Source of the DNA: Gaiellales bacterium
GTDB taxonomy: Bacteria; Actinomycetota; Thermoleophilia; Gaiellales; JAICJC01
NCBI GenBank assembly: GCA_035473255.1
Contig: DATIOK010000055.1
Span: forward strand, 1,924-65,923
Direction of reading: 5' to 3'
DNA length: 64,000 nt
Shown: positions 1 to 64,000 of the stretch, one piece after another
Numbering within the stretch: position 1 is the first letter of the stretch
How the letters are laid out: each line of letters starts with the position of its first letter
Translations under genes and position numbers: made by a program
The notes under the pieces: generated by a model
Told to the model about the DNA's origin: nothing
What the model saw: only the letters and a program-made list of their open reading frames with translations
Database searches by the model: none

Positions 1-377
1 CGGCCTCGGCCGCTCAAGCGGCGCCGCGGCGTGGCCTGGACGGACACGTCGAGCGCCGTCGTGACCCCGTGCGCGGTCCACGCCGGCTTCATCGAGAGCC
101 TGCGGGGCACCCGCAGCCACAGCGTTCCGGCCGCGTAGTCGAGCGCGAACACGCCATCGGCGTGGATCCGCGGCCACTGGCTGAACGTGAGCGTGCCGTG
201 CGCGACGCCCGTCACCGGACAGGTTCCGGTCAGGTGCACCTTCAGCAGCTGGGTGCGGACGTGCTTGCCGGTGGCCGTGGCGGTGCAGGCGGCGGTGCCG
301 GCGCCGGCACGGCTCGTGCCCGACAGCAGGGCGAGCACAGCGGCGGCCACGATCAGCAGAAGGAGCCTTGGTCGCAT
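1..377 (-). CDS. Putative secreted protein, 3' end runs off the window
   Basis: Manual translation from ATG 377: MRPRLLLLIVAAAVLALLSGTSRAGAG..., signal-peptide-like; frame stays open to base 1. Not in the ORF track. Confidence 0.6.
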   Translation of the reverse strand, partial: MRPRLLLLIVAAAVLALLSGTSRAGAGTAACTATATGKHVRTQLLKVHLTGTCPVTGVAHGTLTFSQWPRIHADGVFALDYAAGTLWLRVPRRLSMKPAWTAHGVTTALDVSVQATPRRRLSGRG

Positions 378-423
378 CGGGAGCGATCTTACACCTTGTC
401 CGGTTCTGGCCCGGACCACCCCA

Positions 424-460
424 GCGCCCGGTGGGGGTCCCGACAACCCCCACCGGGCGC
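424..460 (-). terminator. Hairpin downstream of the 472-939 gene
   Basis: Perfect 14-bp stem GCGCCCGGTGGGGG / CCCCCACCGGGCGC with a 9-nt loop, just past the stop. Confidence 0.6.
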
Positions 461-471
461 AAGCTCAGCCC

Positions 472-939
472 TTACAGAGCCGCGGCCTGGCGCGGTCGCA
501 CGCGCGTCGCGGCGAAGCCTGCCAGGATCAGCAGCAGTGCGGCCACGGCGGCACCGATGGCGGCGTCAGTCCAGTCGAAGCCGCTGCTCGCGGAGACGGT
601 GGTGACTGCCGGAACGGGCTGGCTGATGACCAGAGGTACCGTCTGGTCGGTCGGTGAATCGGCGGCCGGCTGCATGACGGAGACGAGCGCCTGGTTGGTC
701 GGAGAGTCTGCGGCCGGCTGCATGACCGACACGGACGTGACTCCCTGAACCGGGAGCTTGTTGTCGAGCAGGAAGCCGGTGCGGTGGAACACGATCGTGC
801 GATTGGCCGCGGTCACGGCGGCCGAGTCGGTTGCGTCGGTGGACTGCCGGGTGGGCATGGCCTGTGCGGCCGATGCCGAGATCGCCAGCAGGCCGGCGGC
901 GACGAGGACTGTGCGGATGAGTCGAGAGGTGGTGCGCAT
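472..939 (-). CDS. Small secreted protein with C-terminal membrane anchor (paralog A)
   Basis: AAGGAG RBS before ATG 939 (MRTTSRL...); signal peptide ending AAQA; C-terminal GFDWTDAAIG + hydrophobic helix + RVRPR. Confidence 0.8.
   Translation of the reverse strand: MRTTSRLIRTVLVAAGLLAISASAAQAMPTRQSTDATDSAAVTAANRTIVFHRTGFLLDNKLPVQGVTSVSVMQPAADSPTNQALVSVMQPAADSPTDQTVPLVISQPVPAVTTVSASSGFDWTDAAIGAAVAALLLILAGFAATRVRPRQAAAL
643..732 (-). repeat. 48-bp (16-aa) intragenic tandem duplication
   Basis: VSVMQPAADSPTNQ / VSVMQPAADSPTDQ; DNA units start at 643 and 691. Confidence 0.85.
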
Positions 940-1037
940 GGGAGTGCTCTCCTTCTGGGTGGATGTGAGGCACGAAGTCATGGGCACAACCTAGGCCGAC
1001 CGCAGCGGCCCGACGACATCTCCGGATACGCCCGCAA

Positions 1038-1053
1038 TGTATTGCTCGATACA
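1038..1053. promoter_or_regulatory. Crp/Fnr-like operator TGTAT-N6-ATACA (copy 1)
   Basis: TGTATTGCTCGATACA upstream of paralog A; same 5-6-5 geometry as the CRP site TGTGA-N6-TCACA. Confidence 0.7.
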
Positions 1054-1085
1054 CAAGGCGACGGCTGCCGGACCACGGAGAGACG

Positions 1086-1112
1086 CCGGTGGGGCTCGAA
1101 GAACCCCACCGG
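1086..1112 (-). terminator. Hairpin downstream of the 1128-1514 gene
   Basis: Stem CCGGTGGGG / CCCCACCGG, homologous to the 424-460 hairpin. Confidence 0.55.
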
Positions 1113-1127
1113 GCGCAGCAACGGCAG

Positions 1128-1514
1128 CTACATCTGAACCGTCTGCCGAGGCCGGACGTGGGTTGCGGCGACGGCCGCCAGGATCAGCACTACGGACGCC
1201 ACGAGGGCGCCGATTGCGGCGTCGGCCCAGTCGAAGCCGTTGTCCGCGGACTGTGCGGAGACGGGCTGGGCGATGACCGGCGGCGCGGTGTGGAGCCGGT
1301 GGCCGAGCACGAAGCCCGACCTGTGGAGAACCACCGGGCCGCCGGGCGAATGCGACACGACCGGCAGCTGATGGTGAGCGGCCGTGAAGCCGAGCGGATC
1401 ACGGTCTGTCACGTTCGCGGGACCCAACGCCATCGCCTGGGCGGCGGTGGCAGACACGGCCATCAGGCCGGCGGCCACGAGAACGATCCGGAACAGTCGA
1501 GAGGTGGTGTGCAT
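1128..1514 (-). CDS. Small secreted protein with C-terminal membrane anchor (paralog B)
   Basis: AAGGAG RBS before ATG 1514 (MHTTSRL...); shares the signal peptide, the LHRSGF/FHRTGF motif and the GFDW-DAAIG tail with paralog A. Confidence 0.8.
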   Translation of the reverse strand: MHTTSRLFRIVLVAAGLMAVSATAAQAMALGPANVTDRDPLGFTAAHHQLPVVSHSPGGPVVLHRSGFVLGHRLHTAPPVIAQPVSAQSADNGFDWADAAIGALVASVVLILAAVAATHVRPRQTVQM

Positions 1515-1613
1515 TGGAGTGGTCTCCTTCTCTTGAGGTGTGCGGCTCGACGTCATGGACGCAACCTAGGCACCCCGCGAGCCCACCCGCGACCTCCCGG
1601 GATACGCACCCAA

Positions 1614-1629
1614 TGTATGATCCGATACA
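1614..1629. promoter_or_regulatory. Crp/Fnr-like operator TGTAT-N6-ATACA (copy 2)
   Basis: TGTATGATCCGATACA between paralog B and the divergent Crp/Fnr gene. Confidence 0.7.
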
Positions 1630-1649
1630 CAAGCGGAAGGGGCGTGGCG

Positions 1650-2294
1650 GTGTCCGACTGGGCGATCCTGAGCGCACTCGGCGACGACGAGGCCCGGGGA
1701 GTGCTGACGTCGGCGCGGCGGCGCAGGTTCAAGCGCGGCGAGGTCGTCTTCCACCGCGGCGACCCGGCCGACACGCTGCATCTGGTCAGCAGCGGATGCC
1801 TGGCGGTGCGGGTGATCACCCCGCTGGGAAGCGTCGCCACCCTCCAGCTGGTGGGGCCGGGCGAGTGCTTCGGCGAGCTGGCGCTGCTGGGCGGGACGCA
1901 GGTGCGCAGCGCCAAGGTCGAGTCGATCTCGGCCAGCGAGACGTACGCGCTGTCGCGCACCGACCTCGACCGCCTGCGCGCGCAGCACCGGGAGATCGAC
2001 GTGTTCCTGGTGGAGCTGCTCGGGCAGCGCGTGGCCGAGCTGACCGAGCGCCTGGTCGAGGCCCTCTACACGCCGGCGCCAAGGCGCGTCCGCCTGATGC
2101 TGGACGGGCTCGCCGAGCGGTACCGGGAACCGTCCGGACGGGCCACGATCCCGCTCACGCAGGACGACCTGGCCGGCCTCGCCGGCACCTCCCGGCTGAC
2201 GGTGAACCGCGTGCTGCACGAGCTGCAGCGCGCCGGCCATGTCGAGATCGGCCGTGGCCGCGTCACGGTGCTGGCAGGCGGCGCCGAGCGGTGA
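1650..2294 (+). CDS. Crp/Fnr family transcriptional regulator
   Basis: cNMP-binding domain (VFHRGDPAD, GECFGELALL, RSA) and C-terminal HTH (LTQDDLAGLAGTSRLTVNRVL); start placed at GTG 1650. Confidence 0.92.
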   Translation: MSDWAILSALGDDEARGVLTSARRRRFKRGEVVFHRGDPADTLHLVSSGCLAVRVITPLGSVATLQLVGPGECFGELALLGGTQVRSAKVESISASETYALSRTDLDRLRAQHREIDVFLVELLGQRVAELTERLVEALYTPAPRRVRLMLDGLAERYREPSGRATIPLTQDDLAGLAGTSRLTVNRVLHELQRAGHVEIGRGRVTVLAGGAER

Positions 2295-2318
2295 CCGGGC
2301 GCGCATAGACTGCGCCCC

Positions 2319-3392
2319 ATGACCGATGACTGGCACACCGAGGACTTCCCGGAGCTGCGCCCCCACCCGCCCTGGGTGATGCAGGAGATGATCGAGGCCG
2401 AGCCCCCGCTGCTCGAGCGGATCGCAACCACGAGCGACACGGCAGCGCTGGCGCTGCTGCTGAAGGTGGACGGTCCACTGACGGTGGTCGGCTGCGGCAC
2501 CAGCGAGCACGCGGCGCTGGCCGCGGCGGAGATCCTGACCGAGGCCGGCACGCCGGCCGGATCACGGCAGGCGTACGAGGCGGCACTTGACCCACAGCAG
2601 GGCGGCGCCGTGCTTGGCATCTCCCACGAGGGCGGCACCTGGGCCACGATCGAGGCGCTCGAGGCGGCCCGCCGCGCCGGATCGGGCACCGCCCTGATCA
2701 CCGCACGGGGCGAGAGCAAGGCCACCGAGCAGGCCGACGCTGTGCTGGTCACGCCCATGGTCGACCGCAGCTGGTGCCACACGGTCGGGTACACGTCGCC
2801 GATCGCAGCCACGCTGGCCCTGGCCGGTAAGCCGTCCCCCGGCCTGGTCGAGACGCTGGTCACGGCCGGGGTCAGCGACCGTGCCTCCGTCACGGCCGTG
2901 GCCGATGCCCTGAACAGCTGCGACCATCTGATCGTGGTCGGGTCGGGCGCCGACCGCATCGCCGCCCGCGAGCTGACCCTGAAGATCGAGGAGGCGGCCC
3001 ACATCCCGACCGCGATGCGGGATCTCGAGACGTTCCTGCACGGCCACCTGCCGGCCTGCGACGAGCGCACCGGGCTGGTGCTGATCGAGCACGAGCGACG
3101 GCGCTCGGGCCCCCGCCGCGAGCTCGGCCAGATGGTGCTGCAGGCGTCCGCTCGGGTGGGTGTGCGGTGTGCCGTGATCGGCCGCCAGGCACCCGACCCG
3201 GGCATGGCCGCCGCCGGCTACGTGCCGACGCCGGTCGCGGATGCGCTTCCGGCCGCGGCCGAGGCGCTGCTGGCGACGGCACCCGCCGTGCAGTGGCTGG
3301 CGCATGAACTGGCGGTGGCGCGCGGCGTCAACCCCGACCTGATCCGGCGCGAGCAGGAGGCGTACCGCGAGGCGGCCAAGTTCCGTGGGTAG
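2319..3392 (+). CDS. SIS-domain sugar-phosphate isomerase/deaminase/deglycase (GlmS C-terminal/FrlB-like)
   Basis: MxQEMxxEP start, GCGTSEHA, GISHEGGT, ELTLKIEE, LHGH; two SIS domains. Confidence 0.85.
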   Translation: MTDDWHTEDFPELRPHPPWVMQEMIEAEPPLLERIATTSDTAALALLLKVDGPLTVVGCGTSEHAALAAAEILTEAGTPAGSRQAYEAALDPQQGGAVLGISHEGGTWATIEALEAARRAGSGTALITARGESKATEQADAVLVTPMVDRSWCHTVGYTSPIAATLALAGKPSPGLVETLVTAGVSDRASVTAVADALNSCDHLIVVGSGADRIAARELTLKIEEAAHIPTAMRDLETFLHGHLPACDERTGLVLIEHERRRSGPRRELGQMVLQASARVGVRCAVIGRQAPDPGMAAAGYVPTPVADALPAAAEALLATAPAVQWLAHELAVARGVNPDLIRREQEAYREAAKFRG

Positions 3393-4095
3393 GGCGCTGC
3401 ACATCCAGAACGAGTCGACCGACCCCGCCGGGCTGTTCGTGGACGCGCTCGAGCAGCAGGGATTCACGGTCGACACGTTGCACCCCTACGCCGGGGACGA
3501 GCTGCCCGCGTCGCTGGACGGGATCGACGCCCTGGTCGCCGGGGGCGGCCTGGTCGACACGCACCAAGCCGGCGAGCACCCCTGGCTGGCGCAGGAGATC
3601 GAGCTCGTGCGCGAGGCGCTCGAGCGGCGCACCCCGTACATGGGCCTGTGCCTGGGCGCGCAGGTGCTGACCGAGGCCGCGGGCGGCACCGTCTACCGAT
3701 GTGAGCCGCACGAGATCGGCTGGCACGAGGTGGAGCTGACGCCGGCCGCTGAGGACGACGCCCTGTTCGACGGGCTGCCGCCGCGGTTCCAGGCGATGCA
3801 GTGGCACTACTACGCCTGCCGTCCCAGCAACGGCGCCGTCGAGTTGATGACCAACCCGGTGTCGCTGCAGGCGCTGCGGGTCGGCGACGCCGCATGGGGC
3901 ACCCAGTTCCACATCGAGGTGACACGGCCGGTGCTCCTGACCTGGCTGGACATGGGCGGCGACGACCTGGCCGCGAACGGCTATCCCCGTGACCGGTTCC
4001 TGGAGTCGCTGGATCAGCACCTCGCGACCCACCAGCAGGTGGGCCGCACGCTGGCCGAACGCTTCGCGCGGTTCGCTACGCGGCCAGCAGGCTGA
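3385..4095 (+). CDS. Class I glutamine amidotransferase-like protein
   Basis: GLCLGAQ nucleophile elbow, QWH, QFHIE (Cys-His-Glu triad); overlaps the SIS gene stop. Confidence 0.85.
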   Translation: MGRALHIQNESTDPAGLFVDALEQQGFTVDTLHPYAGDELPASLDGIDALVAGGGLVDTHQAGEHPWLAQEIELVREALERRTPYMGLCLGAQVLTEAAGGTVYRCEPHEIGWHEVELTPAAEDDALFDGLPPRFQAMQWHYYACRPSNGAVELMTNPVSLQALRVGDAAWGTQFHIEVTRPVLLTWLDMGGDDLAANGYPRDRFLESLDQHLATHQQVGRTLAERFARFATRPAG

Positions 4096-4648
4096 GCTCG
4101 GCCGCGTACTCGGGCCGCTCTGCCAGGCGGTCACACCAGGCGGCGATCGCCGGGTACTGACCGATGTCGACGCCGACCCGGTACAGACGCGTGATCCAGG
4201 GCCAGACGCCGGGCTCGGCCAGCGTGTAGCTGTCGCCGACCAGGTAATCGCTGTGCTCGAGCTGCGCCGACACCCACTGGAGCTCCGCGTGCAGCGCCTC
4301 GATCGCCCCCTCCTCCTCCCGGCGGGCGGCGTAGAACGCGTCGGAGAGATCCTCGAACCGGCGCAGCACCATCCGCACGCGGGCGCGCTCAGCCGGGTCG
4401 GACGGCATCATCGCCGGCTCCGGGTGCGTCTCGTCGAGATAGTCGTTGAGCGCCTCGGACTCCCACAGCACCTGCCCGTCCACGTCCAGGACGGGCACCC
4501 GGTTGCGCGGGTTCAGCTCGCGCAGCCAGGCCGGCTTGTCGGGCAGGTCGACATGCACCAGGTCGTACTCGATGCCCTTGCCGTTCAGCACCAGACGGGT
4601 GCGCACGCAATAGGGGCAGATGTCTGCTGAGTAGAGAGTGATTGACAT
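4076..4648 (-). CDS. Glutathione S-transferase family protein
   Basis: CPYC motif, NPRNRVPVL, WESEAL, C-terminal YLVGDSYTLA. Confidence 0.85.
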   Translation of the reverse strand: MSITLYSADICPYCVRTRLVLNGKGIEYDLVHVDLPDKPAWLRELNPRNRVPVLDVDGQVLWESEALNDYLDETHPEPAMMPSDPAERARVRMVLRRFEDLSDAFYAARREEEGAIEALHAELQWVSAQLEHSDYLVGDSYTLAEPGVWPWITRLYRVGVDIGQYPAIAAWCDRLAERPEYAAELSLLAA

Positions 4649-4715
4649 CGCAACGAACTCTAGCCCAAGATCTAGGCCCCTGCTAGATGGTTGATTCCAC
4701 GGGTATGGTGCGGTC

Positions 4716-5363
4716 GTGACCGACGGCTACCAGGTGATCGCGATCAGCGACGTGCCGTCCCTGGCGGTGGTGAACGGGACGCTGCAGTGGCGGCCGCTGC
4801 GCCGTACGCTGGGGGTGCGCGCGTTCGGCATCAACGCCTACACCGCGGTCAACGCCGGCGACGAGGTGGTCGAGGAGCACACCGAGACCGGGCTCGGGCA
4901 CGAGGAGGTCTACCTGGTGCTGAACGGCCGGGCGACGTTCACGGTGGACGGCGAGACCAGCGACGTCCCTGCCGGCTCCCTGGTGCACCTGGCCGATCCG
5001 GCGCTGAAGCGCCACGCCGTTGCTGCGGAGCCGAACACGACCGTGCTCGCGATCGGCGGAAAGCCGGGCGAGGCCTTCACGCCGTCGGCGTGGGAGCACT
5101 ACTTCGCGGCCGACGCGGTCGCGAAGGGCGGAGATCCGGATGCGGCCTACGAGATGCTCATGACCGGCCTTGCCGAGCACCCCGGCAACACGTCGATCCT
5201 CTACAACGCGGCCTGCTACCGCGCGCTGTCCGGCCACGGCGACGAGGCGATCGAGCTGCTGTCGCGGGCCTACGCGGGCGATCCCGACGGGGTGCGCAGG
5301 TGGTCGGCCGGCGACAGCGACCTCGACTCGATCCGCGACCGGCCGGACTGGCCGATTAGGTAA
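4716..5363 (+). CDS. Cupin-domain protein with C-terminal TPR-like helices
   Basis: EEHTE..HEEVYLVLNGRATFTVDG cupin motif; LYNAACYRAL...DSDLDSIR TPR-type tail. Confidence 0.7.
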   Translation: MTDGYQVIAISDVPSLAVVNGTLQWRPLRRTLGVRAFGINAYTAVNAGDEVVEEHTETGLGHEEVYLVLNGRATFTVDGETSDVPAGSLVHLADPALKRHAVAAEPNTTVLAIGGKPGEAFTPSAWEHYFAADAVAKGGDPDAAYEMLMTGLAEHPGNTSILYNAACYRALSGHGDEAIELLSRAYAGDPDGVRRWSAGDSDLDSIRDRPDWPIR

Positions 5364-5973
5364 CGATCACGATCTCCAGCCGGCGAGGGCCGTGCACGCC
5401 CTCGACCCGCGACAGCTCGATGTCGGAGGTGGCGGACGGCCCCGAGATCAGCGTCAGCGGGGCGCGGCGCCGCCGTACCGACGGCTCCACCCGCTGGAAC
5501 GCCTCGCTGACCGAGGCACACACGAGCTCGGCCGGGACCACGCAGATGTGCAGGTCGGGCACCAGCGTCAGCGCGCGGATGCCCTGCCCGGGCCCGCCGT
5601 CCAGCACGATGGTGCCGGTCTCCGCGATGGCGGCGGCGCAGCCGGTGAGCACGCCGTCCACCCGATCCAGCGCCGAGACCGTCGCATCGCCCGTCGCCTC
5701 CACCCCGGGCGGGAGCCAGCCCTCCGGCAGATCCTGCGGCACGGCCAGACGGCGGGCACCCTGCGCGGCGCAGATCTCGGCGACCCGCGCGGCGACGGCG
5801 GCCTCACCGACGCGGTGCACGGCGGCGCGGTACTCGCCGGCCCGCTCCGCGAACAGCGCGACCGGGTCGGCCGGCGCGGGCGGCGGCGGCAGCAGCACGG
5901 CCGCGGCCGGCTGCGTCCGGGCGACCAGGGCCGCGCGGATGCGGCCCAGCACGACCTCACGGGCGTCGCTCAT
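5356..5973 (-). CDS. lutC: Lactate utilization protein C (LUD domain)
   Basis: AIAETGTIVL, RALTLVPDLH, ISGPSATSDIE motifs; third gene of lutABC. Confidence 0.9.
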   Translation of the reverse strand: MSDAREVVLGRIRAALVARTQPAAAVLLPPPPAPADPVALFAERAGEYRAAVHRVGEAAVAARVAEICAAQGARRLAVPQDLPEGWLPPGVEATGDATVSALDRVDGVLTGCAAAIAETGTIVLDGGPGQGIRALTLVPDLHICVVPAELVCASVSEAFQRVEPSVRRRRAPLTLISGPSATSDIELSRVEGVHGPRRLEIVIVT

Positions 5974-7333
5974 GCCACCACTCCCGGAAGCTCTGCGGGG
6001 CAACGGCGGGCAGATCGCGCCCGGCCGTCCACGCCCTCATCGGGCCGGCGCCGGCCACGCGCGCGGGCAGCACGCGCGCCAGCCGCTGCGCCCGCCGGTA
6101 GCGGCCGGCGTCTGCAAACAGCCACGCCAGCGTGCGCATCGCCCGCCGCTCGGCTCCGCGCTTGGGCGTCAGGCCGCGCAGATGCACCAGCACGCGCGGG
6201 ATGTCGATCTTGACCGGGCACACCTCGTAGCAGGCGCCGCATAGGCTGGAGGCGTAGGGCAGGCTGGCGGCCGCGCCGATGCCCTCGAGCTGTGGCGTCA
6301 GGATCGCCCCGATTGGCCCCGGGTAGATCGATCCGTAGGCATGTCCGCCGGTGCGCTCGTAGACCGGGCACACGTTCAGGCATGCCGAGCAGCGGATGCA
6401 GTGCAGCGCCTCGCGCCCGACCGCGTCGCGCAGCACGTCGCTGCGGCCGTTGTCGAGCAGGACGACGTGCACTTCGCCGGGGCCGTCGCCGGGCGTGACG
6501 CCGGTCCAGAGCGAGGTGTAGGGGTTCATGCGCTCGCCGGTGGAGCTGCGCGGGAGCAGCTGCATGAACACGGCCAGGTGCTCGAAGCGGGGCAGGAGCT
6601 TCTCGATCCCGACCACACTGATCAGCACCTCCGGAAGCGTGGTGCACATGCGGCCGTTTCCCTCCGACTCGAGCACGACCAGGGTGCCGGTCTCGGCGAT
6701 CGCGAAGTTGGCGCCGCTGATGCCGACGCGGGCGCGCAAGAACCGCTCGCGCAGGTGGATGCGGGCCGCCTCGGCCAGCGCAGCGGGATCGTCCGACAGG
6801 TCGTCGGGGCCGATGGTGCGCCGGAGCAGGTCGCGGATCTCGGTGCGGTTGCGGTGGATGGCCGGCACCAGGATGTGCGACGACCAGTCGCCGTCGAGCT
6901 GCAGGATCAGCTCCGCGAAGTCGGTCTCGAGCGCCTCCACTCCGCGCGCCGCAAGCGCGTCGTTGAGCCCGATCTCGTCGGTCGTGAGCGACTTCACCTT
7001 GACCACCTCATGCTCGCCGTGGTCTGCGACGATGCCCGCGACCAGGTCGTTGGCAGCGTCTCCATCGGCCGCCCAGTGCACGGTCGCACCGGCCTCGGTG
7101 GCCGCCCGCTCGAACTCGACCAAGTAGGTGTCCAGGTTGGCCATCACGTCGCGCTTGATCGCCGCACCGGCCTCGCGCAGCTGCTGCCAGTTGTCAAGCT
7201 CGTCAACGACTGCGGCCCGCTTGGCACGGATCGTGCGGGTGGCGTGGCCGAGGTTCCGCCGCAGCTGCGTGTTTCGCAGCTCCACGTGCGCGGCCTGCGG
7301 GAAGGTGGCGCCGCCGCGCCTGGCGCTGCTCAC
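5957..7333 (-). CDS. lutB: Lactate utilization protein B (Fe-S)
   Basis: KVKSLTTDEIGLN, ETDFAE, SHILVPAIH, CIRCSACLNVCP, SSLCGACYEVCPVKI; start GTG 7333. Confidence 0.93.
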   Translation of the reverse strand: MSSARRGGATFPQAAHVELRNTQLRRNLGHATRTIRAKRAAVVDELDNWQQLREAGAAIKRDVMANLDTYLVEFERAATEAGATVHWAADGDAANDLVAGIVADHGEHEVVKVKSLTTDEIGLNDALAARGVEALETDFAELILQLDGDWSSHILVPAIHRNRTEIRDLLRRTIGPDDLSDDPAALAEAARIHLRERFLRARVGISGANFAIAETGTLVVLESEGNGRMCTTLPEVLISVVGIEKLLPRFEHLAVFMQLLPRSSTGERMNPYTSLWTGVTPGDGPGEVHVVLLDNGRSDVLRDAVGREALHCIRCSACLNVCPVYERTGGHAYGSIYPGPIGAILTPQLEGIGAAASLPYASSLCGACYEVCPVKIDIPRVLVHLRGLTPKRGAERRAMRTLAWLFADAGRYRRAQRLARVLPARVAGAGPMRAWTAGRDLPAVAPQSFREWWHERRP

Positions 7334-8001
7334 GTCGCCGCCAGGATCTCGGCCAGGTGCAGGGTGCGCAGCGGCGAGCCGCGCCGCGACAGCCCGCCGC
7401 CGATCTGCATCAGGCAGGAGTTGTCGACGGCGGTGACGGCCTCCGCGCCGCTGCGCTCGATGGCCGACAGCTTGTCGTCGAGCATCGCCATCGACACCTC
7501 CGCGTTCTTGACCGCGAAGGTACCGCCGAAGCCGCAGCACTGATCGGCCTCGTCGATCTCGACCAGTTCCAGGCCCTCGACGGCGGCCAGCAGCCGGCCG
7601 GGCCCGTCCCCCACCCGCAGCGCGCGCAGCGAGTGACAGGTGGGGTGATATGCGACGCGTGCCCGGTACCGGGCGCCGACGTCCTCGACCCCGAGCACGC
7701 CGGTCAGGAACTGCGACAGCTCGTGCACCGGCAGGCCCGGGGCGTGCTCCAGCACGTGGCCGGCGCACGAGGCCGACGGGGTCACGATCGCCTCTGCGCC
7801 GTCGAACACCCGCCGCATCCGCGCCGCCAGCTCCAGCCCCTGCTCGCGGTAGCCGCTGTTCATGTGCATCTGCCCGCAGCAGGTCTGCTCCGGGCGGAAC
7901 TCGACGTCGTGCCCGAGCCGCTCCAGCAGCTCCACCATCGCCCTGCCGGTCTGCGGGAACAGTGTGTCGTTGAAGCAGGTGATGAAGACCGAAACTCTCA
8001 C
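7330..8001 (-). CDS. lutA: Lactate utilization protein A (CCG domains)
   Basis: FITCFND, QTCCGQ, YHPTCH, CCGFGGTF; start GTG 8001. Confidence 0.93.
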   Translation of the reverse strand: MRVSVFITCFNDTLFPQTGRAMVELLERLGHDVEFRPEQTCCGQMHMNSGYREQGLELAARMRRVFDGAEAIVTPSASCAGHVLEHAPGLPVHELSQFLTGVLGVEDVGARYRARVAYHPTCHSLRALRVGDGPGRLLAAVEGLELVEIDEADQCCGFGGTFAVKNAEVSMAMLDDKLSAIERSGAEAVTAVDNSCLMQIGGGLSRRGSPLRTLHLAEILAAT

Positions 8002-8028
8002 GGCCCGGTCACATCCGAGCAAGGCCCG

Positions 8029-9363
8029 TTAGTAGATCTCGACGTATTCGTTTCGTTCCCAGTCGGTGACGTGGTCATCGAAGCGGGACAGCTCGTGGCG
8101 CCGCATCACGCCGTATGCGGTGACGAAGTCGTCGCCCAGGGCGCCGGCGATCCGCACGTCCGCCTCGAGCGCCTCCAGCGACTCGCGCACCGAGGTCGGC
8201 AGCTTCGTCCGCGACTCGTCCTCCTCGGCCGGCGGATGCGCGGCCGGCTCCAGCTCGAGGCCGTCCTCGATCCCGTTCAGCCCGGCCGCCAGGATCGCCG
8301 CTCCCACCAGGTAGGGGTTCGACAAGCCGGTGGGAGCGCGGTGCTCGATGTGGCGCGACTCGGTCGTGCCGCCCTTGATCCGGATCAGCGCCGAGCGATC
8401 CTCCAGCCCCCAGGACACGTTGGTGGGGCTGAACGTGTGCGTGCGGCGGCGCTTCATGCAGTTGACCGTCGGAGCGAGCAGCGCATAGGTGGAAGCTGCG
8501 TGGCGCAGGTTGCCGGCGATGAAGCTGCGGCATGCGGCCGAGATCCCGGCCTCGTCCGACGCATCGCCGAACGCGTTGCCACCATCGGCGACATTCAGCA
8601 GGGACACATGCGTGTGCAGCCCCGAACCGGCCGAGTCGGCGAACGGCTTGCTCATGAACGTTGCCGTATAGCCGTTCATATGGGCGAGCTCCTTGACCGC
8701 GTTCTTGAACGAGAAGCAGCGGTCGGGGCCGCCCATGCCGCGCAACGGCAGGCACGGCAGCTCCCACTGCGAGCCCGCGTACTCGCAGTTGGCCGTGATC
8801 ACCTCGAGGCCGTAGGCGTTCAGCTGCTCGACCAGCTCCTGGATGAACGGCACGTACGTGTTCCGCGTGACGTTGAAGATGTGGTAGCCCTCGAACAGCA
8901 GCTCCTGGTCGGCGGTCAGCAGGTAGAACTCGGGCTCGTAGCCGATCAGCGGCTCGTAGCCGAGCGCACGCGCGCGCTCCAGCTGCTTGCGCCAAACCCG
9001 GCGCGGCAACGCCTCGAGCGGGGTGCCGTCAGCCCACGTCGAGTCGCAGATCCAGCGCGCGGTGGCCTCGCGCCAGGGCACCACCGCGGCCGTATCCAGA
9101 TCGGGCAACAGCAGCTGATCGCCGTATGCAACCTCCTCGTGATAGAGCGTCCCACCCACGACATCCGACCTGCTGTCCAGTACAGCAACGCCGCCGTACA
9201 TGTTCAGCCCCGACTCGGCGTAGCCGTAGGCGCGCTCGATCGGCACCATCTTGGAACGGCTGGTGCCGTGCATGTCGGGCAGCTCGAACCGCACGAAGCG
9301 GATCCCCTGGGCGCGCCATCCGTCGAGCACCTGGGCGGCGCCGGTCGTGGTGTCAGTGGCCAC
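8029..9363 (-). CDS. Glutamine synthetase family protein, probably a gamma-glutamyl-amine ligase (PuuA/GmaS-like)
   Basis: GYEPEFY, QWE, TFMSKP, GSGLHTHVSL, NRS-type EDRSALIR, IEHRAP; AAGGAGG RBS. Confidence 0.88.
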   Translation of the reverse strand: MATDTTTGAAQVLDGWRAQGIRFVRFELPDMHGTSRSKMVPIERAYGYAESGLNMYGGVAVLDSRSDVVGGTLYHEEVAYGDQLLLPDLDTAAVVPWREATARWICDSTWADGTPLEALPRRVWRKQLERARALGYEPLIGYEPEFYLLTADQELLFEGYHIFNVTRNTYVPFIQELVEQLNAYGLEVITANCEYAGSQWELPCLPLRGMGGPDRCFSFKNAVKELAHMNGYTATFMSKPFADSAGSGLHTHVSLLNVADGGNAFGDASDEAGISAACRSFIAGNLRHAASTYALLAPTVNCMKRRRTHTFSPTNVSWGLEDRSALIRIKGGTTESRHIEHRAPTGLSNPYLVGAAILAAGLNGIEDGLELEPAAHPPAEEDESRTKLPTSVRESLEALEADVRIAGALGDDFVTAYGVMRRHELSRFDDHVTDWERNEYVEIY

Positions 9364-9384
9364 CTATCCCCTCCTTCCCCACGC

Positions 9385-10167
9385 TCACCCTGACGGGGGC
9401 TCGGGGGTTCCGTTGTCCCAATGGCGAACCTGCAACCCGCGCGACGCCAGCTCACGCTCGAGTCCGGCAGCTCGACCAGCATCGCACACGCAGAGCACGC
9501 CGCCCTGGCGTCCGTCGTCACGACGGAGCGCCGCCGCGAAGCGCGACGCCGGCTGCAGGTGAACGCCGCCGCCCAGCGCCGGGTACGTGTCGCGGACAGT
9601 GACGACGGCGCCGCCGCGCCCGCGCTGAACCGCCACCGGATTGACGAAGTGACCCACCGCCCAGTCCGCCGCCGGGGCGTCGTCGGCGCCGGTGTCGAGG
9701 TGGCGCTGCACCTGCCCGCGATCCGCGGACGCGCCCCACAGCGCGCCGGTGTCGATGTTTGCGATCAGCGGCATCTGCGCGTCCAGCGAGACCAGATCGG
9801 CCGCCGTCTCGGCCGTCCACGGGCCGGCCACCGGCACCGCCGCCAGGCGGCCGCTCGACAGGTGCTCGATCGCGGTCGCCAGCCCCCGCCCCGACGTGCC
9901 GGACTGAGGCCTAGGCGCGAACGGCAGGTCAAGGCGGTAGTCCAGCCGCGACTCGACGCCCGCGAGCGGCGGTGGCTCCCCGCCCTCCGGCAGCAGCGTG
10001 CCCGACTCCAGCGCCACCAGATCCTGGTCAATCGCGTCCAGGCCGGCCGCGGTCAGCACCAGCGCGCCCCAGAACGCGCCGCACAGGTTGTCCTTCTGCG
10101 GCATCAGCACGCGGTGCAGCTCGGCGGTGCGCTCGGCCCAGTCAGTGACGACGGTCGTGCTGCTCAC
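9385..10167 (-). CDS. Hypothetical protein, possible papain-like Cys hydrolase
   Basis: QKDNLCG near the N-terminus, GHFV, and RDTYP; leaderless -10 TAGTCT 6 nt before GTG. Confidence 0.6.
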   Translation of the reverse strand: MSSTTVVTDWAERTAELHRVLMPQKDNLCGAFWGALVLTAAGLDAIDQDLVALESGTLLPEGGEPPPLAGVESRLDYRLDLPFAPRPQSGTSGRGLATAIEHLSSGRLAAVPVAGPWTAETAADLVSLDAQMPLIANIDTGALWGASADRGQVQRHLDTGADDAPAADWAVGHFVNPVAVQRGRGGAVVTVRDTYPALGGGVHLQPASRFAAALRRDDGRQGGVLCVCDAGRAAGLERELASRGLQVRHWDNGTPEPPSG

Positions 10168-10197
10168 GTGGCGAGACTATCGGAATCGCCCCCGATT

Positions 10198-10224
10198 CGC
10201 CTGTGTTCAAGGTGCACACAGGCG
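10198..10224. promoter_or_regulatory. Palindromic operator candidate between divergent genes
   Basis: CGCCTGTGT-N9-ACACAGGCG; a second palindrome GAATCG-N4-CGATTC at 10183-10198. Confidence 0.55.
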
Positions 10225-10239
10225 CGATATGCTCGCGCC

Positions 10240-11943
10240 ATGGTGCGGGTCGAGGAGCACGCGCGCGATCTCGAGGCGATCTCGGCCCTGGCCTCGCGCG
10301 TCAACTCCAGCCTCGACCTCGACCGCGTGCTGGAGGAGGCGATCGCGGTCTGCGCCGAGCTGACCCGCTGCCAGGGCGCGCTCGTCTACCTGTGGGACTC
10401 CGAGCAGGAGCGGCTGGTGGTGCGGGGCGCGATCGAGGGCTACACCGAGTGGATCGGGCGCTTCTCGCTGGGAATGGGCGAGGGCCTGACCGGCTGGACG
10501 GCGCTCACCCGCCAGGCGGGGATCATCACCGAGCGCCCGCTGGAGGATGCGCGGTACCGGTACGTGCCCGACCTGAACGACGAGCGCTTCCAGTCGGTGG
10601 CGACGGTGCCGGTGGTGGGCCGTTCCGGCCAGCTGCTGGGGGTGCTGACCCTGCACACCGAGGCGCCGCACGAGTTCAGCGAGTCCGATGTGACGATGCT
10701 GGAGACGATCGCCAGCCTCGTCGCAGGCGCGGTCGAGAACGCGCAGCTGCACGAGCGGGCGCTGCGCAGCGTGGACGTGTTCCGGCGGCTGGCCGACCTC
10801 TCGCACCGGATGACCTCGGCCAGCCCCCGCGAGACCATGCACCGCCTGGCGATCGCGACCATGGAGCTGCTGGACGGCTCGCTGGCAGCGCTGCTGCGGT
10901 TCGACCCGGGACGCGACCGGCTGCTGGTGGAGGCCTGGGCGTCGAGCGACCAGGCCCGCCTGGGCGGTGAGCCGATCGCAGCGACCGGCGCCTGGGCACG
11001 GCTGCTGGGCGGCGGACCGGTCAGCATCGCGCTGGACGACGCGCCCGAGCTGGCGCTGCACCCGCGGGCGCGCTCACTGTTCGCCGCTCCGGTGCGGCTG
11101 GAGGGCCGGCCCACCGGCGTGTTGCTCTGCTTCTCGAGCGAGCGGCGCGTTCTCTCGAGCGACAACACCGAGCTGATCGCGACCATCGCCAACCACGCCG
11201 CCCTGGCGCTCGAGGAGGACCGCCGGCGCGAGGCCGCGGCCCAGCGCACGCGCGCACGGCAGCTGTTCGAGGCGCTGCGAGCCGGCGAGTCGGTGCCGCT
11301 CGACCGGCCCCACGTGGTGGTGCTGGCAGAGGCCGCCGCGGGCGGCGATCCCGACCGGCTGTGGGGCGCGCTCGTCGAACAGCTCGCGGGCAGCTTCCCG
11401 CAGACCGTGATCGACGCCCGCGCCCACGAGCTTTCCGCGCTGGTCCCGATCGCCAGCGAGAGCTGGCGGCCGCGGCTCGAGCAGCTGCTGGCCCAGACGC
11501 TGCCCGCGGGTGCCGGCGCCGGGATCAGCGAGCCCGCCCGCGACGATCCCCAGACGGCCGTGCGTCAGGCCCGGATCGCCGCCACCATCGCCCGTGCCGG
11601 CGGCAGCGGCGTGCGCAGCTACCAGACGCTGGGCGCACAACGGCACCTGTGGACGATCTCCCGCGAGGGCGACCCCGACCCGCTGGAGCTGGCGCTGGTG
11701 CGCCTGCAGGAGACGGATGCCCGCCGCGGCAGCCAGCTGTTCCGGACGCTCGAGGTCTACCTCGAGCAGCATGGCAACGCGCGCCGTTCGGCCGAGGCGC
11801 TGTTCATCCACCGCAACACCCTCCGCCAGCGCCTGCGCAGGATCGGAGAGATCATCGACCGCGACGTGCGCGAGCCGGGCAGCTGGTTCGAGCTGGGGCT
11901 GGCCGTACGGCTGGTGCGGTTCCGGAGCACCGTGCAACCCTGA
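10240..11943 (+). CDS. GAF + PucR/CdaR-type transcriptional regulator
   Basis: Two GAF-like domains; C-terminal TLEVYLEQHGNARRSAEALFIHRNTLRQRL HTH; start ATG 10240. Confidence 0.9.
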   Translation: MVRVEEHARDLEAISALASRVNSSLDLDRVLEEAIAVCAELTRCQGALVYLWDSEQERLVVRGAIEGYTEWIGRFSLGMGEGLTGWTALTRQAGIITERPLEDARYRYVPDLNDERFQSVATVPVVGRSGQLLGVLTLHTEAPHEFSESDVTMLETIASLVAGAVENAQLHERALRSVDVFRRLADLSHRMTSASPRETMHRLAIATMELLDGSLAALLRFDPGRDRLLVEAWASSDQARLGGEPIAATGAWARLLGGGPVSIALDDAPELALHPRARSLFAAPVRLEGRPTGVLLCFSSERRVLSSDNTELIATIANHAALALEEDRRREAAAQRTRARQLFEALRAGESVPLDRPHVVVLAEAAAGGDPDRLWGALVEQLAGSFPQTVIDARAHELSALVPIASESWRPRLEQLLAQTLPAGAGAGISEPARDDPQTAVRQARIAATIARAGGSGVRSYQTLGAQRHLWTISREGDPDPLELALVRLQETDARRGSQLFRTLEVYLEQHGNARRSAEALFIHRNTLRQRLRRIGEIIDRDVREPGSWFELGLAVRLVRFRSTVQP

Positions 11944-11957
11944 CCCGAGGAGACGAG

Positions 11958-12638
11958 ATGCCCGAGTTCATCTTCATGCTGACCCGAGACGACAAAACGA
12001 TCCCGGACGCTCAGGCGGTGTTTGCAGAGGTGGCAACGGTGGGCGTCACCCACGTCGGCTGCAAGGACATCGGCCTGCCCGAGGCGGAGCTGGCGGCGTT
12101 CCTGCACTCAGCCCGCTCGGCCGGGGCGACCACCCACCTCGAGGTGGTGTCCGCCACGCCCGAAGACGAGCTGCGCTCGGCCGAGGCGGCGATGCGGGTG
12201 CACCCCGACTACCTGATCGGCGGAACGCAGGTGCGGGACGTGCAGCGCATCATCGAGGGGTCGGGGATGCGCTACTTCCCCTACATCGGCCGCATCGTCG
12301 GCCATCCCTGCCTGCTGCGGGGGACGATCGACGAGATCTGCGAGGACGCGCGCCGCGTCGAGGCGCAGGGCGTGGACGGGATCAACCTGCTTGCATACCG
12401 CTACGACGGCGACGTCGCCGAGCTGGTGCGGCGGGTGTCGGAGACCACCAGCCTGCCCCTGATCTGCGCCGGCTCGGTCGACTCGGTGGCGCGGATCGAG
12501 CAGCTGTCGGCGCTTGGCGTGTGGGCCTTTACGGTCGGGACGGCCGCTCTCAACGGCGAGTTCGTGCCGGGCGGCGACCTGGCCGCCCAGCTGACGGCGA
12601 TCCTGGGCGCCGCGCGGGGTGCAGCCCACGCCGGATGA
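11958..12638 (+). CDS. Ribulose-phosphate-binding TIM-barrel protein of unknown activity
   Basis: About 226 aa alternating beta/alpha; C-terminal CAGSV and TVGTA phosphate-binding-like loops; GAGGAG RBS. Confidence 0.6.
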   Translation: MPEFIFMLTRDDKTIPDAQAVFAEVATVGVTHVGCKDIGLPEAELAAFLHSARSAGATTHLEVVSATPEDELRSAEAAMRVHPDYLIGGTQVRDVQRIIEGSGMRYFPYIGRIVGHPCLLRGTIDEICEDARRVEAQGVDGINLLAYRYDGDVAELVRRVSETTSLPLICAGSVDSVARIEQLSALGVWAFTVGTAALNGEFVPGGDLAAQLTAILGAARGAAHAG

Positions 12639-12687
12639 GCCGCGGGGCAGGCCCGGGCCGGCGGTTTCACGATACGATCAGCCGCGC

Positions 12688-13740
12688 ATGAGGGCGGCGA
12701 TATGGGACGGGCCGGGTGAGATGCACCTGGGCGAAGTCGCGGACGCGACCTGCCCCAGCGACGGCTGCCTGCTGCGCGTGACCGCCTGCGGCATCTGCGG
12801 CACCGACGTGCGTACCTTCTTCAACGGCGACCGGCGGATCCGGCCGGGCGCGGTGCTCGGGCATGAGATCTGCGGCGAGGTGCTCCAGATCGGGCCGGAC
12901 GCCGGTGCCGACCTGGCGGCGGCCGTAGGCGACGTGGTGCACGTGATCTCGACGCTCTACTGCGGCCACTGCAGCCTCTGCCGCGGCGGCAACGAGCACC
13001 TCTGCCAGAACGGCGGCCTTATGGGCTTCGACTACCAGGGCGCCTACACCGAGCTGGTCGCGGTGCCGCAGGTCGCGCTGAAGAACGTGTTCGTGCTGCC
13101 CGACGGCCTGGACTCGGTGCACGCCACGTTCGCCGACCCGCTCTCGGATGCGATCTGCGGCCACAAGGACCTTGACATCGGGCTCGAGCAGCACGTGGTC
13201 GTGATCGGCGCCGGCCCGGTCGGCACCGCGCACGTGGCGCTGGCGCTGGCGCAGGGCGCCGACCTGGTCTACCTGCTCGAGACCTCGGCCGGCCGCCTGG
13301 ATCTGGCTCGCGGCGTGCTGAACGACGCGAACGTGCGCTACGTCGACACCACCGGCATCGATCCCGTGCAGTTCATCAAGGACGAGACCGGCGACGGAGC
13401 CGACCGCGTGATCGTGGCCTGCTCGAACGTGCAGGCGCAGGAGCAGGCCATGGAGATGGCGGCGCCGCGGGGCCGGGTGCTGTACTTCGGCGGGCTGCCG
13501 AAGGGCACGACCACGATCGCCTTCCCCTCCAACGTGCTGCACTACCGCGAGGTGGCGGTGCTCGGCAGCTACGCCTCGCGACACCGCGACCAGGTGCAGG
13601 CGCTGGAGATGCTGCGCCGCAACACCCACAACATCCGCGGGGTCGTGTCGGATGTCGTCTCGCTGGACGACACCGCGGCGGCCTTTCAGCGCATCCGCTC
13701 GGGTGAGGCGCTGAAGGTGGTCGTCACCCCGAACGGCTGA
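12688..13740 (+). CDS. Zn-dependent alcohol/polyol dehydrogenase (MDR family)
   Basis: CGICGTD, GHE, structural Zn CGHCSLCRGGNEHLC, GAGPVG. Confidence 0.92.
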   Translation: MRAAIWDGPGEMHLGEVADATCPSDGCLLRVTACGICGTDVRTFFNGDRRIRPGAVLGHEICGEVLQIGPDAGADLAAAVGDVVHVISTLYCGHCSLCRGGNEHLCQNGGLMGFDYQGAYTELVAVPQVALKNVFVLPDGLDSVHATFADPLSDAICGHKDLDIGLEQHVVVIGAGPVGTAHVALALAQGADLVYLLETSAGRLDLARGVLNDANVRYVDTTGIDPVQFIKDETGDGADRVIVACSNVQAQEQAMEMAAPRGRVLYFGGLPKGTTTIAFPSNVLHYREVAVLGSYASRHRDQVQALEMLRRNTHNIRGVVSDVVSLDDTAAAFQRIRSGEALKVVVTPNG

Positions 13741-13743
13741 CGC

Positions 13744-15231
13744 GTGGAGCTGGTCTGCGGCATCGACGTCGGCTCGCAGGGGTCATGCCTGTCGGTGTTC
13801 GATGCGGGCGGGGAACGGCTGGCCACCACGTACCAGCCGCACCCGCTGCGCTATCCGCGGCCGGGCTGGGTGGAGCAGGACCCGCGCGACTGGCGGGCGG
13901 CGCTGGTGAACGGGTTCCGCGACCTGTCGGCACGGGTGAACCTGCGCCGCGTGCGGGCGATCTCGTTCGGCTCGCAGCTGGACGGGCTGGTCTGCGTCGA
14001 TGCCAACGCGCAGCCGGTGGGCCCGGCGATCATCTGGATGGACCGGCGTGCCGACCCGCTCTGCCGCCAGGCCGAGGCCCGGGTCGGCGCCGACGAGTGG
14101 TACCGGCGCTCGGGCTGCAACCTGGACGGGTCGCACGTGGCCGCGAAGCTGGCCTGGGTCGCGCAGGAGCGCCCCGACGACTACGCGCGCACGGCACGGG
14201 CGCTGCTTCCCGGCTCCTACATGGTGCGCGTTGCCTGCGGAGCCGACGCGGTCGACCGCTCGAATGCGTCCTCGACGATGCTGCTCGATCCGGACACCGG
14301 CAGCTGGGACACCACCCTGCTCGGCGCGTTCGGCATCGACGTCGGGTTGCTGCCGCCGGTCGTATCGGCCGATGCGGTGCTCGGTACCGTCAGCTCCGGC
14401 TTCGCCGACGCCACCGGGCTTGGCGAGAAGGCGCTGGTGATCTGCGGCTGCGGCGACGAGATGGCCGCCACGCTGGGCGCCGGCCTGGCCGAGCCGGGCG
14501 CGGTCTGCGACGTGCTCGGCACCGCGGAGCCGGTGTGCGCCGTCAGCGACCGGCCGCTGCGTGACCCGGGGCGCGTGGCCGAGTGCCACCCCCACGCCGC
14601 GCCCGGCCGCTGGCTGCTCGAGAACCCGGGCTGGGCGAGCGGCGCCAACTACCGCTGGTTCCGCGACGAGCTGGGCGGCGGCGCCGACTACGAGGCTCTC
14701 AACCGGGCGGCCGAGGCGGTGCCGGCGGCCAGCGAGGGGCTGGTGTTCCTGCCCTGGATGGGCGGTGCCATGGCGCCCCGCTGGGAGGCGGACGCACGCG
14801 GCGCCTGGTACGGCCTGACGCCGGCGCACGGACGCGGCCACCTGGTGCGGGCGCTGCTCGAGGGCTCGGCCTACGCCTTGCGCGACGTCGTCGAGGCGAT
14901 CACCGCGGCCGGCCTCGGCTGCCAGCGCGTGGTCTGCGTGGCCGGCGGCGCGCGCTCGGCCCTGGTGCGTCAGATGCGGGCCGACGTGACCGGGCTGCCG
15001 GTCGGCTACAGCGAGGACGTCGAGACCACCTCCCGGGGGGCCGCGATGCTGGCCGCGGCGGGCGGCGAGCTGCACGCGGACGTTCCCGCCGCCGCAGCCG
15101 CGATGTGCCGGCTGGCGTCCGAGCAGCACCATCCCGACCCGGATGCGGCGGCCGCCTACGAGCAGGGCTACCGCCGCTACCGGCTGCTGTTCGACGCGCT
15201 GGCGCCCGCCTTCGCCGACCTGGCACGGTGA
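13744..15231 (+). CDS. FGGY carbohydrate kinase (xylulokinase-like)
   Basis: GIDVGSQG, WVEQDP, IIWMDRRA, CGDEMAA, RALLEG, GGARS. Confidence 0.92.
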   Translation: MELVCGIDVGSQGSCLSVFDAGGERLATTYQPHPLRYPRPGWVEQDPRDWRAALVNGFRDLSARVNLRRVRAISFGSQLDGLVCVDANAQPVGPAIIWMDRRADPLCRQAEARVGADEWYRRSGCNLDGSHVAAKLAWVAQERPDDYARTARALLPGSYMVRVACGADAVDRSNASSTMLLDPDTGSWDTTLLGAFGIDVGLLPPVVSADAVLGTVSSGFADATGLGEKALVICGCGDEMAATLGAGLAEPGAVCDVLGTAEPVCAVSDRPLRDPGRVAECHPHAAPGRWLLENPGWASGANYRWFRDELGGGADYEALNRAAEAVPAASEGLVFLPWMGGAMAPRWEADARGAWYGLTPAHGRGHLVRALLEGSAYALRDVVEAITAAGLGCQRVVCVAGGARSALVRQMRADVTGLPVGYSEDVETTSRGAAMLAAAGGELHADVPAAAAAMCRLASEQHHPDPDAAAAYEQGYRRYRLLFDALAPAFADLAR

Positions 15232-15240
15232 GCGGCAGGG

Positions 15241-15284
15241 TGTGCAGCCTGCACATCGCGCACCGGGCGGCGAACGCGTAAGGT
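15241..15284 (+). promoter_or_regulatory. Internal promoter for the glxBCD-BMC operon
   Basis: Perfect palindrome TGTGCAG-C-CTGCACA (15241-15255) and -10-like TAAGGT (15279-15284), 7 nt before ATG 15292. Confidence 0.5.
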
Positions 15285-15291
15285 CGCACGC

Positions 15292-16206
15292 ATGTGCGGC
15301 ATCGCCGGATTCCTTGCAAAGCGTGACGGCGTCGACGTCGCCGCCACGCTGACCGCGATGCTCGCCGCGCTGCGCGGCCGCGGGCCGGACTCGACCGGCA
15401 TGTCGCTCTACGGCGCGCCCTTCCAGGGCGACCTGGTGGCCTCGGCCTGGGCCGGCGAGGCGGGCGGCGAGGCCACGCGCGGGGCGGTCTCGGACGGCGT
15501 CTCGAAGGCCGGGTTCGAGCTGTCCGACCAGCAGTACCGAGACGGCTACTGGCGGCTGGGGCTGGCGAACGGCGGCGACGGCGACGTCGCGGCGTTGGCC
15601 GATGCGATCGAGCGCAGCGCACCCGGCGTGCGGGTGTTCTCGGTCGGCACCTCGCTGGAGTTGCTCAAGCACACGTCCGACGCCCGCGAGCTGGCGCAGC
15701 GGTTCGGCGTGCTGGGATCGACCTACAGTCACGCGATCGGCCACGCCCGGATGGCGACCGAGTCGCGCGTCGACGTGAACCACTCGCACCCGTTCTGGGC
15801 GCGGCCGTTCCCGGACGTGACCGTCGTCCACAACGGCCACGTCACCAACTACTACAAGAACCGGCGCCTGTTCGAGATGCGCGGCCACCGTTTTCAGACC
15901 GGCAACGACACCGAGTTCGTGGCGGTGTACCTGGCCGACCGGATGGCGGCCGGCGTGCCGCTGGACGAGGCCGTGCGCGACTCCATCGACGACCTGGACG
16001 GATCCTTCACCTACCTGGTGTCGACCGCCGATGGCTTCGGCGTGGCGCGCGACCGCTTCTCCACCAAGCCCTGCCTGGTCGCCGAGACCGACGACTGGGT
16101 GGCCGTCGTCAGCGAGGGCATCGCCCTGGCCGAGGCGTTCGGCGACGGCGCCGACTTCGACACCTACGAGCTGGCGGGCGGCGAGGCGCGGGCATGGACA
16201 CGCTAG
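15292..16206 (+). CDS. glxB: Class II glutamine amidotransferase subunit, N-methylglutamate synthase A-like
   Basis: N-terminal MCGI, RGPDS, HARMATES, HSHPF, VHNG, DTE; first gene of a GATase/GXGXG/FMN trio. Confidence 0.88.
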   Translation: MCGIAGFLAKRDGVDVAATLTAMLAALRGRGPDSTGMSLYGAPFQGDLVASAWAGEAGGEATRGAVSDGVSKAGFELSDQQYRDGYWRLGLANGGDGDVAALADAIERSAPGVRVFSVGTSLELLKHTSDARELAQRFGVLGSTYSHAIGHARMATESRVDVNHSHPFWARPFPDVTVVHNGHVTNYYKNRRLFEMRGHRFQTGNDTEFVAVYLADRMAAGVPLDEAVRDSIDDLDGSFTYLVSTADGFGVARDRFSTKPCLVAETDDWVAVVSEGIALAEAFGDGADFDTYELAGGEARAWTR

Positions 16207-16904
16207 CGCCGGCCACGCTGGACGCACACGGCCTCAGCACCCGCGAGATCAACGAGCGCCTGCGGGAGCTGTTGGAGGACGGCGCCGGGCCGGTGGACGT
16301 GCTGCACCCGGGCTCGCGGCACAGCCTGGCGGTGGGATTTCTCGACCACCCGGGCGCGGCCATCCGGTTCCGCGGCGACGTCGGCTACTTCTGCGGCGGC
16401 CTCTCCGACGGACTGGACGTTGCCATCGACGGCAACGCCGGCTGGTCGCTGGGCGCCGACATGATGGACGGCAGCATCGTGGTGGGCGGGAACAGCGGCA
16501 GCTCGACCGGAGCATCGATGCGCGGCGGTCTGGTGGTCGTCAAGGGAGACGCGGGCGCGCGGTCGGCGATCGCCGGCAAGGGCGGCACGCTGGTGATCGG
16601 CGGCTCGACCGGCTACATGTCCGGGTTCATGAACCAGCGCACGCGGCTGGTGGTGTGCGGTGACGCAGGGCCCGGGTTCGGCGACTCGATGTATGAGGGG
16701 GAGCTGTTCTGCGGCGGCCGCATCGCCGAGCTGGGCTCGGACACGGTCTGCGAGCCACCGTCCGCCGAGGAGCTGGCCTGGCTGGCCGACCTGTGCCGCG
16801 GCCACGGCCTGGCGCCCGCCGGCGAGTGGCAGAAGGTACGCTCGGCCGGGAAGCTGTGGCGCTACGACAAGAAGGAGTTCTCGATCTGGCGGGACGCGCT
16901 GTGA
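16194..16904 (+). CDS. glxC: GXGXG-repeat (GltB C-terminal-like) subunit, N-methylglutamate synthase B-like
   Basis: Beta-helix glycine repeats (GNAGWSLG, GNSGSSTG, GDAGARS, GDAGPGFG). Confidence 0.88.
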   Translation: MDTLAPATLDAHGLSTREINERLRELLEDGAGPVDVLHPGSRHSLAVGFLDHPGAAIRFRGDVGYFCGGLSDGLDVAIDGNAGWSLGADMMDGSIVVGGNSGSSTGASMRGGLVVVKGDAGARSAIAGKGGTLVIGGSTGYMSGFMNQRTRLVVCGDAGPGFGDSMYEGELFCGGRIAELGSDTVCEPPSAEELAWLADLCRGHGLAPAGEWQKVRSAGKLWRYDKKEFSIWRDAL

Positions 16905-18196
16905 TCGAGCATCCGCCCCGCCCCAGCCACGTCTGGTCGGAGCAGACGCTGGCGGACATCCGCCAGAAGGCCGAGCTCGGGCGCTACGTGATGGGCGCAT
17001 TCTCGACCACCCGCCGCGTGCCCAACTTCGACGACCTCACCTTCATCCCGTGCACGCTGTCGCGGGTGCCGCTGGAGGGCTACCGCGAGCGCTGCCAGAC
17101 GCGCACCGTGCTGGGAACCAGGGCCGCGAACCCGGTCGTGCTGGAGACGCCGATCGCGATCTCGGGCATGAGCTTCGGAGCGCTGTCGGCGAACGCGAAG
17201 GAGGCGCTCGGCCGCGCGGCGTCGCAGGTCGGCATCTCCACCACCACCGGCGACGGCGGCATGCACCCGCGCGAGCGGGCGGCATCGAAGACGCTCGTGT
17301 ACCAGGTGACGCCGAGCCACTACGGCAACAACCCGCACCACATGGCCGAGGCGGATGCGGTCGAGATCGTGGTCGGCCAGGGGGCCAAACCCGGCACCGG
17401 TGGCGTGCTGCTCGGTTTCAAGGTGTCCGACGAGGTGGCCGGCATGCGCGACCTGCCGCCCGGCGTCGACCAGCGCTCGCCGGTGCGGCACCCCGATTTC
17501 CTGGGTGCTGACGACCTGCGCCTGAAGATCGAGGAACTGCGCGAGACCACCCGCCACCGGGTGCCGATCTGGGTCAAGCTGGGCGCCTGCCGGGTGTTCG
17601 ACGACGTGCGGCTGGCGGTCAAGGCCGGCGCCGACGTGGTCGTGATCGACGGTCTCGAGGGCGCGTCGGCGGCCTCGCCGCTGCTGCTGTTCGACCATAC
17701 CGGCGTGCCCACGCTGGCGGCGGTGGTCGAGGCGCGCGAGGCGCTGATCGACATCGGCGCTTACGGCGACGTGCAGATCGTGATCGCCGGTGGCATCCGC
17801 AACGGCGTCGATGCCGCCAAGGCGCTGGCGCTGGGCGCCGACGCCGTCTACATCGCCACCGCTGCGATGATCGCGCTCAACTGCAATGCCCCGCTCTACG
17901 AGGAGGACTACGCCAAGCTGGGCGTGACGCCGGGCACCTGCCGGGAGTGCCACACCGGCCTCTGCCCTGTCGGGGTCACCACACAGGACCCGGAACTGAT
18001 GGCGCGGCTGGACGTAGACTCGGCCAGCGAGCGTGTGGTGAACTTCCTGAACGCCATGACCATGGAGATCCAGATGCTGGCGCGGGCCTGCGGAAAATCG
18101 GACGTGCACAACCTGGAGCCCGAGGATCTGCGCTCGCTGACGCTCGAGTGCGAGGCGATCACCGGGGTGCCTCTGGTGGGGCGGATCCAGCGGTGA
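16901..18196 (+). CDS. glxD: FMN-binding glutamate synthase family subunit, N-methylglutamate synthase C-like
   Basis: MSFGALS, TTGDGG, GQGAKPGTGG, GGIRNG, and CRECHTGLCPVGVTTQDP Fe-S motif; GTGA coupling to glxC. Confidence 0.9.
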   Translation: MIEHPPRPSHVWSEQTLADIRQKAELGRYVMGAFSTTRRVPNFDDLTFIPCTLSRVPLEGYRERCQTRTVLGTRAANPVVLETPIAISGMSFGALSANAKEALGRAASQVGISTTTGDGGMHPRERAASKTLVYQVTPSHYGNNPHHMAEADAVEIVVGQGAKPGTGGVLLGFKVSDEVAGMRDLPPGVDQRSPVRHPDFLGADDLRLKIEELRETTRHRVPIWVKLGACRVFDDVRLAVKAGADVVVIDGLEGASAASPLLLFDHTGVPTLAAVVEAREALIDIGAYGDVQIVIAGGIRNGVDAAKALALGADAVYIATAAMIALNCNAPLYEEDYAKLGVTPGTCRECHTGLCPVGVTTQDPELMARLDVDSASERVVNFLNAMTMEIQMLARACGKSDVHNLEPEDLRSLTLECEAITGVPLVGRIQR

Positions 18197-19989
18197 AGGA
18201 GTTCGTCACCGCCGACGACATCCGCGCGTTGGCCGAGCAGGGGGAGCGGGAGCTGCTGGTGCGCGAGCACACGACGCTGACCGACGCGGCGCTCGACGCG
18301 GCCCGGATGCACGGCGTGCGGTTGGTGGAGGGTGGCGCGACGTCCCAGGCGCAACCCGCCGGCGACGTGGTGGCGGCGCTGCCGGTGACGCCGGGTGGGC
18401 TGCCGGCGCCGGCGCTGGCGGGGCTGGTGCGCCAGCAGGCGGCGGCCGGGCGGCGGGCGCAGGGCGGCTCGCGGCCGTCGGCGCCGGCCGGGGAGCCGAT
18501 CGAGGGCCTGCCCGACATCGGCTCGCTGCAGTCGAAGCTGCTGATCGACGGCGCGTGGAGCGACGCGGCCGGCGGTGAGACCGTGCCCACGATCGACCCG
18601 GCCACCAACCGCACGATCGTGGACGTGGCGGCGGCCGGACCCGACGACATCGACCGGGCGGTGCGCGCCGCGCGCGACGCGCTGCCGGCCTGGCGCGACA
18701 TGGCGCCGGAGCAGCGGTCGCGGATCCTGCTTCGGATCGCGGAGCTGATCGAGGCCGACCGCGACCGGCTGGCGCAGATCGAGTCGTACGACGTGGGCAA
18801 GCCGATCCGCGAGGCGGCGCTGGTCGACCTGCCGGCCTGCTGGGACCCGTGGCGCTTCTACCAGGGGCTGGTGCGCGTGATCGACGGGCGGGTGCTGGCG
18901 ATGCCGACCAGCTCGCTCGACTACGTGCGCAAGGAGCCGATGGGCGTGGTCGGCATGATCATCCCCTGGAACTTCCCGCTGCACATCGCCTGCCGCAAGG
19001 GCTCGGCGGCGCTGGCGGCCGGCAACACGGTGGTGCTGAAGGCGCCCGAGCTGGCGCCGCTGACGTGCCTGGAGCTGGGACGGATCGCGCTGGAGGCGGG
19101 GCTGCCGCCGGGAGTGCTGAACGTGGTGCCGGGGCTGGGCGCGACCGCCGGCGCGGCGCTGGCGGAGCACCCCGGGGTCGACAAGATCGCGTTCACGGGG
19201 TCGACCGTGACCGGGCGCACGGTGATGCGGGCGGGGGCCGGCACGATCAAGCGGGTGTCGCTCGAGCTGGGCGGCAAGTCGCCGTCGATCGTGTTCGCCG
19301 ACGCCGACCTGGAGCGGGCCGTGATCGGATCGGTGTTCGGCATCTACCTGGCGCAGGGGGAGGTCTGCTCGGCTGGGTCACGGGTGCTGGTGGAGCGGCC
19401 GGTCTACGACGAGTTCGTGCGGCGGTTCGCCGACAGGGCGGCCGGTATCCGCGTCGGCATGCCGCACCGCTGGTCGACGCAGCTGGGGGCGCTGATCAAC
19501 GAGCGGCAGTGCCAGCGCGTGTACGAGTACGTCGAGATCGGGAAGGCCGAGGGCGCGACGGTGGTGGCCGGCGGCGTGCGGCCGGCGGATCCGGAGCTGG
19601 CCGGCGGCAACTTCATCGAGCCCACGATCTTCGCAGGCTCAAACGACATGCGGATCGCGCAGGAGGAGATCTTCGGGCCGGTGGTCGTGATCGTGCCGTT
19701 CGACGGCGAGGACGAGGCGGTGCGGATCGCGAACGACGTGCGCTACGGGCTGGCGGCCGGGATCTGGACGAGCGACGTCGGGCGCGCGCACCGCGTGGCG
19801 CATAGGCTTGAGGCCGGGTCGATCTGGGTCAACCAGTACGGGGTCTACCCGTCGGAGGCGCCGTTCGGCGGATACAAGGAGAGCGGCACCGGCTACGACC
19901 TGGGGCTGGAGTCGCTGAGCGAGTACCTGGAGACCAAGAACATTCACCTCAACATCGGAACTGACACCCTCGACTGGTACGGGTCCTAA
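18193..19989 (+). CDS. NAD-dependent (non-acylating type) aldehyde dehydrogenase with N-terminal BMC-associated extension
   Basis: [46 protein letters not shown]; about 115-aa extension before the ALDH core; GTGA coupling to glxD. Confidence 0.92.
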
Positions 19990-20003
19990 AGGAGGACGCA
20001 GAC

Positions 20004-20300
20004 ATGGATGGAGCACTGGGGCTGATCGAGACGCGCGGGCTGGTGGCCGCAATCGAAGCGGCGGACGCGATGGTGAAGGCGGCCAGCGTCGAGATCCTGG
20101 GCCGCGAGTCGATCGGCGGCGGCTACGTGACCGTTGCCGTGCGTGGCGACGTGGGTGCGGTGAAGGCGGCGATCGACGCCGGCGCGACGGCGGCCAAGAA
20201 GACCGGCGAGCTGGTGTCGGCGCACCTGATCCCGCGGCCGCACGAGGACGTGATGAAGGTGCTGCCGGCGGCGGTGGCACCGGCCGCGGCGAAGCGCTGA
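20004..20300 (+). CDS. BMC hexamer shell protein (BMC-H, EutM/PduA-like)
   Basis: [32 protein letters not shown]; AAGGAGG RBS. Confidence 0.97.
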
Positions 20301-20302
20301 GG

Positions 20303-20683
20303 ATGCCGGCGATCCGCATCCTCTGCGACGGCGAGGTGATCGAGGCCGAGCTGCTGGTGGACGACGCGCCGCGCGTGTGCGGCTACATCCGCTCCATCCT
20401 GCCGTTCGAGTCGACGATGGTGCACGCCAAGTTCGCGGGCGAGGAGACGATCGTCATGGTGCCGTTCTTCGCAGAGCAGGAGAATGGCAAGACCGACGTT
20501 GTCGCGGGAGACATCGGCTACTACCCGGGGCGGCAGACGCTGTGCCTGTTCTACGGCGAGACGCAGCCGTTCGGCGAGGTCAGCTACGTGGCGCGGGTGC
20601 GGAGCAACCTGGAGGGGCTGGCGCGGTGCGGGCGCAAGATCCTCGAGTCGGGATCGCTGCCGGTACGGATGGAGCTGGCCTGA
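20303..20683 (+). CDS. DUF3830/cyclophilin-like protein
   Basis: LPFESTMVHAKFAGEE, EN...GDIGYYPG, LFYG resemble DUF3830 and the N-terminal half of cucumopine synthase/McbB (recall). Confidence 0.7.
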   Translation: MPAIRILCDGEVIEAELLVDDAPRVCGYIRSILPFESTMVHAKFAGEETIVMVPFFAEQENGKTDVVAGDIGYYPGRQTLCLFYGETQPFGEVSYVARVRSNLEGLARCGRKILESGSLPVRMELA

Positions 20684-21159
20684 TGGCGTACGTGTCGGCG
20701 GCGATGCTGGTGGAGGAGCTGCGCGAGTTCACGGTCGACCGCTGGATCGGCGAGCCGCCGGACGTGGCGGCGCTGCGGCGGTTCACGCTGCCGCCGATGG
20801 GCAACCTGCCGTGCGTTCTGTACTGCAACTTCGATCTGTTCTGGGCCGGGGAGCAGCTGCAGGTGGTGCGGCAGGCGGCGCTGGACGGCGACCTGCGGCT
20901 GCCGGAGCTGTGCTCGGTGACGGCGATGCTGCTGGAGCGGACGGCGGCGCGGACGGCCAAGTGGGAGATGCCCGAGACGGTGCAGCTGCTGCGGCGGGCG
21001 GCGTCGATCCTGGCCGAGTGGCGGCCGGACACGTCGCGCGAGTATGCGGTCGTGATCGAGCACCTGCTGATGGCGCTGAACCGGATACAGGCGGCAGTGG
21101 ACGCGATCATTCCCTGGAACGACCTCGACGGCGCCGTGCGACTGCGGCCGCAAAGCTAG
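20683..21159 (+). CDS. Helical-bundle protein resembling the cucumopine synthase C-terminal domain
   Basis: LVEELREFTVDRWIGEPPDV and SREY...ALNR....IPW patterns; TGATG coupling to the DUF3830 gene. Confidence 0.65.
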   Translation: MAYVSAAMLVEELREFTVDRWIGEPPDVAALRRFTLPPMGNLPCVLYCNFDLFWAGEQLQVVRQAALDGDLRLPELCSVTAMLLERTAARTAKWEMPETVQLLRRAASILAEWRPDTSREYAVVIEHLLMALNRIQAAVDAIIPWNDLDGAVRLRPQS

Positions 21160-21168
21160 GAGGACGAG

Positions 21169-21414
21169 ATGCAGCGATGCCATGTCACGGGAAGCACGGT
21201 GGCGACGCAAAAGGCGGCCGGGCTGACCGGGTTCAGCCTGCTGACGGTGACGCCGGTGGGGGGCGGCGGGGAGCTGGTGGCGGTGGATCTGGTGGGGGCC
21301 GGAGAGGGCGACATGGTGCTGGTCGCGATGGGCGGGGCGGCGCGCGAGACGGAGCAGACGCGCGGCGTACCGACCGACGCGGCGGTTGTCGCGATCGTGG
21401 ATCCGTCCCGGTAA
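21169..21414 (+). CDS. BMC pentamer vertex protein (BMC-P, EutN/CcmL family)
   Basis: VTGSTVATQK, VAVDLVGAGEGDMVLV, GGAAR, DAAVVAIVD; AGGAGG RBS. Confidence 0.95.
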   Translation: MQRCHVTGSTVATQKAAGLTGFSLLTVTPVGGGGELVAVDLVGAGEGDMVLVAMGGAARETEQTRGVPTDAAVVAIVDPSR

Positions 21415-21416
21415 AG

Positions 21417-22022
21417 GTGGCCGACCTTCGCGCCTTTGTCGAGATCGACGCCATGCAGCCGCAATGGGCGGCGTACGTGGCGCAGACCTGCCAGGGCGAT
21501 CCGCCGGCGGCGGGGTTCGCGCAGCTGTACGTGGAGGTGGCGCCGGCGAACGAGGTGTTCTCGCTGGTGAACGCGGCGGTGAAGAACGCGGATGTGCGGT
21601 CGGGGCTGCAGGTGGTGGAGCGGCAGTACGGGACGCTGGAGCTGCACGGGCGCGACCCGATTGCGGTGCGGGAGGCGGCGGGGGCGGTGCTCGAGCGGCT
21701 GAAGCTGACGGCGGCGGACGCGAAGCGGCCGGAGGTGGTGGCGTCGGAGCTGGTGACGCGGGTGCATCCGAACCAGGCACAGCTGGTCAACAGGATGGGC
21801 GGGGCGAATCTGCTGCTCCAGGACGAGACGATGTTTCTGATCGAGGCAACGCCGGCGGCATACATCGCGACAGCGGCCAACCGTGCCGAGAAACGAGCGC
21901 CGGTGAAGCTGATCTACGCGGCGCTGCTCGGCGCAACCGGCCGGCTGATCATGAGCGGCCGCGACGCAGAGGCCGTGGAGGGATATCAGGCAGCGCTGGA
22001 AGCGCTGCAGGACGGCGCGTAG
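21417..22022 (+). CDS. BMC trimer shell protein, stacked/gated type (BMC-T, CcmP/CsoS1D-like)
   Basis: LRAFVEIDAMQPQ, VEVAP, QVVERQYGTLE, E.TPAAY...AN.AEK, GATGRL; start GTG 21417. Confidence 0.9.
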   Translation: MADLRAFVEIDAMQPQWAAYVAQTCQGDPPAAGFAQLYVEVAPANEVFSLVNAAVKNADVRSGLQVVERQYGTLELHGRDPIAVREAAGAVLERLKLTAADAKRPEVVASELVTRVHPNQAQLVNRMGGANLLLQDETMFLIEATPAAYIATAANRAEKRAPVKLIYAALLGATGRLIMSGRDAEAVEGYQAALEALQDGA

Positions 22023-22041
22023 CCGTCGCTCGGCCTGCTCC

Positions 22042-22076
22042 CGGGTGATAGAGAGGTGCCGGGCACCGTCGTAACA
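22042..22076 (+). repeat. Left 35-bp REP-like repeat
   Basis: CGGGTGATAGAGAGGTGCCGGGCACCGTCGTAACA, with internal palindrome GGTGCC-G-GGCACC. Confidence 0.92.
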
Positions 22077-22140
22077 GCCGACACCGATCCGCGACGGATC
22101 CGTGACAGACGCGAGCAGCAATCGCCGGTAGCGTCGAACC

Positions 22141-22863
22141 ATGCCTCGACGATCTCGACCGCTGGTGGCCGGTGGCCGCTACCACGTCACCATGCGCGGC
22201 AACAATCGTGGCGAGATCTTCGCCTCGGATGAGGACCGCGTGATGCTCCTCAACACAATCGGACGGGCCAAGCGGCGCCACGGCTGGAAGGTGCACGCGT
22301 ACTGTCTGATGTCGAACCACTATCACTTGTTGATCGAGACCCCCGAACCGAACATCGCGATCGGCATGCAATGGCTCAACAGCACCTATGCCCACCGTTT
22401 CAACGAGAAGTACGAGCGGATCGGACATCTGTTCCAGCGGCGGTACTCCGACGGCATCATCCTCACAGACGAGCACCTGCACGAGGTGATCCGCTACATC
22501 CCGCTCAACCCGGTGAGAGCGGGGTTGTGTAGGCGCCCAGAAGACTGGCCCTGGTCGAGCTGCCGCGCAACTCTCGGCTACGGCCCTCGAGAGCCATTTC
22601 TAAGTGTGCGGCCAACGCTTGACCGATTCTCACCAGATCCGGACGAGGCCCGAGTCTTGCTCCGAGAATGGGTCGAGGCCGGGAGGCACGAAATTCGATC
22701 GTCGCATCCGAAGCCGTTGATCGGGATCATGCGGCCAGGGAAGCCGGTCGAGCCGGCGGCACTGCGAGCGGCCAGACTCAACGGCTACACCTATGCACAG
22801 ATCGCAACGCACCTAGGCGTGAGCGAAATGACAGCGTGGCGGAAAGTCGTCGCGGCCATGTGA
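22141..22863 (+). CDS. IS200/IS605-superfamily Y1 transposase (RAYT type) with C-terminal HTH
   Basis: YHVTMRGNNR, YCLMSNHYH (HUH), GHLFQRRY, YIPLNPVRAG, WPWSS; HTH GYTYAQIATHLGVS. Confidence 0.92.
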   Translation: MPRRSRPLVAGGRYHVTMRGNNRGEIFASDEDRVMLLNTIGRAKRRHGWKVHAYCLMSNHYHLLIETPEPNIAIGMQWLNSTYAHRFNEKYERIGHLFQRRYSDGIILTDEHLHEVIRYIPLNPVRAGLCRRPEDWPWSSCRATLGYGPREPFLSVRPTLDRFSPDPDEARVLLREWVEAGRHEIRSSHPKPLIGIMRPGKPVEPAALRAARLNGYTYAQIATHLGVSEMTAWRKVVAAM

Positions 22864-22878
22864 CGGCTGTGCAACGGG

Positions 22879-22913
22879 TGTTACGACGGTGCCCGGCACC
22901 TCTCTATCACCCG
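22879..22913 (-). repeat. Right 35-bp REP-like repeat
   Basis: Exact reverse complement of 22042-22076. Confidence 0.92.
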
Positions 22914-23095
22914 CGGCACTCGAGCGACCGTCTCCCTGCCCGCCCTGAGGTCTGTCATCGGGGCTGGGATGCACGGCCTGAGTCGCGTTGACAGTGCTGA
23001 CGCCACATCGCATGCGAGGATGCTGCCCAGACCCTTGTATCTAAGCGTTCAAGCTGGCATTATCGTGGCCAGATCCGAAGAGCGGAGGTCAAAGC

Positions 23096-23560
23096 ATGAA
23101 CCCGCAAGAGCAAAGGGTGCGCGACGATCTGGCCGTCCTGGCCGAGAGTGATCGTGGCCGCGAACTCCTTCAGCTCGCGCTTCGTGGCATCGGCCGGGGG
23201 GACCGAGCCGTCACCGCCGGATGCTGGACGGACCGCGGCGTCGCCGGCTGTCTGTTCCAGCACGCGTACTGGCAGGGCGTCGAGGAAGGCGTGTTCGCGG
23301 ACGAGGGCAGGCCGGGCGACTGGATCGGCAGCTTCGTCGGCGCCGGCGATTACGGCATCGTGATCCGCACGATCGGTGCCTTCGACGTGCTGGCCAAGGA
23401 CCACTACGCCGACGTCAAGCGCCGCCGACTGCTGCCCGATCGCGTCGAAGTCCGCCAGGACGAGTGGCGGGAGCTCGTCGAGCGCATCCTGGTCGCGACG
23501 CTCGCCGCCGGCGAGACGCGTGACGGGGGCGAGACCAAGGAGGTGGCGACCGTCAGCTAG
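23096..23560 (+). CDS. Hypothetical protein
   Basis: GGAGG RBS, GC3-rich codons; possible -35 TTGTAT (23035) / 17 nt / -10 CATTAT (23058). Confidence 0.7.
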   Translation: MNPQEQRVRDDLAVLAESDRGRELLQLALRGIGRGDRAVTAGCWTDRGVAGCLFQHAYWQGVEEGVFADEGRPGDWIGSFVGAGDYGIVIRTIGAFDVLAKDHYADVKRRRLLPDRVEVRQDEWRELVERILVATLAAGETRDGGETKEVATVS

Positions 23561-23604
23561 CTCGGGCAGATGCCCATACCGGTCAATGCTCTAAGGAGGG
23601 ACAA

Positions 23605-25170
23605 GTGGAAGGCATGGAACCCCCTGGCCATCAGGGGATGATCCAGATCGACAGCGTCGACGTCTCCGAACGCGACGATGTCCAGAAGCTGCACGGCGGC
23701 GCCGTTGGTCTCGCCGGCGTTCTCTTCCTCACGGTGACCGGCGCGGCGCCGATCTCCGCAATGCTCTTCAACACGCCGCTGTCCGTCGGATACGGCAACG
23801 GCATCGGGACACCCGCCGGCTTCATGTTCGCCACGGTCATCCTCGCCATCTTCTCGGTGGGGTACGTGTCCATGGCCCGCAAGGTCACCGCGGCGGGCGG
23901 TTTTTACAGCTTCATCAGCCACGGGCTCGGCCGCGAGCTGGGCATGGCCAGTGGTCTCGCAATGGTAGTTGCCTACTCGGTGTTCGAGGCCTCGCTGTGT
24001 GGAGGCTTCGCATACTTCGGCACCCTCAAGCTCGCCCAGTACGGCTACCACCCCTCATGGGTGCTCGTCGCGCTGTTCATGGTCGTGCTGATCTCGATCC
24101 TGGCCTACTTCGACGTGCACATCTCGGCGCGCGTGCTGGGCCTGGCCTTGATCAGCGAGGTGATTGCACTGCTGATCTTCGACCTTGTCGTGTTCGCCCA
24201 GGGCGGCCACAACGTTCAGGCCGCCGCCATCAACCCGATCAACGCCTTCAAGAACCTACCCGCCTCCGGCGGCGGCGCCAGTGCTGTCGCGGCCGGCGCA
24301 TGGGCGGTGGGCGTGTTCTTCGCCTTCTGGTCGTGGGTCGGATTCGAGATGGCTCCGAACTACGGCGAGGAGTCACGCAACCCCAAGAAGATCGTGCCGA
24401 GAGCGATGTACGTCTCGGTGATCGGACTGGGCATCTTCTACACCGTCACGTCGTGGGCGGCGCTCTCGTCGTACTTCACGACCCACGACGCGGCGCTGGT
24501 GGCCGTCTCCGACCCGGCGGCCTTCTATCTCGCCCCGGCCAAGGAGTTCGGCAACCAGTTCCTGAGCGACGTGATGAGCTACCTGATCATCACCGGCTCG
24601 TTCGCGTGCGGCATGGCCTTCCACAACACCACGGCCCGCTACCTTTACTCGCTGGGACGCGAGAAGGTGCTGCCGTCGGCGCTGGGCCGGACGCACGCGA
24701 AGTACCGCAGCCCGCACATCGCCTCGATCGCGCAGTCCGTGATCGCGGCCCTGATCGTGCTGGCGTTCTATTTCTTCACCACGACGGCTTCCGGCCAGAC
24801 CGCCGCGTCGTCGCAGGCCTACGTGCAGCTGTACGGCCTGGCCGCTTTCATGGGCGTGGTGTTGATCCTGTTCATCCAGGCGCTCGTCTCGGTGGCGATC
24901 TGGAACTACTTCCGCACCCATCACCCGGGTGAGCACCGCATGTGGAACCACACGATCGCCCCGATCATCTCGGTGGTCGGTCAGCTCGCGGTGCTATTCG
25001 TCGCGATCGACAAGATCGACTTCCTCGGTGCCGGCTACACCTACGCCTGGTACCTGGTGGCGATCGACGTGCTGGTGTTCGTGGGAGGTATCGGATACGC
25101 GCTGTATCTGAAATCCAACGACCGCGCCAAGTACGAGACGATCGGACGGATGGTGCACGAAGGGCTGTAG
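23605..25170 (+). CDS. APC family amino acid/amine permease
   Basis: About 12 hydrophobic segments, GAAP, GFE...YGEE, ARYLYSLGRE, SPH; AAGGAGG RBS. Confidence 0.9.
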   Translation: MEGMEPPGHQGMIQIDSVDVSERDDVQKLHGGAVGLAGVLFLTVTGAAPISAMLFNTPLSVGYGNGIGTPAGFMFATVILAIFSVGYVSMARKVTAAGGFYSFISHGLGRELGMASGLAMVVAYSVFEASLCGGFAYFGTLKLAQYGYHPSWVLVALFMVVLISILAYFDVHISARVLGLALISEVIALLIFDLVVFAQGGHNVQAAAINPINAFKNLPASGGGASAVAAGAWAVGVFFAFWSWVGFEMAPNYGEESRNPKKIVPRAMYVSVIGLGIFYTVTSWAALSSYFTTHDAALVAVSDPAAFYLAPAKEFGNQFLSDVMSYLIITGSFACGMAFHNTTARYLYSLGREKVLPSALGRTHAKYRSPHIASIAQSVIAALIVLAFYFFTTTASGQTAASSQAYVQLYGLAAFMGVVLILFIQALVSVAIWNYFRTHHPGEHRMWNHTIAPIISVVGQLAVLFVAIDKIDFLGAGYTYAWYLVAIDVLVFVGGIGYALYLKSNDRAKYETIGRMVHEGL

Positions 25171-25184
25171 CCCAACAACCGCCG

Positions 25185-25215
25185 GAGGGGCGTCCGCAAC
25201 ACGCGGGCGCCCCTC
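25185..25215 (+). terminator. Hairpin after the permease
   Basis: GAGGGGCGTCCGC / GCGGGCGCCCCTC stem (one G-T pair), 5-nt loop. Confidence 0.6.
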
Positions 25216-25232
25216 TCGCGTTTAATGCCCCC

Positions 25233-26003
25233 ATGCCCGGACGCGTCGAGGGAAAGGTCTGCGTGGTCACCGGCGGTGCCTCCGGCATCGGCCTCGCCAC
25301 CTGCCGCCGCCTGGCCGAGGAGGGCGGCCTCGTCGCCGTCGCCGACATCGACCTCGCGGCCGCTCAACGGGCCGCCGCCGACCTGCCCGGCGAGGCCGCC
25401 GCCTTCCCGGTCGACGTCAGCGACGACGCCTCGGTGGCCGCCCTCTACCAGGCCGTCGCCGACCGCCACGGCCGCATCGACGTCTGCCACAACAACGCCG
25501 GCATCCTGCTGCCCGACGATACCGACCCCGTCGCCACCAGCCCCGCCACCTGGCAGCGGATCCTCTCGGTCAACCTGACCGGCGTGTTCCTGTGCCTGCA
25601 CCATCAGATCCCCCAGCTGCTTCGCTCCGGCGGCGGCTCGATCATCAACACCGCCAGCTTCGTCGCGCTGATGGGCGCCGCCACTCCCCAGATCGCGTAC
25701 TCGGCCAGCAAGGGCGGCGTCGTCTCGATGACCCGCGAGGTGGCGGCCGTCTACGCCAAGCAGGGCATCCGCTGCAACGCCGTCTGCCCGGGGCCGGTCG
25801 ACACCGGCCTGGTCGGAGCCTTCCTGACCGACGAGCACCAGTGGCAGCGCCGCGCCGTGCACCTCCCCGACGGCCGCCTCGGCAAGCCCGAGGAGATCGC
25901 CAACGCCGTGCTCTACCTGGCCAGCGACGAGTCCAGCTGGACGAACGGCGCCGCCATGCTGGTGGACGGCGGCATCACCGCCACCTACACCACGGCCGAG
26001 TAA
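25233..26003 (+). CDS. Short-chain dehydrogenase/reductase
   Basis: TGGASGIG, NNAG, NTAS, YSASKGG, CPG; start ATG 25233. Confidence 0.92.
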   Translation: MPGRVEGKVCVVTGGASGIGLATCRRLAEEGGLVAVADIDLAAAQRAAADLPGEAAAFPVDVSDDASVAALYQAVADRHGRIDVCHNNAGILLPDDTDPVATSPATWQRILSVNLTGVFLCLHHQIPQLLRSGGGSIINTASFVALMGAATPQIAYSASKGGVVSMTREVAAVYAKQGIRCNAVCPGPVDTGLVGAFLTDEHQWQRRAVHLPDGRLGKPEEIANAVLYLASDESSWTNGAAMLVDGGITATYTTAE

Positions 26004-26633
26004 CTACAGGCCCAGAGCCGCGCGCACGCCCACGAAGTCGTCGAACGGCTCGTAGGCGACGCCCTCGGCCTCCATGTCCCGGGCCAGGCCGCGCCGCGCG
26101 AACACGCGGTCGGCGGCAAGCGCCGCGCAGCGGTCGGAGAAGCCGTCACCCACGTAGACAACATCGCCGCCGTCCCGTAGCGCCGCGACCACCGACCGCT
26201 TGCACTCCTGCCCGCAGACGTCGCACTCCTCGCCGTGGCGGAACTCCACGACCCCACCCTCCGGCGAGAACCGCACCTCATGCGCGAACAGCTCCACCTC
26301 GGGCACACCCTCGCGCAGCAGCACCGGCCGGATGATCGCCTCGAACCCGCTCGACACCACCACCACCCGGTGCCCCGCCGCCTGCGCGGCCGCCACGAAG
26401 TCGGCGAAGCCGGCCCGCACCCGCACCCGCGCGACCGCCTCCGCCACGATCGTGTGGTGGTCGCCGCGCACCGCGGCGAACTCGCGCTCGATGCACTGGT
26501 GCAGCGTGATCCGCCCGGCGTCGAGGTCACCCTCCAGCTCGTCGAACAGCTGCGGCGCGTGCGTCTGCACGATCTCGACGAGGCTGTCTGACTCGGTGAT
26601 CGTGCCGTCGAAGTCGACGACGATCAGGGCCAC
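26004..26633 (-). CDS. HAD-IB phosphatase (MtnX-like)
   Basis: DFDGTIT, VVSSG, CKRS, YVGDGFSDRC. Confidence 0.85.
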   Translation of the reverse strand: MALIVVDFDGTITESDSLVEIVQTHAPQLFDELEGDLDAGRITLHQCIEREFAAVRGDHHTIVAEAVARVRVRAGFADFVAAAQAAGHRVVVVSSGFEAIIRPVLLREGVPEVELFAHEVRFSPEGGVVEFRHGEECDVCGQECKRSVVAALRDGGDVVYVGDGFSDRCAALAADRVFARRGLARDMEAEGVAYEPFDDFVGVRAALGL

Positions 26634-26637
26634 GCCG

Positions 26638-26922
26638 CTAGTGCGCTCCCTGCCACTTCGCGATCGTCTGGGCGTCGTGGCCGACGGCCATCAGCTGGTA
26701 CAGCGGCTTGGGGCTCTTCAGGGTCTTGATGGTGTCCATCCTGCCCACCGAGATGCCCTGGCGCTGGCAGAACGTGAGCAGCGCCTGGCGGTCGGACGAG
26801 AGCACCCGCCACACCGTCTCCTGGCGATGGCGGTCGAAATCCGGGTACACGCCCACCTGTCCGGCCACAGCCCTGGCGATGGCCTCGTTGTACTGCTCGC
26901 GGTAGTCGTGTTCATCGCTCAT
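26638..26922 (-). CDS. Hypothetical protein
   Basis: ATG 26922 (MSDEHDYREQ...), GC3-rich codons, 4-nt gap to the HAD gene. Confidence 0.6.
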   Translation of the reverse strand: MSDEHDYREQYNEAIARAVAGQVGVYPDFDRHRQETVWRVLSSDRQALLTFCQRQGISVGRMDTIKTLKSPKPLYQLMAVGHDAQTIAKWQGAH

Positions 26923-26953
26923 GGGACGTCGCGACAGTCTACTGTTCGCAAGC

Positions 26954-27817
26954 ATGAGCATCCGCACCTTCGGCGCCCAGAGCATGACCGCGCAGCTGCG
27001 CGACGTGCTGGTAAAGCGCCCCGCTGCGGCCTTCGGCGCCGCCTTCGACGATCCCGCCCACGGCTACCTGCACCCCGTCGACCTGGACGCCGCCCAGCGC
27101 GAGCACGACGCGCTGACGGCGATCCTGGCCGACCTGGGCGCGACCGTCCACGAGCTGGACTCCGACTACGACCCCGACCTCACCTACACGTTCGACCCGG
27201 CGCTGGTCACCGACCGCGGCGTGCTGCCGCTGCTGGCCGGCAAGCGCAACCGGGTCGGCGAGGAGTTGGTGATCGAGCGCTGGTGCAACGAGCACGGCAT
27301 CCCCACGCTGGGGCGGATCGAGTCACCCGGCACGGCGGAGGGTGGCGACACGTTCTGGCTGGACGAGCGCACCCTGTGCGTGGGCCGGACGCTTCGCACC
27401 AACCGCGCCGGCGTCGCGCAGCTCCGCTCCATCATTGAACCTGAGGTAGAGGTTGAGATATTCGACGTCCCCTACTGGAAAGGCGCCGGGGAGCTGGTGC
27501 ACCTGATGAGCGTGATCTCGCCGATCGCAGACGACCTGGCGGTGGTGTTCCTGCCGCTCTTCCCGTGCGGCCTGCTGGAGTTGCTGCAGGAGCGGAGCGT
27601 GCGGCTGGTGGAGGTGCCCGAGGAGGAGTACCTCTCGCTCGGCTGCAACGTGCTGGCCGTCAGCCCCGGCGTGGCCGTTGTCGCGGACGGTAACCCGGTC
27701 ACGCGCGCGCGGCTGGAGGCCGCCGGCGCCGAGGTGCATGCCTTTCCCGCCGGCCAGGTGGGCGTGAACGGCAGCGGCGGGCCGACCTGCCTGACCCGTC
27801 CCATCCTGCGCGGATGA
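26954..27817 (+). CDS. Amidinotransferase/pentein family hydrolase (DDAH/arginine deiminase-like)
   Basis: YTFDP, EGGD, RTNRAG, HLMS, C-terminal GGPTCLTRP. Confidence 0.88.
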   Translation: MSIRTFGAQSMTAQLRDVLVKRPAAAFGAAFDDPAHGYLHPVDLDAAQREHDALTAILADLGATVHELDSDYDPDLTYTFDPALVTDRGVLPLLAGKRNRVGEELVIERWCNEHGIPTLGRIESPGTAEGGDTFWLDERTLCVGRTLRTNRAGVAQLRSIIEPEVEVEIFDVPYWKGAGELVHLMSVISPIADDLAVVFLPLFPCGLLELLQERSVRLVEVPEEEYLSLGCNVLAVSPGVAVVADGNPVTRARLEAAGAEVHAFPAGQVGVNGSGGPTCLTRPILRG

Positions 27818-29082
27818 AGAACCTGACGCCCGCGGAGCTGGCCGCCGTCGCGGCCGTCGACCGCGACCGCATCGGCGACGACCTGGCGGCGCTGGTGCGG
27901 ATTCCCAGCGTCACCGGCGAGGAGGGCGCCGTGCAAACCGAGGCGGCCCTGCGGATGGCGCACGCCGGGCTGGAGGTGACCCGCGTCGACGCCGACCCGT
28001 CACAGCTGGCCGGCGACCCCGACTTCCCGGGCATGGAGGCGCCGCGCACGACGTTGCCGGTGGTGGCGGGCGCCGTCGGCCTGGTCGGCGCGCCGCGCCG
28101 GGTGATCATCGCCGGCCACATCGACACGGTGTCACCGGGCCAGCGCGAGGACTGGAGCACCGACCCGTTCGGCGCGGAGCTGCGCGACAGCCGCCTGTAC
28201 GGGCGCGGCTCCCTGGACATGAAGGGCGGCGTGGTGGCCGGACTGGCCGCGCTGCGGGCGCTGGTCGACACCGAGACCGAACTGCAGGGCGAGGCGGTGC
28301 TGGTGACCGTGCCCAGCGAGGAGGACGGCGGCGCCGGCATGCTGGCCGCGATCCGGGCCGGCTACGTGGCCGAGATGGCCGTCATCACCGAGCCCACCAG
28401 GCTCGAGATCGTGACCGCGCAGGCCGGGGCGATCACGTTCCTGCTGACGGTCAGCGGCCGCTCCGCCCACGCCGCCTACCGCCTCGAGGGCATCTCCGCC
28501 ATCGAGAAGCTGCGCGTCATCCACGACGGGCTGCTGGCCGACGAGCGCGAACGCAACGAGAGCGAGCAGAACCCGGCAATGCGCGATCTCGGCCTCCCCT
28601 ACCCCACCAACCTGGGGCGCATATCCGGCGGCGACTGGTCGTCGACCGTTCCCGACCGGGTCACCGTCGAGGGCCGCTACGGCGTGCGCGTCGGCGAGAC
28701 GCCGGAGCAGGCCGAACAGGCCCTGCGAGACGCCGTGGCGGCTGCCTGCGCCGGCGACGAGTGGCTGCGCGACCACCCCGCCTCGATAGAGATCACCGGC
28801 GGGCGCTTCGCCTCGGCGGTCGTGCCCCACACCCACCCGCTGCCCTGGGGCCTGGGCGAGGCCGCCCGCGACGTGCTGGGCAAGCTGCCCGCCTTCGTGG
28901 GCGTCCCCTACGGCGCCGACATGCGGCTGCTGATCCACGAGGGCGCCACGCCGACTGTCCTCTACGGCCCCGGCGATCCGTTCCTGGCCCACGCCCCGGA
29001 CGAGCACGTCGAGCTCGAGGACGTCGCGCGGTGCGCGCGGGTGCTGGCGGTGTGGGTGATGCGGGCGCTCGCGTGGGGCTAG
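27814..29082 (+). CDS. ArgE/DapE family M20 metallo-deacylase
   Basis: GHIDTV, YGRGSLDMKGG, SEEDGG, TEPT, GRSAH, HAPDEHV. Confidence 0.9.
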   Translation: MKNLTPAELAAVAAVDRDRIGDDLAALVRIPSVTGEEGAVQTEAALRMAHAGLEVTRVDADPSQLAGDPDFPGMEAPRTTLPVVAGAVGLVGAPRRVIIAGHIDTVSPGQREDWSTDPFGAELRDSRLYGRGSLDMKGGVVAGLAALRALVDTETELQGEAVLVTVPSEEDGGAGMLAAIRAGYVAEMAVITEPTRLEIVTAQAGAITFLLTVSGRSAHAAYRLEGISAIEKLRVIHDGLLADERERNESEQNPAMRDLGLPYPTNLGRISGGDWSSTVPDRVTVEGRYGVRVGETPEQAEQALRDAVAAACAGDEWLRDHPASIEITGGRFASAVVPHTHPLPWGLGEAARDVLGKLPAFVGVPYGADMRLLIHEGATPTVLYGPGDPFLAHAPDEHVELEDVARCARVLAVWVMRALAWG

Positions 29083-30200
29083 GGCACGCGCAGCGACCAC
29101 GGCGCCAGCGGCACGATCGCCAGCAGCACGATCCCGGCGGCAAGGAAGGCGGTCCCCGGCGAAGCGTCGTAGACCGGCAGCCACGCCAGCGGCGCCACCG
29201 CCGTACCGGAGAACTTGAAGGCGGCAAACAGCGACACGGCGCCGCCGCGGTTGGCGGGCACGGCCTCCACGGCGATGGTGTTCAGGGCCGCCCACAGCAG
29301 CGCCGACACCGCGCCCGCCGCGAACCACAGCAGCGCCATCGCCCCGACCGACGGAGCGATGCCGAGCGGCGCGATCATGGCGGCGCAGCCGATCGCCGCC
29401 AGCACCGCCGCCCGGGCCGGGCCCAGCCGCTCCGAGCCGAGCCCGCCCAGCCGCCCGAACAGGAGACCGGCGGCTCCGTAGACGGCCAGCACCGCGCCGC
29501 GGCCGGTGGCGCCCAGCGCGAACGCGTCGTCCGCGCGCAGCGAGATCAGGAAGGCGAGGCCGGCCATGCCCAGGTAGCCCGCGAACCCGGCGGCGCACAG
29601 CAGCCCCATCCGCGGCGTCGCCACCGAGCGCAGCGTCGGCAGCTGCTCACCCACGGCCCGGATCGGGTCGGGCGGCGGCATCAGCATCAGACCCAGGGAA
29701 ACCAGCGCCGGCAGGATGAACGCCAGCCGCCAGCTGCCCTCGGCGGCCAGACCGCCCAGCAGCGGCGCCAGCGACAGCCCGCCTGCCTGCACGCCCGCGA
29801 ACATGCCCACCGCGCGGCCGCGCTCGCCGGCCGGTACCGCGTCGGCCAGCCCCGCCAGGAGCAGCGGCGTCGTGAACGCGTTGGCCGTTCCCTGCAGCGC
29901 GCGCGACACCAGGAAGATGCCGATCGTAGGCGCCACCGCGGCCAGTAGCAGCGCCACCGCGTACACGAGGTAGGCGGCGCGCACGGCGCGGCGGCGGCCG
30001 ATCCGCTCGCCGATCGTGCCCGACACGACCTGCAGCAGCGCGAACGGCACCAGGTAGGCCGGCACCGCCAGCGCCACCTGATCGGTGGTCGCGTGGAAGG
30101 CGTCGCGCAGCTCCGGGATCAGCACAGCCAGCACGGCGCCGCCGAACGGCCCCAGGAAGCCGCCCAGATACAGCGGCAGCGTGGCGCGCCGGCCCGTCAC
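29079..30200 (-). CDS. MFS transporter
   Basis: About 12 TM segments; SGTIGERIGRRR motif-A-like loop; start GTG 30200. Confidence 0.85.
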   Translation of the reverse strand: MTGRRATLPLYLGGFLGPFGGAVLAVLIPELRDAFHATTDQVALAVPAYLVPFALLQVVSGTIGERIGRRRAVRAAYLVYAVALLLAAVAPTIGIFLVSRALQGTANAFTTPLLLAGLADAVPAGERGRAVGMFAGVQAGGLSLAPLLGGLAAEGSWRLAFILPALVSLGLMLMPPPDPIRAVGEQLPTLRSVATPRMGLLCAAGFAGYLGMAGLAFLISLRADDAFALGATGRGAVLAVYGAAGLLFGRLGGLGSERLGPARAAVLAAIGCAAMIAPLGIAPSVGAMALLWFAAGAVSALLWAALNTIAVEAVPANRGGAVSLFAAFKFSGTAVAPLAWLPVYDASPGTAFLAAGIVLLAIVPLAPWSLRVP

Positions 30201-31090
30201 TCGCGCACCGTCGCACCCGGCATCAGCCGGCCCATCGAAACCCCGCCCACGATCACGGCGCCGCCCAGGATCTGCAGGCCGGTGACCTGCTCGCCCAGCA
30301 GCCAGGCCGCGAACAGCGCGCCTAGGAATGGCTGCAGGTACATGTAGAGCGTGGCTCGCGAGGCGCCGATCGTGCGCAGCGCGCGGAAGTAGAGCAGGTT
30401 GGTGACCAGCACCGGGAAGATCGTCGAGTATCCCCAGGCGGCCCAGTGCAGGCCGCTGAGGCCGCCCCAGTCCTGCTCGTGCATCTGGGGCAGGCCGAAG
30501 GGCAGGATCATGACGCCGCCGATCGACACCATCAGCGCGCTGATGCGAGCGGCCGAGTAGCGGCCGAACAGCGGCCGCAGCATCACGGAGTAGGCGGCCC
30601 AGGTGATGGCGGCACCCACGGCCAGCAGGTCGCCGACCAGGCTCACACCGGCCACGCCGGAGCCGCCCTGGATCACCAGCACCACGCCGGCCACCGACAC
30701 GGCCAGCGCCAGCCAGTGCTTGGGCTGCACGTGCTCGTGCCCGGCGAGCGACGCGAACAGCGCCGCGAACGCGGGGGCGGAGGCCAGGATCAGGGCGGTG
30801 TTGCCGGCGGTGGTCTTGTCGACCGCGTAGTTGAACGTGAGCTGGTTGAGCAGGATGCCCACGGCCGCGGTGGCCACCACCAGCTTCACGTCCGAGCGCC
30901 GGATGCGCAGGCTGCCCTCGCGCCACAGCACGAACAGGGCGAAGATGATGCCCGCGCAGAGAAAGCGCGTGGCCGAGAATGCCAGCGGCAGCCACTCGCC
31001 GAAGGCGTACTTTGTGGTCGCGTAGTTCAACGACCAGAGGACGTTCGCGAGCACCAGCATGGCATCCGCGGAGTCCGGTGTTCGGCGCAC
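30197..31090 (-). CDS. EamA/DMT family transporter
   Basis: 10 TM segments, LWSLNY, GDLLAVGAAITWAAY, YLQP, LLGE; start 31090 or 31060. Confidence 0.88.
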   Translation of the reverse strand: MRRTPDSADAMLVLANVLWSLNYATTKYAFGEWLPLAFSATRFLCAGIIFALFVLWREGSLRIRRSDVKLVVATAAVGILLNQLTFNYAVDKTTAGNTALILASAPAFAALFASLAGHEHVQPKHWLALAVSVAGVVLVIQGGSGVAGVSLVGDLLAVGAAITWAAYSVMLRPLFGRYSAARISALMVSIGGVMILPFGLPQMHEQDWGGLSGLHWAAWGYSTIFPVLVTNLLYFRALRTIGASRATLYMYLQPFLGALFAAWLLGEQVTGLQILGGAVIVGGVSMGRLMPGATVRE

Positions 31091-31144
31091 GCGCAGAGGG
31101 TAGCCGGGCGGTCAGAGCGCCCGCCGCAGGTGTACCCTGGCGGC

Positions 31145-31905
31145 ATGTCCTCCGAGCAACTGACCGCCGACGACCTGCTTTCGCTGTGCGCCCGCGCGCA
31201 TGGGGCGACCGGGCGGCTGACCGCATCGCCGGCGTCGCCTCGGCAGCAAACGCTGCGGAAGCTGGCCGGATACGTCAACGACCGCATGACCGCCGCCGCG
31301 CTTGCGCACGAGCGCGACGCGGTCTCGATCGAGGTCGTTCACGGGCTGCAGGACGCCGTGCAGGCGCTGGTGTTTGCCGATCTGCTCTCGCAGATCGGGG
31401 TTGACGCCGACGGCTACATCAGGCTCGACCGCGACGGGGTTCGTCCTGCGATCGCACCAACCCCGCCGAACGCGGTCTGCATGCCGGCTTCCTGGAGCAG
31501 GTGGACGGCATCTCGGCCGCGCTGTTCGTCGTTGCGGATGAGCTGCTGGAAGTCGCGTACGCCTCCCGGACAACGCCCGATCTGGAGGTGGCGGACGCCG
31601 ACCAGGCCGTGCAGATGCTCGCCGATTCGTGCACCGCACACCTGCGCCAGGCGGACGGCGGCGAGGTGCCCGCCGAGCCGGAGCAGCGCGAGCGCGGCAT
31701 GGTCTGGCTGACGTTCTGCCGGCGCACGTTGGAGCGCTCGCTCGCCGTGCTCGAGACGCTGCGCGACGAACGGGACGAAGACCTGGCCTGGGCCGGGCTG
31801 GTCGAGCTGTCGCGTGCCCCCGGCCTCTACCGCGAGCTGGGGCCGGCGATGCCGGGGTCGCAGCACCTGCTGGAGCTGGCGGCGACTGTCGCCGAGTCTC
31901 CCTAG
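31145..31905 (+). pseudogene. Hypothetical gene apparently frameshifted near 31435-31460
   Basis: Coding-like MSSEQLT...IRLDRDG in one frame continues as ...ERGLHAGFLEQVDGISAAL...AESP* in another. Confidence 0.5.
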
Positions 31906-31922
31906 ATACCCCTTGGGGGTAT
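31906..31922. promoter_or_regulatory. CsoR operator
   Basis: ATACCCC-TTG-GGGGTAT palindrome immediately upstream of the copA -10 (TAGGCT, 31925). Confidence 0.85.
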
Positions 31923-31936
31923 GCTAGGCTGGGTGC

Positions 31937-34126
31937 ATGGCACAGACGCGCGAGCACCTCGAGCTGCCTGTCGAGGGCATGAGCTGCGCGTCCTGCGCCG
32001 GCCGCATCGAGCGGCGGCTGAACGGCCTCGACGGCGTCCACGCCACCGTCAACTTCGCCACGGAGCGTGCCGCAGTCGATTTCGACCCCGGCCGTGCCGA
32101 ACCGCGCCTGATCCTGCGCACCATTGAGGAGACCGGGTACCGGGCACGGCTGCCCGGGGCCGACACCGTGCCTCCGCCACCCGCGGCCGGCAGGAGCGTC
32201 GACGTCCGGCTGGCGGCGTCGGCGTCGCTGTCCCTGCCGGTGCTGCTGCTGGCGATGGTGCCGTCGCTGCAGTTCGACGGCTGGCAGTGGATCTCGTTCG
32301 CGCTGGCCACCGTGGTCGTGTTCTGGGGAGGCGCCGAGTTCCACCGCGCGGCGCTGAGCTCCCTGCGCCACGGCGCCGCCACGATGGACACGCTGATCTC
32401 GATCGGCACCCTGGCCGCATGGGCGTGGTCGGCGGTCGCGATCCTGTTCCTGGACGCGGGCGGGCTGCACTACCGCATGTCGATCGACTGGTCGCTGCAG
32501 ACGGGCGGCTCTCCGGGAGAGGGCCTGTACCTGGAGGTGGCCGCGGTGGTCACGACCCTGGTGCTGGCCGGCCGGTTCTTCGAGGCACGCGCAAAGCGTC
32601 AAGCCGGGGCCGCGCTGCGCGCGCTGCTGGAGCTGGGCGCGCCGGAGGCGACACTGCTCGCGGATGGCCTCGAACGGCGCGTGCCCACCGCACAGCTGGT
32701 CGTGGGCGACAGCCTCGTGGTGCGGCCGGGTGAGCGCATCGCCACCGACGGGCTGGTGCTGGAGGGCCGGTCAGCGGTCGACCGCTCGCTTCTGACCGGT
32801 GAAAGCGTACCCGTCGACGTGGGCCCCGGCGACACCGTGACCGGCTCCACGGTGAACGGTGAAGGGCGGCTGGTCGTCCGGGCAACCGCGGTCGGCGCGG
32901 GCACGGCCGTCGCCCGCATCGGCCGCATGGTCACCGCAGCCCAGAGCGGCAAGGCTGACGCCCAGCGGCTGGCCGATCGCGTCTCGGCCGTGTTCGTCCC
33001 GATCGTGATCGCGCTGTCCGCGGCCGCGCTGGCGTTCTGGCTGCTGGACGGCGCCGGAACCGCCGAGGCGTTCGGCGCCGCGGTGGCCGTGCTGGTGGTG
33101 GCCTGCCCGTGCGCGCTGGGCCTGGCCACGCCCACCGCGCTGCTGGTCGGCACAGGGCGCGGCGCCCAGCTGGGCGTGCTGATCAAAGGCCCCGAGGTGC
33201 TGGAGCAGACGCGGCGCGTGACCATGATCGTGCTCGACAAGACCGGCACCGTCACCACAGGCCGCATGCGCGTCGCCGAGGTGATCGCAACCGGTGACGT
33301 CCCCGCCGCGCGGCTGCTGCAGCTGGCCGGTGCAGCCGCCGCCGCGAGCGACCACCCGGTGTCGCGCGCCATCGCCGATCATGCCCGGGCCGCAGGCCCG
33401 CTGCCGGCTGCGGTCGAGGCGCGCACGCTGCCCGGGCGCGGCGCCCAGGCGAAGGTGGACGGCCACACCATTGTGGTCGGACGCGGCAGCGACCACCGGG
33501 ATTCCACGGACGAGGACGGCACCGTGGCCGGCGTGACATGCGACGGCAGCGCGATCGGCCAGATCCGGCTGACCGACGCGGTCAAGCCCGAGGCAGCCGA
33601 GGCGATCATCGAGCTGCGCCGGCTGGGGCTGGAGCCGTTCCTGCTCAGCGGTGACAACGACCAGGCGGTGGCGGCGGTCGCGCGCAGCGTCGGCATCGAC
33701 CGCTACCGGGCCGGTGTGCTGCCCGAGGACAAGGCCAGGGAGGTGCGGCACCTGCAGGATGCCGGGGCGGTTGTCGCCATGGTCGGAGACGGCGTCAACG
33801 ACGCTCCCGCGCTCGCCCAGGCCGACCTGGGCCTGGCCATGGGCACCGGCACCGACGTGGCCGTCGAGGCCGGCGACCTGACGCTGGTGTCTGGCGACCT
33901 GCGTGCGGCCGGCGACGCCATCCGGCTGGCGCGGCGCACCCTGGCCGTGATCAAGGGCAACCTGTTCTGGGCGTTCGCCTACAACGTGGTTCTGATTCCG
34001 CTGGCCTTCGCCGGCCTGCTGAACCCGATGCTCGCCGCGGCCGCCATGGCCTGCTCGAGCCTGTTCGTCGTGACCAACAGCCTGCGGCTGCGGAGCTTCC
34101 GGAGCCGCCGAGAGGAGCCGGTCTGA
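31937..34126 (+). CDS. copA: Cu(I)-translocating P1B-type ATPase
   Basis: GMSCASC metal-binding domain, LTGES, CPCALGLATP, DKTGT, HP, GDGVND, YN and MACSS. Confidence 0.95.
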   Translation: MAQTREHLELPVEGMSCASCAGRIERRLNGLDGVHATVNFATERAAVDFDPGRAEPRLILRTIEETGYRARLPGADTVPPPPAAGRSVDVRLAASASLSLPVLLLAMVPSLQFDGWQWISFALATVVVFWGGAEFHRAALSSLRHGAATMDTLISIGTLAAWAWSAVAILFLDAGGLHYRMSIDWSLQTGGSPGEGLYLEVAAVVTTLVLAGRFFEARAKRQAGAALRALLELGAPEATLLADGLERRVPTAQLVVGDSLVVRPGERIATDGLVLEGRSAVDRSLLTGESVPVDVGPGDTVTGSTVNGEGRLVVRATAVGAGTAVARIGRMVTAAQSGKADAQRLADRVSAVFVPIVIALSAAALAFWLLDGAGTAEAFGAAVAVLVVACPCALGLATPTALLVGTGRGAQLGVLIKGPEVLEQTRRVTMIVLDKTGTVTTGRMRVAEVIATGDVPAARLLQLAGAAAAASDHPVSRAIADHARAAGPLPAAVEARTLPGRGAQAKVDGHTIVVGRGSDHRDSTDEDGTVAGVTCDGSAIGQIRLTDAVKPEAAEAIIELRRLGLEPFLLSGDNDQAVAAVARSVGIDRYRAGVLPEDKAREVRHLQDAGAVVAMVGDGVNDAPALAQADLGLAMGTGTDVAVEAGDLTLVSGDLRAAGDAIRLARRTLAVIKGNLFWAFAYNVVLIPLAFAGLLNPMLAAAAMACSSLFVVTNSLRLRSFRSRREEPV

Positions 34127-34413
34127 TGCAGGGATACAGCGGGGAGAAGGACGCGATCAAAAAGCGGCTGCATCGGATCGAGGGCCAGGTGCGCGGGATC
34201 GAGCGGATGGTCGAGGACGACCGCTACTGCATCGACATACTCGACCAGATCAGCGCCGTCTCGACGGCGCTCGAGCAGGTCGGGCTGCGGGTGCTGGACG
34301 GCCACGTCAACCACTGCGTCAGCGACGCGATGCGCTCCGGTGACCCGCAGGCTGCGGAGGCCAAGACCCAGGAGCTGCTGCACGCGGTGGAACGGTTCGC
34401 GCGGGCTCGCTAA
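34126..34413 (+). CDS. csoR: Copper-sensing repressor
   Basis: RLHRIEGQVRG, YCIDIL, HVNHC (C-H-C ligands); TGATG coupling. Confidence 0.93.
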   Translation: MQGYSGEKDAIKKRLHRIEGQVRGIERMVEDDRYCIDILDQISAVSTALEQVGLRVLDGHVNHCVSDAMRSGDPQAAEAKTQELLHAVERFARAR

Positions 34414-34434
34414 GGTCGGGGCTAGGCTTGGCGG

Positions 34435-34980
34435 ATGCCGATGGCCTACCCCGATCCCCCGCTCACGGACGGCGAGATCGCGCTGCGGCCGTGGTCGATG
34501 CAGGACGTTTCCGCCGCAGTGCGCTGCTGCAACGAGGAGCAGATCCGTCGCTTCATCCCGCCCCTGCCGATCCCTTACACCGAGGACGACGCGATCACGT
34601 TCATCGGCGCGGCCCAGCAGCGGCTCGAGGATGGCTCCGTGACGCTGGTGATCGGCGACGCCGCGGATGCCGCCCTGCGCGGCTCGATCGGCCTGCGCAC
34701 CATCGCCCCCGGCGTTGCCCAGACCGGCTACTGGGTGGCGTCGGAGGCGCGCGGGTGCGGCCTGGCCTCCAAGGCGCTCGTGCTGCTGTCGCGCTGGGCG
34801 CTGGCGTCGCTGCCACTGATCCGTCTGCAGCTGTTCACCGACGTCGACAACCCAGCCTCGATGCGGGTGGCCGAGCGGGCCGGATTCGCACGGGAAGGCA
34901 TGCTCCGCAACTGGTACGACCTGCGCGGCGAGCGGCGCGATGCCGTCATGTTCTCGCTGCTGCCGGGTGAGCGACCGTGA
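34435..34980 (+). CDS. RimJ/RimL-type GNAT acetyltransferase (paralog 1)
   Basis: GYWVASEARGCGLAS, NPASMRVAERAGF.REG. Confidence 0.88.
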   Translation: MPMAYPDPPLTDGEIALRPWSMQDVSAAVRCCNEEQIRRFIPPLPIPYTEDDAITFIGAAQQRLEDGSVTLVIGDAADAALRGSIGLRTIAPGVAQTGYWVASEARGCGLASKALVLLSRWALASLPLIRLQLFTDVDNPASMRVAERAGFAREGMLRNWYDLRGERRDAVMFSLLPGERP

Positions 34981-35513
34981 ACGCAGCTCCCGACCCGCCG
35001 CTGGCAGATGAGGCGGTGGCGCTGAGGCCCTGGACAGACGGCGACATCGACGAGCTGGTGCGCTGCTGCAACGACCCCGACGTACGGCGCTTCATTCCCG
35101 TGATCCCGATCCCCTACACGGCCGAGGACGCCCGGGCATTCGTGGCCCGCACCGTGGTGGCGGGCGAGCTGAACCTGGCGGTCACCGACCGAGCCACCGG
35201 CGCGCTGTTGGGAGCGGTGGGCGTGGGCGTCAAGCCGTGGGACGCGGGCATGGCCGAGATCGGCTACTGGCTGGCTCCGGAGGCGCGCGGCCGCGGCGCC
35301 GCCACCCGGGCGCTGGTGCTCCTGTCCCGGTGGACGCTGCGGGAATGGCCGATCGGCCGCCTGCACCTGATGGCCGACGTCGATAACACGGCCTCCCAGG
35401 CGGTGGCGGAGCGGGCCGGCTTCACCCGCGAGGGCGTGATGCGATCGGGCATGCTGGCGCGCGGCGTCGCCCGCGACCACGTCGTGTTCTCGCTGCTGCC
35501 GGGTGAGGCGTGA
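34977..35513 (+). CDS. RimJ/RimL-type GNAT acetyltransferase (paralog 2)
   Basis: GYWLAPEARGRGAAT, NTASQAVAERAGF.REG; shares PDPPL and FSLLPGE with paralog 1. Confidence 0.88.
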   Translation: MNAAPDPPLADEAVALRPWTDGDIDELVRCCNDPDVRRFIPVIPIPYTAEDARAFVARTVVAGELNLAVTDRATGALLGAVGVGVKPWDAGMAEIGYWLAPEARGRGAATRALVLLSRWTLREWPIGRLHLMADVDNTASQAVAERAGFTREGVMRSGMLARGVARDHVVFSLLPGEA

Positions 35514-36283
35514 TCCTGCGGCCCGATCCGCGCGGAACGCTGGCCATCGGACAGCCGGCGCACGCGTGGCTCTCGGGCCGCCTGGCCGAAGCCTGGCGCT
35601 GGCCGTTCGCGCCGCTCGACGCCGTGCGCCTGGCGGCGCTCCAGCACGACATCGGGATGGCCGCCTGGGACGCGGCACCGGTGCTCGACCCGCGCTCGGG
35701 CCTCCCCTACTCCTTCACGTCGATGCCACGGGCGATGCACGTCGAGCTGTGGAGCCGGGCAGCGCGGCTGATGGTCGCCCAGAGCGGGTACGCGGCGCTG
35801 CTGGTGTCGATGCACGGAACCGGCCTCTACGAGCGATACGTCTCGGAGCAGGAGCGGGCGGCTGAGCCGGTGCGCGGCTACCTCGCGGACGAGTACGCCT
35901 TCCAGCGGCGGCTGCGCGAGTCGCTCGGGGCCGATGCGGCGGACGTCGCACGTAACGCGGCGCTGCTGCGCTGCTGGGACTGGCTGTCGCTGTTCCTCTG
36001 CACCGGAGCCGACCAGCAGGCGGCGTTCACCGCCGTCCCCACCGACGGCGAAGCGGCCGACCTGGACCTGCGCTGGAACGACGATGCGCGCACGCAGGCG
36101 GCGCTTCAGCCGTGGCCGTTCGCAGACACGGCGCTGGGACTGCGGGTCGAGGCGCGACTGCTGGACGGCACGTACCCCGACCAGGCGTCGCTCGACGCCG
36201 CGATCGCCGGCGCGCCGCTGGAGGTGCTCACGCTGGTGCTGCGCCCGGGATCAGCCGGTCAAGCATGTCTTCCGCCGCCGTGA
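35510..36283 (+). CDS. DUF3891-like protein
   Basis: Q..HAWLSGRLA, HDIG, YAALLVSMH, WDWLSL, PWPF (recall of family). Confidence 0.7.
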   Translation: MILRPDPRGTLAIGQPAHAWLSGRLAEAWRWPFAPLDAVRLAALQHDIGMAAWDAAPVLDPRSGLPYSFTSMPRAMHVELWSRAARLMVAQSGYAALLVSMHGTGLYERYVSEQERAAEPVRGYLADEYAFQRRLRESLGADAADVARNAALLRCWDWLSLFLCTGADQQAAFTAVPTDGEAADLDLRWNDDARTQAALQPWPFADTALGLRVEARLLDGTYPDQASLDAAIAGAPLEVLTLVLRPGSAGQACLPPP

Positions 36284-37499
36284 TGTCGTTCACCAGCGGA
36301 TGCGCCATCATCGCCCGCAGCGCCAGCGCGCGGTCGCCCGTGACGGCCGCCTCGGAGGCCAGCCGGGCATGGGCGGTCAGCTGCAGCACCAGGCCCGCGA
36401 CCTGCTCGGGCATCGGCCCCATCCGGTGGCGCTCGATGTCGAGGCCGCGCAGCGTGCACGGCACCTCCACGATCGCGTCATCAGGCAGGCCGTCGATGGC
36501 TCCCCGGTTGGGCACGTTCAGCACGAACCGGCGCGGCTCGCCGGACAGCACCGCCGCCATCACGCCCACCGCGAAGTCGCCGTGCTCGGCGCTGAAGCGC
36601 CCGCCGAGCGGGCGGGGATCATCGCTGTCGGCCTGCTCGCGGTAGCTGGCCAGGATCGGTGGCAGCTCGGCCATGATCTCCTGGGCGCGGGTGCGGCCGC
36701 TGCGACGGTACCGCTCCAGCATCTCGTCGTGCATCGCGTAGTAGCCCAGGTAGCGGCTCGGGATCAGGCCATACAGCGGGAACAGCCGCACCACCGGCAC
36801 CCAGTAGTCGCTGTCGACGTCGGCCGGGTCGAGCGCCTCCAGCAGCTTGAACACGAGCCCGGTCACGTCCTCGCCGCGCACGCGGACGGCGCGCGTCCAG
36901 GTGAGGTGGTTGGTGCCCCAGATGTCGGTCTCGATGTCGTGCGGATCGGCGCCGAGCAGGCCGGCCAGGAACGCGATCTCGCCGCCGTGCTGGTCGCACA
37001 GCCCGATCGCGTTCACCCCGCCATGGCGGACGAGCGCGTCGGTCACGAGCTGCACGGGGTTCGTGTAGTTCAGGAGCAGCGCTCCGTCCGCGGCGCCGCG
37101 GCGCATGCCGGCCGCGATCTCGAGCACGGCCGGGATCGACCGCATGGCCATGGCCATGCCGCCGGGGCCCGTCGTCTCCTGGCCGATCACCCCATACTCG
37201 GGCGGGATCGATTCGTCGCGATGGCGCGCCTCCAGCCCGCCCGGCCGGAAGCTGGTGAGTACGAAGTCGGCGCCGTGCAGGGCCTGCTGCAGGTCTCCGG
37301 TGGACGTCACCTCGAGCGGTGCCGCGGCGTGCGCGCGCAGGATCGAGCCGGTCAGGCGGCTCTGCACGTCGAGCGCATCCGGGTCGATGTCGTGCAGCAC
37401 GAGGGTCGATCCTGCGAACCGCTGGGACTCGCGGGCAAAGCTGAACGCGAGCCCCGGCATGTATGCGGAGCCGCCCCCGATGATGGCGATCCGGGCCAT
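36228..37499 (-). CDS. Glycoside hydrolase family 4 (CsnH/6-phospho-beta-glucosidase-like), copy 1
   Basis: IIGGGS, GQETTGPGG, NYTNP, GLCD, GTNH, PSRYLGYY. Confidence 0.9.
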   Translation of the reverse strand: MARIAIIGGGSAYMPGLAFSFARESQRFAGSTLVLHDIDPDALDVQSRLTGSILRAHAAAPLEVTSTGDLQQALHGADFVLTSFRPGGLEARHRDESIPPEYGVIGQETTGPGGMAMAMRSIPAVLEIAAGMRRGAADGALLLNYTNPVQLVTDALVRHGGVNAIGLCDQHGGEIAFLAGLLGADPHDIETDIWGTNHLTWTRAVRVRGEDVTGLVFKLLEALDPADVDSDYWVPVVRLFPLYGLIPSRYLGYYAMHDEMLERYRRSGRTRAQEIMAELPPILASYREQADSDDPRPLGGRFSAEHGDFAVGVMAAVLSGEPRRFVLNVPNRGAIDGLPDDAIVEVPCTLRGLDIERHRMGPMPEQVAGLVLQLTAHARLASEAAVTGDRALALRAMMAHPLVNDITAAEDMLDRLIPGAAPA

Positions 37500-37925
37500 G
37501 GGACAACCGTCCTAGGGCACGGCCCACAACATCTCGACCTGCCGGACGGAGAGGCTCGTCTTGACGTAGCTGGGCTCGTTCGCGAAGGCTCCGTAAATAC
37601 CCAGGAACGCGATCGCGGCACCACACACGGCCACGACGCGACAGGCCATCATCACGGAACGCGCCCGCATCGGCAACCCCCCATGACGTAAGCGTACAGA
37701 GCCAGACGGCATAATGGCTGCATGAAAAAAATGGGCGTCCCAACCAACCCGATTCCGCATGTTCAAGCGGTTGTCCTTGCCGTAGATGTCGTGGAATCGC
37801 GTGCTGGTGTGGTCCCTGTGTGGTCTCGTGACCGGGCAACTATCGTTGCGGATCGAGTGGCCGGAGCATAGGGTCGCGACACGTCCCAGGGTTCAGGAGC
37901 GGCGCATCTGGAGAGGGGCGACGGA

Positions 37926-38090
37926 TTGGGTGGAGTCGGCATCGTCTGCCAGGAGTGCAAGGGCGAACTTCAAGAGGTGACGGGCCAGGGCGAGCAGCCC
38001 GGTTGGGCTCTCTGCCGGTGCGCAGGCGTCTACTGGGAGCGGCAGATGGACGGCTCTTACAGGCGCGTCGAGGGGAAGCAGCCGAGTTGA
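37926..38090 (+). CDS. Putative Zn-ribbon microprotein (54 aa)
   Basis: Manual translation from TTG 37926: ...IVCQECKGEL...WALCRCAGVYWERQMDG...; GGAGAGGGG upstream. Confidence 0.45.
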   Translation: MGGVGIVCQECKGELQEVTGQGEQPGWALCRCAGVYWERQMDGSYRRVEGKQPS

Positions 38091-38268
38091 ACGACCAGCA
38101 TCGCCAGGAAACTGCTCCGCTCGTCGGCCGCCTTCGCGACGGCGCGGCTCGCGTTCGCTAACGCGATCGTGATCGCGCAGCGGGCCGGCGAGACCGACGA
38201 AGAGATCGCGCACGTCACCGGGTACACGGTGCCGGATGATCCGCGCCGTGCTCCGCACCCCGGCCTAG
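38087..38268 (+). pseudogene. Small HTH-like gene with an apparent +1 frameshift
   Basis: ...AQRAGETDEEIAHVTGYTVP; removing one G at CCGGATG gives MIRAVLRTPA* (TAG 38266-38268). Confidence 0.35.
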
Positions 38269-38292
38269 GCGCACGTGGCGTAAGGTCTGGCA

Positions 38293-38517
38293 ATGGAGAT
38301 CCCTGGCGCACCCATCGACCGAGTCGATTGTTGCACCACCCAGGAGTACCACATCGGGCACCAGGGCTCGATCTGCTTCGACAAGATCCCGGCGGTAGAG
38401 GATACGGCCAGTCTGAGGTCTGTGGTCGGAAAATGCCGATTCTGCGAGCACACCATCGTCGTGAAGCTCGATAAACGATCGGGCCGCTGGACGGTGTGGT
38501 CAACCCCTCCAATCTAG
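38293..38517 (+). CDS. Cys-rich microprotein
   Basis: 74 aa with CC, H, C and CRFC. Confidence 0.4.
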   Translation: MEIPGAPIDRVDCCTTQEYHIGHQGSICFDKIPAVEDTASLRSVVGKCRFCEHTIVVKLDKRSGRWTVWSTPPI

Positions 38518-39031
38518 GTCGGGTGTGCGCAGAATGTGCGCACCACGTCCGCGCCGGAATTACTGATGACCGTTCGGCGCGGGCACCGATGACAGTTCGC
38601 CGCGGGCGGGGGATGCTCCCAGGGTCGGCGGCGACGTCTTTGGGGTCGGCCCCACTTGAACGAGTGCAACGCCGTGAAGCAAGGGGCAGGCTGCCGCCGT
38701 CGACAGGTATCCCTAGATGTAGGACCTATGAGCCTGCGAGACGGCTGACGTTGTCTGGGCCTCCGACGAGCCTTGTGGTTGACGAAGAGACATCATGGTG
38801 ACCGTCACGGGGCGGTGCCGCGCCGGATGGAGGCGCCCGGCTCACTCGCCGATGCGTGGCCTTCCGAAGAAGCTCGACGGCGTGCCGATCGACTGGTGCC
38901 TGCTCCCGGCCGCACACTTCGACAGAACCGAAATCGAAGGGCTTGGTGCCGTCCTGGTGGTCTCGGTGTGGTCTCCACTCGACGTGACACGCTTCCAGCC
39001 CGCTCCCAGAGCGAAGCGGCATAATCGCCGC

Positions 39032-39832
39032 ATGAAGCTGCCGCTCCCGGTGCCGGCACCCTACGACTTCGAGCGCTCGACCTTCCGGTTCCGGATGTTC
39101 GGCGACGACCTGGCCAGCCGCTGGCAGGGTGGCGGCTTGCATCGAGTGTTGGGGTCGGGCCTGCCGGTTCGCATCGAGGCCGATGGGCTCACGGCCTACG
39201 GCTCATACACCGACCGCGACCGCGACGAGGTGGCGCACCTGCTCGGGGCGGGCTTCGACATCGACGCGTTCGCGCAGGCGTTTCCGGCGCTCGCGGCCCG
39301 TGCACCAGGATTTCGGCCGCCGCTGCTGGCCGATCCGTTCGAAGCGATGGTGACCGCCGTCACCGCTCAGCAGATCTCGCTGCGGGCCGCAGCGGTGATG
39401 CGCGCGGCGCTGGTGCGACGGCTGGGGCAGCGCATCGACCAGGACGGTTTCGAGTGGTGGCGTTTCCCACAGCAGCACGACGTGCGCGGCGCCGACCTGG
39501 CCGGCCTCAAGCTGTCGGCGATGAAGATGCGGTCGATCGCAGCGCTGGCAGACGCCGACCTGGACGTCGCTCATCTCGACAACGACGCGGTGATTGCGCA
39601 CGTGACACGGCTGCCCGGAATCGGACGCTGGACGGCCGACTGGCTGCTGGCGCGTTGCCTGGGGCGGCCCGATGTTGTCGCGGCGGGCGATCTGGCCGTG
39701 CGGAAGGTGGTGGCGGCCTGGTTCTCCGACGATCCGATCTGGCCGGAGCAGCGCGTTCGCGAGGCGATGGCCCCTTTCGGTGAGCATACGAGTCTGGCCG
39801 TGCACTACATGCTGACCCCCGTCGGCGGCTGA
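39032..39832 (+). CDS. alkA: DNA-3-methyladenine glycosylase II (HhH-GPD)
   Basis: DPFEAMVTAVTAQQIS, LPGIGRWTA, DLAVR; leaderless -10 CATAAT before ATG 39032. Confidence 0.9.
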   Translation: MKLPLPVPAPYDFERSTFRFRMFGDDLASRWQGGGLHRVLGSGLPVRIEADGLTAYGSYTDRDRDEVAHLLGAGFDIDAFAQAFPALAARAPGFRPPLLADPFEAMVTAVTAQQISLRAAAVMRAALVRRLGQRIDQDGFEWWRFPQQHDVRGADLAGLKLSAMKMRSIAALADADLDVAHLDNDAVIAHVTRLPGIGRWTADWLLARCLGRPDVVAAGDLAVRKVVAAWFSDDPIWPEQRVREAMAPFGEHTSLAVHYMLTPVGG

Positions 39833-39878
39833 ACTGGCGTCGCCGATCGCGACCGTGGTGCTGGTCGCGCCATGGTCC

Positions 39879-40703
39879 TCACCCACCTGCGATCGCAAGC
39901 ACCCCGGCCAGCGCCAAGCCGACCCCGGCCCGCTGACCACTGCTGAGGCGCTCGTGCAGCCGCACGTGCGCCAGCGCGACCGTGACCAGGGGAAACAGCG
40001 ATCCCAGCACCGCCACGATGCTGAGGTAGCCGTGCGTCGTTGCCACCGCGAATCCAGCGTTGGCGGTGACGTCCAGCAACCCGACCAGCACGAGGGCGGG
40101 CAGCGCGGCGCGCGCGAACGCCGGCCGCACGACCAGGGCCGCGGCGGCGAACACGGTGACGGAGGTGAGCCGCGCCGTGGCAACGCCCCACAGCGGATCG
40201 GCGCGGGCGGCGTGATCGAGCGCAACCAGCTGCAGCCCCAGCGCCAGCGCAGCCACCAGCGCCAGCGTCACCCCGGCGCCGCGGACGGTGCCTCCCCCGG
40301 CCGAGGGCTCGCGTGATACCAGGGCGACACCGGCCAGAGCGGCAGCGATGCCGGCCAGCTGCACGGCGCTCGGCCGCTCGCCGGTGGCCAGCCCCACCAC
40401 GACCGGCACGACCGCGCTGGTGGCGAGAATCGGCGCCGCCACGCTGATCGCTCCCAGCGTCATGGAGCGGTAGAACGACGAGACCGCCACCACCCCGGCC
40501 AGACCGGCCAGCACGCCGGGTAGCGCCGTCCCTGAGTCGTAGCCTCCGCTGCGGACCGCGGCCACCACCACGACTCCCGCCAGGCCCACGGCCTGGCTGA
40601 CCAGCACCACCACCAGCAGCGGATGGCGGCGGCTGAGCGACCCGCCCATGAAATCCGCCACGCCCCAGCACAGCGAGGCGATCAACGCCAGCGCTACCGC
40701 CAT
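39879..40703 (-). CDS. EamA/DMT family transporter
   Basis: WGVADFMGG, 10 hydrophobic segments, SLFPLVTV, LHERL. Confidence 0.85.
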   Translation of the reverse strand: MAVALALIASLCWGVADFMGGSLSRRHPLLVVVLVSQAVGLAGVVVVAAVRSGGYDSGTALPGVLAGLAGVVAVSSFYRSMTLGAISVAAPILATSAVVPVVVGLATGERPSAVQLAGIAAALAGVALVSREPSAGGGTVRGAGVTLALVAALALGLQLVALDHAARADPLWGVATARLTSVTVFAAAALVVRPAFARAALPALVLVGLLDVTANAGFAVATTHGYLSIVAVLGSLFPLVTVALAHVRLHERLSSGQRAGVGLALAGVLAIAGG

Positions 40704-40713
40704 GCGCGCACCG

Positions 40714-41676
40714 CTATCTGAACGCCGTCACCAGGCTGCGGCCGATGCGATCGTGCACCTCCGACGTGGGGCGGCTGCCACGCTGCTCGAGCGCGATCAG
40801 CACCGCGCCCACCACCGGCGGCGCCTCCAGCCTGGTCAGAAGCGCGGTCGGCACCTCGGCGGCGATGCGCTGCTCGAGCCGCTCGCTGCGGCCGTGGAAC
40901 AGGCCGCCGCTCATCACCAGCTCGAACGGCTCGTCATCCATCGACAGCCTGGATGCGACCACCCGCGCCGCCTCGCCAAGCTGCGCACCCGCCCAGTCCA
41001 CGATCTCGATCGCAACCTGGTCGCCGCGCTCGGCGTGGCGCAGCACCATCGGCGCCGCGTTGGCCTCGCGCTCGCCGCCGCGGCTGTACTCCTCCAATAG
41101 CTGAGCCACGGTGGCAGCGCCCATCAGCTCGCACAACCCCTCGCTCAGGGACGTGGCCGGACCGCGCCCGACGTACGCCCTCGCAACCGCCCGCAGGGCC
41201 GCCTCGCCGACGTCGGAGGCGCTGCCCTCGTCGCCCAGCAGCCTGCCCAGCCCGAGCGTGCGGTAGGTCTCGCCGGCGCTGTTGCGTCCTGCAGCAACGG
41301 TGCCGGTACCGGCGATCACCACCACCCCCCAGGGAGCCCGCACCCCTGCGCGGAGCGCGATGAAGGAGTCGTTCAGGATGGTCGGCGAAATGCCCAGCCG
41401 GAGTGCCTCGAACGCCCCCTCCAACCGGGGCACGTCGGACGGCCAATCGACACCGGCGAGGCCGAACACGGCCGCCTCCAGCTCGGAACGAGGCAGGCCG
41501 GTGCCGTCCATGGCGCGTTCGATCGCGTCGCCGACGCTGTCCGATGCTCCTCGCAGCCCCACCGTCTCCCAGTTGCTGGGGCCGGCGGTGCCGGCGCCGA
41601 TCAGCGTGCCGTTCTCGTCGCAGATTGCGGCGTGCGTCTTGGAGCCGCCGCCGTCGACACCCAGGACGGCCGTCAC
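40714..41676 (-). CDS. BadF/BadG-type amino-sugar kinase (CsnK/NagK-like), copy 1
   Basis: GVDGGGSKT, GLAGVD, ND, IAGTG, GDEGS, SGG. Confidence 0.88.
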   Translation of the reverse strand: MTAVLGVDGGGSKTHAAICDENGTLIGAGTAGPSNWETVGLRGASDSVGDAIERAMDGTGLPRSELEAAVFGLAGVDWPSDVPRLEGAFEALRLGISPTILNDSFIALRAGVRAPWGVVVIAGTGTVAAGRNSAGETYRTLGLGRLLGDEGSASDVGEAALRAVARAYVGRGPATSLSEGLCELMGAATVAQLLEEYSRGGEREANAAPMVLRHAERGDQVAIEIVDWAGAQLGEAARVVASRLSMDDEPFELVMSGGLFHGRSERLEQRIAAEVPTALLTRLEAPPVVGAVLIALEQRGSRPTSEVHDRIGRSLVTAFR

Positions 41677-42611
41677 CGGATGCCCGCCGATCGGTACGCG
41701 CGCTCGACGGCGTCCATCACAACTGCCCCGTCCTCACCGCTGGGCCGCGGCTGCCGGCCCGCCGACACCGCGTCGATGAACTCCGCCACCTGGGCGCTGT
41801 ACATCGGCTGCGCGCAGTGCTCGTAGCCCTCCGGGCCTTCCGTGAAATCCCATATGCGAGCGTACCCGGCCGTGCCATACACCTCGGTATCGGCCTCCAG
41901 ACCGGCGAGATGAGGGTGCCACCATCCCGACTCGACCAGCGAGCTGGTGCCGTTCGCCCATCCGATCAGGAGCAGCCCGTCGTCGTCCACCGGATAGTCG
42001 CCGTAGCGCGTGGCGATGCGGGCGCAGACGGTCTCCAGGGCCGGGTCGCCGAGCAGGAACCGCACCGTGTCGATGGCGTGGACGCCCATGTCCAGCAGCG
42101 CGCCACCACCGGCCAGCTCGGGGTCGGTGAACCACCCCGACGGGCCCCAGCCCGCGTGCACGCCGTAGCCGCGGGTCTTGGTGATCTCGCCCAGCTCGCC
42201 GCCCGCGATCCGCGCCCGTAAGGCGCGCACGTCGTCGTGGAAGCGCCAGCAGTGCGCCACCATCAGCTGCCTGCCGGACGCCGCCGCGGCCCGGTTCATG
42301 GCATCGGCCTCGGCCAGCGTGCGGGCCATCGGCTTCTCCACCAGCACGTGCTTTCCGGCCTCGAGGCAGGCGATCGTTTGCGGGGCGTGCAGGGCGTTGG
42401 GCGTGCCGATGATGACGGCGTCCACGTCGGGGTCGGCGGCCAGCTCTCGCCAGTCGGTGGTGGTGCGGGGGATGCCGTGCCGCTCGGCCAGGGACCGCAG
42501 CGATGCCTCGCGCCAGTTCGCGGCCGCCACCAGCTCGCCGCCGGGGTGCTCGAGCACGCCACGGGCGTGGAAGTCCATGATCCAACCGGAGCCGAACAGG
42601 GCGATGCGCAC
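41673..42611 (-). CDS. Gfo/Idh/MocA oxidoreductase
   Basis: GTPNALH, HVLVEKPMA, GGGALLDMGVHAID. Confidence 0.92.
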   Translation of the reverse strand: MRIALFGSGWIMDFHARGVLEHPGGELVAAANWREASLRSLAERHGIPRTTTDWRELAADPDVDAVIIGTPNALHAPQTIACLEAGKHVLVEKPMARTLAEADAMNRAAAASGRQLMVAHCWRFHDDVRALRARIAGGELGEITKTRGYGVHAGWGPSGWFTDPELAGGGALLDMGVHAIDTVRFLLGDPALETVCARIATRYGDYPVDDDGLLLIGWANGTSSLVESGWWHPHLAGLEADTEVYGTAGYARIWDFTEGPEGYEHCAQPMYSAQVAEFIDAVSAGRQPRPSGEDGAVVMDAVERAYRSAGIR

Positions 42612-42620
42612 CGGGGCAAC

Positions 42621-43529
42621 CTACCCCTTGACGCCGGTCAGCGTGATCCCTTCGATAAAGACGCGCTGGGCCAGGAAGAAGATCACGATCACGGGCAGCA
42701 TGAAGATCAGTGCCGCGGCCATCGTCAGGTTCCAGTCGACGTGATGGAGGCTGCGGAACGACGACAGCGCCACCGACAGCGTCTGGGCGTCCTGGTTGGA
42801 GGCGAGGTAGACGAGCGGTCCGTAGAAGTCGTTCCAGGCGTAGATGAAGTTGAACAGCGCGACCGCGACGATCGCCGGCTTGGCCAGCGGGATGATCACG
42901 CGCCAGAGGACCTGAAGGTGCCCGCCGCCGTCGACGCGGATGGCGTCGGTCAGCTCCTTGGGGATGGTGAGGAAAAACTGCCGCAGGAGGAAGATCGAGA
43001 AGGCGTCGCCGAAGAAGCTGGGAATGATTAGGGGCTTGAGCGTTCCTATGAACTGGATCCCGGTCCACTCGTGGAACTGCTTGGCCCACAGGATGTAGAG
43101 CGGGATGGACGTCACCTGGGTGGGCAGCATCAGCGTCGAGAGCACGAGCAGGAAGACGATGTTCCGCCCCCGCCAGTCGATCCGCGAAAAGGCGTAGGCA
43201 ACCGGAACGCAGCTGCAGACCACGCCCACGGTCGACAGCCCGGCGTAGAGGAAGGTATTCCAGAGGTACCGCCAGACGTTGATCTCGTCGAACACCGTCT
43301 TGAAGTTCGACCACACGAACGGATGGGGCCAGATGCTACCCGTGAGCGCCTGGTCGTTCGACTGCACGGCCGTGAAGAACATGTAGATGATGGGGAACAT
43401 GAACAGCGCCGACACGCCGATCAGCACCGAGTGATTGGCCACGGCGAGAAGGAACCGCTTGCGCCGCACGGCGGCCGGGCGACGGCGGGCGGCCGGGATC
43501 GGCCGGGTCGGCTGGGCGACTTCGGCTAT
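42621..43529 (-). CDS. Carbohydrate ABC permease (CsnG-like); start uncertain (ATA 43529 or GTG 43469)
   Basis: YAFSRIDWRGR, RQFFLTIPKEL, EAA-like DAIRVDGG, WNDF. Confidence 0.9.
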   Translation of the reverse strand: MAEVAQPTRPIPAARRRPAAVRRKRFLLAVANHSVLIGVSALFMFPIIYMFFTAVQSNDQALTGSIWPHPFVWSNFKTVFDEINVWRYLWNTFLYAGLSTVGVVCSCVPVAYAFSRIDWRGRNIVFLLVLSTLMLPTQVTSIPLYILWAKQFHEWTGIQFIGTLKPLIIPSFFGDAFSIFLLRQFFLTIPKELTDAIRVDGGGHLQVLWRVIIPLAKPAIVAVALFNFIYAWNDFYGPLVYLASNQDAQTLSVALSSFRSLHHVDWNLTMAAALIFMLPVIVIFFLAQRVFIEGITLTGVKG

Positions 43530-44530
43530 GACAGGCCTCCGCCGTAGTGCACCCAGCGCCGCGACGTGAGAAGCAGGATGGCCGTCAGCACCATCGTCGC
43601 GATGAACAGGATCCAGGCCATCGCGGCGGCGTAGCCCATGTGGAAGTACGTGAACGCCTGCTCGTACAGCCACACCGAATAGAACAGGAGCGAGTTCTGC
43701 GGGGAGCCGACGCCGTTGCCGGTAGTGGTGGCGCTGACGTAGGCCTGGTCGAAGTACTGGAAGCCCTCGATGATCCCGATGATCAGCGTGAAGAAGATCA
43801 CCGGCGTCAACATGGGGAACGTCACGTAGCGGAAGCGCTGCCAGGCATTCGCGCCCTCGACCGAGATCGCCTCGTAGAGATCGCGCGGCACGTTCAGCAG
43901 CCCGGCCAGGTAGAGCACGATCGCATCACCGATGCCCCACAGCCCAAGCACCACGAGCGCCGGCTTGGCCCACGTCGGGTCGAAGAACCAGAGCGGCCCG
44001 TTGATGCCAAGATGGCCGAGGAACTGGTTGATCGGCCCGGTCACCGGGTTGAACAGGTACACGAAGACCAGCGACGCGCCGACCGTCGGAGCCATCGAGG
44101 GCATGAAGAAGAGCGTTCGGTAGCCGTTGACACCGCGCTTCGGCCGGGTCAGCAACATCGCCGTTGCGATCGCGAACACGATCCGCAGCGGCAGGCCTAC
44201 CACGATGATCCAGATCGTGTTCCTGACGGCCGTCCCGAAGTACGGGTCGCCCTGATTCGGCTGGCCGTTCAGGGTCAGCTTCCCGATCATGTAGCGATAG
44301 TTGTCGAGCCCGATCCAGCGCGGGCTCGAGATCAGGTCGTAGTGGGTGAACGAGTAGTAGAGGCTGAGCAGCATCGGCCCCGCCGTGAACACGACGAAGC
44401 CGAAGATCCACGGCGACAGGAACAGCAGCACCGTGCCGTACTTCCGGAGCTGGGCGCGCCGCCGCGCACGCCGCCGCTCGGCCGGCGTGCGCGGCTGGTA
44501 CCCCAGCGCCTGCGGGGCCGCGGTTGCTAC
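43526..44530 (-). CDS. Carbohydrate ABC permease (CsnF-like); start uncertain
   Basis: FLSPW, YRTLFFMP, LYEAISVEGA, GYAAAMAW; no canonical start near the expected 5' end (GTA 44530). Confidence 0.9.
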   Translation of the reverse strand, partial: VATAAPQALGYQPRTPAERRRARRRAQLRKYGTVLLFLSPWIFGFVVFTAGPMLLSLYYSFTHYDLISSPRWIGLDNYRYMIGKLTLNGQPNQGDPYFGTAVRNTIWIIVVGLPLRIVFAIATAMLLTRPKRGVNGYRTLFFMPSMAPTVGASLVFVYLFNPVTGPINQFLGHLGINGPLWFFDPTWAKPALVVLGLWGIGDAIVLYLAGLLNVPRDLYEAISVEGANAWQRFRYVTFPMLTPVIFFTLIIGIIEGFQYFDQAYVSATTTGNGVGSPQNSLLFYSVWLYEQAFTYFHMGYAAAMAWILFIATMVLTAILLLTSRRWVHYGGGLS

Positions 44531-45897
44531 GGCCCCGCCCCCTGGGCGAGATCGTTCGCTATCTGCTGATCCAGCGTCGCCAGCTGGGAGTGCAGGTCGG
44601 CATTGCTGATCTTGCCGGACTGCCACTTGTCCTCAAACGGGTCGAGCAGGTTTCCGTATCCGTTGCCAGATGGCGTGGTGGGCGGAGCAAAGGCCGACCT
44701 CGGGTTTGCCCAGACGTGCAGGAACGTGTCGAACTGCGGCGGCAGGTTCAGCTCCGGCGACTGCTGGGAGGCCGGCGTCGTCGGCACGTTGCCGACGCTG
44801 TTCGCCATCTGCACGAGGTAGGTGGTGTCGGAGGCGAGGAACTTCACCAGCAGCCACGCCTGGTCGGGATGATTCGCACCCTTGGGGATGCCCACGATCG
44901 TCCCGCCGACGCGGGCCGGCCCGTACATCTCGGGATGGTCGGAAGCGGCCGGAAACGGTGCAGTGTCGTAGTTGAGCGGTGGATGCTTGTCGCCCTTGAT
45001 GAACGCGGTTCGCCACTCGCCGTCGAACATCATCGCCACCTTGCCGTTCTCGAACGCGTTGCTGGGATTGAACTCGTTGTTCGTGTTGGCGGCGAAGAAC
45101 TTGACGATGTTGTCGTAGCCGTACCAGTCGATCAGCTGGCGCTGCCACATGAATGCGGACGCCCAGCCCGGATCCTGGGCGAGCTGCGGCTTGCCGCTGG
45201 AGTCGAACCACTTGGCGCCCCAGGCGTTTGCCAGATCGCCGGGCCCGAGCTGCTCCCACTGGTTGAGCGGGACGAAGCCCGCCACCTTGATCGTGCCGTC
45301 GGGATTGCGCACCGTCAGCTTCTTGGCGTCGGCCATCAGCTCGTCCATCGTCTTCGGCGGCCCGGCGATGCCGGCCTTGGCGAACATGTCCTTGTTGTAG
45401 TAGAGGCCGTAGGCGTCGGTCAGCGACGGCAGCGCGCACTGCTTGCCGCTGACGTTGGTGTAGGTGATGGCAGCCGGAGCGAAATCGTTGATGCTCATGC
45501 CGTCGGCCTTCATGTACGGCGCCAGGTCCTGCCAGAGGCCACCCGCGCACCACTGGCCGACGTAGTCGGGTCCGAACGGCATCGCCACGTCGGGCGGGTT
45601 GCCGCCGTTGATGGCGTTCACCAGGTTCGGGTCGAACGTGTCGTTGGGCGGGTTTGGCTGCACCTCTTCCTTGATCGTGATCCAGGGGTACTTCACCTGG
45701 AACCGCTTGAGCGCATCCTTGAACGGCTGAGCCTCCCTGCCGCTCCACATGTCCCACAGGACGATCGTGACCGGCGTCTTGTCGATCGTCCCGGCGGGGC
45801 CGCCTGAGCTGCTGGGGCTGGAGTTTCCCCCGCCGCAGCCTGCTGCAACAACCAGCAGGGCCAGCGAGCTCAGGGCGAGCAATCGCATTCGTCTCAT
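44527..45897 (-). CDS. Sugar ABC substrate-binding lipoprotein (CsnE-like)
   Basis: AGGAGG RBS, lipobox VAAGC, GNPPDV, LYYNKDMF, GKVAMMFDGEW. Confidence 0.92.
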   Translation of the reverse strand: MRRMRLLALSSLALLVVAAGCGGGNSSPSSSGGPAGTIDKTPVTIVLWDMWSGREAQPFKDALKRFQVKYPWITIKEEVQPNPPNDTFDPNLVNAINGGNPPDVAMPFGPDYVGQWCAGGLWQDLAPYMKADGMSINDFAPAAITYTNVSGKQCALPSLTDAYGLYYNKDMFAKAGIAGPPKTMDELMADAKKLTVRNPDGTIKVAGFVPLNQWEQLGPGDLANAWGAKWFDSSGKPQLAQDPGWASAFMWQRQLIDWYGYDNIVKFFAANTNNEFNPSNAFENGKVAMMFDGEWRTAFIKGDKHPPLNYDTAPFPAASDHPEMYGPARVGGTIVGIPKGANHPDQAWLLVKFLASDTTYLVQMANSVGNVPTTPASQQSPELNLPPQFDTFLHVWANPRSAFAPPTTPSGNGYGNLLDPFEDKWQSGKISNADLHSQLATLDQQIANDLAQGAGP

Positions 45898-45920
45898 CGG
45901 TGTGGCCTCCTGACCTTTCA

Positions 45921-47126
45921 TCATATGACGGCGATCCGGGAGAGGGGTTTGCGGTTGAACAGCTGATCCTGCGCCGCCTGCAGGGCGGTGCTGACGGCTC
46001 CGTGCAGGACGGCGTCGGCGCCCAGCTGGGTGGTGGCGAGGCGCAGGCGGAAGGGGGAGATCTCGCGGAGGCGGGCGTCGACGGGCGCCAGCAGGTCGGG
46101 GTTGCTGCCGATGCCTCCGCCCAGGATCACGAGCTCGGGGTCGAGCACGGGCGCGACGGCGGCGATCGCCAGCGCGATGCGGTCGGCCTCGCGGCGGACG
46201 ACGGCGGCGGCCTCGGCGCTGCCGCGGGCGGCCGCGGCGAACACCGACTTGGGCGAGCGGGCCGGCCGCAGGCCTGCGGAGCGGGCGTCGCGCATCACGG
46301 CCGAGGCGCCGGTCTGCTCCTCGAGCATGCCGCGGCGGCGGAAGCCGGCATCGCCGGGGTCGCCGGTACCCACCGGCATGTAGCCGATCTCGCCGGCGGC
46401 GCCGCCGGCGCCGCGGTAGAGCTCGCCGTCGATGACGATGCCCATGCCCACGCCGGTGCCGACCCACAGGAACACGAACGTGCCGACGTCGCGGCCGGCG
46501 CCGTGGGCGCGCTCGCCGAGGGCGGCCAGGTTGACGTCGTTCTCGAAGCTGACGGCGGTGCCCAGCTCGTCGCGGATGGCGCCGACCAGGCCCTGGCGGC
46601 CCCAGCCGGGCAGGTTGGGGGCGTGGGCCAGCAGGCCGCGGGAGGGATCGAGCACGCCGGAGCTGCCGACCGTGGCATGCGTCACCTGGCGCCAGCGCAG
46701 ATCGCCCTGGCTGGCCACGCCGTGTGCGATCTCGCCGATCTGGGCGACCAGCGCGCCCGAGCTGCGCGAGCGCGCACGCTCGTCGCGGCGGGCGACGATG
46801 GTGCCGGTGATGTCGGCCAGCGCCGCCCTCACCCAGTGGGCGCCGACGTCGATCCCGACCACCCAGCCCGACTCGGGGTTGAGCTCGTAGAGTACGGCGC
46901 TGGGGCCCTTGCCGCCGGTTGCGCGGCCCACCTCGTGCACGAGGCCCGCATCCACCAGGCCGCTCAGCGCGAGCGAGACGGTCGGCTTGGAGAGGCCGCT
47001 CGCGCGGGCGATCTGGGCGCGCGAGGTGGCGCCGGTGCGCCGGATCAGCTCGAGCACGCTACGCTCGTTGATGGCTCGCAGGAGACGGGGCTGGCCCGCG
47101 GCGAAACTGATCGGTTCCGTTGCCGT
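45921..47126 (-). CDS. ROK family repressor (CsnR-like); 5' end lacks a canonical start
   Basis: N-terminal LLRAINERSVLEL + HTH SRAQIARASGLSKPTVS; ENDVN, GTGVG, GEIG. The frame is open upstream of GTG 47057 to the RBS at 47131-47140. Confidence 0.9.
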   Translation of the reverse strand, partial: TATEPISFAAGQPRLLRAINERSVLELIRRTGATSRAQIARASGLSKPTVSLALSGLVDAGLVHEVGRATGGKGPSAVLYELNPESGWVVGIDVGAHWVRAALADITGTIVARRDERARSRSSGALVAQIGEIAHGVASQGDLRWRQVTHATVGSSGVLDPSRGLLAHAPNLPGWGRQGLVGAIRDELGTAVSFENDVNLAALGERAHGAGRDVGTFVFLWVGTGVGMGIVIDGELYRGAGGAAGEIGYMPVGTGDPGDAGFRRRGMLEEQTGASAVMRDARSAGLRPARSPKSVFAAAARGSAEAAAVVRREADRIALAIAAVAPVLDPELVILGGGIGSNPDLLAPVDARLREISPFRLRLATTQLGADAVLHGAVSTALQAAQDQLFNRKPLSRIAVI

Positions 47127-47152
47127 ACTGTCCCTCCTTCCGCAAGCGTATA

Positions 47153-47171
47153 GTTAGGAAACCTTACTGAC
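47153..47171. promoter_or_regulatory. CsnR-type operator (copy 1)
   Basis: GTTAGGAAA-C-CTTACTGAC between the divergent ROK and aminotransferase genes. Confidence 0.75.
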
Positions 47172-47226
47172 AGTGAGGAAAATACGCCCTGGAGCGGACG
47201 GGTGTCAAGACGTCACGGAGGTCGGG

Positions 47227-48468
47227 ATGAGCGTTCTGGCGATTAACGGCGGCACACGCGTGCGCAGCGAGCCGTATCCGGCCTGGCCGCAGGTCGACCA
47301 GCGCGACGCCGACGCCGTGGCAGACGTGGTGCTGAACGGGCAGATCGGGGGCTGGCCGGAGCCGGGCCCGCGCAACGCCGAGTTCGCGGCGCGGTTCGCC
47401 TCCTACCAGGGCGCGTCCCACGGAATCGTGATGGTGAACGGGACGGTCACGATGGAGGTGGCGCTGAAGGCGCTCGGGATCGGCTGGGGCGACGAGGTGA
47501 TCGTGCCGGCGCTGACGTTCGCCGCCACCGCCTACGCCGTGATCGCAGCGGGTGCGCTGCCCGTGATCGTGGACGTGGAACCACAGCGCTGGACGATCGA
47601 CCCCGATGCCGTCGAGGCCGCGATCACGCCGCGCACGCGCGCCATCATGCCGGTGCACCTGGGCCAGCAGATGGCCGACATGGATCGCCTGGCGGCGATC
47701 GCCGACCGGCACGGGCTCGCGATCGTCGAGGACTGCGCGCACGCGCACGGCCAGCAGTGGGGCGGCCGCGGGGCCGGATGCATCGGCGCGTTCGGTTCGT
47801 TCAGCCACCAGTCCTCGAAGACGCTGACCGCCGGCGAGGGCGGGACGCTCCTGACCGGCGACGACGACCTGGCACGGCGCGCCCACTCGATCATCGACTG
47901 CGGCCGGCCCAAGGACGCAGCCGAGCAGCAGTTCACGTTCGGCGCCAACTACCGGCTGGGCGAGCTGGCCTGCGCGCTTCTGTGCACGCAGCTCGACCGG
48001 TTCGAGGCTCAGCGGGCCGAGCGGGAGGCCGGAGCGCGGCTGTTCGAGCAGCTGGCCGATGGGCTCACCGGCGTCTCCGTCAACCCTATCCACCCGCAGA
48101 TCTCGCGCTGGGGCTTCTACCGCTACCTGTTCCGGATCGACCCGGACGCGTTCGCGGGGGCGACGTGCGAGACGGTGGCCGACGCGCTCGAGGCCGAGGG
48201 GATCGCGGCGGAGGTGCAGTATCCGCCGATGAGCCGCTACGACCTGTTCCAGCCGCAGCTGTCACGCCTGCCGGTGTGCGTGGCGCACGCGAACCGCCTG
48301 GATCCGGCCAGGATGAGCTTCCCGGTGGCCGAATCGGCCGGCGAGCGCGAGGCGGTGTACCTGAACGAGAGCGTGTTCCGGGCCGGCCGCCAGGGTGTCG
48401 AGGATGCCGTGACAGCCATCGCAAAGGTGCAACAGCACGCCCACGAGCTGACGGCCGTTCGAACGTAG
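47227..48468 (+). CDS. DegT/DnrJ/RifK-like PLP sugar aminotransferase
   Basis: PAWP, NGT, DEVIVPALTF, PVHLG, EDCAHAHG, FSHQSSK (PLP Lys), TAGEGG, NYRL; GGAGG RBS. Confidence 0.92.
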   Translation: MSVLAINGGTRVRSEPYPAWPQVDQRDADAVADVVLNGQIGGWPEPGPRNAEFAARFASYQGASHGIVMVNGTVTMEVALKALGIGWGDEVIVPALTFAATAYAVIAAGALPVIVDVEPQRWTIDPDAVEAAITPRTRAIMPVHLGQQMADMDRLAAIADRHGLAIVEDCAHAHGQQWGGRGAGCIGAFGSFSHQSSKTLTAGEGGTLLTGDDDLARRAHSIIDCGRPKDAAEQQFTFGANYRLGELACALLCTQLDRFEAQRAEREAGARLFEQLADGLTGVSVNPIHPQISRWGFYRYLFRIDPDAFAGATCETVADALEAEGIAAEVQYPPMSRYDLFQPQLSRLPVCVAHANRLDPARMSFPVAESAGEREAVYLNESVFRAGRQGVEDAVTAIAKVQQHAHELTAVRT

Positions 48469-48711
48469 CCCCCTCGCAACGGCCGGTGCCGATCCTGCCC
48501 CGAACCCTCGTCGGGGGCCGATGCGGTGTTTGACTCCAATCCGGAGCCGATCGGGGCAACCATGCGAAAACCGGGTCACGCCGGCCGTTACGTCTGTGGC
48601 GGCGCTGTCACGAGGCCATCACGAGCGCCGAGTCGGGCTCTGACCCTTTACAACTGCGAAGGTGTGACGACGTGCTCACATGGGCGTTACGGCGGCCGTG
48701 TGGAAGGGCTG

Positions 48712-49974
48712 TCAGGCGAAGAACCGCGGCAGGTGCTCGCGGTTGCCCTCGAGCAACGCGTCCAGCAGCGGCACCGCCACCCGGTAGTCCGAGGACAGCG
48801 GGTTCGCCATCAGCGCCTTCAGCGCCAGCTCGCGGTCGCCGCTGATCGCCGCCGCCACGGTCAGCCGCTCGTAGGCCTTCACCTGCTCGACCAGCCCGAG
48901 CATCTCGGGCGCCAGCGGGTCGACCGGCAGCGGCTCGGCTCCCGAGCTGCTGATCCGGCACGCCACCTCCACCACCGCGTCCGCGTCGACGTTGGGGATC
49001 GCCCCCGCGTTGCGCACGTTCACCACCTGCACGTCACCGCGGTCCGTGTACAGCGACTCCACCAGCATCGCCGCCGCCTCCGAGTAGAACGCGCCGCCCC
49101 GCTGCTCGAGCAGCTTCGGCTTCACGTCCAGCGCCGGGTCGCGGTACATCTCCAGCAGCTCTCGCTCGATCTGCATCACCTCGTCGGCCCGCGAACGCGC
49201 GCCGGCCTGCTTCTCGAGCACCTCGCCCGGCAGATAGAAGTAGCGCAGGTAGTACGAGGGGATCGACCGCGTCAGCCGCACCAGGTCACCGGGCAGATCG
49301 ACCTCCTCTCCCAGTTGGTCGGCGTACGTCTTGATCAGGTCGGGCAGCCGGTCGACGCCGTCCACCACCACCTTCCGTTCCCACGAGAGGTGGTTCAGCC
49401 CCACGTGCTCGAGCTGCACCTGGGCGGGCTCGACTCCCAGCTGCTTCGCCAGCATCCGCTGGAACCCGATCGGGATGTTGCAGAGCCCGATCGCGCGGTG
49501 GCCCGCGTCGGACAGCGCCTGCGTGACCAGCCCAGCCGGGTTCGTGAAGTCGAGCAGCCAGGCGCCCTCGGCGCCCAGCCGGGCCGTGTCCTCGGCGATC
49601 CCGAGCACCACCGGCACCGTCCGTAGCGCCTTCGCGAAGCCGCCCGGCCCGGTCGTCTCCTGGCCGATCAGCCCGAACCGGGCGGGGATCGTCTCGTCCC
49701 CCAGCCGCGCCTGCAGGCCGCCCACCCGCAGCTGCACCAGCACGAAGCTGGCACCCTCGACCGCCTGTTCGCGGTCGGTCGTCAGCGTCAGCCGCCCCGG
49801 GAACTCCAGCTTCTCGAGAATCCGCCCGGCCAGGCCGCCGACGATGTCCAGCCGCTGCTGGTCGATGTCGTGCAGCACCAGCTCGTCGACCGGCAGCACG
49901 TCGCGGCGCAGGCCGAAGCCCTCGACCAACTCCGGCGTATACGTGCTACCGCCACCGATGACTGCAACCTTCAC
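48712..49974 (-). CDS. Glycoside hydrolase family 4 (CsnH/6-phospho-beta-glucosidase-like), copy 2
   Basis: IGGGSTYTP, GQETTGPGG, FTNP, GLCN, GLNH, PSYYLRY, RGGAFYSE. Confidence 0.93.
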   Translation of the reverse strand: MKVAVIGGGSTYTPELVEGFGLRRDVLPVDELVLHDIDQQRLDIVGGLAGRILEKLEFPGRLTLTTDREQAVEGASFVLVQLRVGGLQARLGDETIPARFGLIGQETTGPGGFAKALRTVPVVLGIAEDTARLGAEGAWLLDFTNPAGLVTQALSDAGHRAIGLCNIPIGFQRMLAKQLGVEPAQVQLEHVGLNHLSWERKVVVDGVDRLPDLIKTYADQLGEEVDLPGDLVRLTRSIPSYYLRYFYLPGEVLEKQAGARSRADEVMQIERELLEMYRDPALDVKPKLLEQRGGAFYSEAAAMLVESLYTDRGDVQVVNVRNAGAIPNVDADAVVEVACRISSSGAEPLPVDPLAPEMLGLVEQVKAYERLTVAAAISGDRELALKALMANPLSSDYRVAVPLLDALLEGNREHLPRFFA

Positions 49975-50007
49975 GACGGCCTCATCCTACGGTATCCTGG
50001 CGGCGGA

Positions 50008-51039
50008 ATGAAATCGTTAGGAAAGTTTCCTGACAGATTCGTGGCCGAGATCGCGGAGCAGCCACAGGCCCTCCGCCGCGCCGGCCGAGGGCTGGTCGAA
50101 CAGTCCGAGCAGCTCGCCCGCCTGCGCCAGGCGGTCGCGTCGTCGCGCTCGATCCTGTTCACCGGCATGGGCAGCTCCTACGACGCGTGCTACCCGATCG
50201 TGACCGCCCTCGCCGGGCGGGGCCGGCCCTGCTCGATGCTGGACACCGCCGAGCTGCTGCACTTCCGGATGCCGCTGCTGGAGCCCGATTCTCTGCTGGT
50301 CTGCGTCAGCCAGTCCGGCGAGAGCGCCGAGCTCGTCCGCCTCATCGACCGGCTCACGGCCGGCGCCCGACCGACCATCGCCGCGGTCACCAACGGCTCC
50401 GCCAACACCCTCGCCGCCGATGCGGACATCGCGCTCGACACCTGCGCCGGCGAGGAGCTGGGCCCCTCCACCATGACCTTCGCCGGCGCCATGGCCGTGC
50501 TCGAGGCGGTGACCGGCGACCCTCCGCTGGAGCGCGCCGCCCTCGAGATGGAGCGCCTGCTGGCCGAACCGGACGCCGCAGCCGACCACCTCAGCGCGTG
50601 GATCGACGGCCGCCCCACGCTGGCCCTCGTCGGCCGCGGCTCGGCCCGCGCCGCCGCCGAGATGGGCGCCCTGACGCTGAAGGAGGCGGCCCGCTTCCCG
50701 GCCGAATCGATGCAGGCGGCCCAGTTCCGGCACGGCCCGCTCGAGCTGGCCGGCCCTCATCTGGCCGTGATCGTGATCGCCACCGAGCCCGGCACCCGCG
50801 CGCTGGAGCTGAAGCTGGCGGGCGAGCTGGCCGCCGCCGGCGCCGCCGTGCTCGTCGTCAGCCAGGACGGCGACTGCCCGGACGGGGCCGAGGCGATCTC
50901 GGTGGGTCCGCTCAGCGGCGGCCTGGCGGCAGCCACCGCCACCGTCCCCGCCCAGCTGCTGGCCTGGCGTCTGGCGCGCTGCCGCGGCCTCACTCCCGGC
51001 GAGTTCGCGATCGCAGGCAAGGTGACCACCCGCGAATGA
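50008..51039 (+). CDS. SIS-domain protein (GlcN-6-P deaminase/isomerase-like); start 50008 or GTG 50041
   Basis: EIAEQP, GMGSS, SQSGES, LTLKE, FRHGPLE. Confidence 0.88.
   Translation: MKSLGKFPDRFVAEIAEQPQALRRAGRGLVEQSEQLARLRQAVASSRSILFTGMGSSYDACYPIVTALAGRGRPCSMLDTAELLHFRMPLLEPDSLLVCVSQSGESAELVRLIDRLTAGARPTIAAVTNGSANTLAADADIALDTCAGEELGPSTMTFAGAMAVLEAVTGDPPLERAALEMERLLAEPDAAADHLSAWIDGRPTLALVGRGSARAAAEMGALTLKEAARFPAESMQAAQFRHGPLELAGPHLAVIVIATEPGTRALELKLAGELAAAGAAVLVVSQDGDCPDGAEAISVGPLSGGLAAATATVPAQLLAWRLARCRGLTPGEFAIAGKVTTRE
50016..50034. promoter_or_regulatory. CsnR-type operator (copy 2)
   Basis: GTTAGGAAA-G-TTTCCTGAC, contains the perfect AGGAAA-N-TTTCCT core. Confidence 0.85.
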
Positions 51040-51632
51040 GCGCACGCATCGCCCTCACCATCGACACCGAGCACCCCGACTTCCCCTGCACTCCGGGCAA
51101 CCTGCCGGCGATCCTTGACGCGCTCGGGGCCGCCGGCACGCGCGCCAGCTTCTTCATCCAGGGCCGCTGGGCGAGCTCCAACCCGGCGATGGCGCGGCGG
51201 ATCGCCGAGGACGGCCACACCATCGGCAACCACTCCAAGTCGCACGCCCCCATGGACATGCTCACCGACGCGGGCATCGTCGCCTCCCTGAGCGAGGCCG
51301 AGGAGATGATCGAGCAGGCCGGCGGCTTCAACCCGAGACCGTGGTTCCGCTGCCCGTACGGCCAGGGCCAGGACGACGTGCGCGTGCTGGCCGCCATCGA
51401 GCGGGCCGGCTACCGGCACGTCAGCTGGACGATCGACCCGTACGACTGGGAGCCCGGCCGCACCTCCGCCGACCTGATCGAGCGTGTGCTCGACGGACAT
51501 GCCCGCGAGGGTGACGGCGGCATCGCGCTCCTGCACAGCTGGCCGGACGTGACCGCCGCCGCCCTGCCCGAACTGATCGAGCGCCTGCGACGGGCCGGCG
51601 CCGACCTCGTGGGGGTGGAGCAGCTTGGCTAG
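51036..51632 (+). CDS. Polysaccharide deacetylase (CE4/NodB-like)
   Basis: LTIDT, GNHSKSH, FRCPYG, WTIDPYDW, LLH; ATGA coupling. Confidence 0.85.
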   Translation: MSARIALTIDTEHPDFPCTPGNLPAILDALGAAGTRASFFIQGRWASSNPAMARRIAEDGHTIGNHSKSHAPMDMLTDAGIVASLSEAEEMIEQAGGFNPRPWFRCPYGQGQDDVRVLAAIERAGYRHVSWTIDPYDWEPGRTSADLIERVLDGHAREGDGGIALLHSWPDVTAAALPELIERLRRAGADLVGVEQLG

Positions 51633-52638
51633 GCCGGCCGTGCTGGCCGTGGACGGCGGCAACTCGAAGCTGGATGCGGTGCTGCTCAGCCGCGGCGGAC
51701 GGGTGCTGGGAACCGCCCGCGGGCGCGGCGCCAGCTTCTCCCCCCACGACCACGACGGATCCTTCGCCCGCCTCGACGCGACGGTCGCCCGGGCCTGCCG
51801 CAGCGCCGGCATCACGCCCGGCTCCGGCCCGATCGCCGATGCCGCCGTGCTCTGCCTGGCCGGGGCCGATCTGCCGGTGGACGACCGCCGCCTGAGCCGG
51901 AGCCTGCACGCCCGCCGCTGGGCCGAGCGGGTCGTCCTGCGCAACGACACGTTCGCCGTGCTCCGCGCCGGCACCGAGCGCCCATGGGGCGTCGGCGTGG
52001 TCTGCGGCACCGGACTCAACTGCTGTGCCGTCTCCCCCACCGGCAAGATCGTCCGCTACGCCGCCATCGGCGAGATCTCCGGCGACGGCGGCGGCGGCGA
52101 CTGGATGGGCCTGCAGGCGCTGAGGGCAGCCATCCGCGGGCGCGACGGCCGCGGCCCCAGGACCTCGCTCGAGCAGTCGGTGCCGGCCCACTTCGACCTG
52201 CGCACGCCCCACCAGCTGATGGAGGCGATCTACCTGGGAACGATCGACCAGCACAGCCTCACCGAGCTGCCGCGGCTGGTGCTGTCCAGCTCGCGAGCCG
52301 GTGATGCGGCCGCCCAGGACATCGTCGACCGCCTGGCCGACGAGATCGTGGCGATGGTCGTCTCGGCCCTGCGCCGCCTGGCCATGACCCGCCGCGACAG
52401 CGACGTGGTGCTCGGCGGCGGCGTGGCACAGGGACGCGACCCGCGGCTGCTCGGGCACATCGAGCAGGGCGTGACCGCGGTCGCTCCTGACGCCCGCGTG
52501 CGGGTGTTGGACGCGCCGCCGGTGCTGGGCGCGGCCTTCCTCGGCCTTGACGAGATCGGTGCAGGGCGGCGAGCATACGCCGAGCTGCGAGCGGCGGTGA
52601 CGCACGATCGGCTGACATCACCTGGAAGGGAGCGGTAG
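51625..52638 (+). CDS. BadF/BadG-type amino-sugar kinase (CsnK-like), copy 2
   Basis: AVDGGNSK, CLAGAD, RNDTFA, CGTGLN, GDGGGG. Confidence 0.88.
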   Translation: MARPAVLAVDGGNSKLDAVLLSRGGRVLGTARGRGASFSPHDHDGSFARLDATVARACRSAGITPGSGPIADAAVLCLAGADLPVDDRRLSRSLHARRWAERVVLRNDTFAVLRAGTERPWGVGVVCGTGLNCCAVSPTGKIVRYAAIGEISGDGGGGDWMGLQALRAAIRGRDGRGPRTSLEQSVPAHFDLRTPHQLMEAIYLGTIDQHSLTELPRLVLSSSRAGDAAAQDIVDRLADEIVAMVVSALRRLAMTRRDSDVVLGGGVAQGRDPRLLGHIEQGVTAVAPDARVRVLDAPPVLGAAFLGLDEIGAGRRAYAELRAAVTHDRLTSPGRER

Positions 52639-53837
52639 TGGCGCGGATCCTGCTGGATGAGGTGACCAAGGTGTTCGGCTCCGAGGTGGTCGCGGTCGAC
52701 CACGTCAGCCTGGAGGTCGCGGACGGCGAGTTCATGGTGCTCGTAGGCCCATCCGGCTGCGGCAAGTCGACGCTGCTGCGGATCATCGCGGGCCTCGAGG
52801 AGCTATCTACCGGCGAGGTCGTGATCGGCGACAGCATCGTCACCGACATGTCCCCGCGCGACCGTGACATCGCCATGGTGTTCCAGAACTACGCGCTCTA
52901 CCCGCACATGACGGTCGAGCAGAACCTGGGTCTGGGCTTGAAGCTGCGCGGCGCGCCCAAGGCCGAGCGCAAGGCGAAGGTGGGCGAGGTGGCGCAGGTG
53001 CTGGGTCTGGACACGCTGCTCAGCCGCAAGCCGGCCCAGCTCTCGGGCGGCCAGCGGCAGCGCGTCGCGATGGGCCGCGCCATGGTGCGCGAGCCGCGGG
53101 CGTTCCTGATGGACGAGCCGCTGTCGAACCTCGACGCCAAGCTGCGCGTGCAGATGCGGGCGGAGCTGGCACGTCTCCGTGACACCCTGCACACCACCAC
53201 CATCTATGTCACCCATGACCAGGTCGAGGCGATGACGCTGGGCGACCGCGTGGCGGTGATGAAGGACGGCGTCGTCCAGCAACTCGACACGCCCCAGGCG
53301 CTCTACCGCGCGCCCGCCAACCTGTTCGTGGCAGCGTTCATCGGATCGCCGTCCATGAACCTGATCGAGGCCACCGTGCACGGCGGCGAGCTGGCCTTTG
53401 CCGAGCACCGCCTGCCGGTGCCGGACGGCGTCGACCTGCGCGCTTACGAGGGCCGCTCGCTGGTGCTGGGCCTGCGTCCGGCCGACTTCGAGGACGCCGC
53501 ACTGGGGCGCGACGAAGGCTCCCCCACCCTGCACGTGCGGGCCGACGTGGTCGAGGAGCTGGGCTCGGAGATCAACGTCATCTTCCGCATCAACATCCCT
53601 CCTGTGGCGACCGAGGCGGTGCGCGCAGCGGCGGAGCCGGACGCGGCCGACAGCACCGTGGTGCCGCTGGTGGCCGACGCCGACGAGACGATCTGCACGG
53701 CCCGCGTCAACGCCCGCTGCCCGGCGCGGGCCGGCGACGACGTGGAGCTGGCGATCGCGACCGATCGCTTCCACTTCTTCGACCTCGAGTCCGGAGAGGT
53801 GATCACCAACCGGGCGCAGCAGGCCGCAGCCGGCTAG
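52638..53837 (+). CDS. Sugar ABC ATPase (MsiK/MalK-like)
   Basis: GPSGCGKST, VFQNYALYPH, LSGGQRQR, DEPLSNLD, YVTHDQ. Confidence 0.95.
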   Translation: MARILLDEVTKVFGSEVVAVDHVSLEVADGEFMVLVGPSGCGKSTLLRIIAGLEELSTGEVVIGDSIVTDMSPRDRDIAMVFQNYALYPHMTVEQNLGLGLKLRGAPKAERKAKVGEVAQVLGLDTLLSRKPAQLSGGQRQRVAMGRAMVREPRAFLMDEPLSNLDAKLRVQMRAELARLRDTLHTTTIYVTHDQVEAMTLGDRVAVMKDGVVQQLDTPQALYRAPANLFVAAFIGSPSMNLIEATVHGGELAFAEHRLPVPDGVDLRAYEGRSLVLGLRPADFEDAALGRDEGSPTLHVRADVVEELGSEINVIFRINIPPVATEAVRAAAEPDAADSTVVPLVADADETICTARVNARCPARAGDDVELAIATDRFHFFDLESGEVITNRAQQAAAG

Positions 53838-54553
53838 GCGCTGCTGGGCTGGGCGGCCGTGAGCGGCTCGGCGTCGAAGCGGTAGCCGACGCCGTAGTGG
53901 GTGTGGATGTAGCTGTACGTGCCCGAGCGCTGGTCGAGCTTCTCGCGCAGCTTGCGCACGCACACGTCGACGGAGCGGTCGCGCGGCCGGTAGGGCGTGC
54001 CCCAGACCCGCTGCTGAAGCTGGTCTCGCGTCATCACGCGGCCCTGCCCGGATGCCAGCACCGACAGCAGCCGGAACTCGGTACGGGTCAGCTCGGCATC
54101 GCGGCCGTCGATGAGGGCGCGGTGGAGGTCCGGGTCGACGATCAGCCCCGGTACCTCCACCCGCGAGCGTCCCCCGTCGCCCGCGAACACGCCCGCCCGT
54201 CTGACCGCGGCCCTGACGCGTGCGACCAGCTCACCCATGCCGAACGGCTTGGCCAGGTAGTCATCGCCGCCGATGCCGAGCGCGTGCACCTTGTCCTGTT
54301 CGGTGCCCCGCGCGCTGACGACGATTAGCGGTATCCCGATGCCATCCGCCCGCAGCGCCTCGATCATACGCCAGCCATCCATCCCCGGCAGCATCAGATC
54401 GATGATGGCCACATCAGGCCGTTCGAACCGAAGCTTCTTCATGGCGCGGTCGCCGCGGTCCGACCACTCGACGTCCATCCCCGCGTGACGGAGATGGGTT
54501 GCCATCGCGTTCGCGATCAGCGAGTCGTCCTCGACGATCAGAACGCGGGGCAC
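53834..54553 (-). CDS. OmpR-family response regulator (no kinase adjacent)
   Basis: VEDD, IDLMLP, DDYLAKPF, LTRTEF, RSVDVCVRKLREK, GVGY. Confidence 0.93.
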   Translation of the reverse strand: MPRVLIVEDDSLIANAMATHLRHAGMDVEWSDRGDRAMKKLRFERPDVAIIDLMLPGMDGWRMIEALRADGIGIPLIVVSARGTEQDKVHALGIGGDDYLAKPFGMGELVARVRAAVRRAGVFAGDGGRSRVEVPGLIVDPDLHRALIDGRDAELTRTEFRLLSVLASGQGRVMTRDQLQQRVWGTPYRPRDRSVDVCVRKLREKLDQRSGTYSYIHTHYGVGYRFDAEPLTAAQPSSA

Positions 54554-54693
54554 GGCCTCTCCGCCTCAAACCCAGAACTGGCACGCTTCCCGATCATCGA
54601 AGACAGGATGCCCCGGCTCGGCGGGTGCATGGGTCGCGCCGCGGTGTCGATCGGGTGAAGGTTCGGTGAAGACGCATTCCACGTGAGGGGTCA

Positions 54694-54970
54694 TCTAGAT
54701 GATCGATCGATATCTCCGTGATGTCCAAGGCGCAAGGCATCGCCTTGCGCCGGTCGGGAGTGATCTGCGATCACGCAGATCACGACCGGGCGAGAACCGA
54801 GTCTCGCGCAGGTGCAAGTCTCATGCGACTTGCACCGATCATGAGCGATCTGCGATCACGCAGATCGCGGACGGAGACGACGGTTCGCAGCCGTAGCCAC
54901 CCCGGCCGCCGCTCACCTCAAACCGAACGCAGCGGCCAGGCTCGCGAGAGATATCGATCGATCATCTAGA
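54694..54970. other. 277-bp multi-hairpin element with 23-bp terminal inverted repeats (MITE, REP cluster or structured ncRNA)
   Basis: TCTAGATGATCGATCGATATCTC (54694-54716) / exact reverse complement (54948-54970), enclosing four 10-bp-stem hairpins. Confidence 0.8.
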
Positions 54971-54981
54971 CTCCGCCGGCC

Positions 54982-55185
54982 ATGAGCGCACCCACCAAAC
55001 GCGACATCGACGCCCTCTGGGGCCCGGCCACACCGCAGTTCGCCTACCAGCTGGCGGAGCGCGTGGCGGCGCTGATCAGCGACCTGCAGGCCGGCGATCC
55101 TGTACGCGAGTACGGCATGCAGCGCCTGGCTGACCTCGACCGGCTGGGTCAGGGCACCGGCAAGGGGCCCGAGCCGGCGCACTGA
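54982..55185 (+). CDS. Small hypothetical protein
   Basis: 67 aa, GC3-rich; -10 TAGACT upstream. Confidence 0.65.
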   Translation: MSAPTKRDIDALWGPATPQFAYQLAERVAALISDLQAGDPVREYGMQRLADLDRLGQGTGKGPEPAH

Positions 55186-55189
55186 TCCG

Positions 55190-55897
55190 TCAGGGCTGCG
55201 CGACCGGCGCGGGCCGGTGGAACTCGATCGGCACCAGCGGCGTGTCGCGGTCGTAGACGTCCACCCCTTCGGTGCGCTTCAGGTAGCCCACCACCCAGTA
55301 GGTGAGCGGCGTGGCCAGGATCTCGTACGCGGTCTTGAAGCCCCAGTTGGTGACGATCGTGTTCCACAACGGAACCCCGGTGCCCACAAAGGCGATGGTC
55401 ACGAACACGGTCGAGTCCAGCGCCTCGGCGACGACGGTGGACGAGATGGTGCGCGTCCACAGCCAGCGGCCCTCGGTCATCACCTTCATCTTGGCCATGA
55501 TCGCGGAGTTCACGAACTCGCCCACCAGGAAGGCGCAGAACGAGGCAATCAGCAGCCTCGTCGAGAATCCGAGGATCGTCTCGTACGCCTTCTGGTCGCC
55601 CCAGAAACCGGCCGGCGGCAGGTGGATGGCGGCCTGGATCGCGGCCGCGGCAAGCAGGTTGCAGCCAAAGCCGGTCCAGATCACGCGGCGGGCCGCGCGG
55701 AAGCCCCACACCTCCGTCAGCACGTCGCCGATGATGTAGCTGACCGGAAACACGACGTTGCCGGCATCGAGCACGCGCTCGTGGAACTCGAGCAGCTTGA
55801 CGGCCAGGATGTTCGACAGGATCAGGCAGGTGACGAACACGCAGGCCACCGTCACGTAGCGCGCCGAGATGGGAGCGTTGCCGCCGGTCTCGTTCAC
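55190..55897 (-). CDS. Queuosine-precursor transporter (VUT/YhhQ family)
   Basis: SNILAVK, FPVSYIIGDVLTEVWG, ASFCAFLVGEFVN, RTISST...DS. Confidence 0.88.
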   Translation of the reverse strand: MNETGGNAPISARYVTVACVFVTCLILSNILAVKLLEFHERVLDAGNVVFPVSYIIGDVLTEVWGFRAARRVIWTGFGCNLLAAAAIQAAIHLPPAGFWGDQKAYETILGFSTRLLIASFCAFLVGEFVNSAIMAKMKVMTEGRWLWTRTISSTVVAEALDSTVFVTIAFVGTGVPLWNTIVTNWGFKTAYEILATPLTYWVVGYLKRTEGVDVYDRDTPLVPIEFHRPAPVAQP

Positions 55898-57069
55898 GCC
55901 GCTTCCTCGGCGACCCGCGCCAGCGCATCGACCAGCTGCGGCTCCTCGATCGTGAGCGGCGGGCTGATCTCGAGCACCTCGGCGTCCCGCCCGGCCGGCA
56001 CCGCGATCACGCCGCGCCGCAGCAGCCGTTCGCAGGCGGCCGGCGCATCGCAGGGCAGGCCCAGCGCCAGCCCGCGGCCGCGCACCTCGGGCAACGCCGA
56101 CCGCACCACCAGCTCCAGATCCAGCGCCCGCTGCGGCAGCGCTTGCGATTCGATCTCGTCCAGCACCGCCAGCGCGGCCGCACAGGAGAGCGGGCTGCCG
56201 AGATGGGTGTGGGTGTCGATCGCGAGCTCGCCGTGCCCGGCCCAGGCCCGGTCCATCAGCTCGGGCGTCCCCATGCAGGCGGAGAGCGGCAGACCACCGG
56301 CCAGCGCCTTGCCGCACACCAGCAGGTCGGGCCGCACGCCCAGCGCCTGGCTCATCCACATCGTGCCGGTGCGCCCGAGGCCGGTGAAGACCTCGTCCAC
56401 CACCAGCAGGGCGCCGGCCCGGTCGCAGGCGTCGCGCAGTCCGGCCAGGAAGCCGGGCGGCGGCTCGACCACGCCGCCACGCCCCTGCATCGGCTCGACC
56501 ACGACGCACGCGATGGAGGCGTCCAGCTCCGGCACCACGCCGTAGTCCTCGATCCGGGCCGGTGCCAGCCAGGCCCGGAACGGATCGCGAAACTCCGGCC
56601 AGCCACCGAGGGCAAGCGCGCCCAACCCGGTGCCGTGGTAGCCCCCGCCGAACCCGACCACGACCGCCCGGCCGGTGGCCAGGTGGGACGTCTTGAGAGC
56701 CAGCTCGATCGCGCCGGCCCCGGTCAGCTGAAACAGCATCCGGGTCAGCCCGAACGGCGCCAGCCCCGCCAGCCGCTCCGCCAGCCGGGCGCGGACGTCG
56801 GTCGGGTGCAGGTCGCCGAGACCGTGCAGCAGCAGGTCGGCCTGGCGGTGGATGGCGGCCACCACCCGCGGGTTGCGGTGGCCGACGGCGGCCACGCCGA
56901 AGCCGGAGCTGAGGTCGGTATAGGCGCGGCCGTCAGCGTCCCAGACGGTGGCGCCCTCCGCCCGCTGCCAGACGATGGCCGGTTCCGTGCCATCGCCCAG
57001 CGGTCCCTCGTACCGGCGCAGTGTGCGCCACAGCTGCTCCCCGGCGGCCGGTCGCGAGCGGGCGCTCAC
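55894..57069 (-). CDS. Class III PLP aminotransferase
   Basis: GATVWDADG, YHG, VEPMQGRGG, DEVFTGLGRTG, GKALAGG, THLGSP; start GTG 57069. Confidence 0.92.
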   Translation of the reverse strand: MSARSRPAAGEQLWRTLRRYEGPLGDGTEPAIVWQRAEGATVWDADGRAYTDLSSGFGVAAVGHRNPRVVAAIHRQADLLLHGLGDLHPTDVRARLAERLAGLAPFGLTRMLFQLTGAGAIELALKTSHLATGRAVVVGFGGGYHGTGLGALALGGWPEFRDPFRAWLAPARIEDYGVVPELDASIACVVVEPMQGRGGVVEPPPGFLAGLRDACDRAGALLVVDEVFTGLGRTGTMWMSQALGVRPDLLVCGKALAGGLPLSACMGTPELMDRAWAGHGELAIDTHTHLGSPLSCAAALAVLDEIESQALPQRALDLELVVRSALPEVRGRGLALGLPCDAPAACERLLRRGVIAVPAGRDAEVLEISPPLTIEEPQLVDALARVAEEAA

Positions 57070-57980
57070 CGCATCCCCGCCAAGCCGCGCACCACGTCGC
57101 GGGCCACGTACCCAGCGATGCTGGGGTTCTCCTTCAGCCGGCGCAGCGAGTAGGCGTACCAGGCCTGACCGTAGGGCACGTAGATGCGGACACGGTGGCC
57201 GGCCGCGATCAGCTCGTCGCGGAGCGGCTCCTTGACGCCCAGCAGCAGCTGGAACTCGAAGCGGTCGGGCTGCAGGTGACGCTCGTCGGCCAGACGCCTG
57301 GCCTCCCCCACCAGCTCGTCGTCGTGACTGGCAACAGCCACCGCCCAGCCGCGGTCCACGAGGTCGCGGAGCAGGCCCAGGAAGTTGCGATTGACGAGCG
57401 CCGGCTCGGTGTACGCGATGTCGGGGGGCTCGATGTAGATGCCCTTGACCAGGCGCACGCTGGGCGCCAGGTCGGCCAGCGCACGCACGTCGCCGAACGT
57501 GCGGCGCAGGTAGGCCTGCAGCACGATGCCGACGTTGTCGTGCCCCTCCTCGCGGAGGGTGCGGTAGACGCCGATCGTCTGGTCGGTGAGGCCGCTGTGC
57601 TCCATGTCGATCCGCACCCGGCTGCCGTGGCCGGCGGCCGCCAGCACCACCCTGCGGGTGTGGTCGAGCGCCAGCTGCGGGTCGATCTCCGCGCCCAGCG
57701 CCGACAGCTTGATCGAGACGTTGGCGTCGAGGCCCTCGCGGGCGATCGCGTCCAGCAGCTCGACGTACTCGTCCGCCGTAGCCTGGCACTGCGCGACGTC
57801 GTGGACGAACTCGCCCAGCACGTCGACCGTGGCCGCGGCGCCGATCCCGTTCAGCGCGGAGACGGTCGCGACGGCGTCGGCCAGCGTCTCGCCGGCCATG
57901 TAGCGGTCGGCGAAGTGGCGCACGAGCGGCCGCGGCACCACCGGCAGGGAGGTCGCGATGAGACGGTCAACGAATCGCAC
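57066..57980 (-). CDS. Monofunctional proline dehydrogenase family protein
   Basis: YMAGE, SIKLSALG, IDME, LQAYL, RLVKG.Y, ASHD, QLLLG, YVPYG..WYAYSLRRL.E. Confidence 0.92.
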   Translation of the reverse strand: MRFVDRLIATSLPVVPRPLVRHFADRYMAGETLADAVATVSALNGIGAAATVDVLGEFVHDVAQCQATADEYVELLDAIAREGLDANVSIKLSALGAEIDPQLALDHTRRVVLAAAGHGSRVRIDMEHSGLTDQTIGVYRTLREEGHDNVGIVLQAYLRRTFGDVRALADLAPSVRLVKGIYIEPPDIAYTEPALVNRNFLGLLRDLVDRGWAVAVASHDDELVGEARRLADERHLQPDRFEFQLLLGVKEPLRDELIAAGHRVRIYVPYGQAWYAYSLRRLKENPSIAGYVARDVVRGLAGMR

Positions 57981-57992
57981 GGGCGCGGCGGA

Positions 57993-58649
57993 TCATACGG
58001 GCCGCAGCCGCTCCAGCACGTCATCGGCGAGCGCCTCGGCGGCGGCCGTGGTCGCGGTCATGGAGTGCGAGAACTGGGACGGGTCGCCGGCGCCGGCCGC
58101 CACGCCGAGCGCCCGCCAGGCGGCCTCGGCCGCGCCGCTGGGCGCGGCTCCCGGCGCGGTCATCAGCTCGACCTGGTCGCGGAACCCGACCAGGGCGACG
58201 GCCAGCCGCCCGGAGGCGGCCCCGATCGTGTCCAGGTAGAGGGGCGTGGCCACCCGTGGGCCGTCCGCCGCCTCGGCCAGAAGCTGCAACGCCGAGCGCA
58301 CATCGGCCGCGGCCGCGGCCTCGGCCGGGTGGCCGTCCCGCAGCGCCTGCTCGGCGGTCGCGAACTCCTGCTCGAGCTGCTCGGCCTGCAGCGCCACGGA
58401 CGCCTCCTCGGCCCGCTCGGCCAGCGCCAGCATGACCACGGCGTCGCGCACCAGCCGCCGATCGTGCACCGGCGACAGGTCGGCGCCCAGCGCCAGGTAG
58501 CTGTGCTCCCCGTCCGCCTCGAACGCGATCAGATAGACGCGTGCGGCCAGCCCCGGCTCGCTGGCCATCACCGCCACCACCTGCCCGCCGTCGCCGGCCA
58601 GGTTCTGGGCGGCATCACGGGCAGCCTCCAGCTCCAGCTCCAGGCTCAT
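57993..58649 (-). CDS. Hypothetical protein
   Basis: 218 aa with coding-like codon use, ATGA-coupled to the upstream gene. Confidence 0.7.
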   Translation of the reverse strand: MSLELELEAARDAAQNLAGDGGQVVAVMASEPGLAARVYLIAFEADGEHSYLALGADLSPVHDRRLVRDAVVMLALAERAEEASVALQAEQLEQEFATAEQALRDGHPAEAAAAADVRSALQLLAEAADGPRVATPLYLDTIGAASGRLAVALVGFRDQVELMTAPGAAPSGAAEAAWRALGVAAGAGDPSQFSHSMTATTAAAEALADDVLERLRPV

Positions 58650-59623
58650 GCCGCAGGCGTCTCCGCCGGCTGCACCGCGAGCCGCATCTCCAGCGCCACC
58701 AGCGCGGCTGCCGCGAGCGCCGCCCAGGCCAGGGCCGGCACCAGCAGCGCGGCCGAGATCAGGGCGCCGGCGATGCCGAAGAAGATGATGCCCATCTCAT
58801 TCGTGGTGACGGAGGCGACATCGCCGGGGCGGCAGCGCACGTGGCAGAAGAGGCCGACCACGTAGGCCGCGGCGAGCGGTACCAGCTTCGGCTCGGCCAC
58901 TGCGGCGCCGGCCGCCGAAGCCAGCGCCGCCGATCCCCAGCCGATCGCGTAGAGGCGGCCCCGGCGCAGCCCCAGCAGCACGATGGTGGTGGTCTTGGTG
59001 GGGGTGGCCGAGCGGTCAGCCTCGTAGTCGAGGTAGTGGTGCACCATCAGCATGCCGACGGCGTAGGCGGCCACCGCCAGCGCCGCTACGGCCACCGTCG
59101 CGTCGATCCTGCCACCCTGCAGCACGGCGGCGCCGGTCACGCACAGCCACAGGCAGATGCACGCGATCGCCTCGCCCAGGAACGGGCGGTAGGCGGCGCG
59201 CACCGGCGGCAGGGTGTAGAGCACGGCGCCGGCCACGCCCGCCAGGCCGAACGGGAGCATCACCAGGCCGCGCGAGGCGACCAGGGCCAGGCCCAGCACG
59301 GTGGTGGCCACGAAGGCGACCGCGAACAGCAGCTTCAGGGCGCGCGGCGTCAGCAGCCCCGCCACCAGCACCTTGCTGCCGCCGGAGATGACGCGCGGCG
59401 AGTCGTGACGGTCGGTGCCCGAGCGCCAGTCCTCGATCTCGTTCAGGGTGTGCGCGAGCACGCCCTGGATCAGCACGCCCAGCGCCACTGCTCCCAGGTA
59501 GTACCAGCCCTCGACGTCCGATCCGCCGCCCAGAGCGGTGCCGAGGGTGATGGCGGAGAAGCTCCAGAGCAGCACCGGAATCACCCGCAACTCGAGCCAC
59601 AGACCGCGTGCGACGGCGCCCAT
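58646..59623 (-). CDS. UbiA-family prenyltransferase (MenA-like)
   Basis: NEIEDWRSGTD, ISGGS, YTLPP, HHYLDYEAD, multiple TM segments; leaderless ATG 59623. Confidence 0.8.
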   Translation of the reverse strand: MGAVARGLWLELRVIPVLLWSFSAITLGTALGGGSDVEGWYYLGAVALGVLIQGVLAHTLNEIEDWRSGTDRHDSPRVISGGSKVLVAGLLTPRALKLLFAVAFVATTVLGLALVASRGLVMLPFGLAGVAGAVLYTLPPVRAAYRPFLGEAIACICLWLCVTGAAVLQGGRIDATVAVAALAVAAYAVGMLMVHHYLDYEADRSATPTKTTTIVLLGLRRGRLYAIGWGSAALASAAGAAVAEPKLVPLAAAYVVGLFCHVRCRPGDVASVTTNEMGIIFFGIAGALISAALLVPALAWAALAAAALVALEMRLAVQPAETPAA

Positions 59624-59691
59624 GCAGGCCACGATACCAGCGTCCAGCCACCCAAGATTGGTACGTCCGACCCCGTTCGTACCATCACCCG

Positions 59692-59892
59692 ATGACCGCA
59701 GCCGAAGTGATTGAGGTGCAGCCCGGGACGTCCGCCGAGGTGGAGGCGTGGAGGCTGCACGTGCTGCTGCAGGCGGGCTATCCGCTGAACGTGGCCGAGC
59801 GCATCGCGCTGGCCGACGCCGACCTGCACGTGGCCGTGGACATGCTCGAGCACGGGTGCGCGCCGCAGGTGGCCGTGCGCATCCTCACCTGA
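59692..59892 (+). CDS. Small hypothetical protein
   Basis: 66 aa; -10 TACCAT 6 nt before ATG. Confidence 0.65.
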   Translation: MTAAEVIEVQPGTSAEVEAWRLHVLLQAGYPLNVAERIALADADLHVAVDMLEHGCAPQVAVRILT

Positions 59893-59928
59893 CCGGCGCG
59901 AACTGCCGTTGAGGGCGATACTGCCGCC

Positions 59929-61161
59929 ATGAGCGCGAAGCCTCAGCCCGTGCAGTACGGCGATCGCCAGGTCTACTCGGTGGCCGGGTTCAACCACGGC
60001 GTCGGTGGCTGGCTGCAGCGCCTGCCCGAGGTGTGGGTGGACGGCGAGGTGGCCGAGATGAAACAGCAGAGCGGCTGGACGTACGCCTACCTGACGCTGA
60101 AGGATCCGGGCGACGGCGCGTCGCTGCAGGCGCTGGTGGCGCGCTCACGGCTGGAGGCGATCCAGCCGCCGCTGCGGCCGGGAGACCGGGTGCACGCGCG
60201 CGGGCGGGCGGAGCTGTATGCGAAGCGGGGCGAGCTGCGGCTGCGGGTGAGCGCGATCGAGCCGTTTGGGCTGGGCCTGGTGCTGAGGCAGATCGAGGAG
60301 CTGAAGCGGCGCCTGGGCGAGGAAGGCCTGTTCGCACAGGAGCGGAAACGGCCGCTGCCGCTGCTGCCGCGGATGGTCGGGGTGATCTGCGGGCGTGACG
60401 CTGCGGCCAAGCGCGACGTGATCGAGACCGCCGGCGAGCGCTACCCGCCTGCGCGGTTCCGGGTGGCGGAGGCCGCCGTGCAGGGGCCGGGCGCGGTGCC
60501 GCAGATCCTGGCGGCGCTGGAGCGGCTCGACAGGGACGACGAGGTGGACGTGATCGTGCTGGCGCGCGGCGGCGGCAGCTTCGAGGATCTGCTGCCGTTC
60601 TCGGACGAGCGGCTGGTGCGGGCGGTGGCGCGGTGCCGGACGCCGGTGGTGTCGGCGATCGGGCACGAGCAGGACACGCCGATCGTCGACCACGTGGCCG
60701 ACGTACGGGCGGGCACGCCCAGCCTGGCGGCACGGCTGGTGGTGCCCGATTACGCGGCGATCAGCGCCGACCTGGACGATCTGGCAGCGCGCGCCGGACG
60801 GGCGCTGCAGACGCGCACCCACCGCTGCCGGGAGTCGCTTGCGATGCTCGTGTCGCGGCCGGCCTTCGCCGACCCGCGCAGCTGGATCGCCGTGCGGCGG
60901 GAGTCGCTGCTGCGGGTGCGCGACGGTCTCGACCGCTGGCCGAGCGGGCGCCTGGAGCGGGAGCGGGTGCGGGTCGGCCATGCCCGCGACCGCCTGCGGC
61001 TGCTGGGGCCGGCTGCAACGCTCGACCGCGGGTATGCGATCGTGCAGGATGCGTCGGGCACGGTGGTGACGGCGGCAGACGCGGTCACGGCAGGCCAGCG
61101 GATCGGGGTGCGGCTGTCGCAGGGCCGGATCGCCGCCACGGTCGAGGAGGTGACGGAGTGA
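59929..61161 (+). CDS. xseA: Exodeoxyribonuclease VII large subunit
   Basis: OB-fold GEVAE...Y.TLKD, KRPLP, ARGGGSFEDL, SAIGHEQD, TPS, LDRGY. Confidence 0.95.
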   Translation: MSAKPQPVQYGDRQVYSVAGFNHGVGGWLQRLPEVWVDGEVAEMKQQSGWTYAYLTLKDPGDGASLQALVARSRLEAIQPPLRPGDRVHARGRAELYAKRGELRLRVSAIEPFGLGLVLRQIEELKRRLGEEGLFAQERKRPLPLLPRMVGVICGRDAAAKRDVIETAGERYPPARFRVAEAAVQGPGAVPQILAALERLDRDDEVDVIVLARGGGSFEDLLPFSDERLVRAVARCRTPVVSAIGHEQDTPIVDHVADVRAGTPSLAARLVVPDYAAISADLDDLAARAGRALQTRTHRCRESLAMLVSRPAFADPRSWIAVRRESLLRVRDGLDRWPSGRLERERVRVGHARDRLRLLGPAATLDRGYAIVQDASGTVVTAADAVTAGQRIGVRLSQGRIAATVEEVTE

Positions 61162-61382
61162 GCGACGAGATGACCTTCGAGCAGGCGCGGGCCGAGCTGG
61201 AGCAGATCGTGCGGCGGCTGGAGGACGGGCAGATCTCGCTGGACGAGTCGCTGAAGCTGTGGGAGCGCGGCGAGCAGCTGCACGCGCTGTGCCTGGCTCG
61301 GCTGAACCAGGCCGAGCAGCGGGTGGGTGAGCTGCTGGAGCGGCTGGGGCGCTCGCAGCCGGAGCGCGAGTTGGATGGTTGA
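61158..61382 (+). CDS. xseB: Exodeoxyribonuclease VII small subunit
   Basis: TFEQARAELEQIVRRLEDG..SLDESL..WERG; GTGA coupling to xseA. Confidence 0.95.
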   Translation: MSDEMTFEQARAELEQIVRRLEDGQISLDESLKLWERGEQLHALCLARLNQAEQRVGELLERLGRSQPERELDG

Positions 61383-61539
61383 ATCCACGGGGTACGCGGC
61401 GTTGGATCTGGTCTGAGACACGCTGGACGCCACGATCGTCCTCGGCCAGGACATGCCCAGCCTGCCCTGCGGCCGCTCCCGACGTCCAGCCCGCCCCATC
61501 CTGCGCCCAACCTCCACGTACCACGTGGAATCAACCATC
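61374..61539. repeat. Imperfect ~33-bp inverted repeat pair
   Basis: 61374-61405 versus the reverse complement of 61507-61539; the core GATGGTTGATTCCACG also occurs at 4686-4701. Confidence 0.7.
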
Positions 61540-61542
61540 AGG

Positions 61543-62073
61543 TCACCCTGGGACGGTCGCCAGCCACGCCCCCACCGACTTCGCGGAGCGCAGGCGCAGG
61601 ATCCGCTTGTCCGCGCACTCGGGCGATGCGAACAGCTCGGGGAGCGAGCGGTCGTATATGCGGTGCTGCGTGATCGACCACCCGAGCAGCGACTCGCGGC
61701 CCCAGAACAGGCCGCCCAGCGTCTCGCGATTGCCGTTCCAGAGCTCGGTGCCGCGCAGCACCCGACCCAGGGAGCGGAGGGTCGTGCGCAGCATCGACAC
61801 GTGCAGCGGCAGGTCGAGCCAGATCAGCGTGTCGGCCGCCTCGGGCACCGTCGTGCCGAGCTTGCGCTGGTAGCCGCCGTCGACCACCCAGCCCTCGCCG
61901 GCGATGACGGCCGCCACCTCGGCGCGGAACTGCTCGAGGTCCGGCTCGGCCCAGTCCGGGCCGTGGTGCATGGCGTCCAGCTCGATGTGAGGAACGCCGA
62001 GCCGGCGGGCCAGCTCGGCCGCGAGCGTGGTCTTGCCCGACCCGCTGATCCCGATCACCCACACGCGACGCAT
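61543..62073 (-). CDS. P-loop kinase (adenylate kinase/FlaR-like)
   Basis: GISGSGKTT, IELD, WVVDGGY, IWLDLP; start 62073 or 62091. Confidence 0.85.
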   Translation of the reverse strand: MRRVWVIGISGSGKTTLAAELARRLGVPHIELDAMHHGPDWAEPDLEQFRAEVAAVIAGEGWVVDGGYQRKLGTTVPEAADTLIWLDLPLHVSMLRTTLRSLGRVLRGTELWNGNRETLGGLFWGRESLLGWSITQHRIYDRSLPELFASPECADKRILRLRSAKSVGAWLATVPG

Positions 62074-62192
62074 TGGCCGAATCTCGTCCACCGCCGCACC
62101 CTCCCGCGCCCGGCGGGTGGTGTCAAACACCGCTCCCCGGATGAACGAGGTCCGTCCGGGGCCGGCCGTAGCCGGCCCCGGATCCGATCGCG

Positions 62193-64000
62193 CTACGGCG
62201 ATACCAGCGAGATCCGCGTCGACCAGTTGCCCAGCGGAGCCCGGGTCATTCCGCAGGTGCCGAACGGAGACCGAGCCGTGTCCACGAGGAAGCGAGTCAG
62301 AGAGCAGCGCTGACCGATGTACTCCGACGCGATCCACACGCGGTCGCCCGCGGGCACGGCCGCGCCGTAGTCGCCCCAGCGCGGGCGGAACGGCTGCCCG
62401 AAGGCCGGGTAGTCGCTGAACGAGTCGGACGGCCCGACGCCAGGCGCCGCGACATGCACCGCACCGACCTGGCCTCCCTGCACCAGGGCGTATGCGGCGC
62501 TGGGGTAGTAGCCGTGACCACCCAGCGTGACCGCGATCGCGCCCTTACCGTTGTGCAGCATGGCGATCGCCGGATAGCTGATGCTCTCGCCGGCCACGGC
62601 GAACGTCCCCGTATGAACAAGATGCGCGTCCAGGTGGCCGTCGCGAATGACCGGGGCGACCGCGTAGTACGCCACACCGGGCACGCTCTGCCCACTCGCC
62701 CATACGCCCGTGTCGAGGGCACCCCAGACGAGCCCGTTGTTGAGCACCGTCTGCTGCATGCGGCTGTCGTTGGTGTCGAGGTGTGCCAGGCGCTGGAAGT
62801 GCGCCGGTGGCTGGCCGGGCGGAACGATGCTGCCCGAGAAGTACTGCCAGCAGCCCGGGCCGAACGGTGTTGCCATGCTCCTGTCGTTGAGGCAACTCCG
62901 AAGCGGTGTTGGGCCCGGCTTCTGATCCGCGGAAGGCGGCTGGACATAGCGCGGCACGTGCACGAACTGGGCCTGCAGCCGCGGAGCGGCATGCGGTAGC
63001 GACAGACGGCGCGTGTGCGTGAGCGCCCACACCGCGATCTGACTCGACGAGCCGCTGCCCACCTCCCCGGCAGCATTCGAGCTCAGGAAGAACTCGGTGC
63101 CACCGGCGGCGCCGCTGAAGTCGCCGGTCGTCGGCCACACCGTGAAGCCGAGCTGTCCGCCCACGTGCAGGTTCTGGTACAGCAGCACCCGGGGGTGGCT
63201 CGCCCACCCGACAAGCTGGCGCTTGGAGATGGCGTAGAGCTGGGCGCCGTGGAACTCCTGGTTCCCGGCTCCGTACTCATTGTCGGTGATGTAGATGCCG
63301 TTGCCATCGCCACCGATGTGCGGATAGTCGCTTTCGCACACCCCGCCGCTGCAGTGGTGATTCGGCGTGCCCTGCGTGCCATCGTTCTGACTCGGCAGCC
63401 GGTACACCCTCCAGCGGCCAAGCGGGTTCGCGGTACGGCTCACCGCAAGATCGAAGTGCTGCTTCCCGGTGAACGTGCCGTCTGGCAGTGAATCGAACGT
63501 CCACACGAGGTTGAACCAGCGCTGCGTCTGTGGATCGAAGTAGCAGCTCGGGTCGCCGAGGTTCGGTCCGAACACTCCCGTCTGACGGTTGATGGCAGCG
63601 CGGTACCCAAAGAACGTGTTCAGGTCGATCGGCTGACTTGCCGGCCGGCCGTTCTGATGAAACACCCGCATCACGGTGTTCACAGTCTCCAAAACGAAGC
63701 CGGCACCGGCACAGAGCCCCTGGTCCGGCGGGTCTACGGTGAACTGGTTTCCGTTGTTGGCGAATCGTTCCTGGAAGAGATTGAGGCCCGGCCAGCTTCG
63801 AACCAGGCCCACCGCGCCCGTCACCCCGACAGCGGCTCCACTCAGCGGTTTCACCGCGGTGAGCGGCCGCACGCTACTAGGGTTGCGAACCAGCGGAACG
63901 CTCCGCGCCGCCCCGATCGTACCCGCGTCCGCCGCCGCGGTGAACGGCCGGATCTCGAGCTGGGTGATCCCGAACGAGCCGATCGCACCGCGGCCTATCG
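62193..64000 (-). CDS. Large putative secreted protein, 5' end outside the window
   Basis: Frame open from 64000 to 62193; beta-rich, Cys pairs, NQFTVDPPDQGLC, DYP, RWGDY motifs. Confidence 0.75.
   Translation of the reverse strand, partial: IGRGAIGSFGITQLEIRPFTAAADAGTIGAARSVPLVRNPSSVRPLTAVKPLSGAAVGVTGAVGLVRSWPGLNLFQERFANNGNQFTVDPPDQGLCAGAGFVLETVNTVMRVFHQNGRPASQPIDLNTFFGYRAAINRQTGVFGPNLGDPSCYFDPQTQRWFNLVWTFDSLPDGTFTGKQHFDLAVSRTANPLGRWRVYRLPSQNDGTQGTPNHHCSGGVCESDYPHIGGDGNGIYITDNEYGAGNQEFHGAQLYAISKRQLVGWASHPRVLLYQNLHVGGQLGFTVWPTTGDFSGAAGGTEFFLSSNAAGEVGSGSSSQIAVWALTHTRRLSLPHAAPRLQAQFVHVPRYVQPPSADQKPGPTPLRSCLNDRSMATPFGPGCWQYFSGSIVPPGQPPAHFQRLAHLDTNDSRMQQTVLNNGLVWGALDTGVWASGQSVPGVAYYAVAPVIRDGHLDAHLVHTGTFAVAGESISYPAIAMLHNGKGAIAVTLGGHGYYPSAAYALVQGGQVGAVHVAAPGVGPSDSFSDYPAFGQPFRPRWGDYGAAVPAGDRVWIASEYIGQRCSLTRFLVDTARSPFGTCGMTRAPLGNWSTRISLVSP

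Follow-up and report, generated by a model that had tools for sequence, protein, structure and literature searches.

Why would genes for a polyol-type dehydrogenase, an FGGY-family kinase, and a barrel protein of an uncharacterised family stand together beside the genes of a BMC and of amine metabolism, and which compound would they process? The question is raised by the window analysed here, a stretch of 64,000 nucleotides from a Gaiellales bacterium (contig DATIOK010000055.1 of assembly GCA_035473255.1), and it reaches beyond this locus. What RMM-type and several "incomplete core" BMCs take as substrates is poorly defined, and the trio offers a direct experimental handle on the substrate of such an organelle; moreover, it travels with the permease of BMC loci in abundant, mostly uncultured soil Gaiellales, Solirubrobacterales, and Dormibacterota. 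Together with its proximity to amine genes, it points to a hydroxylated-amine nutrient and a new enzyme family. The answer that we favour, although tentatively, is that the trio may be a portable module for a hydroxylated amine-type compound, in which polyol-type oxidation and phosphorylation would be followed by C–C cleavage to triose phosphate and a short (amino)aldehyde.

The three genes themselves are real. Between 11958 and 15231, the open reading frame listing, codon-position GC, and Pfam and NCBIfam searches give three intact genes on the + strand, in the 5′ to 3′ order barrel, dehydrogenase, kinase (Table 1). A preliminary description had placed them directly upstream of the BMC operon, which calls for a qualification: they are the first genes of a same-strand array that also contains the shell genes, and the first shell gene lies 4.8 kb further on, at 20004, behind the GATase2/GXGXG/GltB-like (Glx-like) genes and the gene for a non-acylating, N-terminally extended AldDH. 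In this array, the PucR-regulated BMC operon of the window lineage, the three genes are set off by gaps of only 14–61 nt. The barrel gene has a GAGGAG Shine-Dalgarno sequence 7 nt upstream and starts 14 nt past the GAF-PucR stop codon, and no promoter-like or terminator-like sites were found between 9300 and 16500. The three genes are probably co-transcribed. Soil metatranscriptome contigs span the regulator–barrel, dehydrogenase–kinase, and kinase–GATase2 junctions, with a depth that is flat across genes of both strands, and DNA carry-over is possible. For the dehydrogenase, the ATG at 12688 is the more likely start. An alternative GTG at 12619 would give a 20-nt overlap with the barrel gene, and family models and the orthologue in genome G009 align to the long form only from residue ~24. 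Since six other genomes of the genus share the arrangement at 95–97% protein identity, and many more have it rearranged, it is not due to chance. The glutamate-amine genes from which an amine substrate had been proposed are indeed present downstream in the window, but the Glx-like trio is absent from one variant of this BMC.

Table 1. Features of the window around the three genes, with their positions in the 64,000-nucleotide stretch
Feature	Position	Strand	Evidence
Divergent arm: DUF6885, glutamine-synthetase-like ligase, LutA-like CCG protein	7330..10167	-	
GAF-PucR regulator, start approximate	10240..11943	+	GAF, HTH_30; codon-position GC switch near 10200
(β/α)8 barrel enzyme, phosphate-binding, uncharacterised family (P0001), 226 aa	11958..12638	+	AF2 model, invariant residues, fold matches
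Zn-dependent MDR alcohol/polyol dehydrogenase (ZnADH)	12688..13740	+	ADH_N, ADH_zinc_N, zinc motifs
FGGY-family carbohydrate kinase, XylB-like, 495 aa	13744..15231	+	FGGY_N, FGGY_C
GATase2/GXGXG/GltB-like (Glx-like) trio, AldDH, BMC-H, DUF3830 and partner, BMC-P, BMC-T (context only, outside the trio)	15292..22048	+	
x23096, conserved 154-aa protein without family match	23096..23560	+	Neighbour comparison across relatives
APC-family amino-acid/amine permease	23605..25170	+	Family match; relatives' loci

The reading of two of these genes as a dehydrogenase and an FGGY kinase stands on solid family assignments, with the catalytic motifs present. The kinase scores 158.7 bits with FGGY_N (cut-off 28.8) and 103.5 with FGGY_C (cut-off 27), and its translation contains an N-terminal GIDxG and a central GxGD motif. 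Xylulokinase XylB is its best-scoring but sub-threshold family (328 bits against 380 for TIGR01312, 226 against 912 for NF011601); the E. coli xylulokinase 2itm matches with 209 bits, and one relative's kinase reaches 377. The dehydrogenase is a medium-chain zinc alcohol/polyol dehydrogenase, with ADH_N (71.4 bits) and ADH_zinc_N (61 bits) both above the Pfam cut-offs and, in its translation, the CGTD...GHE motifs for the catalytic zinc, a loop of four Cys for the structural zinc, and the GAGPVG NAD fold. Its nearest characterised family is L-threonine 3-dehydrogenase (Tdh), with 161 bits against at most 122 for others and 133 bits with P. horikoshii TDH, but these scores fall far below the family cut-offs (161 against 458 for TIGR00692, 158 against 380 for NF003808).

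The family of the barrel protein is large (4193 clusters at 90% identity, 787 at 50%), exceeds no Pfam or NCBIfam cut-off, and has no solved structure, known activity, or characterised member. The protein's only matches in these libraries are sub-threshold ones to His_biosynth/HisA (HisA/HisF, PF00977; 17.3 against a cut-off of 23.6) and NanE (PF04131/NF002231; 19.4 against 189), and they cover only its C-terminal phosphate-binding part, the β7–β8 phosphate loop at residues ~150–200. An AlphaFold2 model (pLDDT 97) has eight strands in 8 β/α units and glycine-rich loops after β7 and β8, which places the protein in the ribulose-phosphate-binding (β/α)8 barrel superfamily. HPS (Z 21.9) heads the structural matches, followed by PdxJ (20.5) and KDPGal aldolase (19.3; 17.5–19.3 for KDPGal/KDPG aldolases together), with KGPDC (1kv8) at 18.8, RPE and AlsE at 16.6–18.6, and the series HPS, KGPDC, RPE, OMPDC, HisA, TrpF, and ThiE ranging from 16 to 22. 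As HPS, PdxJ, KDPGal/KDPG aldolase, and KGPDC are C–C-bond enzymes that act on small keto-phosphates, these matches support a cleavage reaction, but at Z values of 19–22 lyases cannot be told from epimerases, decarboxylases, or synthases.

A GCKDIG motif occupies residues 34–39 of the barrel, and its lysine, Lys36, is the sole invariant lysine of the family, conserved in 67 sequences down to 27% identity; Glu62 and the phosphate-loop residues Gly172 and Gly194 are likewise invariant. In the model, Lys36 lies at the C-terminal end of β2 and Glu62 at that of β3. Known class I aldolases carry their Schiff-base lysine on a strand other than β2, so the position of Lys36 counts against a C–C lyase. 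The HPS/KGPDC branch of the OMPDC suprafamily has a metal-binding Glu/Asp and an Asp-x-Lys-x-x-Asp motif after β3; by inspection, the OMPDC-type D-x-K-x-x-D motif was not seen in the barrel, which has LEVVS after β3.

Is the trio, then, part of the BMC? A FGGY–GntR–ZnADH group, divergent from the barrel gene, is kept in nearly all of the 80 loci compared, which come from Gaiellales, Solirubrobacterales, other Thermoleophilia, and Dormibacterota. The trio stands beside an RMM1-type BMC in 37 loci, a DUF3830/AldDH BMC (the window's type) in 12, a BMC-less Puu-like gamma-glutamyl/transaminase set (AT3+AldDH+C26+GS) in 10, and LutABC in 4; LutABC flank the trio both in BMC-less relatives and in the window. 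The suspected link to BMC and amine genes is borne out, with three mechanistically different amine-removal systems alongside, but the unit is not restricted to this BMC and did not originate as a BMC accessory. It is an autonomous GntR-regulated module, commoner beside RMM1-type BMCs or without a BMC. Ancestrally, a GntR/UTRA gene lies between the dehydrogenase and kinase genes, and in the window lineage GAF-PucR replaces this regulator; within BMC operons, the trio occurs in three different gene orders. An APC permease adjoins the trio in almost all loci, as does an amine-removal system, the window's permease being 70–84% identical to that at trio-bearing RMM1-type loci, and x23096 is a constant neighbour of both permease and trio in relatives. 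This trio–permease–amine linkage is seen in four gene orders, with amine systems of three mechanistic types, and in two phyla, and no sugar ABC, PTS, or MFS transporter was found beside the trio in the Thermoleophilia loci examined. RMM1 loci of another Gaiellales family (L040, L041) lack the trio, and in one locus (L129) no amine genes lie near the unit.

Several relatives have exchanged one of the enzymes, and these exchanges bear on the chemistry. Across other instances of the window's BMC, the dehydrogenase and kinase genes are present wherever the locus is complete (arrangements a, b, and d; the contigs of G010 and G026 break at the relevant place), but the barrel is missing in one genus. 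In this genus, g2 (variant d; three genomes, 91–100% complete), there is no barrel homologue, and a DeoC/LacD class I aldolase lies exactly between the dehydrogenase and the kinase. This aldolase retains the Schiff-base lysine motif and matches MJ0400 (143 bits) and LsrF (91 bits) best. Among 301 genomes of the class, it was found in 2, and neither the window's genome nor any barrel-bearing locus has it. The barrel is dispensable or replaceable in the window's BMC type. The swap is one evolutionary event and need not be one-for-one, because these genomes have also lost the Glx-like trio and acquired a second ADH-like gene. The dehydrogenase is the least constant member: a G1PDH-like Fe-ADH_2 replaces it in Dormibacterota and other Actinomycetota, with kinase, barrel, and GntR kept, and in several loci it is substituted or absent while the kinase–barrel–GntR core persists. 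The Fe-ADH_2 substitution fits a step of polyol or polyol-phosphate oxidation. A low-GC actinobacterial locus, in turn, has a 36%-identical barrel between two class II ketose-bisphosphate aldolases in a sugar-type context, where another aldolase would be redundant, so the barrel may have a non-aldolase role. The proposal that the barrel is an aldolase or lyase is indirectly supported by the aldolase in its place in one genus, the lyases among its fold matches, and the invariant GCKDIG lysine.

In the route that we favour, the small hydroxylated compound would be an amine, or be released from one, and would enter through the neighbouring APC permease. The dehydrogenase would turn a secondary hydroxyl into a ketone and the kinase would phosphorylate a primary hydroxyl, in either order; the barrel would then hold the phosphate on its β7/β8 loops while Lys36 and Glu62 break the C–C bond next to the carbonyl, by a retro-aldol reaction or a mechanistically related decarboxylation. 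A compound at the level of triose phosphate would pass to central metabolism, and a short aldehyde or amino-aldehyde to the neighbouring amine/aldehyde system, here the gamma-glutamyl ligase, the AldDH-containing BMC, and LutABC. These reactions most likely take place in the cytosol rather than inside the shell, judging by the ends of the sequences and models. No encapsulation-peptide-like extension was found in any of the three proteins: the barrel begins at β1 and ends 6–10 residues past its last helix, the alignment of the kinase to the XylB model starts at residue 2 and leaves no more than 13 residues uncovered at the end, and the only possible extension of the dehydrogenase is the 23 Pro/Arg-rich residues that would follow from a start at GTG 12619 and are not conserved in G009. 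Although a protein without a recognisable peptide may still enter the shell, the lack of one argues against the earlier suggestion that the barrel supplies an aldehyde confined inside the BMC.

Other explanations share parts of this evidence. It is possible, though on balance unlikely, that the barrel is not a lyase but serves as an isomerase, deaminase, or decarboxylase for a compound of the 2-oxo-3-phosphooxypropyl type, for instance 3-amino-2-oxopropyl phosphate, which the kinase and dehydrogenase would make from a C3/C4 amino-polyol (3-amino-1,2-propanediol, 4-hydroxythreonine) and the barrel would turn into triose phosphate and ammonia or CO2. The products of PdxA are compounds of this kind, and three clusters contain PdxA–barrel fusions, and a PdxA gene adjoins a barrel–PALP fusion; PdxJ, the second-best fold match, binds exactly that aminoketone phosphate. 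Further points in its favour are the dehydrogenase, which is Tdh-like or swapped for a glycerol-1-phosphate-dehydrogenase-like enzyme, both classes using C3/C4 substrates; the unvarying position of the unit beside an amino-acid/amine permease and aminoacetone/aminopropanol (RMM1-type) genes; and the similarity to PriA/HisA, which are Amadori-rearrangement enzymes, although this is confined to the phosphate loop. However, this explanation leaves the class I aldolase of genus g2 unaccounted for, no residue-level match to the catalytic residues of PdxJ, TIM, or HisA was obtained for the barrel, and PdxA2-type enzymes decarboxylate unaided, according to literature cited in PMC9997740.

A more ordinary explanation, which we consider quite improbable, is that the trio is a plain pentitol or tetritol unit that merely adjoins amine and BMC genes, with the barrel as a ketose-phosphate epimerase feeding the pentose phosphate pathway. 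The near-threshold XylB scores of the kinase and its relative, the presence of RPE and AlsE among the fold matches, the ancestral GntR/UTRA regulator (a type common for sugars), L129, and the purely sugar-type low-GC relative would all agree with it, but the linkage to permease and amine genes across gene orders, amine systems, and phyla, the position of the trio inside a tightly spaced PucR-regulated operon, and the lack of sugar transporters in the examined Thermoleophilia loci would not. Finally, there is a slight chance that the dehydrogenase acts on threonine or (R)-1-aminopropan-2-ol and provides aminoacetone for the neighbours, leaving kinase and barrel to an unrelated side reaction. 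Tdh is by far its nearest characterised family, 1-aminopropan-2-ol corresponds to threonine without its carboxyl group, and RMM1 loci process aminoacetone/aminopropanol (PMC4207490); even so, 161 bits is far under the Tdh cut-off, and it is the dehydrogenase that varies while the core of kinase, barrel, and GntR persists.

The barrel-for-aldolase and ZnADH-for-G1PDH-like swaps, together with the PdxA fusions, narrow the chemistry to small keto-phosphates, which makes an assignment of function tractable with a modest substrate panel. In a bolder and unlikely version of the module, members of the barrel family would be keto-phosphate or aminoketone-phosphate C–C lyases or deaminases of a new class; together with a dehydrogenase and an FGGY kinase, they would open a hitherto undescribed catabolic route for small amino-polyols that feeds RMM1-type BMCs and a new type of BMC. 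Conceivable examples would be 3-amino-1,2-propanediol or 4-hydroxythreonine, degraded by way of 3-amino-2-oxopropyl phosphate, or an amino-deoxy-ketose phosphate that is cleaved to DHAP and an amino-aldehyde. If the amino-polyol reading is true, the natural substrate of many soil-actinobacterial "aminoacetone" BMCs would be a larger hydroxylated amine than has been assumed.

Several known systems resemble parts of the module. The E. coli yiaK-S/ula route uses the YiaK dehydrogenase, the FGGY kinase LyxK, and the 3-keto-L-gulonate-6-phosphate decarboxylase SgbH/UlaD; like the trio, it combines a dehydrogenase, an FGGY kinase, and a phosphate-binding barrel of ~220 aa, which cleaves what the kinase produces at the C–C bond adjacent to the carbonyl. 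In contrast to SgbH/UlaD, the trio barrel lacks the OMPDC-suprafamily signature and has no significant KGPDC/HPS sequence match outside the phosphate loop, and the window has amine catabolism and a BMC as its context instead of downstream pentulose-phosphate epimerases. HPS (9lj9, 3ajx), the best structural match (rmsd 2.4 Å over 199 residues), is an aldehyde lyase on a keto-sugar phosphate, but identity is 15%, profile similarity is limited to the β7–β8 loop (24.5 bits), and the HPS/KGPDC catalytic motif was not found by inspection. Barrel-family members are fused or adjacent to PdxA, and PdxJ is close in fold, whereas the window's barrel has no PdxJ sequence match, its context is catabolic, and its locus contains no PdxA. 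LsrK–LsrF (autoinducer-2 processing) and the MJ0400/GriI-type DhnA aldolases pair an FGGY kinase with a DeoC/LacD enzyme on a keto-phosphate, as in variant (d) only; the window has the orphan barrel instead of a DeoC/LacD protein.

Among BMCs, the fucose/rhamnose and PVM/GRM5-type organelles follow the logic put forward in the preliminary description, in which a kinase-made ketose phosphate yields DHAP and an aldehyde for a BMC-associated AldDH, and LutABC (lactate oxidation) flanks the trio. In the fucose/rhamnose route, an FGGY kinase is followed by a ketose-1-phosphate aldolase that gives DHAP and lactaldehyde. An isomerase there corresponds to a dehydrogenase here, and a class II aldolase to an unrelated, peptide-less barrel; the class II aldolase (PF00596) of fucose/rhamnose-type BMCs has an encapsulation peptide (PMC8217296). 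FGGY Pfams are not among the BMC-associated families in the supplements of that catalogue, and the trio is not among the RMM1 components in PMC4207490 or PMC8217296. The window's BMC also differs from RMM1 in its non-acylating extended AldDH, DUF3830 pair, GS-like ligase, and Glx-like trio. Nevertheless, in most relatives the trio, together with x23096 and the closely related permease, abuts a complete RMM1-type set of class III aminotransferase, AldDH, BMC-T/P/H, APH kinase, SDR, and GntR.

The trio of genes that encode a barrel protein, a Zn-dependent dehydrogenase (Zn-ADH) and an FGGY kinase lies in a + strand array that we derived from codon-position GC, an ORF listing and Pfam and NCBIfam scans of the window, which has a GC content of about 71% and comes from a Gaiellales metagenome-assembled genome. 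The packing is tight: the barrel gene starts 14 nt past the stop codon of the regulator, with a ribosome-binding site (GAGGAG) ahead of it, and gaps of 4 to 61 nt are found inside the trio and up to the following gene. A search over window positions 9300-16500 found no promoter-like or terminator-like sites. The preliminary description had located the trio directly upstream of the operon for the bacterial microcompartment (BMC), and although the three genes are as described there, they head that operon, and the shell genes lie 4.8 kb further on. The genome has one BMC locus and a single copy of each trio gene, with paralogues of at most 33% identity. An 840-aa + strand ORF (9421-11943) overlaps the genuine minus-strand DUF6885 gene.

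Features of the window (positions in the window) and related genes at fetched loci (L) or in proteins (P) of other genomes
Feature	Position	Strand	Remarks
DUF6885	9385-10167	-	224 bits; divergent arm
Glutamine-synthetase (GS)-like ligase; LutA-like gene			divergent arm
GAF-PucR regulator	about 10240-11943	+	start from codon-position GC, near 10200-10240
Barrel protein	11958-12638	+	226 aa
Zn-dependent MDR dehydrogenase	12619 or, more likely, 12688-13740	+	
FGGY kinase	13744-15231	+	
GATase2 / GXGXG / GltB-like genes (Glx-like trio)	15292-18196	+	
Non-acylating AldDH	18193-19989	+	long N-terminal extension
BMC-H	20004-20300	+	
DUF3830 and partner	between BMC-H and BMC-P	+	
BMC-P	21160-21414	+	
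BMC-T-like gene	after BMC-P	+	
IS200/RAYT-like gene	22141-22863	+	
x23096	23096-23560	+	154-aa protein, no Pfam/NCBIfam match
APC permease	23605-25170	+	
Fe-ADH_2 protein replacing Zn-ADH	L060:6542-8026; L144:10489-11952; L146:10622-12052		
Barrel fusions in other bacteria	L152:7033-9614; P0152, P0133, P0250, P0138		PdxA, PLP fold-type II and MGS-like fusions

According to the Pfam and NCBIfam scans and the translation, the kinase carries the two FGGY domains, with motifs as expected. Its nearest family is XylB, with 328 bits, which is below the equivalog cut-off of 380, and its best solved relative is E. coli xylulokinase (209 bits). The translation of the dehydrogenase shows an NAD fold together with the motifs for catalytic and for structural zinc; its nearest characterised family is L-threonine 3-dehydrogenase (TDH), at 161 bits against a cut-off of 458, and it aligns with P. 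horikoshii TDH at 133 bits. Because the family models and the orthologue from the related genome G009 align only from residue ~24, the ATG at 12688 is the likely start. None of the three proteins was found to present an encapsulation-peptide-like terminal extension, unlike the AldDH, which does carry a terminal extension.

No search of Pfam, NCBIfam or PDB sequences, with the single sequence or with a 67-sequence profile, placed the barrel protein in a family, and its sub-threshold matches to HisA, HisF, PriA and NanE cover only the generic beta7-beta8 phosphate loop (residues ~150-200). It belongs to a large family (4193 clusters at 90% identity and 787 at 50%), also found in Pseudomonadota, whose annotations read hypothetical or "HisA/HisF-related" throughout the family. 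With the 67-sequence alignment, AlphaFold2 predicted a confident eight-stranded barrel (pLDDT 97, pTM 0.92). Gly34, Lys36, Glu62, Gly172 and Gly194 are invariant in 67 family members, down to 27% identity, and Thr9, Asp12, Arg148 and others are nearly so; in the model, Lys36 ends beta2, Glu62 ends beta3, and the last two glycines form the standard beta7 and beta8 phosphate loops. Foldseek against the PDB returned generic TIM-barrel matches only (TM about 0.7). An exhaustive VIA structure search ranked 3-hexulose-6-phosphate synthase (HPS) at the top (Z 21.9), ahead of PdxJ (20.5) and KDPGal aldolase (19.3), followed by pyruvate kinase barrels, KDPG aldolase, KGPDC, ThiE, OMPDC and RPE; as the first three lie within about 2.6 Z of one another, the reaction is not fixed by the fold alone. 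Gene fusions give a further hint. In three clusters, the barrel is fused to PdxA, and elsewhere its partner is an MGS-like domain, a cupin or a fold-type II PLP enzyme, the last in a fusion gene that immediately follows a PdxA gene. Since the products of PdxA-family enzymes are established to be 2-oxo-3-phosphooxypropyl compounds (PMC9997740), these associations suggest that the barrel acts on small keto-phosphates. The neighbours of the PdxA-barrel and barrel-MGS-like fusion loci that we inspected included nothing informative, and most of the distant family members whose genome context was looked up lie on short contigs (1-4 kb) that yielded no context.

Among 61 related genomes, 27 contain the barrel and 35 contain BMC shell genes, and the four barrel-positive genomes with no shell match are all only 55-78% complete. 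Synteny was compared by tblastn over 31 fetched loci and 80 loci from a species-level genome collection, the latter found with a closer alignment (A1) and thus biased to relatives of at least 59% identity. Four arrangements were observed. Seven genomes of the genus share the gene order of the window (a), with identities of 95-98%. In (b), found in G009 and in genus g3, Zn-ADH and FGGY head the same BMC operon, and the barrel is located at its far end near x23096 and the permease. By far the commonest is (c), in which FGGY-GntR-ZnADH is divergent from the barrel and adjoins the permease, with or without x23096. Of these loci, 37 adjoin a complete set of the RMM1 type, the aminoacetone/1-amino-2-propanol BMC (class III aminotransferase, acylating AldDH, BMC-T/P/H, APH kinase, SDR, GntR and FmdA); another 10 adjoin a set that lacks a BMC and consists of class III aminotransferase, AldDH and C26-type GATase, joined in some cases by a GS-like ligase; and 4 adjoin LutABC, the permease and aminotransferases. 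Finally, three genomes of genus g2 (91-100% complete) present arrangement (d), in which one arm holds permease, x23096, GS-like ligase and DUF6885, and the arm divergent from it runs through ZnADH, a DeoC/LacD aldolase, FGGY, another ADH-like gene, AldDH, BMC-H, DUF3830 and further genes. Genome-wide searches of these three genomes did not find the barrel.

The preliminary description had named absence of the three genes from other instances of this BMC as a refuting condition. The dehydrogenase and the kinase are both found in every complete instance of the window's DUF3830/AldDH-type BMC; arrangements (a) and (b) keep the barrel, for which (d) has a substitute. The trio is apparently absent in G010 and G026, two related genomes in which such absence is indistinguishable from assembly gaps. 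In G010 (95% complete), contig C79, which ends at 62723 (locus L155), stops after some 50 nt of the barrel gene and contig C3 (L031) within GATase2, and the gap is exactly the trio; no barrel or kinase orthologues were found elsewhere in this assembly, which breaks at both trio borders, and strain heterogeneity may explain the gap. RMM1 loci of another Gaiellales family do not include the trio, and neither does a BMC type of other families with the Glx-like trio, GS and acylating AldDH.

Several features of these loci deserve separate mention. The g2 variants (L032:5796-14011, L033 and L034), whose second ADH is quinone-oxidoreductase-like, do not contain the Glx-like trio, which is therefore not constant in the DUF3830/AldDH microcompartment. 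A third type of BMC locus, found in other Gaiellales families (L036-L039), consists of GATase2-GXGXG-GltB-like-GS, then BMC-P/BMC-H, an acylating-type AldDH and BMC-T, with neither the barrel-ADH-kinase trio nor DUF3830. The IS200/RAYT-like gene occupies the same slot, from BMC-T to x23096, in all (a) and (b) loci (including L013, L014, L015, L019 and L031) with 43-92% protein identity, and has apparently been inherited vertically as a resident gene, not inserted recently. The x23096 protein always accompanies the permease, in RMM1-linked and window-type BMC loci, and g3 loci contain a second copy (47-52% identical). In L014, L015, L030 and others, tblastn matches are split in the GS-like, AldDH, GltB-like, FGGY or barrel genes, owing to frameshifts that could be either long-read assembly errors or genuine pseudogenes.

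Two gene swaps bear on function. The g2 aldolase, whose closest matches are MJ0400 (143 bits) and LsrF (91 bits), retains the DHG and V-I-K-T motifs, aligned with the Schiff-base lysine of those enzymes; a search of 301 genomes of the class located this type of aldolase in 2, and it occurs neither in the window's genome nor in any barrel-bearing locus. The pattern is that of a non-orthologous replacement of the barrel, in one event that coincided with other changes to the locus. Loci of Dormibacterota and other Actinomycetota retain FGGY, GntR and the barrel, often with a permease, GS-like ligase and AldDH, and carry in place of Zn-ADH a ~480-aa Fe-ADH_2 that distantly resembles glycerol-1-phosphate dehydrogenase (G1PDH), a substitution that supports generic polyol or polyol-phosphate oxidation at this step.

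Taking as direct observations the gene identities, their tight operonic packing and conservation as a unit, their lasting linkage to permease and amine-removal genes, the barrel fold with its invariant residues, and the two swaps, we tentatively favour, at somewhat less than even confidence, a route in which the trio oxidises and phosphorylates a small hydroxylated amine-related compound before the barrel cleaves a C-C bond. The ADH and kinase would carry out the first two steps, all three enzymes would work in the cytosol, and cleavage would yield a triose-phosphate-level compound and a short (amino)aldehyde, which would be finished by the adjoining system, namely, the GS-like ligase, the AldDH-containing BMC and LutABC in the window's genome. 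A universal aldolase role is counted against by a low-GC actinobacterium in which a 36%-identical barrel sits between two class II ketose-bisphosphate aldolases, along with two FGGY kinases, a PfkB kinase and a sulfatase. In the main rival reading, which we judge somewhat less likely than this route, the barrel would instead act on a C3/C4 aminoketone phosphate as an isomerase, deaminase or decarboxylase, as the links to PdxA, PdxJ, Tdh-like and G1PDH-like proteins suggest. The trio persistently keeps company with the APC permease and with amine-removal systems of three mechanistically different kinds, and this breadth makes it improbable that the trio is an independent plain-polyol unit, and even more so that the ADH alone is functionally linked. 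Nothing observed speaks for or against the opine- or Amadori-type conjugate that the preliminary description suggested as substrate.

Soil metatranscriptome contigs from four libraries, of which two seem to be one data set, match the locus at about 98-99% identity and bridge regulator-barrel, ADH-kinase and kinase-GATase2-GXGXG. Given that the depth is flat over genes of both strands, DNA carry-over is possible, and we do not take these contigs as proof of expression; they weakly support, at most, the co-transcription of the trio with its neighbours. Over 18723-19956, the conserved AldDH core, summed contig depth rises 10- to 20-fold, most likely because aldehyde dehydrogenases from other organisms cross-map there.

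In a tree of 84 barrel sequences, rooted on distant Fe-ADH-linked forms and obtained by a quick search that left many inner branches weak, the 12 barrels from BMC operons fall in a single clade (SH-aLRT 99) with a long stem, and their nearest relatives are Lut-context and Dormibacterota forms. Such a tree is consistent with the module having entered the window-type BMC operon once and lost its GntR regulator. We also considered a derivation of the BMC-integrated trio from the RMM-adjacent one, which the tree does not support, as the BMC-operon barrels are not nested among the RMM-adjacent ones.

Regarding known systems, neither PMC4207490 nor PMC8217296 lists the trio as part of RMM1, and the Pfam accessions of FGGY and DUF3830 are not among the BMC-associated families in the text-searchable supplements of the BMC catalogue (PMC8217296). 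The ACI type, according to that catalogue, is specific to Acidobacteria and includes a class II aldolase, so the window's BMC is not of this type. Dehydrogenase-kinase-lyase routes are of an already known kind; what is new is a barrel family with no characterised member and the systematic association of the module with both the RMM1-type and a second type of BMC.

What the first reader, a model, noticed from the sequence alone, without database searches (positions are those of the whole stretch)
54694..54970. 277-bp multi-hairpin element with A-B-A'-B' stems showing compensatory base changes
A perfect 23-bp terminal inverted repeat closes four hairpins. A: GGCGCAAGGC-atc-GCCTTGCGCC (54729-54751). 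B: GTGATCTGCG-atca-CGCAGATCAC (54760-54783). A': GGTGCAAGTC-tcatgc-GACTTGCACC (54811-54836). B': GCGATCTGCG-atca-CGCAGATCGC (54845-54868). A/A' differ by two substitutions per arm and B/B' by one, and every change keeps pairing, which indicates selection on structure. Both ends contain CTAG (a possible target duplication, as for some IS5-type elements) and the element is GATC-rich. It lies between the promoters of the orphan response regulator and a small gene. Candidates are a MITE, a BIME-like REP array for an HUH enzyme, or an undescribed structured RNA. It does not resemble the RAYT repeats at 22 kb.
Basis: partly seen in the sequence, partly recalled or inferred. Interest (0 to 1): 0.72.

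Follow-up and report, generated by a model that had tools for sequence, protein, structure and literature searches.

The report
Modular hairpin-carrying MITE in soil Actinobacteria
The multi-hairpin element is a small non-coding "jumping gene" (a MITE) that recently inserted at a TA in a CTAG site between two genes, and it belongs to a previously undescribed multi-copy family in uncultured soil Gaiellales.

Summary
The inverted repeat, four hairpins and compensatory differences are all present.

**What it is.** A 269-bp MITE (54698-54966) flanked by a duplicated TA. The outer 4 bp of the reported "23-bp TIR" belong to the palindromic target TCTAGA.

**Evidence:**
- Two assemblies of near-identical strains carry the same locus without the element, with a single TA.
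- About 40 further copies (117-315 bp) occur in Gaiellales MAGs and soil contigs.
- Inferred target is CTAG in 16 of 23 insertions. Flank 4-mers rule out a 4-bp CTAG duplication.
- The window itself holds the empty allele (31902-31905) of another copy.

**Architecture.** The family is modular. Conserved ends enclose optional cassettes: the A-B hairpin pair (0, 1 or 2 copies) and the C and D hairpins. A roughly 25-nt segment is hypervariable. The window's A-B/A'-B' are two cassette copies. Stem covariation is significant across copies.

**Insertion pattern.** About half the loci abut a gene's TAG stop codon.

**Negative results.** No Rfam family matches. The element is unrelated to the window's RAYT gene.

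**Open point.** The mobilising transposase was not found. An IS630/Tc1-mariner type or an IS5-family IS427-group type is inferred.

**Verdict.** A new family of a known kind; moderate interest.

The parts
54696..54697 (.). Left copy of the duplicated target TA (inside the left CTAG)
   Evidence: The empty allele L001 reads ...GGGGTCATC-TA-GACTCC with a single TA. A contig in run X2 skips 272 nt at this point.
54698..54716 (+). Left terminal inverted repeat GATGATCGATCGATATCTC (19 bp)
   Evidence: The same end is found in 36 paired copies. Mean pairwise identity of TIR columns is 97% among nine non-orthologous 199-bp copies.
54717..54727 (+). Left subterminal segment (CGTGATGTCCA), which extends the terminal stem. 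With the TIR it contains an outward promoter-like site on the minus strand (TGGACA-17-GATCAT, 54727->54699).
   Evidence: Folds. Promoter scan (a consensus match only).
54728..54788 (+). First A-B cassette: hairpin A (54729-54751) and hairpin B (54760-54783). It is optional in the family and replaces TGGAC of the shorter forms.
   Evidence: Joints that skip 64 nt (54724->54789) in soil metagenomes.
54789..54807 (+). C segment GGCGAGAACCGAGTCTCGC. It can form a local hairpin. In the 199-bp form it pairs with the right half of the element.
54810..54868 (+). Second cassette A'-B': hairpin A' (54811-54836) and hairpin B' (54845-54868). The A' type (GGTGCAAG...CTTGCACC) recurs as the second cassette in six other elements (L019, L026, L033, L014, L003, L047).
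54869..54947 (+). Right internal part, conserved in all forms. It includes the hypervariable segment 54903-54927.
   Evidence: nhmmer profile of this part found no further copy in the window. Variant letters pile up at 54905-54927. Identity is 52% in the variable columns against 93-97% elsewhere.
54948..54966 (-). Right terminal inverted repeat (GAGATATCGATCGATCATC on the + strand)
54967..54968 (.). Right copy of the duplicated TA
31902..31905 (+). Unoccupied CTAG target. TAG at 31903-31905 is the stop codon of ORF 31501-31905. Orthologous soil contigs (L012, L018, L031, L050, L051) carry a 199-bp family member at this site.
   Evidence: L012 flanks align to window 33956-31902 and 31895-27459 at 92.6-94.7% identity. 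Sequences read. ORF coordinates.
53834..54553 (-). Neighbouring OmpR-type response-regulator gene. Its start lies 144 bp from the element's left end.
   Evidence: Pfam Response_reg and Trans_reg_C. Distances.
54982..55185 (+). Neighbouring 67-aa ORF with no Pfam family. Its ATG lies 13 nt after the right TA.
   Evidence: It is also present next to the empty site in L001.

Best explanation
The element is a non-autonomous DNA transposon (MITE) with no coding capacity.

**Mechanism.**
- A DDE transposase encoded elsewhere is inferred to bind the 19-bp terminal inverted repeats GATGATYGATCGATATCTC.
- It cuts the element out and pastes it into a TA dinucleotide, preferably within CTAG, and duplicates the TA.
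- The transposase was not found. Its type is inferred to be IS630/Tc1-mariner, or alternatively the IS427 group of the IS5 family.

**This insertion.** The window copy landed in the TCTAGA between the response-regulator gene and a 67-aa ORF. The insertion is recent, because near-identical strains still carry the empty site.

**Family architecture.**
- A minimal form of about 117 bp is an imperfect long palindrome.
- The commonest form, 199 bp, adds the C and D segments.
- Larger forms carry one or two copies of a roughly 60-nt cassette made of hairpins A and B.
- The window's 'A-B-A'-B'' pattern is therefore two cassette copies of two old types, not an RNA gene of its own.

**Stem pairing.** Pairing in the stems is kept by compensatory changes. 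This suggests the hairpins matter for the element's spread, or act as single-stranded DNA or RNA structures. That step is inferred.

**Insertion sites.** TA and CTAG are rare in these roughly 70% G+C genomes. Insertions therefore concentrate at TAG stop codons and in intergenic DNA, and the same sites are hit repeatedly.
For: **Shown**
- *Empty/filled pair 1.* L001 has 99.6% (left) and 94.9% (right) flank identity and lacks the element, with one TA. An X2 metagenome contig also skips it.
- *Empty/filled pair 2.* The window is empty at 31902-31905, where L012 and four other contigs carry a 199-bp copy between TA and TA.
- *Multi-copy.*
  - Depth is 100-860 over the element against 18.8 in the flanks in run X1.
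  - Exact TIR-core matches occur in 5 Gaiellales or Actinomycetes MAG contigs and 46 soil contigs.
  - These gave 36 paired copies of 117-315 bp.
- *Target.*
  - TA is on both sides in 14 of 23 distinct insertions.
  - The rest differ by one base.
  - The inferred target is CTAG in 16 of 23.
  - Flank 4-mers differ between sides, which excludes a 4-bp duplication.
- *Modularity.*
  - Searches show the cassette combinations.
  - Joints skip 64 and 149-152 nt.
  - Modules occur only inside copies within the 323 kb held.
- *Recurrent hits.* L009 and L030 share orthologous flanks at 92-93% identity but carry the element in opposite orientation at 123 vs 199 bp.
- *Covariation in A/B stems.*
  - 99% of cells are paired.
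  - 5 pairs changed on both sides.
  - 0-1 of 500 shuffles reach these values, and slid controls give 25-44% pairing.
- *Stop-codon abutment.* About 11 of 21 loci (hand count; distances).

**From the literature**
- IS630/Tc1-mariner elements insert at TA and duplicate it. IS630 prefers TA in CTAG (PMC2170065 and its reference to Tenzen & Ohtsubo 1991).
- IS427-group IS5 elements make 2-bp duplications (PMC3281130, Table 2).
Against: - No transposase-bearing copy with these ends was found. I looked in the 323 kb held, among exact-TIR hits in genome, metagenome and viral collections, and among sequences continuing from the left end in four soil metagenomes.
- One end of each metagenome hit was forced to carry TA by the search pattern. 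Only the other end is an unbiased test.
- Short-read assemblies break at repeats, so copy numbers per genome are unknown.
- Purely selfish DNA would not obviously need covarying internal hairpins. A cut-and-paste TA transposase is not known to need them.
Confidence: 0.9

Rival explanations
1. It is primarily a structured non-coding RNA, either a small-RNA gene or a cis-regulatory 5'/3' UTR element. Its four hairpins are kept by selection on RNA folding, and the repeat-like spread is secondary.
For: The folding z-scores are very strong. Stems covary. One-sided changes in the terminal stem are G.T on the L->R strand in 20 cells against 2 A.C. A conserved T.G pair sits in hairpin D. Metatranscriptome assemblies contain the sequence.
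Against: No Rfam family reaches significance. Copies lie in both orientations relative to the abutting gene, roughly 7:7 by hand count. Folding energy shows no strand preference (16 vs 10 copies, p = 0.29). Presence/absence polymorphism with a TA duplication and TIRs is a transposon signature. In the RNA runs the element-to-flank depth ratio (about 57) is like that in DNA runs (46-62), so nothing shows specific expression, and DNA carry-over cannot be excluded.
Confidence: 0.08
2. It is a BIME-like array of REP hairpins made and moved by the HUH (RAYT) tyrosine transposase encoded at 22.1 kb in the same window.
For: A Y1_Tnp/RAYT-like gene is present at 22141-22863, bracketed by 39-nt inverted repeats. 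The element does consist of several short G+C-rich hairpins.
Against: The hairpins share no sequence with the repeats bracketing the RAYT gene. Hairpins A-D never occur on their own outside TIR-bounded copies in 323 kb. The element has 19-bp TIRs and a TA duplication, which REPs lack. The element inserts as a single TIR-bounded unit at a defined target.
Confidence: 0.02
3. The element is a MITE, but the apparent compensatory changes come from mutation, not selection. Template switching between the arms of quasi-palindromes, and gap repair or gene conversion between copies, would copy a change from one arm to the other and shuffle cassettes.
For: Cassettes are clearly shuffled between copies, even at the same locus (L012 vs L017). 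Deletion derivatives exist (L029/L039 at 110 bp, L036/L040 at 33 bp). Among close copies, unpaired internal columns are nearly as conserved as paired ones (93% vs 94%).
Against: With the divergent L005 copies included, paired columns stay at 91% while unpaired ones fall to 77% and the variable segment to 43%. This looks like constraint on pairing. Wobble intermediates (G.T) persist in several copies. That would not be expected if correction were fast.
Confidence: 0.3

Closest known systems
IS630/Tc1-mariner-mobilised bacterial MITEs (RUP of Streptococcus pneumoniae, Nezha of cyanobacteria; plant Stowaway) - named from my own knowledge
   Same: Small size, no ORF, TIRs, and insertion at TA with TA duplication. 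The CTAG preference matches that reported for IS630 (PMC2170065 and its reference list). Multi-copy with insertion polymorphism.
   Different: No cognate IS630-family element with matching ends was found. The host is an uncultured Gaiellales lineage. The interior carries optional covarying hairpin cassettes and a hypervariable segment. No sequence similarity to any annotated plasmid record.
IS427 group of the IS5 family (2-bp duplications; IS1301 of Neisseria with AYTAG/TA and Streptomyces IS112 recalled from memory)
   Same: 2-bp direct repeats are typical of this group (PMC3281130, Table 2). The ends begin with GA, and the target contains YTAG.
   Different: This is a possible source of the transposase, not a match to the element itself. 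No IS427-type element with these TIRs was seen. The IS5-group signature proper, a 4-bp YTAR duplication, was tested and not met.
Correia elements of Neisseria and BOX elements of pneumococcus (from my own knowledge)
   Same: These are non-coding repeats with TIR-like ends and size variants produced by optional internal modules (BOX: boxA-boxB(n)-boxC; Correia: long and short forms, TA duplication). They have strong predicted hairpins, lie next to genes, and are reported to affect transcription and mRNA processing.
   Different: No sequence relation. Regulatory effects are untested here. The cassettes here are pairs of 10-bp-stem hairpins with demonstrated covariation.
REP/BIME elements with RAYT transposases
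   Same: Short G+C-rich extragenic palindromes, often just after stop codons. A RAYT-like gene is present in the same window.
   Different: REPs have no TIRs or TSD and occur singly or in alternating arrays. Here the hairpins exist only inside a TIR-bounded, TA-flanked unit.

Membership tests
MITE (non-autonomous class II transposon) | Terminal inverted repeats | tested here: met
   The TIRs are 19 bp and perfect in the window. They are conserved at 97% among non-orthologous copies.
MITE (non-autonomous class II transposon) | Target-site duplication shown by filled versus empty sites | tested here: met
   Two independent pairs: window vs L001 (and an X2 contig), and L012 group vs window 31902-31905. 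In both the empty site has one TA and the filled site has TA on each side.
MITE (non-autonomous class II transposon) | Small size without coding capacity | tested here: met
   Copies are 117-315 bp. Lengths and the variable segment are not multiples of three, and no ORF is conserved.
MITE (non-autonomous class II transposon) | Many copies at different loci | tested here: met
   About 21 distinct loci among 36 paired copies. Metagenome depth is 20-45 times that of the flanks.
MITE (non-autonomous class II transposon) | A related autonomous element that supplies the transposase | tested here: inconclusive
   None was found in the held sequence or among exact-TIR hits. These searches cannot see diverged TIRs, and short-read MAGs rarely assemble IS copies.
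IS630/Tc1-mariner-type element | Insertion at TA with 2-bp TA duplication | tested here: met
   The family property is taken from PMC2170065.
IS630/Tc1-mariner-type element | Preference for TA within CTAG (IS630 itself) | tested here: met
   The inferred target is CTAG in 16 of 23 insertions. The others are GTAG, CTAA, ATAG and CTAC.
IS630/Tc1-mariner-type element | TIRs matching an IS630-family transposase-bearing IS | not testable with these tools
   No IS database was on hand and no autonomous copy was recovered.
   The left xTAG and right CTAy 4-mers differ in L008, L009, L012, L017, L043 and L050 (four distinct loci). The inner G...C stays constant and so belongs to the element.
IS5 family, IS427 group | 2-bp duplication | tested here: met
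   The TA duplication fits. The group property is taken from PMC3281130, Table 2. This feature alone does not separate the group from IS630.
REP/BIME with RAYT | Solitary or arrayed palindromic units without TIR or TSD, related to the repeats flanking a RAYT gene | tested here: not met
   Modules occur only inside TIR-bounded copies. There is no similarity to the 39-nt repeats at 22042-22080/22875-22913.
Any Rfam RNA family | Covariance-model score at or above the gathering threshold | tested here: not met
   The best hit is Ms_IGR-2 at 16.2 bits (threshold 45, E 1.1). Nothing was found on six other copies.

The most novel reading that the evidence does not exclude
The internal hairpin cassettes (A-B, C, D) may be functional structured modules rather than filler. 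They could act as RNA or single-stranded-DNA elements, for example terminators or insulators, mRNA 3'-end protectors, or protein-binding sites. The MITE would then spread and recombine them, placing them precisely behind TAG stop codons across Gaiellales genomes. The argument rests on three observations. Stems covary. Paired columns stay conserved where the adjacent 25-nt segment has diverged to about 45-50% identity. Terminal-stem mismatches are strongly biased to G.T on one strand.
Probability: 0.2. Interest if true: 0.6.

Novelty: new member of a known kind. Interest (0 to 1): 0.35.

Why it matters
- It gives a clean, recently active transposon family for Gaiellales. This is an abundant but almost uncultured order of soil Actinobacteria for which mobile DNA has hardly been described.
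- Insertion polymorphisms of this element can serve as strain markers in soil metagenomes. The element also explains contig breaks in short-read MAGs.
- TA and CTAG are very rare in 70% G+C genomes. The family shows how such a target preference funnels insertions onto TAG stop codons and a few intergenic sites, with repeated independent hits.
- If the covarying cassettes prove to act on transcription or RNA stability, the family would be an actinobacterial counterpart of the Correia, BOX and REP elements.
- For the scan itself, the finding is explained and is not a new class of RNA or system.

Tried and rejected
- **Rfam.** I scanned the region, the whole window and six other copies. Nothing was significant.
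- **Other copies in the window.** Pattern search and an nhmmer profile found none.
- **Autonomous parent.** All of the following gave no transposase-bearing copy:
  - TIR pairs 600-2500 bp apart in held loci;
  - exact-TIR scans of genomes, metagenomes and viral contigs;
  - loose ends continuing from the left end in four metagenomes;
  - blastn against plasmids;
  - repeated-protein clustering of the loci.
- **Literature.** Full-text searches for the TIR strings and for MITE/IS630/Gaiellales found nothing relevant.
- **4-bp CTAG duplication.** Rejected from flank 4-mers.
- **Variable segment as a guide complementary to flanks.** Rejected: own-flank matches average 7.0 nt against 7.1 for other copies' flanks.
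- **Coding potential.** An ORF spans the 199-bp form, but lengths are out of frame among forms. Rejected.
- **Strand-specific RNA structure.** The MFE comparison was not significant, and there is no orientation bias relative to genes.
- **Intrinsic terminator.** None was found.
- **L006.** This Nomurabacteria hit is a lone 20-mer without a partner and is treated as chance.

Full report
**1. The observation**

- The sequence at 54694-54970 is as described.
- The repeat finder reports the 23-nt perfect inverted repeat and the four short hairpins. It also reports a direct repeat that puts A-B and A'-B' 85 nt apart at 82% identity.
- The 23-mer occurs only at these two places in the window. None of 100 shuffles gave a match.
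- Both strands fold far better than shuffled sequence, with z-scores of -13.6 and -12.2.
- A and A' differ at two positions per arm and B and B' at one. Each change is matched in the other arm.

**2. It is an insertion**

- I looked up the contigs that encode the identical response-regulator protein.
- One hit is L001, a 2.9-kb ENA contig. It reads ...CACGTGAGGGGTCATC-TA-GACTCCGG...ATGAGC.
- This is the same two genes with no element and a single TA.
- Its flanks are 99.6% (left) and 94.9% (right) identical to the window.
- A contig in soil metagenome run X2 shows the same 272-nt skip.
- In the window, TCATC-TA is followed by GATGATCG...CGATCATC and then TA-GACTCC.
- The inserted unit is therefore 54698-54966 (269 bp) plus one extra TA.
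- The target TCTAGA is itself a palindrome. This made the TIR look 4 bp longer than it is.

**3. It is a family**

*Read depth.*
- Depth over the element is 100-860 against 18.8 for the flanks in run X1. Ratios are similar in three other runs.
- Loose ends are diverse at both boundaries.
- Some joints skip 64 nt (54724->54789) or 149-152 nt (54726->54876).

*Scans for the TIR core.*
- An exact scan of one genome per species found five contigs from Gaiellales or 'uncultured Actinomycetes' MAGs. It also found one lone 20-mer in a Nomurabacteria MAG, which I treat as chance.
- A scan of JGI metagenomes found 46 soil contigs.
- Pairing the ends gave 36 copies of 117-315 bp at about 21 distinct loci.

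*A second filled/empty pair.*
- L012 and four sister contigs are orthologous to window 27459-33956 at 92.6-94.7% identity.
- They carry a 199-bp copy between TA and TA.
- At that position the window has a bare CTAG (31902-31905). Its TAG is the stop codon of ORF 31501-31905.

**4. Target and duplication**

- TA lies on both sides in 14 of 23 distinct insertions. The others differ from TA by one base at one end.
- The base outside the left TA and the base outside the right TA give CTAG in 16 of 23.
- One end of each metagenome hit was forced to carry TA by my search pattern. Only the other end is an unbiased test.
- A 4-bp CTAG duplication is excluded. Where the target was not CTAG, the two flanking 4-mers differ (ATAG/CTAG, GTAG/CTAG, CTAG/CTAC, CTAG/CTAT). 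The inner G...C stays constant.
- Insertion at TA with TA duplication defines IS630/Tc1-mariner transposition. IS630 prefers TA in CTAG (PMC2170065 and its citation of Tenzen & Ohtsubo 1991).
- The IS427 group of the IS5 family also makes 2-bp duplications (PMC3281130, Table 2).
- From memory, IS1301 duplicates TA in AYTAG.
- I could not decide between these two sources because no transposase-bearing copy was recovered.

**5. Anatomy**

The copies share conserved ends and differ by whole modules.

| Form | Composition |
|---|---|
| Minimal (117-130 bp) | Left end (TIR + CGTGATGTCC) + TGGACGG + right part |
| Commonest (199 bp) | Adds C (GGCGAGAACCGAGTCTCGC) and D (GCGTCAATAY-loop-RTATTGGCGC) |
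| Larger forms | Carry the roughly 60-nt A-B cassette once or twice; the first copy replaces TGGAC |
| Window | L-A-B-C-A'-B'-R, without D |
| L003 (orthologous site, related MAG) | L-C-D-A'-B'-R |

- The first cassette is the A type (GGCGCAAGG...) in all 10 elements where it follows the left end.
- The other is always the A' type (GGTGCAAGG...). It follows C or D in 7 elements, and in L003 it is the only cassette.
- These are therefore two old cassette types, not a local duplication unique to the window.
- The 199-bp form folds as one long rod. Its left half pairs with its right half, and D sits at the tip.
- A 45-nt asymmetric bulge in that rod holds a roughly 25-nt hypervariable C/A-rich segment (window 54903-54927).
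- Modules A-D occur only inside copies in the 323 kb held.
- Deletion remnants exist: 110 bp in L029/L039, 33 bp in L036/L040, and a solo end in L037.

**6. Constraint**

*Covariation in the A-B cassettes* (15 distinct cassettes).
- 99% of stem cells are standard pairs.
- Five pairs changed on both sides. One example is GATCTGCG/CGCAGATC against GATGTGCG/CGCACATC.
- 0-1 of 500 shuffles reach these values.
- Slid controls fall to 25-44% pairing.

*Column conservation among non-orthologous 199-bp copies*.

| Column class | Nine copies | With the two divergent L005 copies |
|---|---|---|
| TIRs | 97% | 93% |
| Paired internal | 94% | 91% |
| Unpaired internal | 93% | 77% |
| Variable segment | 52% | 43% |

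*The variable segment.*
- It is stable in place: identical in L024/L053 and one difference between L012 and L017.
- It is not complementary to the flanks.
- It reads best as a neutral clock showing that the rest is constrained.
- An origin at or between transpositions, through gap repair or recombination among copies, is not excluded.
- Quasi-palindrome template switching is a non-selective rival for the compensatory changes.

**7. RNA or DNA?**

- No Rfam family matches.
- Terminal-stem mismatches are G.T on the L->R strand in 20 cells against 2 A.C, or 11 against 2 distinct events.
- Hairpin D keeps a T.G pair.
- Both observations hint at a single-stranded form of one strand.
- Against this, folding energies of the two strands do not differ (p = 0.29).
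- Copies also abut genes in both orientations, about 7:7 by hand count.
- Metatranscriptome assemblies hold the element at the same element-to-flank ratio as DNA runs. They are unstranded contigs and prove nothing.
- No intrinsic terminator was detected.
- One outward promoter-like site (TGGACA-17-GATCAT) lies in the left end and faces the response-regulator gene. It is a consensus match only.

**8. Where copies land**

- In about 11 of 21 loci a gene's stop codon is TAG built from the duplicated TA plus the element's terminal G (hand count; checked by eye in L043 and at window 31903-31905).
- This follows from the CTAG preference in a genome with about 90% G+C at third codon positions.
- Orthologous sites are hit repeatedly.
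  - L009 and L030 have 92-93% identical flanks. The element is in opposite orientations, at 123 vs 199 bp.
  - The window and L003 share the site but differ in modules and in the variable segment.

**9. Comparison and verdict**

- The element meets every testable defining feature of a MITE and of a TA-duplicating (IS630-like) element.
- It fails the tests for a 4-bp IS5-type duplication, for REP/BIME, and for any Rfam family.
- The closest analogues by behaviour are RUP, Nezha and Stowaway. The closest by modular, hairpin-rich build are Correia and BOX. These are named from my own knowledge.
- I found no description of this family in the open literature.
- It is a new family of a known kind in uncultured soil Gaiellales.
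- The covarying cassettes, the hypervariable segment and the strand-biased mismatches remain open questions.

Noticed in passing
window 22042-22913: A RAYT-like tyrosine transposase gene lies at 22141-22863 on the + strand (Pfam Y1_Tnp E 3.4e-14, plus a C-terminal HTH). It is bracketed by 39-nt inverted repeats at 22042-22080 and 22875-22913 (97% complementary). Its sequence is unrelated to the MITE.
   Followed up: partly
window 54903-54927 (alignment A2 columns 144-172): A hypervariable segment of about 25 nt, rich in C and A, sits inside an otherwise 93-97% conserved element and shows 52% mean pairwise identity. L026 and L033 differ at 6 of about 30 positions here against 2 of about 285 elsewhere. 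The segment is stable at orthologous loci and is not complementary to the flanks.
   Followed up: partly
terminal stems of 26 unique copies (window 54698-54716 / 54948-54966 and homologues): Mismatches between the two TIRs are strongly strand-biased: 20 G.T against 2 A.C on the L->R strand. Left TIRs carry A>G changes, and right TIRs (read in their own orientation) carry T>C changes. Overall folding energy shows no matching strand difference.
   Followed up: partly
element ends, e.g. L043 937-1135; window 31903-31905: The end sequence TA|GATGATTGA has stop codons in all three inward reading frames (TAG, TGA, TGA). In about half of the loci a flanking gene ends with TAG made of the duplicated TA plus the element's first G. 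In L043 both convergent genes end this way.
   Followed up: partly
window 53800-54699 vs 54962-55138 compared with L001: Identity to the empty-site allele drops from 99.6% left of the insertion point to 94.9% right of it. This may be a recombination boundary at the insertion site.
   Followed up: no
window 54699-54727, minus strand: A promoter-like match (TGGACA, 17-nt spacer, GATCAT) lies in the element's left end and points out toward the response-regulator gene. To the right, TAGACT (the duplicated TA plus flank) sits 9 nt before the ATG of the 67-aa ORF and is kept by the insertion.
   Followed up: no
L017 1-1098 vs L012 and window 31902-32048: L017 shares only about 146 nt of one flank, plus the element and its variable segment, with the L012 locus. 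Its other flank is unrelated, and it carries an extra A-B cassette. This could be a rearrangement, a chimeric assembly, or a cassette gain in place.
   Followed up: partly
L007 2516-2787: One copy (177 bp) lies 20 nt upstream of a tRNA-Arg(CCT) gene at 2713-2787.
   Followed up: yes
runs X1-X4 over window 54694-54970: Depth over the right end (about 860 in X1) is roughly twice that over the left end (about 380-420). This suggests solo right ends or relatives that share only the right part.
   Followed up: no
L033 746-816: A hairpin just outside a MITE copy gives a weak Rfam hit to mir-2064 (31.9 bits, gathering score 100). I treat it as chance.
   Followed up: no
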